Notes under the pieces: model-generated
Database searches by the model: none
What the model saw: the letters and a program-made list of their open reading frames with translations, nothing else
Told to the model about the DNA's origin: nothing
Translations under genes and position numbers: made by a program
Part shown: positions 1-64,000 of the stretch, one piece after another
How positions within the stretch are numbered: position 1 is the stretch's first letter
Layout: each line of letters begins with the position of its first letter
Assembly (NCBI RefSeq): GCF_003334765.1
Contig: NZ_QOWT01000002.1
Source of the DNA: Escherichia coli
GTDB taxonomy: Bacteria; Pseudomonadota; Gammaproteobacteria; Enterobacterales; Enterobacteriaceae
Reading direction: 5' to 3' (one strand)
Length of the DNA: 64,000 nucleotides

Positions 1-11246: not shown

Positions 11247-11408
11247 TTACGCACCAATGCGCCCTTCCTTCTTAAAGCTTTCCATTACTCGCTGATAAAT
11301 CTCAGAATTAACAGACCGACCATTTTCTTCCGCCACCTTGCGTACCAAATCCAATACTTCTTTAGGCCACCGCAAATTGAACTGTGGCATTTTGCTCATT
11401 CCTTTCAT
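11247..11408 (-). CDS. arc: Arc repressor (ribbon-helix-helix)
   Basis: MKGMSKMPQFNLRWPKEVLDLVRKVAEENGRSVNSEIYQRVMESFKKEGRIGA, near-identical to P22 Arc; longer ORF 11247..11471 is an upstream in-frame extension. Confidence 0.9.
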   Translation of the reverse strand: MKGMSKMPQFNLRWPKEVLDLVRKVAEENGRSVNSEIYQRVMESFKKEGRIGA

Positions 11409-11422
11409 GTTCACCTCACAAT

Positions 11423-11443
11423 ATAGGTCCACGGTGGACCTAT
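11423..11443. promoter_or_regulatory. Mnt operator (ATAGGTCCACGGTGGACCTAT)
   Basis: Perfect palindrome matching recalled P22 Omnt. Confidence 0.75.
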
Positions 11444-11450
11444 TGAGAAT

Positions 11451-11471
11451 ATAGTAGAGTGCTTCTATCAT
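11451..11471. promoter_or_regulatory. Arc operator (ATAGTAGAGTGCTTCTATCAT)
   Basis: Matches recalled P22 arc operator within the ant promoter. Confidence 0.7.
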
Positions 11472-11498
11472 GTCAATACACTAACTTGGAGTGATGGC

Positions 11499-11753
11499 AT
11501 GGCTAGAGATGATCCGCACTTTAACTTCCGTATGCCTTTGGAAGTAAGAGAAAAATTGAAATTAAGAGCCGAGGCTAACGGAAGGTCAATGAACTCTGAG
11601 TTATTACAAATCGTTCAGGATGCACTATCAAAACCATCACCGATTACAGGATATCGCGACGAAGCTGAACGCTTGGCTGATCAGCAGGCTGAGCAGTTCA
11701 AGGCTATAGTGTTTGAGACACTTAAAAAGATTTATGAAAAGGATTTGAAATGA
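11499..11753 (+). CDS. mnt: Mnt repressor (ribbon-helix-helix)
   Basis: MARDDPHFNFRMP.EVREKLK.RAEANGRSMNSELLQIVQDALSKPSP matches P22 Mnt. Confidence 0.9.
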   Translation: MARDDPHFNFRMPLEVREKLKLRAEANGRSMNSELLQIVQDALSKPSPITGYRDEAERLADQQAEQFKAIVFETLKKIYEKDLK

Positions 11754-12085
11754 GATTTCTATCACTGTTCTTGTTAGCAGTTGTCTCTTCTTCCAGTGCT
11801 GAGCTGCGCGAGCTTCAAACGGGTAATGACCTTCTTTACAACATTCAACAAGGTAAAAAGGGTGATGATTTTTCATCGCTTTACATTACTGGATATTTGC
11901 GCGGAGTAACTGACTCATTGATACTAATTGGTTCTCTATGTCCTCCTGATGGCGTTGACATGTATCAATACACCGATATCGTTGAGAAATATCTAAACAA
12001 AAACCCAGAATCAAGAAATGAGAGTGCAGTTATACTAACCGCCCTAGCAGTAGGAAAAACATTTCCGTGCAAAAAGAATCAATAA
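11750..12085 (+). CDS. Small secreted protein (signal peptide, two Cys), unknown function; cargo gene at P22 sieA position
   Basis: MRFLSLFLLAVVSSSSA signal peptide; start overlaps mnt stop (ATGA). Confidence 0.6.
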   Translation: MRFLSLFLLAVVSSSSAELRELQTGNDLLYNIQQGKKGDDFSSLYITGYLRGVTDSLILIGSLCPPDGVDMYQYTDIVEKYLNKNPESRNESAVILTALAVGKTFPCKKNQ

Positions 12086-12100
12086 CAATAAGGGCTTAAA

Positions 12101-12490
12101 ATGAAATTGATTATAGCAATGGCTTTCCTTGTCTTCTCGTTTTCTGTCTCAGCAGAGTGCTGGGTCGTTGGAGATATGCACGGAATAAGCTATTCAGAAC
12201 GAAATAATTTTCAACCGGAAGAAGATGGTTTTAGTGGAACATTCATCATTAAGACAAACGGTGAAGATGCCAGTATCACATATTCTGGGACGGATGCGGG
12301 CGGCATGGCTTACAAAGCATTGTCTAAAAACTCCATCATTGGAATCGGCGCGAATGGCGAAACTCAACGAGTTATCGACTCATGGGTAATACATCCTAAT
12401 GGAACAGTTTTAATGTCGAAAACCATTTCTGGTTATGGGAATATGGATTCAACCAAAGCTTTTGTTGGAAAAGTAAAAAGAAAATGTTAA
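12101..12490 (+). CDS. Small secreted beta-rich protein, unknown function
   Basis: MKLIIAMAFLVFSFSVSA signal peptide; 15 bp after the previous ORF. Confidence 0.6.
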   Translation: MKLIIAMAFLVFSFSVSAECWVVGDMHGISYSERNNFQPEEDGFSGTFIIKTNGEDASITYSGTDAGGMAYKALSKNSIIGIGANGETQRVIDSWVIHPNGTVLMSKTISGYGNMDSTKAFVGKVKRKC

Positions 12491-12514
12491 CGATTGAATC
12501 CAATTCCCCATACG

Positions 12515-14356
12515 TTACTGCTGTGTTGCCTCAGTAGCAAGCAGCGGCCTGATGGCATTTGCAGCGTTACTCAACGCTCTTTCATAGGCTGGCGTTCCAG
12601 CTTTAGTGTTTGCCAGACGTAAGAGAGCATTCCTTGCTGCTTTGGACTCATACAAACGCATCATTGCACCAAAGCCAGCCTCAAGCCCCATTGATACACC
12701 AAGAGTCGCAGTTGCGCCAATCGTCCTTATCCTGTTGGCTTGTGATTGCCCCGTCTGAGTTACTACATTTGCGGTGTCTGACCTTGCTGTTTGCTGTAGA
12801 ACTTCATGAAGAGCATCAAGCTCTTTCATGTGCTTTCCAGAAAAAATAGTGTTGTAAATTTCACCGCCTGACTGAGATTTCAGCTTATTAACTTCAGTGA
12901 TGAACTTGGCTGGAGAGTCACCGGCCTTTTCCGCTATTTTGCTGACGTAAGCTGCACGCATAGCATCTTTCCCTTTATCATCCAGGGCGCTCCATATTCG
13001 TTTCACGTCAGATGGTTTTCTGCTTAATACAACGGTATTTATAAGTTCAGGACTGGCTTCACTGCTTGCCTTGTTGAGCTTGTTAGCAATGTTTTTATTA
13101 AGCACCTTATTATAAACGTTTGCATAATCAGAATTTGCTTTAAGGTATTTTGCTGCGTCTGATGCACCGAGGTTTTTAGCAACTGCGTTACGAAGGTCTT
13201 TTGACATTGCATTCTCTACCATATTGGTAGCTGCTTTTGCCTGGTTGGGGAAGACCATAGCATCTCCCTGAACATTAGATCTAAATGCTGTTCTGTGCTG
13301 ACGCAAGAGATCAAACGTAACATCCAAATCAGTTGCAGGGTTTGCTAATTCTTCACGTAGGTTACGCAAGGATGTAAGCAGGCTTTGATTGGCAGACGTC
13401 CCAAGCCGTTCCTGTCTTGCGATCGCTGTATTCAGAGCATTCATGGTATTTGTGGTATCAACTGCGGCATTACCCATTTTATTGGTGACGTCATTGATAA
13501 CAGCGCCAGCGGCATCCTTCCGCCCCCTTAACGTGGTGGTAAGAGATTTCACCACATCATCAGGGTTGTACTCACCAAAACGGTCAAAATAATTACTTAC
13601 CAGCTTACTACGCGTTGCATATTGCTCCGCTCGCTTTGAGCCTGTCCCGAGCAAAGCCCCCTCGGCATCCTGAGTTAGGCCGCGAGTGAAAGCATTTTTC
13701 GGCGGGATAACATCAGATGTCATTGGTGTCACGCCCATCGATTCTGATGTGGCAATTTTCTTCGCCACTTCTGGCGCAATATCACCTTTTATAGCCGTTA
13801 TTCCACGCCCTATTCCCTTTGCTGCTGCGGAAAGAACACCCTGAGTGGCAAGGTTAACTCCGGCATTTTTAGCTGCATTTTGTGCGAAATCGCCTTTCTG
13901 ATTTGCGGCCTCTGCCAGTGATCCAATAGCCATGCTTCCTGCCGTTCCAACTCCTGGAACTAAATACCCACCAATTGTTTCACCGGCTTGCGCGTAGGGG
14001 TCTGTCGGTCTGTCTACTGGACGATAAACATCATCCAAAACCTTGGGTCCACCAAGCCCCTGACTGATTGCATTAATCAGACTTGCGCCGCCCTGCAATA
14101 CGTCAAATGGTATGTTTACCAGACCACGACCAGCCTGTTCTGCAATTTGCCCTGCACTTTGACCACCAGTGAGCCAATCGCCAGCTTGTTGCATCAATGA
14201 TGGTTCTTCCCGTGTTGGTGCATTATTGGCCTGATTAACTGTTTGTTGCTGAACAGCCTGACCAGCAAAATACTCATCAATGGCGGTGCCAATATCTTCG
14301 GTGCTCGTACCATCAGGAAAGGTAAATGTCTTACCGTTTGCAGTTACTTTCATCAT
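12515..14356 (-). CDS. Ejection (DNA transfer) protein, P22 gp16-like
   Basis: 613 aa, Ala/Gly/Asn/Thr-rich; position and length correspond to P22 gene 16 (synteny-based). Confidence 0.5.
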
Positions 14357-14622
14357 TCCACCGTAAATTGAATGCCTGATTTTGAGGTATATGATCCAAC
14401 CTGATTCCGTGGTTCTCCTGAAGGTGTCGAATCTTGTGCTGGCGCTGCGTCAGTATTCATTGACATATACCGCTTAACGGCACTCCCCAATGATTCACCT
14501 TTTTTAACATCCAACCCCAATATCTGACCGCCATTACGCGATTGTCCAGGGTTGCCATTCGCGCTCATCCACTCGGCTTTAAACTCATTAAACTGCGCGT
14601 TTCGTCGCTCAAGGTTTGCCAT
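14353..14622 (-). pseudogene. Possible C-terminal fragment of the gp20-like ejection protein gene, out of frame with 14565..15482
   Basis: 89 aa ORF overlapping the upstream ORF by 58 nt in another frame; no SD before its ATG. Confidence 0.35.
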
Positions 14623-15482
14623 TGCATCAAGCCATCTTGCGACCGTCTCAGGGTTTCCATGTTTACTGACAGCTTAGGTGCTTCGCTAATCAACTGCTGA
14701 GCCTTTTCCTGCGCTTGCTGCATCTTAAACCCGAACTCTTGCTGATCCAGAGCCAAGCGTTGTGCTGCGATATTGTGCCCAGTCATTGCTGACTGATAGG
14801 AAAGGTTTTGCCCTCTCGCCTGAAGTGCTTCACCAGCCTGATTGCTGCGGATTGTCTCTGCCAGCCTGCCTCGGTCAATCTCACGACCAGCCATCTTGTC
14901 CTGAACAGCAAACGCCTTTTCTGGTCCAAGCGCACCGAGAGACATAGTAGTCAGCATGTGTGATAGCTGCTCTGGATTCTGGATACCTGTCTGAATCATC
15001 CAGTCAGCATTAGCACCAACGCGATTTAACCTGTCCTTGTTGTCAGTAATGAATTTACTGTAGGCTTCCGGTCCCTGAGAAAGAGCGACGTTAGCCCTCA
15101 TGGCTAAATCGCCCATATCGTTGCGTTGCTGATCATTAAGACCGGAAAACGCCTGTTGTGCCTGTGCAACAAACGCTGGATTTTCCTGGGCAAACTTAAA
15201 TAGTCCCGATGGATCACCAGAAGCCCATGCATCAGCGTGAACCTTATTGAACGCACTAATAGCTTTCTGTTGCTGTTCCTGATTGTAAATATCAGCAACT
15301 CCAGCCAGACCACGTAACGCGGTCAGGCCAACGTTATTTGCACCTGAGCGAGCCAGTTCATTGTTTTCGCGGATCAGACCAAGCGTTGCGTTAATGTCGC
15401 TTGCCTTTGGCGCATTCTCATTTTGCGTACCGATGCCAGCCAGAAAACCACCAGAATTAATACCCTGTTGCCACGTAGCCAT
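14565..15482 (-). CDS. Ejection protein, P22 gp20-like (possibly frameshifted near 14600)
   Basis: 305 aa Q/A/N-rich; between gp7-like and gp16-like genes. Confidence 0.45.
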
Positions 15483-15492
15483 TGATTACCCC

Positions 15493-16188
15493 TTAATAAA
15501 GCAGTGAACCAAGCAGACCGATACCAGCACCGATACCAGCACCCCACGGAGTTGATGAACCAATTAATTTCGCAAGTCCAGCCCCAGCAATAGCACCAGA
15601 CGCACCTCCGCCAATAGCAGATTGCATTGCTGATGGTCTGTTGGCATTTGCCGCTGCAAGAGCCGCACTTTGCTGCGAAATCTGACTCATGTTGTTGGCA
15701 TATGTCTGCCCGGCGTTTGCCTGACCTTGCAGTGCGCCAAGACCAATATTTGCCAGATTCTGGTAGTTGTTCATCTGACCAGATAGCCATTGCTGACCAA
15801 GCGTTGGTGCGATTGTTGCTAACTGATTACCGGTTGCAGTGGAACCCAATCCACCTGTTGCTTCCGCTGCCGCCAGACTCTGATAGCGAGCCTGACCAGC
15901 AAGATCTTTGTACTGCTGAGAGTTGTAATACTGGTTAAGTGCCTGACCTTGCCCTTCCAGAGACGATAAGTTCTCGAGGCTGCCGACATACTTATCAGCC
16001 AGAGGAGTAAACGGCTTCAGGTTGTTCATGATGGTGTTGAACTGCTGATTTTGCAGGTCTGCGGCATACTTCTGAGCTTCTGCTGCATACTTTGCGCTTT
16101 TATCAGAACTGCCACCTTTCCCGCCTTTTTCAGGGCAATAAGGTTCCTCGCCGCGCAGTTTTCTGCCCAGCTTAAATGCATATAACAT
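15493..16188 (-). CDS. Ejection protein, P22 gp7-like (C-terminal 231 codons of the 460-aa ORF)
   Basis: From MLYAFKLGRKLRGEEP... the ORF is Q/N/G/A-rich with a Gly-rich hydrophobic C-terminus; length matches P22 gp7 (about 229 aa). Confidence 0.45.
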   Translation of the reverse strand: MLYAFKLGRKLRGEEPYCPEKGGKGGSSDKSAKYAAEAQKYAADLQNQQFNTIMNNLKPFTPLADKYVGSLENLSSLEGQGQALNQYYNSQQYKDLAGQARYQSLAAAEATGGLGSTATGNQLATIAPTLGQQWLSGQMNNYQNLANIGLGALQGQANAGQTYANNMSQISQQSAALAAANANRPSAMQSAIGGGASGAIAGAGLAKLIGSSTPWGAGIGAGIGLLGSLLY

Positions 16189-16875
16189 GGCTAACGCCGA
16201 GATGCCGTATTGCGCATAGCTCATACAATCAATTTCGCCTTCGCAAAGTACAACCGCCCTCACGCCAGCGTCCAGAGCCTGCCATCCGAACAGACAAGGT
16301 TCGCAATCACCTTCTGCCATAATGACTTTCTTCCCGTCCGGGCGCTCAGTGCTGATTCGCTTGACCTGCAACAACTCACCATCGCGTTTGTACGGAATCA
16401 CCAGAGCATCCAGTTCTCGCTCTCCATTCCACACCTTGCCGCTGACAACCTCGTAGCGCTTTACGATTTCTGGCGATATGCCACGCGATTGCAGGTACTC
16501 AAGATGGGATTCTGTTCTGGTAACGTAGCGGGCGATTTTCTTGCGATCAGGTCTGGAGAATTTCTTCTCACGTCTGGCATCGAAATGGTGATCGTCATCC
16601 TTGATACCGAGAAATGCTTTCGCTTCCTGCATAGCCTGATGCAGGTTAATTCCACGACATGCCATCCACAAATCAAGCATGTCACCGCCGTCTCCCTCAG
16701 CGAAATCAGCCCATTTTTTCTTGCCGCTAAGGTTGACCTTAAGGCTGTTTCCCTTGTCACCGTTGACGTTACCGGCAACCCACTCATGCCCCTCTTTCTT
16801 GCCGTTTGGCAACAGGTGCGGAGCCACCCTGTCAACCTGCGCCCAAAGCAGGTCGCTAAGTTCACTTGGCGTCAT
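16189..16875 (-). pseudogene. Truncated toprim-domain DNA primase (N-terminal 229 codons) fused in frame to the gp7-like gene
   Basis: Degenerate zinc-finger-like WADFAEGDGGDMLDLWM then toprim motif VVLCEGEIDCMS; no downstream DxD motif; directly follows O-like gene. Confidence 0.5.
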
Positions 16876-16982
16876 GATTCCCTCAGATTGAGATTTTTAA
16901 ACCAGAAATCGACAAACGAAATACTTAACCAGCCGTGGTTATAACCAGCGACCAGTAGCGATTTGATTTTTGATTTCATGGT

Positions 16983-17843
16983 TCACCTGTCGAAAAACAC
17001 GTAGCCAGTTTTCGATACGGTGATTGCGGATGATGGTTTGGATTGTGGTTGAATGGTTTCTGGCTTTTCGTCGTTCCAGCGCTGACCGTTCAGGTAGCTC
17101 GATGGTAACAACCTGTCGAATCCGAACTGCTTACCATTCCTGCATGCGATGTCTTCTGCCAGCATCGTGGCAAACTCGCTTGCCGTACCCCTGGTAGTTT
17201 TACGCCATTCCCTGAACTGTGTTCTGAATGCCGAAGCTGCGTTTTTCTTCCCGGCTTTCCGCATGCCTGCACACCAGAATATTTCCTCGAATGCCTTGTC
17301 GGTTTCTTCGTGACGGTCAGGTGATTTTTCACACTCCGTCCGAACACTTTCGGACATAGTGTTTTTATTATTTCTTTTTTCTTTTGTAATAGTTTCTTTT
17401 GTGTGTCCCTGTTTTGGTGACAGCGCTGTCACCGTTTTGGTGACACTTTTTGTCACCAATGCGGTGACATTATCACCAGAGTAGTGACACCCTTCGATTT
17501 GCCATTCCTCGATGTTCTTGTTAGGCCCGATTTGCTGGCCTTCGCGAAGGATAACCTTCATCGCGATAAGCTCATTCTTGGCCTTGTTTACCTTCTGTCT
17601 TGGCAGCCTGGTAATTTGAGCTAACTGACTATCAGAGATGCGATCCATCTTTTTACCGTAGCCGTATGTTTTACGGCATATGGCGTGGGCAACCTTGCTC
17701 TGATTTTTCGTTAAATCTGCGCCGATAAGCTCTTCATACAGGGCATTTGCAAGACGGGTATAACCATCTTCAACTTCTGCCACACGACGCTCCACAGGCC
17801 GTTGTGAAGGCCTTAAATGTGTTACGGTTGCAAGATTACTCAT
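16983..17843 (-). CDS. Replication initiator, lambda O-like (P22 gene 18-like)
   Basis: 286 aa; follows cII; iterons and AT-rich stretch lie inside the gene as in lambda ori. Confidence 0.65.
17359..17490. other. Phage replication origin: GGTGACA/TGTCACC iterons plus adjacent AT-rich region inside the O-like gene
   Basis: TTTTGGTGACAGCGCTGTCACCGTTTTGGTGACACTTTTTGTCACCAATGCGGTGACATTATCACC next to TTTTTATTATTTCTTTTTTCTTTTG. Confidence 0.6.
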
Positions 17844-18016
17844 GACCTTTCTCCTTCTGCATCAGCTTCACTTTTTCCAACTCAGCCCGGAATCGACCAG
17901 GCTGCTTGAAGCTGGACAGGAAGCGATCACGTAGTATGTGTTTGTGAATTTTGTCCTGGTAAGGACTGAGTTGTTTTGTCATAATGACTCCTGTGGATTG
18001 ATCCAGTCTTTCTACA

Positions 18017-18295
18017 TCAGGCCTCGAAGAATTCGCCGTTCTTCGGGGCTTTTTCTTTTGTCAGCATTCTGGCTACTTGCTTAGCCAGTTCCGCCAACTC
18101 CTCGTCTTCAACACCCCATTCAAGAACAGCAAGAAGCATTCCCATTTTGGGGATGAAGCTGTCTTTCCATCGCGAAATTTGCGATTCATTAATCCCTAAC
18201 GCGTCGGCAACCTTTCGCTGACCACGTACAGCAATTCGATTCAGGATGTTGCTTGTAATTGCATTCGCTTTCTTGCGAGTACTTGTAAGTTGCAT
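18017..18295 (-). CDS. CII-like transcriptional activator
   Basis: ...[46 protein letters not shown] resembles lambda CII ...[25 protein letters not shown]. Confidence 0.8.
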
Positions 18296-18353
18296 ATGTA
18301 AGTATTTCCTTAACTAATAAGAAGTTATGCGCATCAACTTATGCGCGTTGTAT

Positions 18354-18397
18354 TCCCGCATTTCGGCGGGAATGAGGACCATGACTGTTAAAGAGCG
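18354..18397 (-). promoter_or_regulatory. nutR: boxA CGCTCTTTAACA (18386..18397) and boxB hairpin TCCCGC-CGAAAT-GCGGGA (18354..18371)
   Basis: Read on minus strand just downstream of cro; boxB identical to the nutL copy. Confidence 0.6.
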
Positions 18398-18403
18398 GTG
18401 TTA

Positions 18404-18604
18404 CTATTTGTTTTTCTTGTTGCTTGGGAAAGGACGAACTTCCTCTCCAATCACACTGCCATCAGGCTTTACCGTAACCATAATGTTACGGCCTGCCAGA
18501 ATGGCCTTGCTGATAGCGCACTGGATTACACCAAAGTCACTGGCTGCTTTAGCCTGTCCATGGATTTTGGCGTAATCGGCAAGTGTCATTCGAATCATAT
18601 GCAC
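18404..18604 (-). CDS. cro: Cro repressor
   Basis: ...[59 protein letters not shown] resembles lambda Cro. Confidence 0.85.
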
Positions 18605-18629
18605 TCTCCGTTATTAACCATGAACAAAG

Positions 18630-18693
18630 AATACTACAGGTATTCAAAGCAATCAATACTCAGGGTATTTTTAGTTTAAGTACCTTAGCTATT
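18630..18693. promoter_or_regulatory. OR operators: AATACTACAGGTATT (18630..18644), AATACTCAGGGTATT (18655..18669), variant AGTACCTTAGCTATT (18679..18693)
   Basis: 15-bp palindromes at about 24-25 bp spacing between divergent cro and cI. Confidence 0.6.
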
Positions 18694-18704
18694 AGAATTA
18701 AGCT

Positions 18705-19421
18705 ATGGAAAATAAAAAATCACTGACGACAGAACAGCTCGAAGACGCTAAGCGGCTTAAGGCTTTGTATGAGTCAAAAAAGAAAGAATTGGGAATAACC
18801 CAATACTCAATCGCTGATGAACTGGGTATCACCCAAGGAGCGGTAGGGCATTATCTTAATGGCAGAAACGCGCTAAACGTTGAGGTCGCATCTGGTTTTG
18901 CACGTTTGTTGCAAGTCTCAATTGCTGATTTTAGCCAGTCAATTGCTGCCAAGGTTGCAGAACAGGCAGAAAGCCTTAAGAGCGATGCCAACGTAAGGTA
19001 TGCAGGGGAATACAGAGCAGGAAAGAGGTATCCGGTGTTAAGCAGTATCCAGGCTGGCTCGTGGTGTGAAGCATGCGAACCATACACCATTAAAGACATA
19101 GATGTTTGGCTTGAGTCTGACGCGCATATTCAAGGTAATGCGTTCTGGCTTAAAGTGGAAGGTGATTCAATGACGGCACCGGTTGGGTTAAGCATTCCAG
19201 AGGGAACATTCGTTCTTTTCGATACCGGAAGGGAGGCGATCAACGGCAGCTTGGTCATAGCAAAACTTTCTGACTCTAACGAAGCAACATTCAAGAAGCT
19301 GATAATCGACGGCGGAAATAAATACCTCAAGGGACTTAACCCTGCATGGCCTCTCGTGCCAATCAATGGAAACTGCAAGATTATAGGCGTTGCAATTGAG
19401 ACAAAACTAAGGCTGGTTTGA
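18705..19421 (+). CDS. cI: CI repressor (HTH plus S24 LexA-like autopeptidase domain)
   Basis: 238 aa; N-terminal HTH (QYSIADELGITQGAVGHYLNG), C-terminal ...KVEGDSM...ATFKKL; no SD before ATG, consistent with a leaderless pRM transcript. Confidence 0.85.
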   Translation: MENKKSLTTEQLEDAKRLKALYESKKKELGITQYSIADELGITQGAVGHYLNGRNALNVEVASGFARLLQVSIADFSQSIAAKVAEQAESLKSDANVRYAGEYRAGKRYPVLSSIQAGSWCEACEPYTIKDIDVWLESDAHIQGNAFWLKVEGDSMTAPVGLSIPEGTFVLFDTGREAINGSLVIAKLSDSNEATFKKLIIDGGNKYLKGLNPAWPLVPINGNCKIIGVAIETKLRLV

Positions 19422-19440
19422 TCACGCAAGGGGGGCGCTT

Positions 19441-19809
19441 ATGGTTGGAACCGCTATAGCAAGCTTTTTGGGGATGTTGGCAATCTCAACAATTTACGGC
19501 TTAGCGCATGCTTTTATTGCGAAATCTCTATCAGAAAAAATAAGCCAGGCTTGGGCGCATAGATCAGCTCGTTTCATGATTCTAGTGGTCATAGCAATAC
19601 AAGGGATATCTGCATTTATCCTCTATGGATCAAGCTTATACCTGTTGTATCAAGGAGCGACATTTACGCCTTACACCAGTGATTACGGAACTCTATACGA
19701 TGGTAGTGAAGACATCTCTATGGCTTGGATCGTCTTTGGTTTATCTATGGCCGTGTCTGTTGTAGCAGACATCATTAAGGTAATTCTCGTCTTAACCTTC
19801 GCTGACTAA
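19441..19809 (+). CDS. Small 3-TM membrane protein co-transcribed with cI (rex-locus position); candidate exclusion/abortive-infection factor
   Basis: 122 aa, three hydrophobic helices, strong SD AAGGGGGG 19 bp after cI stop. Confidence 0.6.
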   Translation: MVGTAIASFLGMLAISTIYGLAHAFIAKSLSEKISQAWAHRSARFMILVVIAIQGISAFILYGSSLYLLYQGATFTPYTSDYGTLYDGSEDISMAWIVFGLSMAVSVVADIIKVILVLTFAD

Positions 19810-19895
19810 CCCATAATCCCGGCAGCAATAGCTATCGGGATCCACTTCACATATCCCGCATAAAAAGCACTGAACAAGCAGATACCGAAAAAATA

Positions 19896-19980
19896 AATAT
19901 CCTTTGTATTCATTTGTTTATCATTATTTCATCAAAAATAAATACCTTGGGTATTTACACAATAAAATACCTACAGTATT
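19896..19980. promoter_or_regulatory. OL operators: AATATCCTTTGTATT (19896..19910), AATACCTTGGGTATT (19941..19955), AATACCTACAGTATT (19966..19980); pL region
   Basis: Same AATAC-N5-GTATT palindrome family as OR, upstream of the N-like gene. Confidence 0.55.
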
Positions 19981-20028
19981 CTTTAGCCATCAGCAGGACG
20001 CTGGAAGCCAAACGGAACAGATTGGCAG

Positions 20029-20069
20029 GCTCTTTAACATTGATGGGATTGTCCCGCCGAAATGCGGGA
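20029..20069 (+). promoter_or_regulatory. nutL: boxA GCTCTTTAACA (20029..20039) and boxB hairpin TCCCGC-CGAAAT-GCGGGA (20052..20069)
   Basis: rrn/lambda-like boxA followed 12 nt later by 6-bp stem hairpin identical to nutR boxB. Confidence 0.6.
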
Positions 20070-20176
20070 ACCAAAGAGTAGTTGGCTTTGGGGTGACGTG
20101 AAGTGCAGCTGCACGACGGCAACCGGAAGATAAGCACCCGGCGCGTCACCGCCAAAGCCAATCATCGGAGGTCAAC

Positions 20177-20473
20177 ATGATAATCGTTACTTATCTGGCT
20201 GATGATAACACCAGAAATCGCCGCAGAGCACGCAGACAGGCTCAACGTGAACAGGCAATGCAAGAACAGCGACTTGCGCGAAAAATTGCGCTAAAGCTCT
20301 CTGGTTGCGTCAGAGCAGATAAAGCAGCATCACTCGGAAGCCTTCGCTGCAAGAAGGCAGAAGAAGTCGAGCGTAAACAGAACCGTATTTACTACCGCAA
20401 GCCACGCAGTGAAATGGGTGTGACTTGTGTTGGTCGCCAGAAAATGAAATTAGGCAGCAAACCACTTATTTGA
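20177..20473 (+). CDS. N-like transcription antiterminator (arginine-rich motif)
   Basis: 98 aa; N-terminal ARM DDNTRNRRRARRQAQREQ; strong SD GGAGG; first gene after pL/nutL. Confidence 0.65.
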   Translation: MIIVTYLADDNTRNRRRARRQAQREQAMQEQRLARKIALKLSGCVRADKAASLGSLRCKKAEEVERKQNRIYYRKPRSEMGVTCVGRQKMKLGSKPLI

Positions 20474-20481
20474 GGTGAGAT

Positions 20482-20952
20482 ATGACAAAATCATGGAGCG
20501 TACCTTTTCCTGAATCAGAAACTGAACATGATGGAATGCCTGTTTTCTGGAGATTCCAAGCGACAGTTGAAGAAGATGGAATCAAAATATTCGCACTTCA
20601 ATATATAGCTTTTCATCAGACAGAGCATTATGCATGGTTGGTTCCTGCGCATTGGATTGTTGATTTTAAACCAGCACCAAATCAGTGGTTACAGGAATGG
20701 AAACAAAAGAGAAATAGATATGCAATTAAGAAAGTAGCAAAAAATGCAGAAAGATCTTTTGCATTCCCAACGAAGAAACTTGCCATTGAAAGTTTATTGC
20801 GCCGGAAGAAATACCATTTAATGAGAATAAAACAAGATTTGGCTGTTGTATCAACTCTTGTTGATGGGATGAAAAATATTGATACATCAACACCAGATAT
20901 TGAATATAACTTTGGACACAACCAAGAAACAGAAAATTGGGTATTTTATTAG
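20482..20952 (+). CDS. Hypothetical protein, AT-rich, unknown function
   Basis: 156 aa ORF immediately after the N-like gene; no recognisable motif. Confidence 0.5.
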   Translation: MTKSWSVPFPESETEHDGMPVFWRFQATVEEDGIKIFALQYIAFHQTEHYAWLVPAHWIVDFKPAPNQWLQEWKQKRNRYAIKKVAKNAERSFAFPTKKLAIESLLRRKKYHLMRIKQDLAVVSTLVDGMKNIDTSTPDIEYNFGHNQETENWVFY

Positions 20953-21056
20953 TACGAATAAGCACTGTGTATTCATTCCAACGAGTGAATACACGGAGCA
21001 ATGTCGCTCGTAACTAAACAGGAGCCGACTTGTTCTGATTATTGGAAGTCTTCTTT

Positions 21057-21084
21057 GCCCTCCGATGTGAGGGCTTTTTTATAT
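21057..21084 (+). terminator. Rho-independent terminator (GCCCTC-CGATGTG-GAGGGC + T6)
   Basis: GC stem followed by TTTTTT; candidate tL1 overridden by N. Confidence 0.65.
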
Positions 21085-21164
21085 GCATACCAATAACGCT
21101 TCACGAGAGGTGTTTATTCATGAGCGTAAACGCTGATTAATGAACGCAGTTGATAGGATATAAA

Positions 21165-21677
21165 ATGGCATTTATAAAGATTCTTGAATTAATTTCCCTA
21201 AGTGAGATTAATAATGTTGTCAAATATAACCCTATTTCTGGTGAGTTCACATGGCTAAAATCTTATGGAGCAAGAAAGATAGGTGGAACTGCCGGAACAA
21301 TAACAACAAGCGGCTACTTAAGGATTTTCATTAACGGAAGACACTATGCTGCACATAGACTTGCATGGATTATCACTTTCGGTGTTGAGCCTGAAGGTAT
21401 TATCGACCATATAAATGGCATAAAGACAGATAACAGAATTTGCAATCTGAGGCTTGCAACTTACTCACAGAATTCAATGAATAGTAAAATAAATACCCTC
21501 AACAAATCAGGTTGCAAAGGAGTCACATGGAAGAAGGAAAGTAGAAAGTGGGCTGCCTATGGGAAATTAAACGGGAAGAAAAAACATCTAGGGTACTTTA
21601 ATGAATTAGAAGATGCCAAAAAAGCTTACTGCGACTTTGCCAGAAAGCATCACGGCGAATTCTACAGGAGCAAATAA
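21165..21677 (+). CDS. HNH endonuclease with AP2-like DNA-binding domain
   Basis: HINGIKTDNRICNLRLATYSQN HNH motif; C-terminal GVTWKKESRKWAAYGKLNGKKKHLGYFNELEDAKKAY AP2-like; ORF track starts at TTG 21150. Confidence 0.7.
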   Translation: MAFIKILELISLSEINNVVKYNPISGEFTWLKSYGARKIGGTAGTITTSGYLRIFINGRHYAAHRLAWIITFGVEPEGIIDHINGIKTDNRICNLRLATYSQNSMNSKINTLNKSGCKGVTWKKESRKWAAYGKLNGKKKHLGYFNELEDAKKAYCDFARKHHGEFYRSK

Positions 21678-21811
21678 TGAATGAATATATTTTAGCGGGT
21701 AGCGGCGTCATGTCCGCTTTCTACCCGCACGAATCTGAATTATCACGCCGAGTTAAACAATTAATCAGAGCAGCAAAGAAACAACTGGAGGCGTTATGCG
21801 CAATGAAATAG
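21677..21811 (+). CDS. CIII-like small protein, 44 aa (not in ORF track)
   Basis: MNEYILAGSGVMSAFYPHESELSRRVKQLIRAAKKQLEAL resembles lambda CIII MQYAIAGWPVAGCPSESLLERITRKLRDGWKRL. Confidence 0.45.
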   Translation: MNEYILAGSGVMSAFYPHESELSRRVKQLIRAAKKQLEALCAMK

Positions 21812-21948
21812 CCATTAATCACCAGATGCTTCGTGCTGCACAGAACAAAGCAGTAATAGCCAGATTTATTGGTGATTCCAAAATGTGGCTTGAAGCAAAT
21901 AAAGCGATGAAATCAGCTATCAACCTTCCGTGGTATCGCAGGAAATGA
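21796..21948 (+). CDS. Kil-like small protein, 50 aa (not in ORF track)
   Basis: MRNEIAINHQMLRAAQNKAVIARFIGDSKMW...; directly follows cIII-like ORF; motif recalled from lambdoid Kil, unverified. Confidence 0.35.
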   Translation: MRNEIAINHQMLRAAQNKAVIARFIGDSKMWLEANKAMKSAINLPWYRRK

Positions 21949-22029
21949 GTTTTACAGATAACTGGTCAGACGAAGAATTCATTCGTCAGATGAACAAAAT
22001 GCTCAATCAGCACAAAGAACAGGAGAAAG

Positions 22030-22341
22030 ATGATGATTCTGACTCTGAATGATAAGCGTGAAATATCGCAAATAATCGCAAGTTTTACTGATGAAGATTA
22101 CGAGCGAATCAACAGTGAAGTTGATCGCCTCTGCAAACGTTGCGACCCAATAAGCGAAATGCTTCGCTCATATAAACCAGATGAACACACTAAGGACGCT
22201 ATCGACTGGCTGGAAGATGATGACTGTAACTATCAGGAAAAAGCCGCTGAATGGTTCTGGGATGCAATAACCGAAAGAGTTAAGGCTGAATATGCCTTCG
22301 CAATATTTAAACGCAGACACATTTTTGGAGAAGCTGCATGA
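22030..22341 (+). CDS. Hypothetical acidic protein upstream of recT
   Basis: 103 aa ORF with stop overlapping recT start. Confidence 0.5.
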   Translation: MMILTLNDKREISQIIASFTDEDYERINSEVDRLCKRCDPISEMLRSYKPDEHTKDAIDWLEDDDCNYQEKAAEWFWDAITERVKAEYAFAIFKRRHIFGEAA

Positions 22342-23240
22342 GCAATATCGTTGAATTCGTTAAACAGCAAGAGCAGTTATTCTGCGGAGCATTGACTGAA
22401 CAGACGGTGACATGGGCTAAGGAAAGCCAGTTTGCAATTCAGTATTTCCAGAAAAACGATTACCTGGCTAAAACAGCACTGGCAAATCCAACCAGCGCAC
22501 AGAACGCCATCATCAATGTTGCGGCGATCGGCATCACCTTAAACCCGGCCAGCAAACTGGCTTATCTGGTTCCTCGCGACGGCATGGTGTGCCTTGATAT
22601 CAGTTACATGGGATTACTTCACCTTGCACAGTCGACAGGATCAATTAAGTGGGGGCAATGCAAACTGGTGTACTCAAACGACACCTATGAATCAAACGGC
22701 CTTGATTCAGCACCAACCCACAAATACAACGCATTTGGTAAGCGAGGCTCTATTGTTGGTGGTTATTGTACGGTTAAAACAGCAGATGGTGACTACCTCA
22801 CTGAAGAAATGAGTCTGGCAGAAATTAAAGCTGTGGAAGCAACGAGCAAGGCAAAGAATGGACCGTGGAAGACATTCTGGGAAGAGATGGCGCGTAAAAC
22901 AATAGTTAAACGCGCCAGCAAATACTGGCCTAAAGCCCAGCGACTGGATAATGCCATTCACCTGCTTAACGAAGATGAAGGTATGCATCAGGAACCAGTT
23001 ATGCCGCACAAATCAGAGGAAGATATCCGCGAAGATGAACGGAAACGCCAGCAGGAAATTATGGAAAAAGCACAACTTCTTTGTGATGAAATGGCTCAGG
23101 CAGAAAACATGGATGATTTGAAGCGATATTTTGCAGAAGCATATCGCCTGACATCTGGAATGAAATTGCAGCAGAACGTACAAGCCATTTACATAGAATG
23201 CAAAGCGAAACTGGAGGTTGCCAGTGAGCAAACTGTATGA
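22338..23240 (+). CDS. recT: RecT-family single-strand annealing recombinase
   Basis: ...KNGPWKTFWEEMARKTIVKRASKYWP resembles E. coli RecT ...NNGPWVTHWEEMAKKTAIRRLFKYLP. Confidence 0.8.
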   Translation: MSNIVEFVKQQEQLFCGALTEQTVTWAKESQFAIQYFQKNDYLAKTALANPTSAQNAIINVAAIGITLNPASKLAYLVPRDGMVCLDISYMGLLHLAQSTGSIKWGQCKLVYSNDTYESNGLDSAPTHKYNAFGKRGSIVGGYCTVKTADGDYLTEEMSLAEIKAVEATSKAKNGPWKTFWEEMARKTIVKRASKYWPKAQRLDNAIHLLNEDEGMHQEPVMPHKSEEDIREDERKRQQEIMEKAQLLCDEMAQAENMDDLKRYFAEAYRLTSGMKLQQNVQAIYIECKAKLEVASEQTV

Positions 23241-23706
23241 AATTGCCAATGAATACGCAAAATTGATGGATTCAGATTTAGAACCAGAGATGATTGCTGA
23301 CACAATAGAAGGCATGGAAGGAGAATTTACCGATAAAATAGAGCAACTTCTTTCCGTCATTAAAAATGAATCTGGTTATGCTGAACGCCTCAAGGAAGAG
23401 GCAAAGTCACTGAATGAGCGAGCCGCAGTAATTCAAAATAAGATTGACAGCATCAAATCATATATAGCGTCATCGCTTGAAATGGTTGGCAAGAAAAATA
23501 TTCGAGCAGGTATTCACCAGGTAACAATCCGCAAACCGTCAGAAACTGTAGAAATCATCGACTCAAGCGCCCTTCCTCCTGAATACCTTGAGTTTGAAAC
23601 GACAATTAAAGCCGACAAACTGGCAATCAAGCACCAACTAAAAGCAGGAATAAATATTCCCGGTGCTCAACTCAAGGTTGGGAAACCTTCACTTCTTATC
23701 AAATAA
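23218..23706 (+). CDS. Phage protein, coiled-coil N-terminus (Gp157/Mu-Gam-like?), unknown function
   Basis: 162 aa ORF overlapping recT end. Confidence 0.45.
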   Translation: MPVSKLYEIANEYAKLMDSDLEPEMIADTIEGMEGEFTDKIEQLLSVIKNESGYAERLKEEAKSLNERAAVIQNKIDSIKSYIASSLEMVGKKNIRAGIHQVTIRKPSETVEIIDSSALPPEYLEFETTIKADKLAIKHQLKAGINIPGAQLKVGKPSLLIK

Positions 23707-23717
23707 CGGTATCGCCT

Positions 23718-24032
23718 ATGAAAAAGACTCCATGGGAGAAATGGGAAGTCGATTTCTTGCGCGAAGTAGCGGCGACAATGCCAGTTGAAGTTATCGCTGA
23801 AAAACTGGAAAGGACTGAAAAAGCAGTAATGGCAAAAGCAACAAGGATTGGCGCTGACATTGTTAGCCGACTTCGTGGAAGACGATGGACAAGAGCCGAA
23901 GTATCACTTTTCGGTAAGTTCTCCGCAGAAGAAATAGCAATTGCAACCTGCCGATCAATTTATTCAGTAAGAGCTATGCGATACAAGCTAAAAAAACTCG
24001 ATGAAGAAAGAGCAGGCATACGAATAAATTAA
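23718..24032 (+). CDS. Hypothetical phage protein
   Basis: 104 aa ORF in early-left operon. Confidence 0.45.
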
Positions 24033-24212
24033 CAAAGAGGAATTAATCATGAGAGGGCTTGCATACAATCCCGGCATTCTTCCGGCAGAAATGATTATTC
24101 GCCAACGCGTAAAGCCAATGCCATCGAGAGAGGAATTGCTTAAGAGAAATAGTTTCGGTTCTGTTAATGACAACAAATATCTGAATGCGATGTTGCGTAA
24201 AGGAGGCAAGCA

Positions 24213-24512
24213 GTGAGTGTATGTCTTATTGATAAACGTCGACGTGGGCAACAAATACCATCTGTTGGAATGCCGAATCACACATGGTTTTGCGTACTTG
24301 ATATCGATGGTATGGATGCGTTGGTTGACACTCGTCATTACTGCGATACCGCAACAGCTACTCCGGCGAAAGCAAAGAAAATGGCTGCTCTGATAGAAAA
24401 CTGGACTCCACCTGATGGTTGGTGCAATGGGAATGATCGAGATTGGCACGAAAAAATGAAGGGCTATATCTGCGATTTTTTACGTAAATGCAACGGCTTC
24501 AGGGTGATGTGA
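24213..24512 (+). CDS. Hypothetical phage protein (Cys/His/Trp-rich)
   Basis: 99 aa ORF. Confidence 0.4.
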
Positions 24513-24513
24513 T

Positions 24514-24921
24514 ATGAACAAGATTGACTATCAGGCACTGCGTGAAGCGGCAGAGAAAGCCGGTGAAGATAAGTGGCAGGCTAAAAAAATAAATGGTGAT
24601 TTTTTCGTTATTCGTCACGGTAGTTATACAAGACAGCATGGCTACACATCGTATCAACCCATTGCGGAGATTGATTGTAAGCAAGTCCGGGATTTTGTTG
24701 CCAAGGCTAATCCGGCTACCGTGCTGGAATTACTGGATGAACTGGAAGCAGCAAAAAAGCGCATTGCAGAACTGAAAGCGCGGGAAATACTGCTCCCGGA
24801 ACGTAGCAGCATGCTTCATCGAACAGATTTTCACGATGATTACCAAACGGTAATGGCATACAAAGTTTCTGAAGTCATCGATGCAATCCGCGCTACTGGC
24901 ATTCGCATCAAAGGAGAGTGA
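24514..24921 (+). CDS. Hypothetical phage protein (Ead/Ea22-like region)
   Basis: 135 aa ORF, 1-bp gap from previous ORF. Confidence 0.45.
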   Translation: MNKIDYQALREAAEKAGEDKWQAKKINGDFFVIRHGSYTRQHGYTSYQPIAEIDCKQVRDFVAKANPATVLELLDELEAAKKRIAELKAREILLPERSSMLHRTDFHDDYQTVMAYKVSEVIDAIRATGIRIKGE

Positions 24922-24922
24922 T

Positions 24923-25552
24923 ATGAGCGCTATAACCAAAGAACGTATCAAATTATTCATTAAAAATCCGCTTGATAACGGACTTACTCGTGGCGAACAA
25001 ATGGAACTGGCACGAATTGCACTGGCATCACTGGAACGCGAACAGATTCGCCACGAGCATGCCAAATGGTCTGACTCCACATTTGGCTGCGTTGGCCCCA
25101 TTGGTCCACTGAAACACCTCTCAAAAGAGGCACTGGAAGCCGCAGCCGAACCTGACGATCTCAGCGAGTGGGCTGATATGCAGTTCCTGTTGTGGGATGC
25201 ACAGCGCCGTGCTGGTATCAGTGATGCTGAAATTACCGCTGCTATGGAAAATAAATTGAAGATCAACATGGAGCGCCAGTGGCCTGAGCCAAAAGATGGT
25301 GAGCCTCGCTTGCACATTAAAGAACCCGGCAACTCTCCGGTAACTCCGGATGGTTGGATAAGCTGTAGTGATCGAATGCCGGAAGACACCAAAATGTTAC
25401 TGGCATTTAGTCAAGGTAAAATCGTGGCCGCATATTGGAACTGGGTTATAAATCCAATTGATTACAAAAAATATAGAGCTTTCACGTATTTATCAGGATA
25501 TATCTTGGATGACGTAACTCACTGGATGCCGCTACCAGAGCCTCCACTTTGA
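24923..25552 (+). CDS. Hypothetical phage protein with DUF551-like C-terminus
   Basis: SD AAGGAGAG before ATG 24923; C-terminal ...HWMPLPEPP typical of lambdoid early-region proteins. Confidence 0.5.
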   Translation: MSAITKERIKLFIKNPLDNGLTRGEQMELARIALASLEREQIRHEHAKWSDSTFGCVGPIGPLKHLSKEALEAAAEPDDLSEWADMQFLLWDAQRRAGISDAEITAAMENKLKINMERQWPEPKDGEPRLHIKEPGNSPVTPDGWISCSDRMPEDTKMLLAFSQGKIVAAYWNWVINPIDYKKYRAFTYLSGYILDDVTHWMPLPEPPL

Positions 25553-25647
25553 AAGCGAAGCTTATACATATCTTTTACATCAGCAATCTATTGTTAATCT
25601 CCAATCAATGTTACGTTGTCATCTCACTCATGCTTTGGAGGTAGTGA

Positions 25648-25828
25648 TATGTCTTGTCCAAAATGCGGTTCTGGAAATATTGCAAAAGAAAAAACAATGC
25701 GTGGATGGTCTGGTGATTATGTGTGCTGCGATTGCGGATACAACGACTCTAAAGACGCATTTGGAGAGCGTGGTAAAAACGAGTTTGTTAAAATTAATAA
25801 AGAACGCGAAGGCAACGAAAAAAGCTAA
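25648..25828 (+). CDS. Small zinc-ribbon protein (CPKCG...CCDCG)
   Basis: SD GGAGG before ATG 25648; two CxxC pairs. Confidence 0.5.
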
Positions 25829-25891
25829 TTTATTTATTCATATATGAAAACAATGTAACCAATATTCGAATTGAAGAACTGAAAGAACACC

Positions 25892-25916
25892 AAGCCGCCT
25901 GATGGCGGTTTTTTAT
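25892..25916 (+). terminator. Rho-independent terminator (AGCCGCC-TGAT-GGCGGTT + T-run)
   Basis: GC-rich hairpin followed by TTTTTTAT. Confidence 0.7.
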
Positions 25917-25924
25917 TACCTGAT

Positions 25925-25940
25925 TTGCAGGTTCGATTCC
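25925..25940. repeat. Internal partial argW copy TTGCAGGTTCGATTCC (T-arm segment)
   Basis: 16-nt identity with 5601..5616 of argW, located upstream of torI. Confidence 0.6.
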
Positions 25941-25959
25941 CTATTCGGAGATAGCACTC

Positions 25960-26160
25960 ATGCAACACGAACTACAGCCTGATTCACTGGTTGATTTGAA
26001 ATTCATCATGGCCGATACTGGCTTCGGTAAAACCTTCATCTATGACCGGATTAAGTCCGGCGACCTGCCAAAAGCCAAAGTTATCCACGGGCGAGCAAGA
26101 TGGTTATATCGTGACCATTGTGAATTCAAAAATAAGCTCTTAAGCCGCGCCAATGGGTAA
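25960..26160 (+). CDS. torI: TorI: recombination directionality factor (excisionase) and TorR inhibitor
   Basis: 66 aa MQHELQPDSLVDLKFIMADTGFGKTFIYDRIKSGDLPKAKVIHGRARWLYRDHCEFKNKLLSRANG; recognised. Confidence 0.85.
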   Translation: MQHELQPDSLVDLKFIMADTGFGKTFIYDRIKSGDLPKAKVIHGRARWLYRDHCEFKNKLLSRANG

Positions 26161-26232
26161 AATAGCGGGTAAAATATTTCTCACATCTAAAAAACACCAT
26201 TCCAATCAATCCCCTGCCGCTTCAAGTAGATG

Positions 26233-26248
26233 TCTGCAGGGGACACCA
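26233..26248. repeat. attR core: 16-nt direct repeat CTGCAGGGGACACCAT
   Basis: Identical to argW 3' end at 5616..5631. Confidence 0.7.
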
Positions 26249-26343
26249 TCCTTGTGTTTATCCCTAAAACCACATAAAAACCGTAAATTAAATTCGAACT
26301 AGCAGGCCGAATAAGGCACACCAGGAACTCGTGGTTTTATTCA

Positions 26344-27279
26344 TTATGAAGTGGTTTTTACCTGTTCTCTTAGCCAGATAATAAACGCTTCAATTTTTGG
26401 CCACTGCCTGCCCGGTAATGTGGTGATGTAATAATGCTGATGGCATTTCACCGTCATATCGCCAAACGGCGCGACGAGCTCACCACTGGCAAGCCTTTTT
26501 TGTACCAGGCGTTTTCTTCCCATCGCCACCCCAATATGATTCATCGCGGCAATAACAGCTAAATCAGAACGATCAAAGCCAATTCCAGAAGATGTCGGCA
26601 AATTAACCGCATAATGTTGCGCCCAACTATGCCATTCATCCGTACCGGAGTCGTTGCTCCATGCCTGTCTGTCATGGAGCAACGTACAGTGACACAGGTT
26701 AATTACCGTGTTGGTTAAAGCATGTCTTTGAGCGTATTCCGGGCTACATACTGGCAGGATTTCTTCATCCATCAGAAAGTGATGAGTGAGTTGCGCTGAC
26801 GGCGCATCATCAAAGTAGATCGCCAAATCGATTCCGGCACGTTGCAGATTGACGTTGTCATTACCAGTGAGCACGGTGAGCGAAATAGACGGATACCGGC
26901 GTGTAAAGTCACCTAATGCGGGCACCAACCAGCATTGGGCGATAGAGGGCCGGGAATACAGAGTTAACGTTCCCGATAACTCCTGATTTTTGATATCAAG
27001 AATTTCCTGGTTCAGGGTATCCAGCGACGATTTTAGCGCCCAATAAACACGTTTCCCCTCGTGCGTTAATTCCACTTTGCGATGGGAACGAACAAACAAC
27101 TGAATGCCCAATTCTTCTTCCAGCTGATTGATACGGTGACTTACCGCACTGGGGCTCAGCGACAATTCCTCTGCCGCCAGGGCGAAGGACTGATGCCTGG
27201 CAGCCACTTCAAAAGTATGCATTTTTGATAATTGCCAGCCGTTAAGCAGCCGATTTCTTATTTCACGAAGGGGTTCCAT
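26344..27279 (-). CDS. dsdC: LysR-family activator of D-serine utilisation DsdC
   Basis: Recognised; ORF 26344..27285, start probably MEPLREIRN. Confidence 0.9.
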   Translation of the reverse strand: MEPLREIRNRLLNGWQLSKMHTFEVAARHQSFALAAEELSLSPSAVSHRINQLEEELGIQLFVRSHRKVELTHEGKRVYWALKSSLDTLNQEILDIKNQELSGTLTLYSRPSIAQCWLVPALGDFTRRYPSISLTVLTGNDNVNLQRAGIDLAIYFDDAPSAQLTHHFLMDEEILPVCSPEYAQRHALTNTVINLCHCTLLHDRQAWSNDSGTDEWHSWAQHYAVNLPTSSGIGFDRSDLAVIAAMNHIGVAMGRKRLVQKRLASGELVAPFGDMTVKCHQHYYITTLPGRQWPKIEAFIIWLREQVKTTS

Positions 27280-27496
27280 AATCACCTCATTTTTCGCTTA
27301 AGTGTAAAAAAATAGCGGCAAAATTTCAGCTATGAGATGAGCTAAAGTAAACCATATCTCAATTCACCTTCATTTTTAGATGTAAATCACTCCATTGATG
27401 CAATTTACCTCATGTGAAAGGCAAATTTTATCGTTTGTCAGCCTGCGTTGTTTTTTTGTCCAATATCATCAGGTTAATCACAGGGGAAGGTGAGAT

Positions 27497-28834
27497 ATGC
27501 ACTCTCAAATCTGGGTTGTGAGCACGCTGCTTATCAGCATCGTGTTAATTGTACTGACCATCGTGAAGTTCAAATTCCACCCGTTTCTGGCGCTGTTGCT
27601 GGCCAGCTTCTTCGTGGGAACGATGATGGGCATGGGGCCACTGGATATGGTAAATGCTATTGAAAGTGGAATTGGCGGAACGCTGGGGTTCCTCGCAGCG
27701 GTTATCGGCCTTGGCACGATACTGGGAAAAATGATGGAAGTATCCGGGGCCGCAGAAAGAATTGGTCTGACACTTCAACGCTGCCGCTGGCTTTCAGTTG
27801 ATGTCATTATGGTGCTGGTTGGCCTGATTTGTGGCATCACGCTGTTTGTTGAAGTGGGCGTCGTGCTATTGATTCCTCTGGCTTTTTCAATTGCCAAAAA
27901 AACCAATACCTCATTATTAAAGCTTGCCATTCCGCTATGTACCGCATTGATGGCAGTGCACTGCGTGGTTCCTCCACATCCGGCTGCTTTATATGTTGCC
28001 AATAAGCTGGGCGCAGATATCGGTTCGGTGATCGTCTACGGTTTGCTGGTTGGGCTGATGGCATCACTGATCGGTGGCCCACTTTTCCTTAAATTTCTGG
28101 GTCAACGACTGCCCTTTAAACCTGTACCCACAGAGTTTGCAGATCTCAAAGTTCGCGATGAAAAAACACTACCGTCATTAGGCGCAACGTTATTCACCAT
28201 ACTGCTACCCATTGCGCTGATGTTGGTTAAAACGATTGCCGAATTGAATATGGCGCGTGAGAGTGGTTTGTATATCTTGGTTGAGTTTATTGGCAACCCT
28301 ATCACTGCCATGTTTATCGCCGTGTTTGTCGCCTATTATGTGTTGGGTATACGCCAGCATATGAGCATGGGGACGATGCTCACACATACGGAAAATGGCT
28401 TCGGTTCTATTGCTAATATTTTGCTGATTATCGGGGCCGGAGGCGCATTCAACGCCATTTTAAAAAGCAGCAGTCTCGCTGATACGCTGGCAGTTATTCT
28501 CTCCAATATGCATATGCACCCGATTCTTCTGGCCTGGTTAGTGGCTCTTATTCTGCATGCGGCAGTGGGCTCCGCTACCGTGGCAATGATGGGGGCAACG
28601 GCAATTGTTGCACCCATGCTGCCGCTGTATCCCGACATCAGCCCGGAAATTATTGCGATTGCTATCGGTTCAGGTGCAATTGGCTGCACTATCGTTACGG
28701 ACTCGCTTTTCTGGCTAGTGAAGCAATATTGCGGCGCTACGCTCAATGAAACATTTAAATACTATACGACAGCGACATTTATCGCTTCAGTCGTCGCTCT
28801 GGCGGGCACATTCCTGCTGTCATTTATCATCTAA
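27497..28834 (+). CDS. dsdX: D-serine transporter DsdX (GntP family)
   Basis: 445 aa polytopic membrane protein; synteny dsdC-dsdX-dsdA. Confidence 0.9.
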
Positions 28835-28851
28835 GCGCAAAGAGACGTACT

Positions 28852-30180
28852 ATGGAAAACGCTAAAATGAACTCGCTCATCGCCCAGTATCCGTTGGTAA
28901 AGGATCTGGTTGCTCTTAAAGAAACCACCTGGTTTAATCCTGGCACGACCTCATTGGCTGAAGGTTTACCTTATGTTGGCCTGACCGAACAGGATGTTCA
29001 GGACGCCCATGCGCGCTTATCCCGTTTTGCACCCTATCTGGCAAAAGCATTTCCTGAAACTGCTGCCACTGGGGGGATTATTGAATCAGAACTGGTTGCC
29101 ATTCCAGCTATGCAAAAACGGCTGGAAAAAGAATATCAGCAACCGATCAGCGGGCAACTGTTACTGAAAAAAGATAGCCATTTGCCCATTTCCGGCTCCA
29201 TAAAAGCACGCGGCGGGATTTATGAAGTCCTGGCACACGCAGAAAAACTGGCTCTGGAAGCGGGGTTGCTGACGCTTGATGATGACTACAGCAAACTGCT
29301 TTCTCCGGAGTTTAAACAGTTCTTTAGCCAATACAGCATTGCTGTGGGCTCAACCGGAAATCTGGGGTTATCAATCGGCATTATGAGCGCCCGCATTGGC
29401 TTTAAGGTGACAGTTCATATGTCTGCTGATGCCCGGGCATGGAAAAAAGCGAAACTGCGCAGCCATGGCGTTACGGTCGTGGAATATGAGCAAGATTATG
29501 GTGTTGCCGTCGAGGAAGGACGTAAAGCAGCGCAGTCTGACCCGAACTGTTTCTTTATTGATGACGAAAATTCCCGCACGTTGTTCCTTGGGTATTCCGT
29601 CGCTGGCCAGCGTCTTAAAGCGCAATTTGCCCAGCAAGGCCGTATCGTCGATGCTGATAACCCTCTGTTTGTCTATCTGCCGTGTGGTGTTGGCGGTGGT
29701 CCTGGTGGCGTCGCATTCGGGCTTAAACTGGCGTTTGGCGATCATGTTCACTGCTTTTTTGCCGAACCAACGCACTCCCCTTGTATGTTGTTAGGCGTCC
29801 ATACAGGATTACACGATCAGATTTCTGTTCAGGATATTGGTATCGACAACCTTACCGCAGCGGATGGCCTTGCAGTTGGTCGCGCATCAGGCTTTGTCGG
29901 GCGGGCAATGGAGCGTCTGCTGGATGGCTTCTATACCCTTAGCGATCAAACCATGTATGACATGCTTGGCTGGCTGGCGCAGGAAGAAGGTATTCGTCTT
30001 GAACCTTCGGCACTGGCGGGTATGGCCGGACCTCAGCGCGTGTGTGCATCAGTAAGTTACCAACAGATGCACGGTTTCAGCGCAGAACAACTGCGTAATA
30101 CCACTCATCTGGTGTGGGCGACGGGAGGTGGAATGGTGCCGGAAGAAGAGATGAATCAATATCTGGCAAAAGGCCGTTAA
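28852..30180 (+). CDS. dsdA: D-serine dehydratase (ammonia-lyase) DsdA
   Basis: 442 aa; PLP lysine motif SGSIKARGG; recognised. Confidence 0.95.
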
Positions 30181-30287
30181 TAACGTTTCAACGCAGCATC
30201 GCAATCCTTTCCCTGGGTGAGCGATGCTGCCGATGGCGCAGACTTAAGATCCCCGGTCTTACCCGCTATAACCCCCTCCTTTTATCA

Positions 30288-31826
30288 TCACCCAACGCCT
30301 TTCGCTGTAAACGGCGGTTTCGCAAACCAAACCAAAACCGTAAGTAAGATAAAAGCAATAGCCGCCATACGGAAAATCTCATTTGCAGAAATAGAAAGTG
30401 ACTGCTGGGTTATTTCATTATTAATTTCATTAAGAACTCCTGAAAGCGAACCATAATATTTATCCATAATTTGTGACGATGAATTAAACACGGGGTTAAA
30501 TTGATCGATGGTTGCTGTCAACTGACTATGGTGTAACGATTCGCGTCGTCCCCACAGCGTCATTGTCAACGACGTACCAACTGATCCTGACAAGGTACGA
30601 AAAAAATTACTCATACTCGAGGCATTGGCAAATTTATTATCTGGCAAGCCTGAAAACGAAATCGTTGTTAAGGGTAAAAAGAAACAGGCAACGGCGAATC
30701 CCTGAAAAAACTGCGGCAAAATGATGCCTGTAAAATCAATCGTTGGCATAAATGTCACAGAACGCCAGTAATAGCAAACCGCATACATCAAAAAACTAAA
30801 TGTCACTAACAACCGCATGTCTATTTTGTTGCCATAACGTCCTATCAAAGGTGAAATTAATAGTGGCATGATGCCGATGGGCGCATAAGCAAGTCCGGCC
30901 CATATCGCATTATACCCCATCGTTTCCTGGAGTAACTGCGGCATAAGGACGATCGCTCCAGAGTAAAATAAATACGCGCATGTGATACTCACAATACCAA
31001 TGGTGAAGTTACGGGACTTAAACAAACTGAGATCAAGAATCGGGTTCTCTGAGGTCGACTCCCAAATGACTAAAGAGATCAGAGAAATAACTGATACTAC
31101 TGTTAATATTATTATTGTACTCGAGTTGAACCAATCCAGATCGCGCCCTTTATCAAGCATAATTTGCAAGCCACCAACACCGAGCACTAACAGGGTCAGT
31201 CCTGGTAGATTCATTTTGACCGGTGAAGTCTCAGTTTCTCTTCCTTTAAGTAAGGTTAAGCATAATGTCAGGACGATAATCCCCATAGGGACATTGATTA
31301 AAAATATCCAACCCCAGCTAAAGTTATCACAAATATAACCGCCCAATATCGGCCCACATATCGGAGCGATAATCACGGTCATTGACCATAATGCCAGAGC
31401 AAATGTTCTTTTTTCTGGCGGATAATTCCTTAATAATAAACTCTGTGACAGTGGAATTAACGGCCCCGCCATTAACCCCTGAACGACTCTAAAAAATATC
31501 AGCACATCAAGATTGGTCGATAGGCTACACATTAATGAAGACAGCGAAAAAAAAGTGACTGAAAGTAAAAATAATCTTAATTCGCCTATTCTTTGTGCCA
31601 ACCTGCCAGTAACAGGGATCGCAATGGCATTTGCTACACCAAACGAGGTGATAACCCAGGTGCCTTCGTCTGTTGATGCTCCCAGAAAGCCAGATATTGT
31701 CGGTATTGCGACGTTAGAAATAGTGGAATCCAACATTTGCATAAATGTCGCTAATGACAATGCAATAGTGACGCACCATAACGTCCCACCGGTTAATGGT
31801 GCCGGAGTTGATTTAGTGATTGCCAT
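30288..31826 (-). CDS. emrY: MFS multidrug efflux pump EmrY
   Basis: 512 aa, 14-TM MFS; start overlaps emrK stop. Confidence 0.9.
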   Translation of the reverse strand: MAITKSTPAPLTGGTLWCVTIALSLATFMQMLDSTISNVAIPTISGFLGASTDEGTWVITSFGVANAIAIPVTGRLAQRIGELRLFLLSVTFFSLSSLMCSLSTNLDVLIFFRVVQGLMAGPLIPLSQSLLLRNYPPEKRTFALALWSMTVIIAPICGPILGGYICDNFSWGWIFLINVPMGIIVLTLCLTLLKGRETETSPVKMNLPGLTLLVLGVGGLQIMLDKGRDLDWFNSSTIIILTVVSVISLISLVIWESTSENPILDLSLFKSRNFTIGIVSITCAYLFYSGAIVLMPQLLQETMGYNAIWAGLAYAPIGIMPLLISPLIGRYGNKIDMRLLVTFSFLMYAVCYYWRSVTFMPTIDFTGIILPQFFQGFAVACFFLPLTTISFSGLPDNKFANASSMSNFFRTLSGSVGTSLTMTLWGRRESLHHSQLTATIDQFNPVFNSSSQIMDKYYGSLSGVLNEINNEITQQSLSISANEIFRMAAIAFILLTVLVWFAKPPFTAKGVG

Positions 31827-32989
31827 TAAAGTTGTCCATTATGCGAAATAATGTTGCTAATTTCTTTTTCTATCGGACTGGTATCGATAACTAAAGCCTT
31901 ACTGGTATAAGCCGGCATGGAGGTCACGGTTGAAGCCAGCTCAGGCATCTCGGCAATGTCTTCGTTCTTCGTATCAATAGTTGCTGTCATCGATAAACCA
32001 ATACGCAAGGGGTGTTCCATGAGTTCTTTTGGATCAAGAGAAACTTCAACCGGTACACGCTGAACGATTTTGATCCAGTTCCCTGTCGCATTTTGTGCAG
32101 GTAATAAGGAGAACGCATTGCCGGTTCCCATATTGATCCCTGTCACCCGACCATGAAACACAACATTTTCACCATAAAGATCGCTGATAATATTGACCGA
32201 TTGACCAATCCGTACATCCGTGAGTTGTGTTTCTTTAAAGTTGGCATTAACCCACATTTGACGTGCCGGTACGACAGCCATTAACGATTGTCCGGGGCTC
32301 ACTGTTTCGCCGACCTGAACACTTCTCTGGGCAATATAGCCGGTAACCGGACTCTTAATATCCGTACGTTTAAGCGCCAACCAGGCTTCTTTAGTTGCAT
32401 CCGCCGCTTCAACGACTTGTGGCTGACGGTTTAATGGTGTGTTCATTACTAAAGCTTTATTCGCTTTATAAGCCTGGATAGCGGCATTCAATGCCGCTTT
32501 GCTACTTATTAACGTATCTTTGGTATGCTCCAGCGTTTCTTTTGAAATAACCCCCTGCTTCGCTAACGGCACTCGACGGTTATAATCTTCTAAAGATTGT
32601 TGATACTGAATACGTGCTGAAGCGACTTCGGCACTGTATTGTTTATCCTGTAAGTATAGTTTATTCGTTTGCCGAACAATATTTGCCAGATTATTTTTAG
32701 CTTTATTGAGTGCGATAGTGGCATCAGTTTTATCCAGTGAAACTAAAATGTCACCTTGTCGAACGTAGTTCGTATCTTTATGATTAACGACAGTGACACT
32801 ACCTGAGACTTGTGCAGAAATTGGATCTGCATTCCCCGTGACATAGGCGTCATCTGTACTAATCATGTCTTCTAATTCCATTGACCAATAGGCATAGGCA
32901 CCTGAAAACGCAATAAATAAAACTACCGCCAATAAAGAAAAGTATTTTCTTCTGTTAGAATGTTTTTTATTTGAATTAATCTGTTCCAC
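31826..32989 (-). CDS. emrK: Membrane fusion (periplasmic adaptor) protein EmrK
   Basis: 387 aa, single N-terminal TM then coiled-coil/lipoyl domains. Confidence 0.9.
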   Translation of the reverse strand: MEQINSNKKHSNRRKYFSLLAVVLFIAFSGAYAYWSMELEDMISTDDAYVTGNADPISAQVSGSVTVVNHKDTNYVRQGDILVSLDKTDATIALNKAKNNLANIVRQTNKLYLQDKQYSAEVASARIQYQQSLEDYNRRVPLAKQGVISKETLEHTKDTLISSKAALNAAIQAYKANKALVMNTPLNRQPQVVEAADATKEAWLALKRTDIKSPVTGYIAQRSVQVGETVSPGQSLMAVVPARQMWVNANFKETQLTDVRIGQSVNIISDLYGENVVFHGRVTGINMGTGNAFSLLPAQNATGNWIKIVQRVPVEVSLDPKELMEHPLRIGLSMTATIDTKNEDIAEMPELASTVTSMPAYTSKALVIDTSPIEKEISNIISHNGQL

Positions 32990-33162
32990 TATTATCTCTC
33001 ATTTCTCATAGATGAAATTTATGAATTGAATGAAAAGAGCATTCATTCTTCATATCAAACACAGTGCATGTGTTGCACATTATCCCAGGAACGTTGGAGG
33101 CCTAATTTAAATGAGGTGCAAAAAAAACAACAGAGGACTAAACCGTGGCTTTTGCAATACAA

Positions 33163-33189
33163 TTCTTACGCCTGTAGGATTAGTAAGAA
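33163..33189. promoter_or_regulatory. EvgA-box-like inverted repeat TTCTTAC-N13-GTAAGAA in emrK-evgA intergenic region
   Basis: Perfect 7-bp inverted repeat arms; recalled EvgA binding region. Confidence 0.4.
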
Positions 33190-33404
33190 GACTTATAGTG
33201 CCAACTTGAAACTATAAATCATCGGTACAATCCCTGATTTTATTGTTGACATTTCATTTATGCCGACTATTTATATGGTATACTTGTCGAATTATCTTAA
33301 AGGAAGCTCAGATTTTCTTATTTTTATTGAGAAAATGAGATGACGCCTTATGTCTGTATTACTACAGGGAGAAGGGAGATGCTTCATTGCAAAGGGAATA
33401 ATCT

Positions 33405-34019
33405 ATGAACGCAATAATTATTGATGACCATCCTCTTGCTATCGCAGCAATTCGTAATTTATTGATCAAAAACGATATTGAAATCTTAGCAGAGTTGACT
33501 GAAGGCGGAAGTGCCGTTCAGCGGGTGGAAACACTTAAGCCTGATATCGTCATCATTGATGTCGATATCCCCGGAGTTAACGGTATCCAGGTGTTAGAAA
33601 CGCTGAGGAAGCGCCAATATAGCGGAATTATTATTATCGTCTCCGCTAAAAATGACCATTTTTACGGGAAACATTGTGCTGATGCTGGCGCTAATGGTTT
33701 CGTGAGTAAAAAAGAAGGCATGAACAATATCATTGCGGCTATTGAAGCTGCAAAAAATGGCTACTGCTATTTCCCCTTCTCTCTCAACCGGTTTGTTGGA
33801 AGTTTAACGTCCGACCAGCAAAAACTCGACTCCTTATCGAAACAAGAAATTAGTGTCATGCGGTATATTCTTGATGGCAAGGATAATAATGACATTGCTG
33901 AAAAAATGTTCATCAGCAACAAAACTGTCAGCACTTATAAAAGTCGCCTGATGGAAAAATTAGAATGTAAATCACTGATGGATCTTTACACATTCGCACA
34001 ACGTAACAAAATCGGCTAA
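33405..34019 (+). CDS. evgA: Response regulator EvgA (REC plus LuxR-type HTH)
   Basis: 204 aa; recognised. Confidence 0.95.
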   Translation: MNAIIIDDHPLAIAAIRNLLIKNDIEILAELTEGGSAVQRVETLKPDIVIIDVDIPGVNGIQVLETLRKRQYSGIIIIVSAKNDHFYGKHCADAGANGFVSKKEGMNNIIAAIEAAKNGYCYFPFSLNRFVGSLTSDQQKLDSLSKQEISVMRYILDGKDNNDIAEKMFISNKTVSTYKSRLMEKLECKSLMDLYTFAQRNKIG

Positions 34020-34023
34020 CCAC

Positions 34024-37000
34024 ATGAAGTTTTTACCCTATATTTTTCTTCTCTGTTGTGGTCTTTGGTCGACCATAAGTTTCGCAGACGAAGATTACAT
34101 CGAATATCGTGGCATCAGTAGTAACAACCGTGTCACACTTGATCCACTACGTCTGAGCAACAAGGAATTACGTTGGTTAGCGAGCAAAAAAAATCTTGTG
34201 ATTGCAGTACATAAGTCCCAAACGGCTACGTTGTTGCATACCGATTCGCAGCAACGGGTTCGTGGTATTAATGCTGATTATTTAAATCTTTTAAAAAGAG
34301 CGTTAAATATCAAATTAACACTCCGGGAATACGCAGATCATCAAAAAGCAATGGACGCGCTTGCAGAAGGTGAAGTCGATATAGTGTTATCACATTTAGT
34401 TACTTCGCCGCCTCTTAATAATGACATTGCTGCAACCAAACCATTGATAATTACCTTTCCGGCGCTGGTAACCACCCTTCACGACTCAATGCGACCGCTT
34501 ACCTCACCAAAACCAGTAAATATTGCTCGGGTAGCAAATTACCCCCCAGATGAGGTAATTCATCAATCATTTCCAAAAGCAACAATTATCTCTTTTACAA
34601 ATTTATATCAGGCATTAGCATCCGTCTCAGCTGGGCACAATGATTACTTTATTGGTAGTAACATCATTACCAGCAGTATGATTTCCCGCTATTTCACTCA
34701 CTCCTTAAATGTAGTGAAATATTATAACTCGCCGCGTCAATATAATTTTTTCTTGACCAGAAAAGAATCTGTCATTCTTAATGAAGTACTCAATAGATTT
34801 GTTGATGCTTTAACAAATGAAGTTCGCTATGAAGTATCACAAAATTGGCTTGATACAGGAAACCTGGCCTTTCTGAACAAACCATTAGAACTCACTGAAC
34901 ATGAAAAACAGTGGATTAAGCAGCATCCCAATTTAAAGGTGCTGGAAAATCCTTACTCGCCCCCCTATTCTATGACGGATGAAAATGGCTCGGTTCGGGG
35001 CGTTATGGGGGACATTCTTAATATTATTACCTTGCAAACAGGTTTAAATTTTTCTCCGATCACCGTTTCACACAATATCCATGCTGGAACACAGCTTAGC
35101 CCCGGAGGATGGGATATAATACCTGGCGCTATTTATAGTGAAGATCGAGAAAATAATGTTTTATTTGCTGAAGCCTTCATAACAACGCCTTACGTTTTTG
35201 TCATGCAAAAAGCGCCTGACAGTGAACAAACATTAAAAAAAGGAATGAAAGTTGCCATTCCATATTATTATGAGCTGCATTCGCAATTAAAAGAGATGTA
35301 TCCGGAGGTTGAATGGATACAGGTCGATAATGCCAGCGCTGCATTTCACAAGGTTAAGGAAGGTGAACTTGATGCTCTGGTCGCGACACAGCTAAATTCG
35401 CGTTACATGATCGATCATTACTATCCTAATGAACTTTATCATTTTCTTATTCCTGGCGTTCCGAATGCATCGCTTTCGTTCGCTTTTCCTCGCGGAGAAC
35501 CGGAACTTAAGGATATTATTAATAAAGCACTGAATGCAATTCCCCCAAGCGAAGTTCTGCGCCTGACGGAAAAATGGATTAAAATGCCCAATGTGACCAT
35601 TGACACATGGGACCTATATAGCGAGCAATTTTATATTGTTACGACATTATCCGTTTTATTAGTTGGCAGTAGCCTTTTATGGGGATTCTACCTGTTACGC
35701 TCAGTTCGTCGTCGTAAAGTCATTCAGGGTGATTTAGAAAACCAAATATCATTCCGAAAAGCACTCTCGGATTCCTTACCGAATCCAACTTATGTTGTAA
35801 ACTGGCAAGGTAATGTCATTAGTCATAATAGTGCTTTTGAACATTATTTCACTGCGGATTACTACAAAAATGCAATGTTACCATTAGAAAACAGTGACTC
35901 ACCCTTTAAAGATGTTTTTTCTAATGCGCATGAAGTCACAGCAGAAACGAAAGAAAATCGAACAATATACACACAGGTATTTGAAATTGATAATGGCATC
36001 GAGAAAAGATGCATTAATCACTGGCATACATTATGCAATCTTCCTGCAAGTGACAATGCAGTATATATTTGTGGTTGGCAAGATATTACTGAAACGCGTG
36101 ATCTAATTAATGCACTCGAGGTAGAAAAAAATAAAGCGATAAAGGCTACCGTAGCAAAAAGTCAGTTTCTGGCAACGATGAGTCACGAAATAAGAACACC
36201 AATAAGCTCTATTATGGGCTTCCTGGAACTTCTGTCGGGTTCTGGTCTTAGCAAGGAGCAACGGGTGGAGGCGATTTCACTTGCCTACGCCACCGGACAA
36301 TCACTCCTCGGCTTAATTGGTGAAATCCTTGATGTCGACAAAATTGAATCGGGTAACTATCAACTTCAACCACAATGGGTCGATATCCCTACTTTAGTCC
36401 AGAACACTTGTCACTCTTTCGGTGCGATTGCTGCAAGCAAATCGATCGCATTAAGTTGCAGCAGTACGTTTCCTGAACATTACCTGGTTAAGATCGACCC
36501 TCAGGCGTTTAAGCAGGTCTTATCAAATTTACTGAGTAATGCTCTCAAATTTACCACCGAGGGGGCAGTAAAAATTACGACCTCCCTGGGTCACATTGAT
36601 GACAACCACGCTGTTATCAAAATGACGATTATGGATTCTGGAAGTGGATTATCGCAGGAAGAACAACAACAACTGTTTAAACGCTACAGCCAAACAAGTG
36701 CAGGTCGTCAGCAAACAGGTTCTGGTTTAGGCTTAATGATCTGCAAAGAATTAATTAAAAATATGCAGGGCGATTTGTCATTAGAAAGTCATCCAGGCAT
36801 AGGAACAACATTTACGATCACAATCCCGGTAGAAATTAGCCAGCAAGTGGCGACTGTCGAGGCAAAAGCAGAACAACCCATCACACTACCTGAAAAGTTG
36901 AGCATATTAATCGCGGATGATCATCCGACCAACAGGCTATTACTCAAACGCCAGCTAAATCTATTAGGATATGATGTTGATGAAGCCACTGATGGTGTGC

Positions 37001-37617
37001 AAGCGCTACACAAAGTCAGTATGCAACATTATGATCTGCTTATTACTGACGTTAATATGCCGAATATGGATGGTTTTGAGTTGACTCGCAAACTCCGTGA
37101 GCAAAATTCTTCCTTACCCATCTGGGGGCTTACAGCCAACGCACAGGCTAACGAACGTGAAAAAGGGTTAAGTTGCGGCATGAACTTATGTTTGTTCAAA
37201 CCGTTGACCCTGGATGTACTGAAAACACATTTAAGTCAGTTACACCAAGTTGCGCATATTGCACCTCAGTATCGCCACCTTGATATCGAAGCCCTGAAAA
37301 ATAATACGGCGAACGATCTACAACTGATGCAGGAGATTCTCATGACTTTCCAGCATGAAACGCATAAAGATCTACCCGCTGCGTTTCAAGCACTAGAAGC
37401 TGGCGATAACAGAACTTTCCATCAGTGTATTCATCGCATCCACGGTGCGGCTAACATCCTGAATTTGCAAAAGTTGATTAATATTAGCCATCAGTTAGAA
37501 ATAACACCTGTTTCAGATGACAGTAAGCCTGAAATTCTTCAGTTGCTGAACTCTGTAAAAGAACACATTGCAGAGCTGGACCAGGAGATTGCTGTTTTCT
37601 GTCAGAAAAATGACTAA
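34024..37617 (+). CDS. evgS: Hybrid sensor histidine kinase EvgS
   Basis: 1197 aa; periplasmic domains, H-box SHEIRTP, ATPase, REC and HPt domains. Confidence 0.95.
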   Translation: MKFLPYIFLLCCGLWSTISFADEDYIEYRGISSNNRVTLDPLRLSNKELRWLASKKNLVIAVHKSQTATLLHTDSQQRVRGINADYLNLLKRALNIKLTLREYADHQKAMDALAEGEVDIVLSHLVTSPPLNNDIAATKPLIITFPALVTTLHDSMRPLTSPKPVNIARVANYPPDEVIHQSFPKATIISFTNLYQALASVSAGHNDYFIGSNIITSSMISRYFTHSLNVVKYYNSPRQYNFFLTRKESVILNEVLNRFVDALTNEVRYEVSQNWLDTGNLAFLNKPLELTEHEKQWIKQHPNLKVLENPYSPPYSMTDENGSVRGVMGDILNIITLQTGLNFSPITVSHNIHAGTQLSPGGWDIIPGAIYSEDRENNVLFAEAFITTPYVFVMQKAPDSEQTLKKGMKVAIPYYYELHSQLKEMYPEVEWIQVDNASAAFHKVKEGELDALVATQLNSRYMIDHYYPNELYHFLIPGVPNASLSFAFPRGEPELKDIINKALNAIPPSEVLRLTEKWIKMPNVTIDTWDLYSEQFYIVTTLSVLLVGSSLLWGFYLLRSVRRRKVIQGDLENQISFRKALSDSLPNPTYVVNWQGNVISHNSAFEHYFTADYYKNAMLPLENSDSPFKDVFSNAHEVTAETKENRTIYTQVFEIDNGIEKRCINHWHTLCNLPASDNAVYICGWQDITETRDLINALEVEKNKAIKATVAKSQFLATMSHEIRTPISSIMGFLELLSGSGLSKEQRVEAISLAYATGQSLLGLIGEILDVDKIESGNYQLQPQWVDIPTLVQNTCHSFGAIAASKSIALSCSSTFPEHYLVKIDPQAFKQVLSNLLSNALKFTTEGAVKITTSLGHIDDNHAVIKMTIMDSGSGLSQEEQQQLFKRYSQTSAGRQQTGSGLGLMICKELIKNMQGDLSLESHPGIGTTFTITIPVEISQQVATVEAKAEQPITLPEKLSILIADDHPTNRLLLKRQLNLLGYDVDEATDGVQALHKVSMQHYDLLITDVNMPNMDGFELTRKLREQNSSLPIWGLTANAQANEREKGLSCGMNLCLFKPLTLDVLKTHLSQLHQVAHIAPQYRHLDIEALKNNTANDLQLMQEILMTFQHETHKDLPAAFQALEAGDNRTFHQCIHRIHGAANILNLQKLINISHQLEITPVSDDSKPEILQLLNSVKEHIAELDQEIAVFCQKND

Positions 37618-37672
37618 ATAGCGGCTCCCACAATGTTCAAATGTGGGAGCTATTTACCAGCACATCTTACAT

Positions 37673-38818
37673 TTATGATGAGAACTCCTGGCGAATTTGT
37701 TCCCCATGCTGGTCGAGCGTTGCCGCTCCCGGCATAACATGCGGGTCCGCGCAGCCGCTGATTTTTATCGGATTACCCGGCATCATTATTCCCCCGGCTT
37801 CAATCAACATATTTCTCGCCTGAGTTTGTGGCAATTTAATGGCCTCAGCCACACTTAATAACGGCGCGACGGGTACACCAACTTCATGTATTCTGGCTAA
37901 CCAAACTTCAGCTGCCTGCGTTTTTAACGTCCGCTCAATATATTGTTTAAGAATAGCCTGGTTTTGTACGCGTAAAATATTGCTGCTAAATCGGGGATCA
38001 TTAACCAGTTCCGTAAGCTCCAGTGCCTGGCATAACGCAGAAAAAAGCTTGTCATTACCACAACAAATCGTAATCGGCTTATCCTGAGTATTGAAAACAT
38101 CAAAAGGTGCCATGTAGGGATGGCGATTTCCCAGACGTTGTGGTGACTTCCCAGTTGCGATATATGCCATCAGACCATGCTCCAGAAAACTCAGCGTGGC
38201 ATCAAACATCGCTATATCGACATGCGCCCCTCTCTGGCTCTTTTCGCGGCCATAAAGTGCACTCACTATTCCGCTGAATAAATAGACACCGCCGCATAGA
38301 TCCGCAAGAGATGTACCAACGCGCACTGGCGGAGCATCAGGATATCCTGTTTCCATCATTATCCCGCTCATTGCCTGAATGATGGTATCGTAGGCAGGAG
38401 CATCTTTTAGCGGACCGGTATGTCCGAAACCTGACGATGAAGCATATATGAGGCGCGGGTTGATTTCTTGAAGCGTTTCCCATGAAAACCCCAGTTTTTC
38501 CATTGTACCTGGGCGAAAATTCTCAGCTAATACATCAGCTTGTTTGAGCATATTTATAAATATACTTTTATCGTGATCATTCTTTAAATCAAGAACCACA
38601 CTCTCTTTGCCATGATTAATAAAACTGTAATAGAGTGACTGTCCATCCACATAGGGACCAAATGTGCGGGTATCATCACCATGACCCGGCGGCTCAACTT
38701 TAATTACCCTTGCGCCCATATTACAAAGAAGTTGAGTTCCGAAAGGTCCATTAAGGACATGTGTCATATCGATAACTAATAAGCCTTCAAACGGCCCTTT
38801 GCTTTCATTATTTGTCAT
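37673..38818 (-). CDS. yfdE: Acetyl-CoA:oxalate CoA-transferase YfdE (family III CoA-transferase)
   Basis: Recognised; ORF 37673..38857, start probably MTNNESKGPFEGL. Confidence 0.9.
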   Translation of the reverse strand: MTNNESKGPFEGLLVIDMTHVLNGPFGTQLLCNMGARVIKVEPPGHGDDTRTFGPYVDGQSLYYSFINHGKESVVLDLKNDHDKSIFINMLKQADVLAENFRPGTMEKLGFSWETLQEINPRLIYASSSGFGHTGPLKDAPAYDTIIQAMSGIMMETGYPDAPPVRVGTSLADLCGGVYLFSGIVSALYGREKSQRGAHVDIAMFDATLSFLEHGLMAYIATGKSPQRLGNRHPYMAPFDVFNTQDKPITICCGNDKLFSALCQALELTELVNDPRFSSNILRVQNQAILKQYIERTLKTQAAEVWLARIHEVGVPVAPLLSVAEAIKLPQTQARNMLIEAGGIMMPGNPIKISGCADPHVMPGAATLDQHGEQIRQEFSS

Positions 38819-38891
38819 TTGCTTATGCCTTGAAAAAAGCCGAAGGTGAAAAGACACTTCGGCATTTATGTAAAATCAATAACATGATTAA

Positions 38892-39836
38892 TTATGAAAC
38901 CAGTCGACTGACATAAATCCACAAGGGAGCCGTGACGACAAAGCCCAGTACGCTCACAGCCAATGACGCTGTACCAGTACGGGTGTAGACATTAAACCGG
39001 CTGGCAATAATGATTCCGGAGAATGCCGGCGGTAATGCGCCTGCCAGTACCATCATCTGCAGATGTTCGCTGTTCAAATGACATGCCATACCAACGAGAA
39101 GCAGTGCCAGTGGCATCAGAATCAGCTTCAGGAAGGTGTTATAAGCAATTTCGGCACTGAACTCGAATTTATGTGCAGCCAGAGTCAACCCCGCAGCGAA
39201 TACCGCTACCCCTGAGTTAGCCTTCGCAATCAGATTAAAGGTTGGGTCCCATGCTGCCGGAATTTTTACCCCAACCAACACCAGGATCGTTGCCAGAACA
39301 GGTGCCCATACTACTGGCTCCTTTGCCGCAGAAATTAATGCGCTCAGATTACTATTCTTCTTACCATCCGCTCCTGAAGAAGGATTCAGCAAATACAGAC
39401 CAATAGGAATAGTAATTGCGTTAACAATAATAGAAATAATTGCTACCACTAAACCTGTTGATACGGAATCACCATAAATAGGATCGAGAACTGCAAACCC
39501 CAGGAATCCAATGGTAGGTGAACCTGCAATTAATGCACATACAGCTGCTTCTGCATGGGTACGTTTAAAAAATTTGTAGCAACCGAACCAGGAGAAAAAG
39601 AAACATCCGACAATAACCACAAGTGATACAAGGGTCAGACGAGTGTCCGCAAAAATCATTTCCCTGTTTGCCCGAGTAATAGATACAAATAGAGCCGCAG
39701 GAAGCGCGTAGTTTAATACCAGTTTATTAAATGCCCGAGCTTGATCTTCTGAAAATGTTTCTCGTCTGCCGCTAAAATAACCCAACAGCATGATTACGAT
39801 AATAGGCAATAAATCGCCAATAAAAAATGTTAGCAT
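38892..39836 (-). CDS. yfdV: Putative transporter YfdV (AEC family)
   Basis: 314 aa polytopic membrane protein; synteny. Confidence 0.85.
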
Positions 39837-39905
39837 AATAGTATTTCCGATAAGGGTCCCCTCACCATCGCATAATGAGTTGGCAAGAGGAGACGATGTC
39901 AGTAT

Positions 39906-41600
39906 TTAATTACCAGCGACTTGTTTTGGGTTAAGTTTGGTAATATGGCCACTTTCAGTTCCTGCTGCAGGGTCGATGACCACATTAATAATGGTCGGTT
40001 TGCGCGACTGAATACCGGTGGTTAAAGCATGACGAAGTTCATCTGTCGTGGTGACGTTATAGCCAACGCCACGAAACGCATCCATTAATTTGTCATACCT
40101 TGCATGGTGCAACAGATCCGTTGGTGATGGTGCACCAGCGCCACTGAGATCAACACCGTCTCCTCTGTAGATGCCGCCATTATTAAAAATAACGATCGTC
40201 ACCGGCAGGTTATATCGACAAATCGTTTCAATTTCCATCCCACTGAAACCAAAAGCACTATCACCTTCAATGGCGACAACCGGAGAACCAGAAGTCACGC
40301 TAGCACCGATGGCATAGCCCATACCGATGCCCATGACACCCCAGGTACCACAATCCAGACGACGACGTGGTTTATACATATCAATAATATTTCGTGCATT
40401 ATCCAGGGTATTTGCACCTTCATTAACTAAATAAATATCCTGGTTCTCGCGCAATACGTCGCGCACAGCACTTAATGCATTAAAGTAATTTAATGGTTGA
40501 GTATCTGTACTTAATTTTTCATGCATTTTTTGTGCATTTTGCTGCTTGTGGATATTTAAAATATCGCGCCATACCAGTGGAGTCGTAAATGTGTTTTGTT
40601 TCAGTTCTGCCAGCATACCTTGCATACTGGATGCAATATCACCAACGACTGGCACAGCAATGGGGCGGTTGCTGTCAATTTCCTGCGGTTCAATATCCAG
40701 TTGAATAAACTGTGTATCTGCCGCCCATCCTTTTTTACCGTGTGCCAATAACCAATTCAGTCGTGCACCAACAAGCATGACAACGTCAGCATTTGCCAGG
40801 GCAAACGAACGCGCAGCTGCCGCAGAAAGTGGATGCGTATCTTCAAGGATCCCTTTCGCCATAGACATTGGCAGGAATGGAATCTGAGCACTTTCAATAA
40901 ATTCACGAAGCTGTTCATCAGCTTGTGAATACGCCGCGCCTTTGCCAAGGATAATTAATGGCCGTTCAGCTTTTGCTAAAAGCGAAATTGCGCTAGTGAC
41001 TGACTTCGGGCATGGCAATAATGCTGGCGACGGATTTTCAACTTTAACAATCGTGGTTAACGCTTCGTCTTTTTCCATCGTCGCGGCCAGGACATTTGCT
41101 GGCAAATCAAGATAAACTCCGCCAGGGCGACCCGATACAGAGACCCGGATAGCGCGTGCCAATGCAATGCCAAGATCCTGCGGCTGATTAACGCGAAATG
41201 CTGCTTTGGCATACGGTTTTGCCGCATTCATTTGGTCCAGCTCTTCATAATCACCTTGCTGTAGGTCGACGATCGCGCGGTCGCTGGAGCCGCTAATCAT
41301 GATCATCGGAAAACCATTTACCGTTGCGTTGGCCAATGCGGTCAAACCATTGAGGAATCCTGGCGCAGAAACTGTCAGGCAGATCCCCGGTTTTTGGGTA
41401 AGAAAACCGCTTGCCGCAGCGGCATAGCCTGCCGACTGCTCATGACGAAAACCAATATAACGAATGCCTTCCGCCTGGGCATGGCGTGCCATATCCGTCA
41501 CAGGAATACCTACAACACCATAAATAGTGTCAATATTATTCTGTTTTAATGCTTCAACGATGATATGCATACCATCTGTCATTTGAAGTTGATCTGACAT
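39906..41600 (-). CDS. oxc: Oxalyl-CoA decarboxylase (ThDP-dependent)
   Basis: 564 aa ThDP enzyme; recognised. Confidence 0.9.
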   Translation of the reverse strand: MSDQLQMTDGMHIIVEALKQNNIDTIYGVVGIPVTDMARHAQAEGIRYIGFRHEQSAGYAAAASGFLTQKPGICLTVSAPGFLNGLTALANATVNGFPMIMISGSSDRAIVDLQQGDYEELDQMNAAKPYAKAAFRVNQPQDLGIALARAIRVSVSGRPGGVYLDLPANVLAATMEKDEALTTIVKVENPSPALLPCPKSVTSAISLLAKAERPLIILGKGAAYSQADEQLREFIESAQIPFLPMSMAKGILEDTHPLSAAAARSFALANADVVMLVGARLNWLLAHGKKGWAADTQFIQLDIEPQEIDSNRPIAVPVVGDIASSMQGMLAELKQNTFTTPLVWRDILNIHKQQNAQKMHEKLSTDTQPLNYFNALSAVRDVLRENQDIYLVNEGANTLDNARNIIDMYKPRRRLDCGTWGVMGIGMGYAIGASVTSGSPVVAIEGDSAFGFSGMEIETICRYNLPVTIVIFNNGGIYRGDGVDLSGAGAPSPTDLLHHARYDKLMDAFRGVGYNVTTTDELRHALTTGIQSRKPTIINVVIDPAAGTESGHITKLNPKQVAGN

Positions 41601-41653
41601 GATTAATAACCTCGAAATTTTTATAAATTGGGAGCCAGAAGCCCCCGTTAATA

Positions 41654-42904
41654 TCAGATGGCGTGGTTTTGCTTCATTGCAGCAATTTCATCGTCGCTAT
41701 AACCCAGCTCCTGCAATACAGCAGCGGTATGTTCACCTAATAGCGGCGCAGCTTTAATATCCGGCGTAAAGGCAGAGAATTTCATTGGACAACCAACGGT
41801 CAGATATTTTCCACGCAACGGTTGTTCCACTTCAACAACACTGCCACTTTGGCGCAAAGAGGGATCAAGTGAAATTTCTTTCATACTTAAAACCGGTGCA
41901 CAAGGAATATCAAACTGAGTCAAATAGGCCACCGCTTCATGTTTATCAATAGTGACAGTGTATTTTTCGATTTCAGCAAAAATATCGAAAATATGTGGCT
42001 GTCGTGCATGGGCTGTACTGTATGCCGGATCGGTAATCCATTCTGGTTTGCCGATGGCTTTACAGGTGTTTTCCCAGTTTTGCTCCTGAATAGTGAAATA
42101 AATATAGGCGTTAGGATCGGTTTCCCAGCCTTTACATTTCAGGATCCAGCCAGGCTGACCGCCACCACCTGCATTACCACCGCGGGGAACTGCATCACCA
42201 AATGTACCATTCGGATACTGCGGGTATTCTTCCAGATAACCCAATTTATCGAGACGCTGCTGGTCACGTAATTTCACGCGGCAAAGGTTCAATACGGCAT
42301 CCTGCATTGACATGGTGACTCGTTGCCCACGCCCCGTTTTTTCGCGATGCAGCAAAGCAGCAAGTAAACCGATCAGCAAATGCATTCCGGTGTTGCTGTC
42401 ACCCAACGCTGCAGCGCTTACCAGCGGCGGACCATCCCAAAAACCCGTAGTGGATGCCGCGCCACCCGCTGCCTGAGCAACGTTTTCATAGGCTTTTACA
42501 TTCACATAAGGCGAACACTCATCAAACCCTTTGATCGAACCAAAAATCAGACGTGGATTGATTTCTTGAATATGCTCCCAGGTGAAGCCCATGTGATCAA
42601 TGGCCCCTGGATGAAAGTTCTCGACTAAGATATCAGCTTCGCGGATCAGCTTTTCCATTACCTCTTTGCCTTCCGCTGTTTTGGTATTTAACTCAATAGA
42701 ACGTTTGTTACTGTTAAGCATGGTGAAGTAAAGCGCATCGATATCAGGAATATCTCGCAGCTGGTGACGCGTTACGTCACCAACGCCGGGACGTTCAATT
42801 TTAATAACGTCAGCGCCAAACCAGGCCAGCATTTGAGTACAAGATGGGCCAGATTGCACACCGGTGAAATCGAGAACTTTAATTCCTTGAAGTGGAGTTG
42901 ACAT
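41654..42904 (-). CDS. frc: Formyl-CoA:oxalate CoA-transferase
   Basis: 416 aa family III CoA-transferase; recognised. Confidence 0.9.
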
Positions 42905-43416
42905 AGCAATACCTATTAGTTAATTAAATATGTGTTAATTTAGCGTTTATTTAAGGCGTAATATCTTCTATAAATAACCCGCAAAATATCGTCGTAGCTG
43001 CACTCGATATTTTTAAAATCCTGTATCAAGTGCTGAAAATCATTTCATCGCCACTTCCAATTCCTTTCTGCATGGTAAGTAGTGAGGACGAAAAGAAGAA
43101 TATGATAAATATTGATTCGTGGTAATCAGAGAGAGTCGCGACATTTGTGATGTTATTCTTACAACTGTAAGAAGCGCCGGTGATTTACAAGCAAGGGTAT
43201 GATTACGCTTTTTAAAGCGTACCATAAAACATAACATAATAAATGATTTGTGATGACACGGGATTATTGCGGTTTACTTTGAGGAATATAAAATGCGAGT
43301 TTATAGCACCGCGAGCGCCAAATAATTTTATGACCACAACCTGTCGTATTGTGGTCATAAAAAATTGTCGGCTGGAGGGAGTTAAATCCTTTACCTCAAT
43401 ATACTGCCTGTCAGCA

Positions 43417-44052
43417 TTAGTTCACAAACAGTGCTTCGCTATCGACGATGATTCCATCTTCCGCACCTTTAAGCGCCAGGTTTGCCTCGTAGTATTGCTT
43501 TTTATCAAGCAGTTTCTGCGCATCAGCAAGTGCATTACGAGTCTGTTTAAGTGGCATCAGATATTGGTTTTCCATTACGCCAACACCGGCCAGGCGAAGC
43601 TCTTCCATTGCGCCCTTTTTATCCCCTTTCGCCATTTTTTCATTGGCAATTTTTATCGCGGCTTCTTTTTCGGGAGTTGCTACATAACTCTCAGAAATTC
43701 CGACAGATGCATTAATGACAATATATTGGTCATCATTGAGATTGGTCTTTTTACCTGGCTTAGCGAACTTTGCCCATTCGGTACTGTCATCTGACAGCAA
43801 AGCGGAAGCTTCATTGGTCAGTTCTTTTGCCTTTTCTGGATCGCCATGAAACAGAGCCAGGCGCGCTACCTGCACGTCACGCATCGCATATAAACCTTGT
43901 TCAGAGATACGCTCTGCTGCCGCTGCCGTTTTCTGGGTTTGCTGAACTTGCTGAGTTTGCTGTTGTGCCGCTACCGGAGCATTATCAGCAGCCCATACAG
44001 TTGAAGATGCCAGAATTGCTGTGACCATCGTGGCCATAATTAAACGTTTCAT
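43417..44052 (-). CDS. yfdX: Periplasmic protein YfdX
   Basis: 211 aa with signal peptide; EvgA-regulated gene in K-12. Confidence 0.85.
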
Positions 44053-44347
44053 ACTTACCTCATTCTTTAACAGTTTTAGAAAACGCCGCCATCATATTGG
44101 GTGAGCATGAAATGAGAAATCAGAGAGCAACGGTCATTTTGAAAGGGTTATCTTACAGTTGTAGTTATTATCGCAAGAAGTATTTTAGTCTTACAATTGT
44201 AGGAATATGCTTCCTGTCGCAGAGAACTATTCTTATATACCACAAAGAGATGTCATTTATTATATCGATGTAAATACTGATTAATTAAATGTAAATACAG
44301 CCATAACATCGTAGGTTCTCAGTGAACCATTTTCAGGATAACTTTCT

Positions 44348-44623
44348 ATGAAAGTAAACTTAATACTTTTCAGCTTATTTTTATTGGTCTCTATTATGGC
44401 ATGCAATGTTTTTGCATTTTCCATTTCGGGTGGTGGAAGTGAGAGGAGCTATAAAGAGACTGAAAAAACATCAGCGATGACGACCACACACTCTACAAAA
44501 CTTCAGCCATCACAGGCGATTTTGTTTAAGATGAGAGAAGATGCGCCACCATTAAACCTCACAGAAGAAATGCCGCCCCCTTTTCCGACAAAGGCGAATT
44601 ATCTTATTCATCCTGTGCGATAG
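44348..44623 (+). CDS. ypdI: Lipoprotein YpdI
   Basis: 91 aa, signal peptide with Cys (lipobox-like MAC). Confidence 0.75.
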   Translation: MKVNLILFSLFLLVSIMACNVFAFSISGGGSERSYKETEKTSAMTTTHSTKLQPSQAILFKMREDAPPLNLTEEMPPPFPTKANYLIHPVR

Positions 44624-44699
44624 CGTCTTTCACATGGCAGGTGAACAATCATGTCTGATGCTGATGTGAACACCTGCCCAAATGAGCCATCCTGACCCA

Positions 44700-44942
44700 C
44701 TACCGCCTGCCATACCCCACCATAAAGCGAATCATCAAGCCACAAGCCGGGGCAAGAAACATAAATATCCCCGTCACTAGTTCATTACCGCCAGTTAACC
44801 ACATGGTGAAGTAATAAATGAGTGCAGCGAGGATCACCATGCCGAAGAAAGAAGAGACCGCCGATACCACGTTCAGTACCTGACCGATGTAGCCGCTTAC
44901 GCAGACAATACACAGGGCGAGAAACATCCATAAATTAATCAT
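44700..44942 (-). CDS. yfdY: Small inner membrane protein YfdY
   Basis: 80 aa, two TM helices. Confidence 0.75.
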   Translation of the reverse strand: MINLWMFLALCIVCVSGYIGQVLNVVSAVSSFFGMVILAALIYYFTMWLTGGNELVTGIFMFLAPACGLMIRFMVGYGRR

Positions 44943-45294
44943 AGCTCAACCTCCTGCCGCGCTAAAAAACCTGTAACTTCAGTCACTTTAATAGTAAGAC
45001 AATCCTTAACCTCTGGCAATTTTTGCTAAGCATCAATGAAAACAGCATGTTAAATGCAAGACTGTTGTGTACGGAAAAATATTTACTTTGCACGATTAAT
45101 AATCAGTAGCTGAAAGCAGTCAGCGAGTGATAAAGTACAGATACCGCCTTCATGCTCCTCGTGGTTATGTCCTGACTAGTCTTTACACTCTTTACAGGAA
45201 CCATTGTCGTACATGATGGCCCAACCAATTGAGTGTACCGCTGTCGACATGGAATCTTCTGCGATACAACAATTCGTATCTACAGAAGGTAACT

Positions 45295-46215
45295 ATGTTT
45301 CCACAATGCAAATTTTCCCGCGAGTTTCTACATCCTCGCTACTGGCTCACATGGTTTGGGCTTGGTGTACTCTGGCTTTGGGTACAGCTTCCTTATCCTG
45401 TTCTCTGCTTTCTCGGCACGCGTATTGGCGCAATGGCGCGACCATTCCTGAAACGTCGTGAATCTATCGCCCGTAAAAACCTGGAACTTTGTTTCCCGCA
45501 GCATTCTGCGGAAGAACGCGAGAAGATGATTGCCGAAAACTTTCGTTCACTCGGCATGGCGCTGGTAGAAACCGGCATGGCATGGTTCTGGCCCGACAGT
45601 CGCGTACGTAAATGGTTTGATGTTGAAGGGTTGGATAACCTTAAACGCGCACAAATGCAAAATCGCGGCGTAATGGTTGTCGGCGTCCATTTTATGTCGC
45701 TGGAACTGGGCGGCCGCGTGATGGGACTGTGCCAACCAATGATGGCTACCTATCGTCCACATAATAATCAGCTGATGGAATGGGTGCAGACCCGTGGGCG
45801 CATGCGCTCTAACAAAGCGATGATCGGCAGAAATAATCTGCGCGGCATTGTCGGTGCACTGAAGAAAGGTGAAGCGGTATGGTTTGCTCCCGATCAGGAT
45901 TATGGTCGTAAAGGCAGCTCCTTCGCGCCGTTCTTTGCGGTGGAAAATGTCGCCACAACCAATGGCACCTATGTTCTCTCCCGTCTCTCTGGCGCAGCCA
46001 TGTTGACCGTAACGATGGTAAGAAAAGCGGATTACAGCGGATATCGTTTGTTCATCACCCCAGAGATGGAAGGCTACCCGACAGATGAAAATCAAGCCGC
46101 TGCCTATATGAACAAGATTATCGAGAAAGAGATCATGCGCGCACCGGAGCAGTACCTCTGGATCCACCGTCGCTTTAAAACGCGCCCGGTGGGAGAATCG
46201 TCGTTGTACATTTAA
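45295..46215 (+). CDS. lpxP: Lipid A palmitoleoyltransferase LpxP
   Basis: Recognised; ORF 45229..46215, start probably MFPQCKFSREF. Confidence 0.9.
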   Translation: MFPQCKFSREFLHPRYWLTWFGLGVLWLWVQLPYPVLCFLGTRIGAMARPFLKRRESIARKNLELCFPQHSAEEREKMIAENFRSLGMALVETGMAWFWPDSRVRKWFDVEGLDNLKRAQMQNRGVMVVGVHFMSLELGGRVMGLCQPMMATYRPHNNQLMEWVQTRGRMRSNKAMIGRNNLRGIVGALKKGEAVWFAPDQDYGRKGSSFAPFFAVENVATTNGTYVLSRLSGAAMLTVTMVRKADYSGYRLFITPEMEGYPTDENQAAAYMNKIIEKEIMRAPEQYLWIHRRFKTRPVGESSLYI

Positions 46216-46570
46216 CAAACTGCTCTTACTCTTTCCCTCCTCAAATCGGCCATAATAACCTCATGGTTTTTATGGCTTTTTTCTTAAGGTTTTTTCCTTC
46301 GCTGAATATCTAATTATTACCGTCAGAAATTAAACTGTCGCCGATATGAGACACTTGTAAGTTACTAAAAGTAAATAAGAAAATGCCTCTTGTCTCGTTT
46401 CAGTTTTAGGCGTACATTAGCGCCGTCTCGAGCAGTTTAGCTCAGAATTCTGGGGTGATGCCCACGGTAAAATACAGGGCTTTTAAGGTCGCTTTGCCCG
46501 GTGTCAACTCACTGTATCAGGTGTAATGAAGTCATTCAGGCGTAACAGTAATTACGCGGAGAGATGTAAA

Positions 46571-46642
46571 GTGAAATATTTCTTTATGGGCATTTCTTTT
46601 ATGGTCATCGTTTGGGCCGGTACTTTTGCCCTGATGATCTAA
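46571..46642 (+). CDS. ypdK: Small membrane protein YpdK (23 aa, GTG start)
   Basis: MKYFFMGISFMVIVWAGTFALMI; below ORF-track length cutoff. Confidence 0.65.
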   Translation: MKYFFMGISFMVIVWAGTFALMI

Positions 46643-46706
46643 AAGCAAACTGTGCAATGAAAAACAGGAGCCATCAGGCTCCTGTTTGCATTTCTGACGA
46701 CGGTGT

Positions 46707-47945
46707 TTATTCCGCGTTTTCGTGAATATGTTTGCTGCTGGCGGGTAGTAAACCGTCGGCACGGAACATCGCTTTAATCCCTCTGATGGCCTGACGAATA
46801 CGGTCGCGGTTTTCAATCAGTGCAAAGCGAACATGCGTATCACCATAGTCGCCAAAGCCAATCCCCGGCGAGACACAAACCTTCGCTTCGTTAAGGAGCT
46901 TCTTGGCAAATTCCAGCGATCCCATGGCCGCATATGGTTCCGGGATTTTCGCCCAGACATACATCGAAGCCTTCGGCATTTCAACCATCCAGCCCGCTTC
47001 ATGCAGCCCTTTAACCAATACATCACGGCGGCGTTTGTACTGTTCGGCAATGTCGCGCACGCACTGTTGATCGCCCTCCAGCGCCGCAATCGCCGCCACC
47101 TGCAACGGCGTAAAGGTGCCGTAATCGTGATAGCTTTTAATACGAGCCAGGGCGCTGACCAGCGTTTTGTTGCCAACCATAAAGCCGATACGCCAGCCCG
47201 CCATGTTGTAGCTTTTCGACAGCGTAAAGAACTCGACTGCCACATCGCGTGCACCCGGTACCTGCATAATTGACGGCGCTTTCCAGCCATCGTAGACGAT
47301 ATCGGCATAGGCCAGGTCATGGACCACCAGCACATCGTAGCGTTTCGCCAGCGCCACTACTTTTTCGAAGAACTCCAGTTCCACGCATTGCGCGGTTGGG
47401 TTTGACGGGAAGCCGAGGATCATCATCTTCGGTTTCGGATAACTTTCACGAATGGCTCGCTCCAGTTCGTTGAAGAAATCGACACCTTCCACCAGCGGCA
47501 CTGAGCGTACCTGCGCCCCGGCAATCACCGCGCCATAAATATGGATCGGGTAACTTGGATTCGGCACCAGCACCGTGTCACCATGATCCAGCGTCGCCAG
47601 CATCAGATGCGCCAGGCCCTCTTTCGAACCAATAGTGACGATGGCTTCTGATTCCGGGTCGATTTCAACGTCGTAGCGATCCTGATACCAGCGGGAAATG
47701 GCGCGACGTAACCGCGGAATGCCGCGTGAAGTGGAGTAACCATGCGTGTCCGGGCGCTGGGCCACAGTACATAATTTTTCGACGATATGCGGCGGAGTCG
47801 CACCGTCCGGGTTACCCATGCTGAAATCGATAATATCTTCGCCGCGCCGACGCGCAGCCATTTTCAGTTCAGCGGTGATGTTAAAAACGTAGGGCGGGAG
47901 ACGATCAATGCGCGTAAAGCGACGTTCAGGGCGAGTGTCAGCCAT
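46707..47945 (-). CDS. alaC: Glutamate-pyruvate aminotransferase AlaC
   Basis: 412 aa PLP aminotransferase; recognised. Confidence 0.9.
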
Positions 47946-48320
47946 AATTTCCTCAGATTAACGTTAGCGCCCGGACCGTCCGAGCGACGCTGCCACGATG
48001 GTGGCTGTTTTGAAAATAGCCTGATTAATTTCTGTCTGTCCAGCGTTTTAGAACATTTTATTAATGACGTTAAATGAGGAACTCTGCTTTAAAAACAGGA
48101 AATTTATCTGCGCTAACAAGAAAATTACCACTCATTTTATTAACATAATAATTTCAATAAATTTACTAACCAGAAGTGCATTATCAAGAGATGCATTGCT
48201 AATACACCATTTATCTATCAATCCCCTTTTAAAATTGTGGTTTTTCCTCAAAAACGGCCTGCTGGTCATCAGCCTTCAGGTTACCTATCATAGAGGTTTA
48301 ATCCTTATTCAGAGTCACCC

Positions 48321-50018
48321 GTGCACGAAATATTCAACATGCTGCTGGCGGTCTTCGATCGGGCAGCGTTAATGCTTATCTGCCTGTTCTTTCTCATCCG
48401 TATCCGCCTGTTTCGCGAACTGTTGCACAAGTCGGCGCACTCCCCAAAAGAATTGCTCGCCGTTACCGCCATTTTCTCGCTGTTCGCCCTGTTCAGCACC
48501 TGGTCCGGCGTTCCCGTAGAAGGCTCGCTGGTGAACGTACGTATTATCGCGGTGATGTCCGGCGGGATTCTGTTTGGCCCGTGGGTAGGCATCATTACCG
48601 GCGTGATTGCGGGTATTCACCGGTATTTAATTGATATCGGCGGCGTGACGGCGATCCCCTGCTTTATCACCAGCATTCTGGCGGGTTGTATATCGGGCTG
48701 GATCAACCTGAAAATCCCCAAAGCACAGCGCTGGCGCGTCGGTATTCTCGGCGGCATGTTGTGTGAGACGTTGACCATGATTCTGGTAATTGTCTGGGCA
48801 CCAACTACCGCGTTGGGGATCGATATCGTCTCTAAAATCGGCATTCCAATGATCCTCGGTAGCGTCTGTATCGGCTTTATTGTGCTTCTGGTGCAAAGCG
48901 TTGAGGGCGAAAAAGAGGCCAGCGCCGCGCGGCAGGCCAAGCTGGCGCTGGATATCGCCAACAAAACGCTACCGCTGTTTCGCCATGTCAATAGCGAGTC
49001 ATTACGCAAGGTCTGCGAAATTATCCGCGATGACATTCACGCCGATGCGGTGGCGATTACTAATACCGATCATGTGCTGGCCTATGTTGGCGTGGGTGAA
49101 CATAACTATCAGAATGGCGATGACTTCATTAGCCCGACTACCCGTCAGGCGATGAATTACGGAAAAATCATCATTAAAAACAATGATGAAGCCCACCGCA
49201 CACCAGAGATTCATTCCATGCTGGTGATCCCATTGTGGGAGAAAGGGGTCGTGACCGGAACGCTGAAAATTTACTACTGCCACGCGCATCAGATCACCTC
49301 GTCATTACAGGAAATGGCGGTCGGTCTGTCGCAAATCATCTCCACGCAACTGGAGGTTTCACGCGCCGAGCAGCTACGTGAAATGGCAAATAAGGCAGAG
49401 CTTCGCGCCCTGCAAAGCAAAATTAATCCCCATTTTCTGTTTAACGCTCTGAACGCTATTTCATCGTCAATCCGTCTGAATCCGGATACCGCTCGCCAGT
49501 TGATCTTTAATCTGTCGCGTTATCTGCGCTATAACATTGAATTAAAAGACGATGAGCAAATCGATATCAAAAAAGAGCTGTATCAAATTAAAGACTATAT
49601 TGCCATTGAGCAGGCCCGCTTTGGTGACAAGCTGACGGTTATCTATGATATTGATGAAGAGGTGAATTGCTGCATTCCCAGCCTGCTGATCCAGCCGTTG
49701 GTGGAGAACGCCATTGTCCACGGTATTCAGCCTTGCAAAGGTAAAGGCGTTGTCACCATCAGCGTTGCAGAGTGCGGAAATCGGGTACGCATTGCGGTGC
49801 GAGATACCGGGCACGGCATCGATCCAAAGGTGATTGAGCGGGTCGAAGCGAATGAAATGCCGGGCAATAAAATTGGCCTGCTGAATGTCCATCATCGCGT
49901 GAAGTTATTGTATGGCGAGGGGCTGCATATCCGCCGCCTGGAGCCGGGGACGGAAATTGCGTTTTACATTCCTAACCAACGCACCCCAGTCGCCTCACAG
50001 GCTACGTTATTGCTTTGA
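48321..50018 (+). CDS. ypdA: LytS-type sensor histidine kinase YpdA (PyrS)
   Basis: 565 aa, 5TM-5TMR_LYT N-terminus, GAF, His kinase; GTG start. Confidence 0.9.
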
Positions 50019-50032
50019 GCCGGAGTGATATT

Positions 50033-50767
50033 GTGAAAGTCATCATTGTTGAAGACGAATTCCTGGCACAACAGGAACTGAGCTGGCTAATTAAAGAGCA
50101 CAGCCAGATGGAGATTGTCGGCACCTTTGACGACGGTCTGGACGTGTTGAAGTTTTTGCAGCATAACCGCGTCGACGCCATTTTTCTGGATATCAATATT
50201 CCGTCGCTGGATGGCGTGTTGCTGGCGCAAAACATCAGCCAGTTCGCCCATAAACCGTTTATTGTGTTCATCACCGCGTGGAAAGAACATGCGGTAGAAG
50301 CGTTTGAACTGGAGGCGTTTGACTACATTCTCAAACCGTATCAGGAGTCACGTATTACCGGGATGCTGCAAAAACTGGAAGCGGCCTGGCAACAACAGCA
50401 GACCAGCAGTACGCCTGCCGCGACGGTAACGCGTGAGAATGACACCATTAATCTGGTGAAAGATGAGCGAATAATCGTCACGCCAATTAACGATATCTAT
50501 TACGCCGAAGCGCACGAGAAAATGACCTTTGTCTATACGCGGCGTGAATCCTACGTAATGCCGATGAACATTACCGAATTTTGCAGCAAACTGCCGCCGT
50601 CGCATTTTTTCCGCTGCCATCGCTCATTTTGTGTCAATCTGAACAAAATACGCGAAATCGAACCGTGGTTTAATAACACCTACATTCTGCGACTGAAAGA
50701 TCTGGATTTTGAAGTGCCGGTCAGCCGCAGCAAAGTGAAAGAATTTCGCCAGTTAATGCATCTTTAA
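50033..50767 (+). CDS. ypdB: LytTR-family response regulator YpdB (PyrR)
   Basis: REC domain plus LytTR; probable GTG start at 50033 (ORF track 50015). Confidence 0.9.
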   Translation: MKVIIVEDEFLAQQELSWLIKEHSQMEIVGTFDDGLDVLKFLQHNRVDAIFLDINIPSLDGVLLAQNISQFAHKPFIVFITAWKEHAVEAFELEAFDYILKPYQESRITGMLQKLEAAWQQQQTSSTPAATVTRENDTINLVKDERIIVTPINDIYYAEAHEKMTFVYTRRESYVMPMNITEFCSKLPPSHFFRCHRSFCVNLNKIREIEPWFNNTYILRLKDLDFEVPVSRSKVKEFRQLMHL

Positions 50768-50779
50768 TCGGGAACTTTC

Positions 50780-51637
50780 ATGAAAGCACCAGGCTTGCCC
50801 GCCGATCAACAATTTTTCGCCGATCTGTTCAGCGGCCTGGTGCTTAACCCGCAACTACTGGGGCGCGTCTGGTTTGCCAGCCAGCCTGCCTCGTTGCCGG
50901 TGGGCAGTTTATGTATTGATTTTCCCCGTCTGGATATCGTGCTGCGCGGCGAATACGGCAATCTGCTGGAAGCAAAGCAGCAACGTTTGGTGGAAGGAGA
51001 AATGCTGTTTATTCCGGCGCGCGCGGCTAATTTACCGGTCAACAACAAACCGGTGATGCTGTTAAGCCTGGTGTTCGCTCCGACCTGGCTTGGGTTATCG
51101 TTTTACGATAGCCGCACCACGTCGTTGTTGCATCCTGCTCGCCAGATCCAGCTTCCCAGCCTGCAACGCGGTGAAGGTGAAGCGATGCTTACCGCCCTCA
51201 CCCATCTTAGCCGTTCGCCGCTGGAGCAAAATATCATTCAGCCGCTGGTGTTAAGTTTGCTGCATCTTTGCCGTAGCGTGGTGAATATGCCGCCGGGCAA
51301 TTCGCAGCCGCGCGGCGATTTTCTCTATCACAGCATTTGTAACTGGGTTCAGGATAATTATGCCCAGCCGCTCACCCGCGAGAGCGTGGCGCAGTTTTTT
51401 AATATCACGCCCAATCATCTGTCAAAACTGTTTGCTCAGCATGGAACGATGCGTTTTATCGAGTATGTGCGTTGGGTGCGAATGGCGAAGGCGAGGATGA
51501 TTTTGCAGAAATATCATCTGTCAATTCATGAAGTGGCACAGCGTTGCGGTTTTCCGGATAGCGACTATTTTTGTCGCGTTTTCCGGCGTCAGTTTGGTCT
51601 GACGCCGGGAGAGTACAGCGCCCGTTTTCAGGGCTAA
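50780..51637 (+). CDS. ypdC: AraC-family transcriptional regulator YpdC
   Basis: 285 aa with C-terminal AraC HTH. Confidence 0.85.
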   Translation: MKAPGLPADQQFFADLFSGLVLNPQLLGRVWFASQPASLPVGSLCIDFPRLDIVLRGEYGNLLEAKQQRLVEGEMLFIPARAANLPVNNKPVMLLSLVFAPTWLGLSFYDSRTTSLLHPARQIQLPSLQRGEGEAMLTALTHLSRSPLEQNIIQPLVLSLLHLCRSVVNMPPGNSQPRGDFLYHSICNWVQDNYAQPLTRESVAQFFNITPNHLSKLFAQHGTMRFIEYVRWVRMAKARMILQKYHLSIHEVAQRCGFPDSDYFCRVFRRQFGLTPGEYSARFQG

Positions 51638-51639
51638 CG

Positions 51640-64000: not shown

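Follow-up and report, generated by a model that had tools for sequence, protein, structure and literature searches.

The block at positions 22030–24032 (plus strand) of the 64,000-nucleotide stretch of Escherichia coli DNA analysed here, called the window below, is a homologous-recombination (Rec) module. It lies in the early-left operon of a P22-like prophage that is integrated at argW and is defective. The block comprises, in this order, the genes of an acidic protein of 103 amino acids (X), a RecT, a protein of 160–162 amino acids of the Sipho_Gp157 family (Gp157) and a basic protein of 104 amino acids. The arrangement is already known: it is a catalogued type of Rec module, with RecT and a Mu-Gam-like end-binding protein and no phage exonuclease. 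The block was 92–99% identical to that of phages HK140, mEpX1, Kapi1 and Gally, and was present in 265 out of 5426 complete E. coli genomes. It most likely represents a host-nuclease-dependent RecT module with two accessories of the anti-RecBCD type.

The early-left operon extended from cI at 18705 to xis at 26160, and its main features are listed in Table 1. The cassette was tightly packed, with overlaps among the X, RecT and Gp157 genes and the 104-aa Abc1-like gene in last position. The stop codon of X and the start codon of RecT overlapped by 4 nt (a common ATGA), with a GGAG located 6 nt 5' of the RecT ATG, and the overlap between RecT and Gp157 was 17 nt. The original prediction had placed these three reading frames and their overlaps correctly, but it described a three-gene RecT set, whereas the module is made of four genes, the Abc1-like gene following Gp157. 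The kil gene provided a positional landmark comparable to the lambda kil-gam-bet order. The prophage itself is a deletion remnant. It has no nin, Q, lysis, terminase, portal or coat genes, and at 15493–16875 the N-terminus of a primase is fused to the C-terminus of an ejection protein. It is also a mosaic, since none of the E. coli genomes covered more than 50% of the region 8000–27000 of the window.

Table 1. Features of the early-left operon in and around the Rec module (window coordinates).
Feature	Position	Strand	Observations
HNH-type endonuclease	21150–21677		Only nuclease-like gene of the operon; cIII, kil and the 40-aa ORF lie between it and the module
cIII-like gene	21677..21811	+	phrog_550, 2.3e-10; positional landmark
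kil	21796..21948	+	phrog_2055, 1.2e-35; BLASTP against lambda Kil, 7.5e-7
40-aa acidic ORF (w40)	21930..22052	+	phrog_17766, 7.6e-16; phrog_2123, 5.3e-10; overlaps the start of X
X, 103 aa, acidic	22030..22341	+	Gam/GamL slot; candidate RecBCD inhibitor
RecT-family single-strand annealing protein (predicted), 300 aa	22338..23240	+	PF03837, i-E 9.5e-33
Sipho_Gp157 protein, 160 aa	23224..23706	+	PF05565, i-E 2e-37; 162 aa from TTG 23218
104-aa basic protein, pI 10.0	23718..24032	+	phrog_323, 2.8e-20; right flank of the Rec module

The Pfam match of RecT covered residues 31–214, and the protein also matched phrog_148 (2.9e-91). The score against TIGR00616 was above threshold (75.5 bits for a cut-off of 52.65) and that against the Rac RecT equivalog NF007351 was below it (90.8 bits for a cut-off of 296). 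On these family matches the protein is predicted to be a strand-annealing protein of the RecT family, as had been proposed. Its sequence type was nearest to the RecT of phages phi80 (57% identity over 228 aa) and HK639 (66%), and corresponds to the annealing-protein type “SAP-4” of Zheng et al. 2025 (PMC12315714).

No ORF of the operon, from cI to xis, matched an exonuclease family. Homologues of Exo, YqaJ, DUF3799 or RecE were found within 4 kb in none of 80 related viral contigs, and no exonuclease is annotated in the whole genome of the intact phage mEpX1, which carries the same block. The absence of a partner exonuclease announced by the original prediction is thus borne out, and the module lacks the adjacent 5'-3' exonuclease gene by which a two-component exonuclease/annealase system is recognized. 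The regular pairing of RecT with an exonuclease, also stated in that prediction, is no rule in lambdoid phages. A nuclease is missing from 84 of 246 lambdoid Rec modules, with HK140 cited as an example, and 46 phages make up the class “anti-RecBCD + SAP only” (PMC12315714). A nuclease fold was also sought in X and in Gp157 and none was found; the gene context ties both proteins to recombination modules and not to unrelated early functions. These were the two points on which the original prediction could have failed.

The Pfam match of Gp157 spans the full length of the family model (positions 1–162 of 162), and the protein matched phrog_253, labelled “Mu Gam-like end protection” in PHROGs, with an E value of 5.4e-54. 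The GTG at position 23224, giving 160 aa, is probably a likelier start than the TTG at 23218, giving 162 aa, because it is preceded by a GGAGG with a 6-nt spacer and because nearly all homologues are 160 aa long. The AF2 model showed one long helix, from residue 21 to 87, and a C-terminal beta domain; in view of this single helix, the coiled-coil description initially given was a fair one. The suggestion of anti-RecBCD or Gam/Gp157-like accessories was good as well, the equivalent protein of HK140 being counted as “MuGam” type by Zheng et al. 2025 (PMC12315714). The wording “two unknown proteins”, applied to the neighbours of RecT, was incorrect on account of Gp157; X had no annotation in any database searched. 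The idea of a novel recombination accessory pair has to be abandoned, as Gp157 is an annotated family and the block occurs in sequenced phages and in the E. coli genomes counted above.

Mu Gam is a Ku-like DNA-end binding protein. It blocks RecBCD at DNA ends (PMC12407980, PMC12315714). The Gp157 of the window did not match the Mu Gam family PF07352 even at E ≤ 10, and three of seven Gp157 family members matched Pfam Phage_Mu_Gam weakly (E ≤ 0.1). With hhalign, Gp157 and Mu Gam were aligned in register in their C-terminal part, with an E value of 0.039 and a probability of only 1.3%. The Gp157 profile compared to all PDB chains gave no match below E 0.04. The slot located 3' of RecT contains Exo in phi80 (GamL-RecT-Exo-phrog_1680) and Gp157 in HK639 (GamL-RecT-Gp157-phrog_1680), with flanking genes 53% and 92% identical, and a second exchange between Gp157 and an exonuclease was seen in the comparison of loci L012 and L013. 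Gp157 and Exo/YqaJ are interchangeable in the slot directly downstream of RecT. We infer from family membership and position that Gp157 would be a DNA-end-binding, anti-RecBCD partner of RecT.

X has a pI of 4.65 (24 D + E and 15 K + R), in keeping with the acidic ORF first reported, and would measure 102 aa if translated from the alternative ATG at 22033. It belongs to phrog_3486, a family of proteins of ~100 aa and pI ~4.7. The family medians (102 aa, pI 4.67, net charge −8.5) can be compared to the values for GamS (98 aa, 4.78 and −10) and GamL (94 aa, 4.62 and −7). As in the Gam/GamL type, the protein is small, strongly acidic and encoded directly 5' of the Rec genes after kil and cIII. 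The set of 80 viral contigs was used for slot statistics; the relatives, only 96–99% identical, were too close to deepen the Gp157 profile. X was found upstream of RecT-Gp157 in 75 of these loci and was replaced in two of them by a homologue of lambda Gam (63% identity), the two genes never occurring together. In HK639, the same slot upstream of RecT-Gp157 is filled by GamL. The same RecT-Gp157 block is immediately preceded by X, by lambda Gam or by phi80 GamL, which replace one another in this slot. In all seven informative further contexts, X likewise lay immediately 5' of a Rec module; the composition of these modules varied, and X kept its place in front of four different compositions, down to 25–35% identity.

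The sequence comparisons of X with Gam and GamL gave little. None of 32 members of the X family matched the Pfam family Gam (PF06064). The hhalign comparison with Gam (E 0.0016, probability 16%) was restricted to a 27-residue C-terminal motif, DDDxx(F/Y)QE. In the control comparison, Gam and GamL were linked with a probability of 93% by an N-terminal helix motif, MNAY..DRIE..W, which was missing from the X alignment. Lambda GamS enters RecB with its N-terminal helix (PMC5218532). An end-to-end collinear alignment of X with the single phi80 GamL sequence (E 0.008) weakened to an E value of 0.14 and a probability of 0.4% with a profile of seven GamL sequences, and therefore homology between X and GamL is not claimed. 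The X profile had no match below E 0.04 among all PDB chains. The AF2 model of X, built on only eight sequences, gave no significant Foldseek match in the PDB (all E ≥ 4); the best-ranking structural match of X in the PDB was GamS. Of three long matches to the X family, two, P0162 and P0182, were saposin-repeat-like proteins and were judged to be spurious repeat-summed matches.

We propose, tentatively and with more doubt than confidence, that X is a third family of Gam-type RecBCD inhibitors, unrelated in sequence, besides lambda Gam and phi80 GamL. X could instead be a gene of the module boundary, whose Gam-like position, size and charge would be a product of convergence or coincidence, and act as a regulator, as a RecT/RecE-independent accessory comparable to P22 Arf, or as an anti-defence moron, with the rest of the module unchanged. 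This is supported by the missing N-terminal motif and by the sequence comparisons, which did not link X significantly with either Gam or GamL, and phage early operons frequently encode small acidic helical proteins. Moreover, the equivalent gene was not counted as anti-RecBCD in HK140 or SEN22 by Zheng et al. (PMC12315714). We nevertheless regard this alternative as rather unlikely, given the three-way replacement in one slot with no co-occurrence, the constant place of X in front of modules of four compositions, its translational coupling to whichever Rec gene comes next and the rank of GamS as top structural match. A very different possibility is that an exonuclease gene once adjoined RecT and was lost during the degeneration of the prophage, leaving a functionally meaningless arrangement. 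The prophage is clearly defective, with its fusion and its missing structural and lysis genes. However, the same gene order and overlaps exist in the plaque-forming or induced phages mEpX1, HK140, Kapi1 and Gally, the full order w40-X-RecT-Gp157-104-aa gene was observed in 73 of the 80 viral contigs, none of the four ORFs is shortened in comparison with its homologues, and the intergenic space is too small for a lost gene. Because the arrangement is common to intact phages, this reading was rejected as highly improbable; the nuclease-less state is the normal one in these four viable phages and not a product of decay.

It is also conceivable, although rather improbable in our opinion, that Gp157 is the functional replacement of the exonuclease and not an end protector directed against RecBCD. 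As a RecT-specific partner it would then recruit or activate a nuclease of the host, in the way that RecBCD is re-programmed by P22 Abc2, or load RecT on DNA. Its position is exactly that of Exo/YqaJ in sister modules, statistical support for its homology to Mu Gam is weak, and it is found alongside a bona fide Gam or GamL, which would be redundant if blocking RecBCD were the sole role of Gp157. The C-terminal tail of RecT also differs according to the partner: it was 47–48% identical among Gp157-partnered RecTs and 19% identical to that of the Exo-partnered phi80 RecT, a covariation that is based on three closely comparable sequences versus one and that follows the overall divergence. In addition, Gp157-like genes accompany Erf and Sak4 in phages of Firmicutes (PMC8093625). 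Against this, no known nuclease-recruiting motif was found in Gp157, the family is placed with Mu Gam both by PHROGs and by Zheng et al. (PMC12315714), and the Pfam cross-matches to Phage_Mu_Gam, weak as they are, are repeated. This alternative overlaps with the preferred explanation, as binding of the DNA end and hand-off to RecT are compatible.

The last gene of the module was observed in 79 of the 80 loci. Its product shares phrog_323 with P22 Abc1 (1.3e-23) and with Mu gp9 (5.2e-29), the 104-aa protein and Abc1 matching the profile on offset positions. Its position just after the Rec genes is that of abc1 in P22, and the homologue in phage Gally is annotated as “similar to P22 Abc1”. Direct comparison did not establish that the protein is Abc1 (BLASTP, E 4.6, not significant), and P22 was not reached by tblastn; the shared PHROG is the sole support for this identity. 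The 40-aa ORF, present in 74 of the 80 loci and missing along with X in the two lambda Gam loci, is possibly a small gene of the module. It could not be equated with P22 Arf, the BLASTP match around “SDEEFI” extending over 7 residues with an E value of 0.33 and the ORF falling in phrog_17766 and phrog_2123, not in phrog_2445.

Among known systems, HK140 and mEpX1, together with Kapi1 and Gally, possess the same genes in the same order (X, RecT, Gp157, 104-aa gene) with 92–99% nucleotide or protein identity, the difference being that the module of the window lies at argW in a P22-like prophage reduced by deletions. The HK140 type was defined as “SAP-4 + MuGam, no nuclease, no SSB” by Zheng, Casjens, Davidson, Amundsen and Smith in 2025, with no role for X or the 104-aa gene (PMC12315714). 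The P22 system (arf, erf, abc1, abc2) similarly combines an annealing protein, the absence of a phage exonuclease and a modified host RecBCD (PMC12315714). It too has, just downstream, an Abc1-type gene belonging to phrog_323, and its kil gene is separated from the module by a small acidic ORF. However, the annealing protein of P22 is Erf instead of RecT, its anti-RecBCD protein is Abc2, which was found in none of the 80 related loci, and Gp157 does not exist in P22 (“absent in P22” in the Gally record). Phages phi80 and HK639 share the sequence type of RecT, and HK639 also possesses the RecT-Gp157 pair (62.5% identity), with a small acidic gene of the Gam type in front of it. They differ by this upstream gene, which is GamL (phrog_1050), homologous to lambda Gam (phrog_259) and with no detectable homology to X, and phi80 has Exo in place of Gp157. 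With lambda Red (gam-bet-exo) and Rac RecET, the module has in common an annealing protein of the RecT superfamily and the early-left operon position after cIII and kil, but neither Exo nor RecE is present and its Gam slot holds a gene whose sequence family is unrelated. Finally, Gp157 and Mu Gam are similar in length and show the C-terminal similarity described above, and gp9 adjoins gam in Mu as the phrog_323 gene adjoins Gp157 in the window. The order of the two genes is reversed in Mu, however, and the families are distinct (PF05565/phrog_253 for Gp157, PF07352/phrog_491 for Mu Gam), homology between them lacking statistical support.

The explanation that we favour as a whole, and consider fairly probable, is that of a Rec module in which Gp157 is Mu Gam-like, X is Gam/GamL-like and resection is supplied by the host. 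In this model, Gp157 would bind double-strand ends as a dimeric coiled-coil protein, prevent the loading of RecBCD and hand the DNA end to RecT, perhaps via the partner-specific C-terminal tail of RecT. X, a small acidic helical protein, would block RecBCD in the manner of lambda Gam or GamL. The 5' resection needed by RecT would come from host nucleases, or RecT would act on single-stranded DNA at replication forks. The cassette would therefore work like the P22 class, in which an annealing protein is combined with anti-RecBCD functions and no nuclease, and unlike lambda Red or Rac RecET. A point against the explanation is that it would be unusual for one module to encode two anti-RecBCD proteins, HK639 being the sole listed case (PMC12315714).

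As found, the block is of minor importance, being another copy of a common, catalogued type of E. coli prophage Rec module. If X were truly an inhibitor, modules of the HK140 type would possess two anti-RecBCD layers, one, X, directed at the enzyme and the other, Gp157, at the DNA end. An anti-RecBCD protein would also be present in SEN22-type modules and in several of RecT-YqaJ or RecE-RecT composition, all of them scored as having none. The anti-RecBCD scoring of lambdoid Rec modules would then shift, and with it the reported link between the density of Chi sites and the lack of an inhibitor. X would also be a new tool for recombineering and for the sensitization of bacteria to quinolones, a use already demonstrated with lambda Gam. 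Going one step further, Gp157 would truly stand in for the exonuclease in function, docking on a partner-specific C-terminal tail of RecT. The Exo/Gp157 swap and the RecT tail would offer a handle on the supply of substrate in nuclease-less annealing-protein systems, and this bears on why many RecTs serve for oligonucleotide recombineering but poorly for that of double-stranded DNA.

RecT stands in a block of four genes, X-RecT-Gp157-104-aa gene, where X is the acidic 103-aa ORF and Gp157 the Sipho_Gp157 family protein downstream of RecT. The identity of RecT was given by PF03837 (9.5e-33), phrog_148 (2.9e-91) and TIGR00616, over its curated cut-off. The end of X and the start of RecT have an ATGA in common, and RecT overlaps the Gp157 gene by 17 nt. 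The likeliest start of the latter is the GTG at 23224, 6 nt after GGAGG, which gives 160 aa, the length of almost all homologues. No ORF of the early-left operon matched an exonuclease family. Because the prophage is defective, intact relatives were examined. In mEpX1, a complete phage with the same block, no exonuclease is annotated anywhere in the genome, and tblastn with lambda Exo, phi80 Exo, a YqaJ, a DUF3799 and the RecE-like protein of Salmonella phage SEN22 as queries gave no match closer than 4 kb to the block in any of 80 related viral contigs. The original prediction of a RecT lacking an exonuclease and overlapped by two ORFs, one of them acidic (X, pI 4.65), was borne out. The second ORF had been described as an unknown coiled-coil protein; the AF2 model does contain one long helix (residues 21-87), followed by a C-terminal beta domain, but the protein is a full-length member of Sipho_Gp157 (PF05565, 2e-37).

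Features of the prophage and its surroundings (window positions)
Feature	Position	Strand	Family or remark
tRNA-Arg (CCT)	5556-5630		other prophage end
Integrase	5756-6949		adjoins tRNA-Arg (CCT)
cI-like repressor	18705-19421	+	
N-like protein	20177-20473	+	arginine-rich N-terminus
156-aa gene	between N-like and HNH genes	+	phrog_1636
HNH-type endonuclease	21150-21677	+	phrog_99, 1.2e-68
cIII-like gene	21677-21811	+	phrog_550
kil	21796-21948	+	phrog_2055
Acidic 40-aa ORF	21930-22052	+	pI 4.2
X, 103 aa	22030-22341	+	phrog_3486
RecT	22338-23240	+	PF03837, TIGR00616, phrog_148
162-aa ORF (Gp157)	23218-23706	+	PF05565, phrog_253
Basic 104-aa ORF	23718-24032	+	phrog_323
More small early genes	between 104-aa and 66-aa ORFs	+	
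66-aa ORF, putative TorI-like excisionase	25960-26160	+	own sequence and position
Putative host dsdC, dsdX, dsdA	ORFs at 26344-30180		translations read by eye

The RecT region is on the + strand and belongs to the early-left operon of a prophage of lambdoid type. A remnant left by deletion, this prophage stems from a P22-like phage and retains the tailspike, Ant and ejection proteins. A 460-aa ORF at 15493-16875 (-) fuses the N-terminal half of a primase/toprim protein (residues 2-228, phrog_239) to the C-terminal half of a P22 gp7-type DNA-ejection protein (residues 230-458, phrog_598). The fusion marks a large in-frame deletion, through which the remaining replication genes, nin, Q and the lysis, terminase, portal and coat genes were lost. 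The site-specific recombination genes are about 19 kb apart, with the integrase at one end and the putative excisionase, whose ORF adjoins the dsdC-like ORF, at the other. This split layout is reminiscent of that of KplE1/CPS-53 in E. coli K-12. The HNH gene is an insertion in the operon, 5' of cIII and kil, and is not contiguous with the RecT module; in phage Louie, an HNH endonuclease annotation falls under the match to the block. Its appearance is that of a mobile gene of homing type, not of a RecT partner.

The 1.9-kb block was found near full length, with 91-98% nucleotide identity, in several phages, including EC.P3, Kapi1, vB_EcoP-683R2, Louie, mEpX1, Gally and HK140, and at least 80% of it was present in 265 of 5426 complete E. 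coli genomes. In RefSeq, RecT appears as a "RecT family recombinase" and its downstream neighbour as a "siphovirus Gp157 family protein". A 2025 survey (Zheng, Casjens, Davidson, Amundsen and Smith, Genome Res, PMC12315714) covered 246 phages that infect Enterobacteriales, drawn from a panel of 325 lambdoid genomes, and analysed their Rec modules. A nuclease gene is absent from 84 of these modules, and 46 phages, with P22 as the prototype, possess only an anti-RecBCD and an annealing protein. This survey makes the exonuclease-less RecT an established module type, of which this exact block is a named example. The block is real but ordinary, a catalogued module type carried by hundreds of E. coli genomes. 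The first interpretation was thus supported in part: the accessory role proposed for the neighbours of RecT, and literally the Gp157 guess, stood up; the supposed rarity and novelty did not.

Gp157 also matched phrog_253, "Mu Gam-like end protection" (5.4e-54). In hhalign, the C-terminal domains of the Gp157 family and Mu Gam were in register (E 0.039, with a probability of only 1.3%), and Pfam Phage_Mu_Gam was detected at E<=0.1 in three of seven family members scanned singly. Our own tests thus agree in direction and point weakly to a relationship with Mu Gam. The genomic context gave a clearer picture. The gene order is GamL-RecT-Exo-phrog_1680 in phi80 and GamL-RecT-Gp157-phrog_1680 in HK639, the outer genes sharing 53% and 92% identity. 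The same exchange was seen in a metagenomic pair of loci, X-RecT-YqaJ-phrog_1680 (L012) and X-Y8K6-RecT-Gp157-phrog_1680 (L013), so that Gp157 and the exonuclease are alternatives in one slot. For phages of Firmicutes, genes resembling Gp157 and genes resembling Mu gam are reported to replace each other upstream of erf and sak4 (PMC8093625). A recent preprint makes the case that DNA ends are occupied, and RecBCD excluded, both by complexes of Exo with the annealing protein and by dimers of Mu Gam (PMC12407980). The RecT cores share 75-85% identity among Gp157-partnered proteins and 61% with phi80 RecT. The tail (last ~85 residues, approximately 215-300; window 22980-23240) showed 47-48% identity within the first group and 19% against the Exo-partnered phi80 RecT. 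This small sample hints that the tail may be a partner-specific interaction domain.

X, a member of phrog_3486, had no match in Pfam, NCBIfam or PDB sequences. X belongs to a small family. When 1.84 billion representative proteins were searched with its profile, 51 matched at E<=0.001, and the full-length ones were essentially all of about 100 aa. Three long proteins (P0162, P0167 and P0182; 538, 3663 and 908 aa) matched the profile repeatedly, over 5-11 stretches. Of these, P0162 and P0182 were inspected and appear to have cysteine-rich, saposin-like repeats, and the matches are probably chance similarity to a helical domain summed over repeats. X lies directly 5' of RecT-Gp157 in 75 of the 80 viral contigs. 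Seven further cases were informative: cIII-X-RecT-YqaJ (L009), X-RecT-YqaJ (L012), cIII-X-DUF3799-RecT (L010), X-DUF3799 (L011), X-Y8K6-RecT-Gp157 (L013, L014) and, in SEN22, X-RecE-like nuclease-189 aa-104 aa. In every informative case X is the first Rec-module gene, whatever the module contains, and it usually overlaps the next gene. Since it accompanies YqaJ, DUF3799 and RecE-like genes, X as a replacement for the exonuclease is ruled out.

The SEN22 segment (L002, 5394-6784) has the same X and 104-aa genes as flanks. Between them, a 273-aa protein matches ExoVIII solely over the nuclease end (NF007259 positions 606-858), the second inner gene encodes a 189-aa protein (phrog_11517), and no annealing protein was recognisable in the segment; Zheng et al. 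class SEN22 as "SSB + nuclease" (PMC12315714). The X family almost always ends in E-[AV]-A (last three columns of its alignment, A3). The terminal codons (window 22328-22341) sit between GGAG and the ATGA overlap with RecT, and this conservation may reflect translational coupling instead of protein function. The 40-aa ORF runs 23 nt into X and has "SDEEFI" in common with P22 Arf. It is present in 74 of the 80 related loci and is missing, together with X, from the two loci having lambda Gam.

The 104-aa protein and P22 Abc1 both belong to phrog_323, and the authors of the Gally record annotated the gene as Abc1-like; a direct comparison of the two proteins was not significant. Mu gp9 is also phrog_323 (5.2e-29) and lies directly upstream of Mu gam (L016, 5482-6325). 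In the window (23224-24032), the phrog_323 gene is directly downstream of the Mu-Gam-type Gp157. A phrog_323 gene beside a Mu-Gam-type gene thus recurs in two otherwise unrelated phages, and may be part of a conserved functional pair. The phrog_1680 gene (109-144 aa) is found repeatedly to the right of Rec modules (L017 3526-3960; L018 5197-5625; L013 5988-6422; L012 1939-2268). It comes after Exo/YqaJ or Gp157, at the place of the Abc1-like gene in the window.

The gene identities, the missing nuclease and the slot exchanges are observed. The best and reasonably likely reading assigns the cassette to the Rec modules of P22 class. In it, RecT would anneal single strands. Gp157 would bind double-strand ends, block RecBCD loading and perhaps pass the end to RecT, while X would inhibit RecBCD or another host nuclease directly and the Abc1-like protein would assist; we infer these biochemical functions for all three proteins. 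Resection would be performed by host nucleases, or single-stranded DNA at forks would be used. Chi (GCTGGTGG) was absent from both strands of the 20.7-kb prophage (window 5631-26300), and the 41.6-kb mEpX1 genome has six on one strand and none on the other; low Chi content fits phages encoding anti-RecBCD functions (PMC12315714). That Gp157 is instead a nuclease-recruiting or RecT-loading partner and not an end protector is unlikely, and this reading overlaps the proposed one. A decayed remnant, contradicted by the intact phages, is highly improbable.

The role of X was weighed against the known RecBCD inhibitors. A lambda Gam homologue (63% identity) occupies the exact X position in two of the 80 contigs (L059, L096), X and Gam never occur in the same locus among the 80, and in HK639 the position is held by GamL. 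In bulk properties X (median 102 aa, pI 4.67, net charge -8.5) resembles lambda GamS (98 aa, 4.78, -10) and phi80 GamL (94 aa, 4.62, -7). In hhalign, however, X matched Gam with a probability of 16%, over a DDDxx(F/Y)QE motif, and GamL with 0.4%, whereas Gam and GamL are joined (93%) by an N-terminal helix, MNAY..DRIE..W, that X does not have. In lambda GamS, it is the N-terminal helix that is inserted into the RecB single-strand channel (PMC5218532). That X has no relation to RecBCD is rather doubtful. It is quite possible, if somewhat less likely than not, that X works like Gam; membership in the Gam family is not claimed for it. Two points keep some interest: X may be a third Gam-type inhibitor, and Exo and Gp157 are exchanged beside a RecT tail that may be partner-specific.

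Follow-up and report, generated by a model that had tools for sequence, protein, structure and literature searches.

The small predicted zinc-ribbon gene upstream of torI in a defective Escherichia coli prophage corresponds to eaG of P22-like phages

The short open reading frame found just upstream of torI in the 64,000-nucleotide stretch of Escherichia coli DNA studied here (hereafter the window) is, on the basis of sequence comparisons, the eaG gene of P22-like and lambdoid phages. This gene was already known, and the first-pass annotation that had singled it out from the DNA letters was a correct reading of a real gene. We favour, with a probability of roughly 55%, the reading that eaG is the last gene of the ea region in the PL operon, and that it encodes a non-essential, early zinc-ribbon accessory protein that is not dedicated to TorI or IntS. 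Comparisons among phages indicate that eaG travels between phages and operons as a compact cassette, composed of a motif-containing leader, a strong Shine-Dalgarno sequence, the ORF and an intrinsic terminator. Since eaG has been annotated for decades in P22, HK620 and many other phages and prophages, its identification matters little, and the useful outcome is mostly negative, namely the placing of eaG outside the TorI/IntS excision machinery. The features of the window that define the gene and its surroundings are as follows.

24881-25552, plus strand: ead/Ea22-like protein with a DUF551-type C-terminus (EaA type), named after RefSeq and Pfam; upstream neighbour of eaG
25553-25648, plus strand: eaG leader, 96 nt, from the upstream gene to eaG
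25638-25642, plus strand: Shine-Dalgarno sequence GGAGG, 6 nt 5' of the eaG ATG, read from the sequence
25649-25828, plus strand: eaG coding sequence, 59 codons and a stop, from the ORF call and its translation
25855-25914, plus strand: 60-bp segment with the terminator, the right-hand boundary of the eaG cassette, from the alignment with lambda, P22, HK620 and HK629
25960-26160, plus strand: torI, excisionase (RDF) of the KplE1/HK620 module; neighbour of the eaG cassette, outside it

The translated product, MSCPKCGSGNIAKEKTMRGWSGDYVCCDCGYNDSKDAFGERGKNEFVKINKEREGNEKS (59 aa), is 100% identical to HK629 gp32, 98.3% identical to HK620 hkaD and 94.9% identical to P22 EaG (NP_059587) over 59/59 residues. 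It matches PHROG 2945 over its full length (protein residues 1-58, E = 1.7e-31). In a 99.8% identical E. coli region, the same CDS is named 'Eag protein' by RefSeq (WP_001277767.1) and is flanked by the ead/Ea22-like protein and torI. A phage genome search returned 40 phage records with EaG, and the cassette was detected in 271 of 5426 complete E. coli genomes (ca. 5%). The P22, HK620 and HK629 copies share with the window the gene itself, its leader, its Shine-Dalgarno sequence and the downstream terminator, and they occupy the same slot at the far end of the ea region in the PL operon. The gene order RecT, gp157, DUF2737, ead/DUF551, eaG and terminator found in the window agrees with that of HK620 and P22. 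These copies differ in what comes next: eaC lies between eaG and xis in P22, torI directly follows eaG in the window and HK620, and a lambda-type xis follows in HK629.

Most of what the first-pass annotation had read from this locus was borne out. It had placed a 60-aa ORF at 25648-25828; the ORF is real, while its start and length were off by one, the ATG being at 25649, the end of the stop codon at 25828 and the product 59 aa long. The strong Shine-Dalgarno sequence it had described is the GGAGG at 25638-25642, 6 nt before the ATG, and the terminator that it had seen ahead of torI is a hairpin at 25892-25911, with torI starting at 25960. The two CxxC pairs are present as C3-P-K-C6 and C26-C-D-C29, C27 being an extra cysteine that is unconserved among homologues. 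Its description of a small zinc-ribbon protein agrees with the conserved cysteines, with the AlphaFold2 model and with zinc ribbons as the nearest structures (see below). The homology search that it had recommended assigned EaG to the P22 EaG family (PHROG 2945), and the lack of conservation in related prophages that would have counted against its reading was not observed, the gene being conserved. It had also stated that the protein had no assigned function, and in keeping with this, searches by gene name, protein accession and 'Eag protein' yielded no functional study of eaG; the literature matches were genome-annotation tables only, in which the function is given as unknown.

EaG relatives are few. 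Searching 1.84 billion representative proteins exhaustively with HMMER (E <= 0.001) revealed only 17 of them, including a spurious one (a 3904-aa low-complexity protein). A word-indexed search with the single EaG sequence returns almost exclusively near-identical or frameshifted copies; a profile search widens the family to Cronobacter, Enterobacter, Yersinia, Serratia, Vibrio and Colwellia, with relatives that are mostly named 'Eag protein' by their sources. In an alignment of 13 homologues, of which ten are divergent (32-56% identity, 55-85 aa), C3, C6, C26 and C29 are invariant down to 32% identity. M1, P4, S8, K13, D23 and F38 are likewise kept in the divergent homologues, and G7 and G22 nearly always. 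Between divergent eaG pairs, synonymous sites are saturated (pS 0.64-1.0); pN is 0.17-0.34 per site over aligned codons 1-40, rising to 0.5-0.7 in the tail. Among 74 close copies on viral contigs, 72 carry an intact 59-aa eaG in which substitutions cluster after residue 40, and the two others are frameshifted, both at the A-run 25689-25694. Taken together, the RefSeq CDS, the PHROG match, the invariant cysteines and the contrast between pN and pS identify eaG as a real coding gene, far beyond a chance ORF. The same substitution pattern indicates that residues 1-40 are under purifying selection and that residues 41-59 form a charged, poorly conserved tail.

When modelled by AlphaFold2 with the family alignment, residues 1-40 reached a pLDDT of 71-84 and the tail ca. 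52; a single-sequence model was poor (pLDDT 66). The modelled core comprises three short strands (including residues 11-13 and 24-26) and a short helix (35-38), and the two conserved CxxC knuckles are ca. 19 residues apart. Residues 1-40 are thus predicted to be a single C4 zinc ribbon of a generic kind, and the last ca. 19 residues are probably disordered in view of the model. The TFIIB/Brf N-terminal ribbon, the archaeal HVO_2753/aS21-type proteins and VdcD/ShdD have, like EaG, two CxxC knuckles on beta-hairpins. Sequence and fold searches led to generic zinc ribbons only (TFIIB/Brf, HVO_2753-type, VdcD and Rpb9/RPA12); the Foldseek matches have an rmsd of ca. 2 A over 30-34 residues, none being significant at fold level (E > 0.5), and the EaG model found nothing at E <= 0.001 in the PDB and BFVD. 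Sequence searches of the PDB, with the single protein and with the profile, returned generic zinc ribbons only, the best (E = 2.3e-4) being an HVO_2753-type protein. Unlike generic zinc ribbons, the EaG family has its own S8, K13, G22-D23-Y24 and F38, as well as the charged tail. Counted from the sequence, the protein is near neutral, with 11 K/R versus 10 D/E, which speaks against a DNA mimic and against a strongly basic nucleic-acid binder. No match to the TraR/DksA family (lambda Orf73 type) was found in Pfam or NCBIfam, even at E <= 10, and a scan of NCBIfam gave no family at its cutoff.

The gene is framed by two conserved non-coding segments. On its left side, the leader carries a 15-nt motif (ACATATCTTTTACAT, window 25566-25580). 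In the form ACAYAWCHTTTWMAW, this motif was found in 83 of the 101 loci collected, exactly once per locus that has it and on the eaG strand. It lies ca. 83 nt upstream of the eaG-like ATG wherever spacing was examined, including homologues with 47-56% identity (for instance at 5920-5934 in L007, 5918-5932 in L020 and L021, 3920-3934 in L098 and 3918-3932 in L101). The leaders with ACAYAWCHTTTWMAW are enterobacterial, and AGGAG is kept in the leaders of divergent homologues. More generally, eaG-like genes have unusually long leaders (ca. 65-150 nt) in operons that are otherwise tightly packed. Several candidate roles for the leader were considered and set aside. A boxA/nut site was rejected because the motif is more than two mismatches away from the boxA 11-mer and perfect boxA sites occur elsewhere in the prophage; a sigma-70 promoter, because spacing and hexamers are inconsistent; and an RNA helix hiding the Shine-Dalgarno sequence, because the RNAalifold consensus is weak (-2.6 kcal/mol) and broken in the window allele. 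A search of the whole window with Rfam at gathering thresholds found argW and the sar RNA only, and nothing at eaG or its leader.

On the right side, a terminator scan identified an intrinsic terminator 64 nt after the eaG stop, with a hairpin at 25892-25911 followed by T6-A-TT. The hairpin folds at -13 kcal/mol (z = -3.7 versus shuffles), and none of 200 shuffled sequences folded as well. The 60-bp segment that contains it (25855-25914) is kept in 76 of 76 close eaG loci from a set of 80 viral contigs and occurs in 2487 of 5426 complete E. coli genomes. The eaG homologues in L009, L011, L014 and L102/L103 likewise have terminator-like hairpins after them. These 60 bp of the window are identical to the 3' end of lambda orf55 with its terminator hairpin and are non-coding here; eaG replaces the body of orf55, and the orf55 tail is retained as non-coding DNA. 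Lambda orf55 occupies the same slot as eaG, directly upstream of the pI/xis region, and shares the last 60 bp; its protein is unrelated to EaG, with a predicted alpha/beta structure without cysteine pairs. One report describes orf55 as closing the lambda exo-xis region and mentions a fragment of it near xis in phage 933W (PMC8614690). As a separate observation, the six-A run at 25689-25694 inside eaG is a frameshift hot spot at which several database proteins are also shifted, and two such frameshifted copies (P0027 and P0029) read on into the orf55 tail, ending in VTNIRIEELKEHQAA.

The prophage that carries this cassette is bounded by argW (5556-5630) and by an attR core (CTGCAGGGGACACCA, 26234-26248), with dsdC, dsdX and dsdA after it, which places it at the KplE1/HK620 attachment site. 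It is only ca. 20.6 kb long (window 5630-26250) and defective. On the minus strand, the ORF 15493-16872 begins with a primase-like N-terminal half and continues as the C-terminal half of a DNA-ejection protein, a fusion that implies the deletion of nin, lysis, terminase and head genes. No terminase, portal, coat, lysis or nin gene was found among the ORFs of at least 90 aa between argW and attR, part of which were annotated. The genes left include the integrase, the tailspike, Ant with the sar RNA (11180-11246), two ejection-protein genes, an O-like replication gene, the repressor and the PL operon. Because the prophage has lost its morphogenesis genes, eaG may be without a role in this strain. 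The early-left operon has been retained, the repressor being followed by RecT, gp157, DUF2737, ead/DUF551, eaG and torI, and two perfect boxA sites flank the repressor gene.

20029-20039, plus strand: boxA GCTCTTTAACA, perfect match; presumed nutL, upstream of eaG on the same strand
18386-18396, minus strand: boxA GCTCTTTAACA, perfect match; mirror site, likely nutR

This pair likely represents the nutL and nutR sites of an N-type antitermination system. With a boxA upstream of it on its own strand, eaG should be reached by N-modified PL transcripts that continue past its terminator. Following the lambda/P22 paradigm, PL would drive eaG transcription once the prophage is induced; a polymerase that had been modified at nutL (boxA 20029) would pass the ea genes, eaG and its terminator and continue into torI, and unmodified transcripts would end at the eaG terminator. 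EaG itself might act as a small binding module on a macromolecule of the host or of a competitor during early lytic growth, by likeness to what other small exo-xis proteins are thought to do. Two publications describe the exo-xis genes as early, non-essential and modulating development (PMC6213356, PMC8614690), and in reports on lambda and the Shiga-toxin phage Phi24B the region is said to influence the lysis-lysogeny decision and prophage induction (PMC3824215, PMC6213356). Determining the target of EaG would, if achieved, contribute to the understanding of the exo-xis/ea region of lambdoid phages, which is still poorly known.

The first-pass annotation had suggested that a small zinc-ribbon protein near an excision module could be a regulator, with possible effects on torI/intS expression or on prophage excision. 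The position of eaG agrees with this proposal, being immediately upstream of torI in the window and in HK620, and of a lambda-type xis in HK629. The torI promoter is moreover uncharacterised (PMC2951348), and one study reports that genes of the exo-xis region influence lysogenisation and induction (PMC3824215). However, the cassette and the excision module behave as separate units. Identity among the window, P22, HK620 and HK629 is at least 97% from ca. 25540 to the T-run of the terminator and breaks off directly beyond it: the window and HK620 continue with a KplE1-type torI module, P22 with eaC-xis-int, and HK629 with a lambda-type cII site (pI), xis and int. The eaG cassette stops at the terminator and at a mosaic boundary, before the torI module, and the same protein precedes three unrelated excisionase/integrase pairs. 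Downstream of eaG in 80 viral contigs, torI was found in 21, a lambda-type xis in nine, eaC in five, and other genes or the contig end in 45. The homology between the window and K-12-type KplE1 starts only at ca. 25910; K-12 KplE1 has ypdJ in place of eaG, and its excision is promoted by plasmid-borne torI alone (PMC2951348). Distant homologues are also found far from any int or xis gene, in the nin region between replication genes and ninB/ninE, just before HNH/terminase genes, and in a replication module with UDG and PolA. Together, the three unrelated modules, these distant contexts and K-12 KplE1 make a dedicated role of EaG in TorI/IntS recombination unlikely, and we regard the regulatory proposal as very improbable; EaG would be neither a component nor a dedicated regulator of this recombination. 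These comparisons show the cassette to travel independently of the integrase or excisionase type. That the ORF could be a functionless relic, or could have arisen from faulty annotation, is hardly credible. Such a view could point to the defective state of the window prophage, to the two of 74 close copies frameshifted at the A-run and to the very small size of the family (17 representatives in 1.84 billion proteins), but it has to face cysteines and an ORF length kept across genera down to 32% identity, a selection pattern that indicates constraint, a strong Shine-Dalgarno sequence and 72 of 74 copies intact.

Two further explanations assign EaG a more specific function. We hold it quite unlikely that EaG is a Lar/RalR-like protein, which would alleviate type I restriction and boost the modification of incoming DNA, or would act as a RalR-type DNase toxin. 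Rac Lar/RalR is, like EaG, a ca. 60-aa phage zinc-ribbon protein with a CPxCG ... CxxC arrangement, encoded after recombination genes and near xis, and Rac ralR/lar is similarly placed after recT, two genes before xis. The Pfam model Lar_restr_allev (PF14354) matches EaG residues 2-41 (E = 7.6e-5, 23.3 bits) and, at E <= 0.001, six of 13 family members; this match is also precomputed for several close homologues. Yet family members match the TFIIB zinc ribbon (8/13) and HVO_2753 (7/13) equally well, so that the Lar signal is that of a generic zinc ribbon, and the curated model TIGR03655 scores EaG at 14.9 bits versus a cutoff of 39.6. Aligning the EaG family with RalR by hhalign gave a probability of 33% over 24 ribbon columns and required a 4-residue gap. 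A segment C-terminal to the ribbon is considered typical of Lar-family proteins in general. The PF14354 match to EaG ends at position 43 of the 58 in the model, and the C-terminal EALERWNKR segment of RalR has no counterpart in the conserved EaG columns, only F38 being kept after C29. One Yersinia prophage (L103) carries in a single operon both a Lar-family gene (PF14354, 4146-4349) and, two genes downstream, an eaG homologue (5001-5168), which argues against the equivalence of Lar and EaG. A search with RalR retrieved close RalR copies only, too few for a useful Lar profile. Membership of EaG in the Lar family is not supported by these comparisons, and the 'Lar' label that Pfam-based pipelines may attach to it is unjustified. 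An unlikely, though somewhat better placed, explanation is that eaG is a moron, expressed from its own promoter in the lysogen and beneficial to the host, for example through exclusion or anti-phage defence. It could account for the intrinsic terminator directly after eaG in the window and most homologues, for the long leaders (ca. 65-150 nt) with their shared motif, and for the -10-like TATNAT that several homologues carry ca. 33 nt before the ATG. In Yersinia, the copies are flanked by two terminators and their leader contains a perfect TATAAT, and a Vibrio homologue with 36% identity (L104, 5001-5165, plus strand) is divergently transcribed from a PD-Lambda-1 defence gene (3025-4518, minus strand, E = 1.5e-191). 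As these Yersinia and Vibrio copies look autonomous, expression from PL only may not hold throughout the family. For the gene in the window, however, a sigma-70 promoter scan of 24800-26400 found no promoter-like site; in the allele shared by P22, HK620 and the window, the -10-like hexamer is only TACGTT, and there is no consistent -35. PADLOC defence models matched neither EaG nor five of its homologues, and Vibrio provides just one such context, with a homologue at 36% identity. Around this Vibrio gene, DUF4238 and KAP-NTPase genes give the locus the look of a defence island.

Compared with these explanations, the reading of eaG as the last ea-region gene of the PL operon, encoding an early accessory protein, is the one that we prefer. 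In a bolder and rather improbable version, EaG-like proteins would form a distinct, narrow family of gammaproteobacterial phage zinc-ribbon effectors, carried by a self-regulated mobile cassette and acting on a target in the host or in a rival phage through a mechanism that has no relation to those of Lar, TraR and Com. If true, the cassette would consist of the 15-nt motif, the ORF and the terminator and would often be accompanied by an EaA/DUF551-type gene, with a product serving counter-defence, exclusion or host takeover. The association with an EaA/DUF551-type gene is indeed frequent in the loci compared. BLASTP analyses revealed that the upstream neighbours in P22 (eaA), HK620 (hkaE), L105 (3984-4925), L007 (5081-5908) and L014 (667-1293) are mosaic relatives of the protein encoded at 24881-25552 in the window. 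Given that the pair occurs in PL operons as well as in the nin region of PR operons, the two genes may move, and perhaps act, as a unit.

Other distant eaG homologues sit at the distal end of PL operons, a putative excisionase and the integrase being encoded 3-7 genes further on. In several prophages, near-perfect LexA boxes (TACTGTATATAAATACAGTT and TACTGTGTATGCATACAGTA) were observed just downstream of eaG homologues, before a small gene (79-84 aa), at ca. 1640-1660 in L014 and at ca. 6215-6235 or 4215-4235 in L020, L021 and L101. Their occurrence suggests an SOS-controlled gene beside the integration module in those prophages. In the window itself, torI is flanked by two stretches of sequence that directly follow one another in the 3' half of argW: argW nucleotides 46-61 (TTGCAGGTTCGATTCC) recur exactly at 25925-25940, just upstream of torI, and nucleotides 61-75 form the attR core downstream of it. 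An exact match of 16 nt is expected by chance ca. 0.002 times in the window by our estimate, and in the HK620 annotation the spot matching 25925-25940 is assigned to the cII site of the integration promoter.

Follow-up and report, generated by a model that had tools for sequence, protein, structure and literature searches.

What does it mean that torI, the excisionase gene of an argW prophage in Escherichia coli, lies between two different pieces of the same tRNA gene? An earlier note on this DNA had pointed to a pair of 16-mers on either side of torI, had observed that they are contiguous in the intact tRNA, and had offered either integration by two elements or recombination-protein arm sites as the cause. 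We analysed the whole 64,000-nucleotide stretch (the 64-kb window), and found that this reading of the pair as a whole was partly supported.

Both pieces derive from argW, encoding tRNA-Arg(CCT), which was the one tRNA gene that ARAGORN found in the window. The upstream 16-mer, TTGCAGGTTCGATTCC, is exact at 25925..25940, and its sole other copy in the window, with up to 2 mismatches allowed, is 5601..5616 in argW. The downstream 16-mer, CTGCAGGGGACACCAT, is exact at 26234..26249, one base to the right of the 26233..26248 given in the earlier note, and its sole other copy is 5616..5631. No third copy of either 16-mer was found in the 64-kb window at up to 2 mismatches. Shuffles gave chance expectations of 0.08 matches for the upstream and 0.01 for the downstream sequence, which rules out a chance origin for both, including the inner repeat for which this possibility had been raised. 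Given that the single base C5616 is common to both 16-mers within argW, they are contiguous in the intact tRNA with a one-base overlap, as claimed. In the prophage the two copies are 293 bp apart (25941..26233), with the Shine-Dalgarno (SD) sequence, torI and the attR P arm in between, and the description of the torI stretch as lying inside a copy of the tRNA 3' end is formally right. The features of both prophage ends are as follows.

5556..5630, plus strand: argW, tRNA-Arg(CCT), intact, with its 3' end rebuilt by phage DNA (attL); from ARAGORN and the sequence
5601..5616, plus strand: T-arm 16-mer in argW, covering the end of the variable loop, the T-stem 5' strand, the T-loop and the first 2 nt of the T-stem 3' strand
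within 5601..5616, plus strand: predicted attB left half-site GATTCC, from the half-site layout
5616..5631, plus strand: attL copy of the 16-nt att core, the same 16-mer as the KplE1 core in PMC2951348
5638..5725, plus strand: five TorI-type pentamers of attL (GTTCG 5638, GTCCG 5658, GTTCG 5701, GTTCG 5711, GATCG 5721)
5747..5791, no strand assigned: IntS arm-type (P') sites (GGGTAAA 5747, GGATAAA 5758, inverted TTTACCC 5770 and 5785), with the TAAA motif as in PMC2951348
5792..6949, plus strand: intS integrase gene, 99% identical to the CUS-3/HK633/Kapi1 integrases
25892..25911, plus strand: hairpin and T run of an intrinsic terminator that ends the upstream eaG-type operon immediately ahead of the torI leader
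25925..25940, plus strand: upstream (inner) argW T-arm 16-mer in the torI leader, also in HK620, Sf6 and K-12
25931..25941, plus strand: core of the conserved element, GTTCGATTCCC; family consensus GTTCGATTYCC
25947..25950, plus strand: torI SD, GGAG, 6 nt past the 16-mer and 5 nt past the conserved 11-mer
25960..26160, plus strand: torI, excisionase/recombination directionality factor (RDF) of 66 aa, 100% identical to HK620 HkaC and Sf6 gp18
26137..26271, plus strand: stretch equal to the 135-bp attR substrate, from the primers of PMC3509656 mapped onto the window
26155..26173, plus strand: two direct IntS arm-type sites GGGTAAA in the attR P arm (26155 and 26167), overlapping the torI stop codon
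26228..26233, plus strand: predicted IntS core-type half-site C (GATGTC), abutting the overlap; from conservation
26234..26249, plus strand: attR copy of the 16-nt att core, with host DNA (dsdC side) directly after

The window contains one prophage of the HK620/Sf6/KplE1 type, which sits in argW and encodes IntS integrase and TorI excisionase. The downstream 16-mer equals the core of 16 nt that is duplicated around KplE1 at argW (PMC2951348), and Kapi1, Sf6, HK620 and KplE1 share this att site, which lies between xis and int in the free phage (Kapi1 preprint). An identical core stands at each end of the prophage, that on the left making up the argW 3' end, and argW up to the core is identical to the argW of an empty site. 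The left side shows all described parts of attL, namely five TorI pentamers matching the published I1-I5 layout (PMC2951348), GGGTAAA-type arms, the intS promoter PintS with TTGACA at 5726, which the P' arm sites overlap, and intS itself. Since intS adjoins attL and torI adjoins attR, attP lies between torI and intS in the free phage. Homology with the free phages HK620 and Sf6 ends at 26249. In the two host comparisons suggested in the earlier note, K-12 showed the very same torI-dsdC junction as the window, and empty argW sites match the window from 26234, the start of the right core (empty-site locus L108; K-12 locus L107 likewise from the core onwards). As attR copy of the published KplE1/HK620/Sf6 core, the downstream 16-mer forms with attL what IntS recombination normally yields. 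The cores enclose a prophage of 20.6 kb, and the lack of a third core copy shows that no other element is present.

The module as a whole closely resembles those of KplE1 (CPS-53), HK620, Sf6 and Kapi1, with the same core at both ends, 100% identical TorI, ∼99% identical IntS, intS with TorI pentamers and arm sites at attL, and torI at attR. The downstream copy shows no difference from these phages, is already described, and brings nothing new. The upstream T-arm copy is also present in all of them.

The upstream 16-mer belongs to the phage, where it follows an intrinsic terminator and precedes the SD by 6 nt. Complete HK620 and Sf6 genomes carry the same leader (terminator, TTGCAGGTTCGATTCC, CTATTCGGAG, ATG), with the copy directly upstream of hkaC or gene 18 and ∼300 bp from the attP core, and K-12 KplE1 also carries it, 20 nt before the torI start codon. 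Given its presence in the free phages and in KplE1, the upstream copy pre-dates integration and is therefore no product of nested integration in this strain. Such an event, in which two elements would have inserted here in succession, one crossing over in the argW T-loop and the other in the acceptor stem, could have explained the exact contiguity of both pieces within the tRNA, and a crossover in the T-loop is reportedly a known sublocation for tRNA-targeting integrases. However, the window has a single core pair around one prophage, with no extra 16-mer copies at up to 2 mismatches, and the copy lies beside attP in free HK620 and Sf6. Both junctions expected from a crossover at the T-arm copy were constructed and searched in 5,426 complete E. 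coli genomes. The contiguous junction of the argW 5' part, the T-arm copy and the torI leader (...GGTTCGATTCC joined to CTATTCGGAG-torI) was found in 0 of the 5,426, and the reciprocal junction appeared, among the matches inspected, only as split pieces of the normal arrangement, so that the inner repeat did not emerge as a boundary in related prophages of these genomes. Furthermore, the sequence past the T-arm copy differs from the remainder of the tRNA: where the tRNA would continue 3' of the copy there is no similarity (p 0.11-0.80), and the gene is not restored. We therefore consider tandem or nested integration with two crossover sites extremely unlikely.

The other suggestion, an arm-type site of the IntS/TorI module, did not hold either. 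IntS arm-type sites are GGGTAAA/GGATAAA repeats with a conserved TAAA (PMC2951348), and the upstream 16-mer, which contains no TAAA, does not resemble them. A 135-bp attR was enough for excision in vitro (PMC3509656); this substrate starts ∼200 bp to the right of the upstream copy and excludes it, in an assay that covers excision only. We rejected the 16-mer as an arm-type site on both grounds.

With tRNA-targeting integrases, phage attP copies the tRNA 3' end from the crossover onwards, restoring the gene. The core here does exactly so. What differs is an extra tRNA piece that comes from just 5' of the crossover, has the excisionase gene and the P arm between itself and the core, and contributes nothing to restoring the tRNA. 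The layout of the recombination site suggests where this piece came from. Among 66 distinct attP/attR sites, the six bases to the left of TGCAGGG read G-(A/G)-T-G-T-(C/A/T), with G, T and G invariant and G-R-T-G-T-C conserved at 82-100%, and GACACC to the right of TGCAGGG is the inverted repeat of GGTGTC. The invariant TGCAGGG would be a 7-bp overlap between two core-type half-sites, the usual arrangement, which would place the top-strand exchange point between C5616 and T5617, and we infer from this layout that IntS cleaves the top strand at C5616|T5617, the left edge of the att core. The left half-site in the tRNA, GATTCC, is the exact 3' end of the upstream copy, and tRNA identity ends at C5616. 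The upstream copy would thus be the B side of attB, ending at the predicted cleavage point. On the 5' side of the motif, similarity to the tRNA exceeded that of shuffles in two independent lineages, HK620 (p ∼0.003) and Pantoea BAV3049 (p ∼0.007); on the 3' side there was none in any lineage compared.

Our best explanation, to which we assign a probability of roughly 0.55, is that the downstream copy is a normal attR core and the upstream copy an old scar of the attB left half-site that has been kept as a cis element in the torI leader. The upstream copy would represent the left (B) half-site side of argW attB, broken at the IntS top-strand cleavage point, in a layout composed of half-site GRTGTC/GATTCC, overlap TGCAGGG and GACACC, with the core supplying the overlap and the B' side. 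The stretch from the T-arm copy to the core could then be read as an attB occupied by a minimal cassette of leader, torI, P arm and C half-site, and such a scar would go back to an ancient action of IntS at a secondary site. A longer tRNA fragment may have been involved, broken at the exchange point probably by such a secondary-site event, and the faint remains of variable loop and anticodon stem 5' of the motif in some lineages would fit this origin. This origin scenario requires several unobserved steps.

Compared with the sites of lambda-type tyrosine integrases, the core would have the same layout of half-site, 7-bp overlap and inverted half-site (GATGTC-TGCAGGG-GACACC). As expected for a scar at a lambda-type secondary att site, the upstream copy would correspond to the attB left half-site stopping at the predicted cleavage point; in contrast to such sites, there is no second half-site at fixed spacing, and no recombination at the copy was seen in the genomes searched.

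Conservation of the leader was assessed on excisionase homologues drawn from annotated phages, one genome per species, and from viral contigs. A first scan of viral contigs with a TorI alignment returned only loci with 100% identical TorI, and so little diversity; the HK620-type sequences included 2 singleton motif variants among 49 distinct sequences, the motif being no less polymorphic than its surroundings. Polymorphism within this set of identical TorI proteins is too low to show constraint. Retrieval via the protein, with up to 3 motif mismatches allowed, yielded 54 distinct leaders from phages of Escherichia, Salmonella, Citrobacter, Leclercia, Pantoea and Erwinia, and in these the 11-mer GTTCGATTYCC (tRNA positions 53-62) is nearly invariant. 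Nine of the 11 positions (G0 T1 T2 C3 G4 A5 T6 T7 and C9) carry 1.7-2.0 bits, compared with 0.96 bits for Y8, 1.39 bits for C10 and 0.3-1.5 bits for the flanks. The motif reads (A/G)GTTCGATT(C/T)CC, usually followed by C, and lies 3-6 nt upstream of the excisionase SD.

Carriers include HK620-type phages, Salmonella phages Emek and g341c, Erwinia phage phiEt88 (with an excisionase of just 36-39% identity), genome loci L092-L094, L100, L101 and L105, and prophages of Citrobacter, Leclercia, Pantoea, Phytobacter and others. Erwinia phage Midgardsormr38 has two tandem copies of the motif 16 nt apart, as does locus L151. The motif is kept in at least five upstream contexts, among them an intrinsic terminator followed by TTGCCTGG, a remnant of a P22-type xis 5' end, and unrelated sequence. 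These patterns show that, where present, the 11-nt core is under strong purifying selection in argW-targeting IntS/RDF modules of several enterobacterial genera, as judged from the aligned leaders. Also, the repeat is conserved in homologous modules, where its absence from homologous attR regions would have spoken against the earlier note. About half of the lineages lack the motif (Chronis, EhrS49, L095-L099, L102-L104, L106 and the class B leaders, the latter resembling the common leader minus 25 nt), and it is therefore an accessory element, which is also dispensable for excision in vitro.

Every related module that we found targets argW, and the T-arms of enteric argW genes are invariant. 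Because all carriers target the same invariant T-arm, shared descent and any other constraint look alike. The next closest integrases have at most 38% identity and a different architecture, and tRNAs with TTCGAAT loops led to tRNA arrays of phages in which IntS and TorI have no homologue.

What the retained element does is a separate matter. The scar may be kept as a sequence-specific cis element beside the torI ribosome-binding site (RBS), and the most economical candidate would be a site to which IntS binds with its core-binding/catalytic domain, thereby damping or insulating excisionase expression. IntS is the most economical candidate because it is the only protein of the module with a constant DNA specificity in all motif carriers: the motif occurs alongside int-side repeats of the GTTCG, GTWAC and CMGAA kinds and alongside either arm type, GGGTAAA or GGGCATA. 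The fact that the arm repeats switch between GGGTAAA and GGGCATA while the motif is unaffected also counts against an arm-type role. In sequence, the half-site GATTCC matches the predicted IntS consensus GRTGTC at only 4/6 positions and is identical to the tRNA B side, and the variant GATTTC matches at 5/6. Lone core-type half-sites are usually weak. Against an IntS site, the spacing between motif and SD varies from 3 to 6 nt, no second half-site is conserved at fixed spacing, and the GTTC of the motif is more rigid than the equivalent positions of real C sites, so that a half-site for IntS alone is insufficient as an explanation. A pseudo-core of two half-sites (GATTCC-N7-GAGATA) was considered and dropped, the spacing being 5, 7 or 8 nt across lineages. 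Given these points, we propose only tentatively that the retained scar is a cis element by the torI RBS with IntS as its most economical ligand. The more specific proposal, that the 11-mer mimics the attB left half-site and seats IntS on the RBS region of the excisionase gene, its 3' end recording the top-strand cut as a scar of the recombination that built the torI-attP-intS module, strikes us as somewhat doubtful. A host factor, a translational effect or hitch-hiking may instead account for the motif.

Four further explanations would account for a tRNA-like sequence in this position. TorI sites are GTTCG/GATCG/GTCCG (PMC2951348), and the copy contains such a recognition pentamer, GTTCG at 25931..25935, within CAGGTTCG, which resembles I3/I4. 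TorI, as the RDF, might therefore bind its own leader and regulate itself, a possibility that the tandem duplication in Midgardsormr38 and L151 would fit, given cooperative RDF binding, as would L256, a locus with GTTAC-type int-side repeats in which the motif is mutated to GCCAGATTCCC. However, the int-side repeats fall into three classes, GTTCG (TorI-like), GTAAC/GTTAC (phiEt88, L248, L256) and CCAGAA/CCGGAA (L279, L283, L299), and the leader motif is intact with all three and mutated only in L256; phiEt88 retains it despite GTAAC/GTTAC repeats, and so do many modules of the F[TS]DRYFYK type with CCAGAA/CCGGAA-type repeats. The invariant part also runs to GATTYCC, well past the pentamer, and the site is single, whereas TorI binds cooperatively to clustered sites (PMC3509656). 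A TorI operator is thus quite unlikely. About as improbable is an RNA element, in which the T-loop-like sequence would pair with the SD (UUCC:GGAG) or early codons and throttle translation, or would mimic a T-arm for an RNA-binding factor. The fixed orientation near the SD, the fit of GUUCGAUUC to the T-loop consensus, and a possible two-stem hairpin (GGUU...AACC / UUCC...GGAG) in several lineages are consistent with this, but the RNAalifold consensus was -0.99 kcal/mol with 0 compensatory pairs, z-scores against shuffles ranged from -0.13 to +0.60 in six motif-bearing leaders, and no Rfam family, tRNA included, came near its gathering threshold. No T-arm hairpin is possible because the T-stem 3' strand is missing; as a tRNA, the upstream copy had no Rfam match up to E 10, and ARAGORN detected only argW. 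Invariant sequence yields no covariation signal in either direction. An antisense Rfam match to STnc130 scored 24 bits against a gathering score of 55, consisted mostly of a terminator hairpin and A/T runs, and was judged spurious; nothing relevant was found in the STnc130 literature.

The GenBank records of HK620 and Sf6 offer a different reading, a cII-dependent integration promoter pI. The HK620 record labels the equivalent of 25915..25953 'promoter, phage integration' and places a cII site at 25916..25928, in that of Sf6 the label is 'pI; possible integrase expression promoter', and these annotations, with a 'bsq2 boundary sequence', cover the same bases as the upstream copy. Their features are unconserved and had no support in consensus scans, in contrast to the tRNA-like 11-mer, which is the conserved part. 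We found no sigma-70-like site on either strand of 25500..26400; the TTGC repeats are spaced by N5 rather than N6, the first being TTAC in the window and K-12 and the second TTCC/TTCA in other lineages, and neither is present in Midgardsormr38, phiEt88 or Emek. A promoter here would moreover drive the excisionase, against the logic of pI, while for intS a separate promoter has been mapped on attL (PMC2951348). This makes the annotated pI very unlikely. There is finally the prospect that a tRNA fragment was acquired once, has no function, and persists beside the RBS as the module spreads en bloc. Such a neutral relic would agree with the absence of the motif from about half of the lineages, with excision in vitro proceeding without it, and with the polymorphism of the HK620-type set described above. 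Yet the RDF proteins go down to 36-50% identity and the leader neighbours to 0.3-1.5 bits while 9/11 motif positions hold 1.7-2.0 bits, the rest of the putative tRNA fragment has decayed, and a tandem duplicate is kept in two diverged lineages. A relic without function is accordingly unlikely.

The regulation of intS provides a precedent for the proposed role of the scar as an IntS site. TorI and IntS repress PintS through binding sites within the att site, so that sites for recombination proteins double as operators (PMC2951348). For the T-arm copy, the proposed role would turn this scheme around, with torI as the target, whereas the arrangement has been demonstrated for intS only. If the attB-mimic reading is true, an integrase-to-excisionase feedback would complement the repression of intS by TorI and IntS. 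If the element has no effect, it represents an evolutionary scar in a well-known module.

To our knowledge, the KplE1/HK620 module is the best-studied case of an integrase and an excisionase transcribed separately on either side of attP, and we know of only a partial understanding of how the excisionase is shut off in lysogens. Our results add to this system an 11-nt element by the torI RBS, conserved in several genera, whose sequence equals that of the tRNA right next to the crossover point. It would also predict the position of the IntS cut, and GTTCGATTCC is a concrete, mutable target for testing the control of excisionase expression. The tRNA-derived nature of the upstream copy is undescribed in PMC2951348, PMC3509656 and the Kapi1 preprint, while an earlier mention in the KplE1/HK620/Sf6 literature is possible. 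In sum, the excisionase leader contains a genuine and conserved element derived from a tRNA, the upstream copy, which adds a small new turn to a module that is already familiar. As a minor observation, mosaic breakpoints cluster just upstream of the copy, at window positions 25855 and 25905-25910.

Homology classes among E. coli genomes, obtained by searching window 25780..26330 against 5,426 genomes, started at either window 25855 (Sf6-type) or 25905-25910 (K-12-type), and mosaic breakpoints thus cluster upstream of the argW-derived 16-mer in the torI leader (the T-arm copy), within 15-70 nt of it. Some part of this query was matched in 3,404 of the 5,426 genomes, many of these matches being only the eaG-type segment upstream of the leader or an empty argW site. 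Two related phages carry the following annotated excisionase genes (coordinates of the collected loci):

2435..2698, Emek (L006), excisionase ORF
2435..2698, g341c (L007), excisionase ORF

The annotated GTG start of both ORFs lies about 60 nt too far upstream. In these phages, the sequence ATGGAATCACACAGCCTCACACTCGATGAGGCCTGTGCATTTC... preceding the T-arm motif resembles a 5' remnant of a P22-type xis gene, judging from the N-terminus of P22 Xis, and a related remnant is found upstream of torI in K-12 (L107, 520..570). These xis-like remnants suggest that a P22-type xis-int module was once present and gave way to the IntS/TorI module, the left breakpoint lying just before the T-arm motif.

Leaders that lack the T-arm motif (class B) were found in a further set of excisionase modules:

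L102, L237, L239, L241, L246, L248, L268 and L285-L292, class B leader

These leaders are short, consisting of a terminator T-run followed by GCC(T/C)GGAG, and correspond to the common leader from which about 25 nt, including the T-arm motif, are missing. Given that the missing stretch is bounded by short GG/CCGG repeats, the class B leader is consistent with an origin by deletion.

On the integrase side, comparison of the P' arms of attP from L001-L008, L102, L230, L248, L256, L279, L283 and L299 revealed three classes of repeats at positions corresponding to TorI sites I3-I5, namely GTTCG, GTWAC and CMGAA. While the excisionases of L102 and L248 are almost the same in their recognition region (YTAKYFYDQIK), the repeat classes of the two loci differ, a mismatch hinting that hybrids may have formed via exchange at the att core. 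Across 66 attP/attR sites, and at 26228..26249 in the window, an invariant TGCAGGG is flanked by the inverted repeat GRTGTC/GACACC. This arrangement suggests that TGCAGGG is the 7-bp overlap, which would place the IntS exchange points; we found no statement of such a layout in the accessible papers.

With only 20.6 kb between its cores (window 5631..26233), the prophage is roughly half as large as HK620 or Sf6 (38-39 kb) and is therefore probably a deleted, defective derivative. The annotation of both these phages includes a small ORF that shares sequence with the end of the excisionase gene and crosses the attP core:

1874..2014, HK620 (L001), hkaB
1799..1939, Sf6 (L002), gene 17

Integration therefore swaps the 3' end of this ORF for host DNA, and its status as a real gene is doubtful. 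The Rfam sRNA STnc130 gave a weak full-length match antisense to the torI leader (window 25883..26010, minus strand; 24 bits versus a gathering score of 55), which we judged spurious, as the alignment comprised mainly the terminator hairpin and A/T runs. A contig labelled 'MAG: Actinomycetes bacterium' (L092, JAEWEJ010000341.1) also contained a torI-attR module of enterobacterial type, including an argW core, and this contig is likely mis-binned or contaminating.

Follow-up and report, generated by a model that had tools for sequence, protein, structure and literature searches.

The emrK-evgA intergenic region

The window, that is, the whole 64-kb stretch of Escherichia coli DNA that was analysed, contains the divergent emrKY and evgAS genes, separated by a spacer of 415 bp (Table 1). 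On its 3' side, evgA is followed by evgS, yfdE, yfdV, oxc, frc, yfdX and ypdI. In an alignment, the emrK-evgA spacer is base for base that of E. coli K-12 MG1655, and window coordinates are converted into those of NC_000913.3 by adding 2,450,350. Despite this K-12-identical spacer, the strain is not K-12, since a csc sucrose-utilisation cluster (transporter, kinase, cscA and a LacI-type repressor) and a truncated dsdX pseudogene adjoin dsdA at about 23488-28834.

The spacer holds a perfect inverted repeat, as an earlier note on this DNA had reported: TTCTTAC-N13-GTAAGAA is found exactly at 33163-33189 (TTCTTACGCCTGTAGGATTAGTAAGAA), with fully complementary 7-bp arms, a 13-bp spacer and a distance of 20 bp, or about two turns of the helix, between the arm centres. 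The exact pattern, which was picked post hoc, occurs only once in the window and had no match in 100 shuffles. Perfect 7-bp inverted repeats with spacers of 0-20 bp are nevertheless common, as there are 208 of them in the 64-kb window (3.25 per kb) and four in the emrK-evgA spacer alone. Since such repeats are common and the hairpin that this one could form is weak, its symmetry by itself does not go beyond chance. What is not random about it is that both arms correspond to the EvgA half-site heptamer, TTCYTAC.

A nucleic-acid structure (a cruciform, an RNA hairpin or a terminator) or a 7-13-7 site for another regulator would be an extremely improbable explanation of the repeat. It would make sense of the perfect 7-bp stem, yet the predicted hairpin has a 13-nt loop and a folding energy of -3.5 kcal/mol (z = -1.7), and 17 of 200 shuffled sequences fold as well. 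There is no T-run, the terminator scan makes no call and the comparison of 33163-33189 with Rfam gave no credible match. Moreover, transcription from the evgA starts (33279 and 33290) and from the predicted emrK start would begin downstream of the repeat, which is therefore probably not part of a transcript, and the polymorphism of one of its arms is not accompanied by any compensatory change. With a weak fold, a long loop, no Rfam match and a position upstream of the starts, the repeat was assigned neither to the structured RNAs nor to the intrinsic terminators.

Table 1 Features of the emrK-evgA region and other EvgA boxes of the window
Feature	Position	Strand	Remarks
emrK	31826-32989	-	First gene of emrKY; gene that the box appears placed to activate
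emrK-side shared promoter elements	33129-33154	-	CA at 33154-33153; TC then TCTGTT, +26 to +34, at 33137-33129
EvgA box TTCTTACGCCTGTAGGAT	33163-33180	.	Probable operator proper; 8-2-8 inverted repeat, 2 mismatches to TTCYTACA-N2-TGTARGAA
Half-site A TTCTTACG	33163-33170	+	Left arm of the 7-13-7 repeat, emrK-proximal half of the box; 6.8 bits
Half-site B ATCCTACA (TGTAGGAT on the + strand)	33173-33180	-	Forms the dyad with the left arm; scores 11.2 bits at spacer 2
Orphan third heptamer GTAAGAA	33183-33189	-	Right arm of the 7-13-7 repeat; 8-mer TTCTTACT at 33182-33189
evgA core promoters	33246-33290	+	-35 TTGACA 33246-33251; -10-like TATACT 33279-33284; starts 33279 and 33290
evgL leader peptide ORF	33379-33408	+	Stop codon overlaps the evgA start codon; K-12 annotation (PMC11210196)
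evgA	33405-34019	+	NarL/FixJ-type response regulator predicted to recognise the box
EvgA box upstream of frc (yfdW) TTCTTACAACTGTAAGAA	43156-43173	.	Perfect consensus; 26.4 bits, best in the window
Proximal, weaker EvgA box upstream of yfdX ATCTTACAGTTGTAGTTA	44150-44167	.	3 mismatches; 17.9 bits
Distal EvgA box upstream of yfdX GTCTTACAATTGTAGGAA	44188-44205	.	1 mismatch; 23.7 bits

An 18-bp EvgA box within the repeat

The binding of EvgA to the emrK-evgA region is said to have been established by Tanabe in 1998 and Kato in 2000, reportedly with DNase I footprints, and Masuda and Church are said to have defined the EvgA motif in 2003 as an 18-bp inverted repeat, TTCYTACA-N2-TGTARGAA. A full-text literature search for this motif and for the site sequence gave no match. 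With up to two mismatches, this consensus has three matches in the 64 kb, against 0.06 expected; they start at 33163, at 43156 (frc) and at 44188 (yfdX). At the K-12 loci, the 8-2-8 dyad also matches once upstream of each of safA (safA-ydeO), ydeP and yegR. Since it exclusively recovers known EvgA targets, the consensus can be regarded as validated. The dyads of the window were also ranked with a half-site matrix derived from the other promoters only, the emrK site being left out. The four best 8-2-8 dyads are the frc box, the distal yfdX box, the emrK box (18.0 bits) and the proximal yfdX box, and the next one reaches 6.2 bits.

The same matrix bears on the partner of the left arm. When this arm was paired with inverted 8-mers at every spacer from 0 to 20, positive scores were obtained only at spacer 2 (11.2 bits) and at spacer 11 (9.9 bits), the latter being the heptamer pair of the N13 repeat. 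Half-site B, the partner at spacer 2, sits inside the supposed 13-bp spacer. Two inverted 8-bp TTCYTACA half-sites 2 bp apart are therefore present at 33163-33180, a geometry that the 7-N13-7 unit lacks. The box precedes the emrK start codon by 174 bp and is thus placed ahead of an operon whose EvgA dependence is known from the literature. Compared with the EvgA box already known from E. coli, 33163-33180 shows no difference: it occupies the same locus, is identical to K-12 and has the same 8-2-8 TTCYTACA half-sites. By comparison with this known box, the 7-13-7 unit adds a third heptamer from outside and omits the real right half.

The literature supports the regulator and the location. The sites themselves are cited in PMC3720670, PMC4283999 and PMC9496106, and EvgA-bound inverted repeats are placed ahead of yfdX and yfdWUVE (PMC3720670). 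An EvgA site is present at all directly regulated genes (PMC4283999). With reference to Kato 2000, the emrKY promoter region is described as bound by EvgA (PMC9496106), and emrKY is counted among the genes that EvgA controls directly (PMC9496106, PMC5706723, PMC6393483). The induction of emrK depends on evgA in both E. coli and Shigella (PMC6393483, PMC5706723).

The earlier note had taken the repeat itself for the EvgA site. The location and the regulator hold, but the symmetric unit does not, as the dyad shared with the other targets is 8-2-8 and pairs the left arm with TGTAGGAT. It is highly improbable that the 27-bp 7-13-7 repeat is the operator, with EvgA subunits on the outer arms and both divergent promoters under its control. 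Such a reading would be in line with the perfect symmetry of the arms, the good half-site match of each of them and the distance of about two helical turns (20 bp) between their centres. Nevertheless, this spacing is found at no other EvgA target, a better-scoring inverted partner exists at spacer 2 within the supposed spacer, and the right arm is polymorphic whereas the internal half-site is invariant. A similar error is also on record for BvgA, where widely spaced heptads picked by eye were disproved (PMC7250471). The search for the same N13 motif upstream of further EvgA targets, which the earlier note had proposed, failed: the motif is absent upstream of frc, yfdX, safA, ydeP and yegR even with three mismatches, whereas the N2 dyad occurs at all of them. 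With up to three mismatches, the N13 pattern has five matches in the window against 2.4 expected, the other four lying outside EvgA-target promoters, and none at the ydeP-safA-ydeO and yegR loci. As it is unique to the emrK-evgA locus, the 7-13-7 geometry is not the EvgA motif, and scans for EvgA sites should use the 8-2-8 dyad rather than a repeat that fails at every other EvgA target.

The feature is very probably the described EvgA operator of the divergent emrKY/evgAS region, with 33163-33180 as its unit, the activation of emrKY as its function and a right arm that is not the dyad partner. The recognition unit would be the 18-bp palindrome TTCTTACG-CC-TGTAGGAT at these positions, the bound bases being assigned from motif recurrence, conservation and promoter architecture. 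EvgA is a helix-turn-helix response regulator of the NarL/FixJ type (PMC9496106). By analogy with this family, the simplest model would be that of one phosphorylated EvgA dimer on the box, each monomer occupying one 8-bp half-site and the centres of the two half-sites lying 10 bp from each other. The emrKY/evgAS operator is already known, with descriptions that date from 1998-2003. Its K-12 form is unchanged in the window, so the assessment that this is ordinary core regulation was sound, and the locus has little importance beyond its correct annotation.

The emrK-side promoter architecture

The orientation of the box was studied in an ungapped, box-anchored alignment of six promoters (emrK, frc, yfdX, safA, ydeP and yegR), each oriented by its regulated gene. 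The better TTCYTACA half faces the regulated gene in all six. Counted from the box, the six promoters are in register, with CA at +9/+10 and TC at +26/+27, although they are not fully independent, as the safA/ydeP and the frc/yfdX promoters look partly paralogous. At yfdX, it is the proximal box (44150-44167) that is in register with the shared elements. The CA and TC columns are also conserved in the emrK spacers of two outgroups (L002 and L003, see below), and the C9A10/T26C27 register recurs beside box-like sites upstream of the evgA homologues of Klebsiella and Enterobacter. The box at 33163-33180 thus has the orientation and the register of the boxes at frc, yfdX, safA, ydeP and yegR, with an emrK start that is itself predicted.

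Written out, the common register of the six promoters consists of 8 nt, then CAnAA, then TC(Y)T at +26. It is seen in the window at 33129-33154, 43122-43147 and 44116-44141, and at the equivalent positions of L087 and L088. Another local likeness is the octamer CTTATAGT, which is found at emrK and at safA (about 5101-5108 in L087), in both cases on the distal side of the EvgA box and at a distance of exactly 11 nt from it.

Since its orientation and register match those of the other five EvgA-activated promoters, the box probably activates the leftward emrKY promoter. The activation step would be the one given in the literature, and its placement here the one suggested by the sequence architecture. 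emrK transcription would be expected to start near 33120-33125. A simple sigma-70 scan gave no convincing emrK promoter, the SMRT-Cappable-seq supplement (PMC6131387) lists no emrK start and the Cappable-seq supplement has no entries for the region; a start missing from these data fits a promoter that is silent without EvgA. That the site controls emrKY, as had been proposed, is supported by the literature on this EvgA target together with the orientation and register of the box.

Conservation of the box and of the right arm

The distribution of the region in E. coli was studied by exact 46-mer searches in 5,426 complete genomes, in which about 5,420 records carry the emrK-evgA spacer. The exact K-12-type 46-mer, which has A at position 33185 (GTAAGAA), was found in 2,538 records (about 47%). 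Three haplotypes with G at this position (GTGAGAA) account for 1,280, 1,032 and 371 records, i.e. 2,683 or at least 49%. Together, the four haplotypes make up about 96% of 5,419 spacer-bearing records. The box is kept in all four, and the only variation within it among them is a C/A difference in the 2-bp spacer. Among the four E. coli sequences that were compared, K-12 has the allele of the window and the other three, including an O25:H4 strain, have GTGAGAA; the genomes that match the G haplotype exactly include one of O157:H7.

The scan of contigs for outgroups gave only two close orthologous spacers. The first one (L002) comes from an Escherichia genome whose EvgA is 98% identical, and its box, TTCTTACACCTGTAGGAA, is a perfect consensus. 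The second one (L003) is labelled Yersinia vastinensis; its EvgA is 94% identical, emrK is adjacent and the box reads TTCTTACACGTGTAGGCA. The TGTAGG of half-site B is invariant in the seven aligned sequences (7/7). The homologues of Hafnia, Klebsiella, Enterobacter and Buttiauxella have box-like sites in spacers that are not alignable. Across the orthologous control regions, the box is thus conserved and the right arm GTAAGAA is not. A 63-aa ORF with a TTG start (33026-33217, + strand) that spans the repeat was rejected as coding, as it is interrupted by 1-nt and 2-nt indels relative to L002.

Several records depart from the usual arrangement. In E. coli NCTC10444 (L086), an IS1A replaces everything to the left of the position equivalent to 33226; because of this replacement, the strain keeps evgA and its core promoters without the EvgA box and, at this junction, without an adjacent emrK. 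A 398-bp contig labelled Rhizobium cauense (L007) is 100% identical to E. coli evgA, and both this contig and the one labelled Yersinia suggest horizontal transfer, mislabelling or assembly contamination. Records typed as plasmids, such as the 113-kb CFSAN061762, also carry the emrK-evgA spacer, at 20 places, and plasmid records hold 14 of the 374 places recovered with the GCATG haplotype query. These spacers may stem from pieces of chromosome wrongly binned as plasmids, or from a copy that has been mobilised.

The third heptamer and the polymorphism at 33185

The right arm of the repeat is a third heptamer, GTAAGAA, that forms a direct repeat of half-site B at an offset of 9 bp, on the emrK-distal side. 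Its A/G polymorphism at 33185 decides on its likeness to a half-site: the score drops from 9.9 bits with the K-12 allele to 3.4 with the G allele, and it is -3.3 in L002 and -5.4 in L003. The G destroys T5, a base that is invariant in all 14 half-sites. Only about 21 of the 128,000 8-mers of the window reach 9.9 bits. The chance of a match this good within 25 bp on either side is about 0.016 per box and about 0.1 over seven boxes, and a probability of this order for the third heptamer beside the box is not compelling. The corresponding sequences of the outgroups are ATGAGAA (L002) and ATGAGAT (L003). As both carry G at 33185, G is the ancestral state, and the GTAAGAA heptamer would have arisen in K-12-type lineages by a G-to-A change at 33185 from GTGAGAA/ATGAGAA. 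As judged from these sequences, this one transition made the inverted repeat perfect, a coincidence that is derived and specific to the lineage. A second full box on the right arm was also considered and rejected, as the 8-mer found where its partner would have to be has a score far below zero.

The consequences of this change may be interpreted in two ways. In our reading, GTAAGAA is most likely a neutral element, and any contribution would be limited to that of an auxiliary contact in this lineage. Alternatively, EvgA could make functional use of the third heptamer as an auxiliary half-site in K-12-type strains, which would be compatible with the explanation favored for the box but is itself unlikely. 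A dimer would then occupy the box and recruit an extra EvgA monomer or dimer to the half-site (TTCTTAC) at 33183-33189, tuning emrKY, evgAS or both through stronger or extended occupancy, and perhaps offsetting the two mismatches of the E. coli box. The match is strong (9.9 bits), and the E. coli box has two mismatches whereas L002, which is devoid of the third heptamer, has a perfect box. A near-heptamer, TTCTTGC, also lies just distal of the proximal yfdX box, and the homologue BvgA is known to use arrays of extra weak sites (PMC7250471). Yet the heptamer is 9 bp away from half-site B, is direct rather than inverted and has no partner half, so that it fits neither the 8-2-8 dyad nor the 22-bp dimer spacing of BvgA. 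The offsets at the two loci differ (5 nt at yfdX against 2 nt here), and nothing comparable is found at frc, safA, ydeP or yegR. The heptamer is also missing from both outgroups and from half of E. coli, O157:H7 and O25:H4 among them. Overall, the probability of a functional role in K-12-type strains lies somewhere between improbable and unlikely.

The A/G polymorphism remains the only mildly new point of the locus, in that a common variant makes or breaks an orphan EvgA half-site next to the box. That the derived G-to-A change made a third EvgA half-site and may alter the occupancy or cooperativity of phosphorylated EvgA (EvgA~P) at the emrKY/evgAS region is an improbable but testable proposition. 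If true, position 33185 would be a cis-regulatory contributor to the natural variation of the EvgS/EvgA response, beside the variation of the EvgS sensor described in B2 strains. The polymorphism offers, in any case, a cheap natural experiment on flanking half-sites for a regulator of the NarL family.

Comparison with NarL and BvgA

NarL sites are of the 7-2-7 type, made up of inverted TACYYMT heptamers 2 bp apart, and orphan heptamers occur near them. The EvgA box has the same 2-bp gap and its regulator belongs to the same family, but the heptamer sequence and the regulator differ, and no membership of the NarL class is claimed for it.

EvgA was named after its homologue BvgA, whose sites are abutting inverted heptads with their TTTC ends innermost (TAAGAAATTTCCTA) (PMC7250471). 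Both proteins belong to the NarL/FixJ family and recognise related cores, TTTCCTA/TAAGAAA in the case of BvgA and TTCYTAC/GTARGAA in that of EvgA. In the EvgA box, by contrast, the TACA ends point inward and are separated by a 2-bp gap. At the Bordetella promoters Pfha and Pptx, a strong inverted primary site is combined with weaker sites, and dimers are bound every 22 bp towards the promoter (PMC7250471). The extra heptamer at emrK differs from these arrays, being a single half located 9 bp from its neighbour and on the promoter-distal side. A multi-dimer array of the BvgA type, with centres 22 bp apart towards the -35 element, was thus not recognised in the sequence, where there is only a lone direct half-site, distal from emrK and with no partner; a second dimer 22 bp from the box centre was discarded too, as the sequence at that place is unlike the motif. 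At Pptx, inverted heptads at a wide spacing, chosen by eye, had long been quoted as sites of BvgA until FeBABE mapping disproved them (PMC7250471), which closely parallels the case of the 7-13-7 repeat.

The evgA side of the spacer

The starts of evgA in K-12 (b2369) have been mapped to 2483629 and 2483640 (SMRT-Cappable-seq supplement, PMC6131387), and the reported evgA leader of 114 nt (PMC11210196) agrees with them. The centre of the box lies 107.5 and 118.5 bp upstream of these two starts. evgA autoregulation is 'reported', yet evgA fusions do not respond to acid (PMC11210196); in macrophages, emrK is induced while evgA mRNA is unchanged (PMC6393483). The proposal that the site governs both emrKY and evgAS is therefore better founded for emrKY than for evgAS, given the distance of the box, the acid-blind fusions and the steady mRNA, and the control of evgAS from this box is uncertain.

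A hypothetical rightward promoter with TATAGT at 33195-33200 and the box over its -35 element was considered and set aside, the SMRT-Cappable-seq data having no start site near 33207. The same stretch contains a second perfect inverted repeat, TTATAGT-N11-ACTATAA, at 33193-33217, immediately to the right of the one at 33163-33189. It is kept in L002 and largely in L003, and its arms resemble -10 hexamers (TATAGT), with no start site mapped there.

Further downstream, in the 5' leader of evgA and just upstream of evgL, an orphan 8-mer that resembles a half-site, TTACTACA (9.9 bits), is found at 33359-33366 within a small palindrome, CTGTAttacTACAG. This 8-mer is invariant in all aligned sequences and is more likely to belong to a hairpin of the leader RNA than to be an EvgA site.
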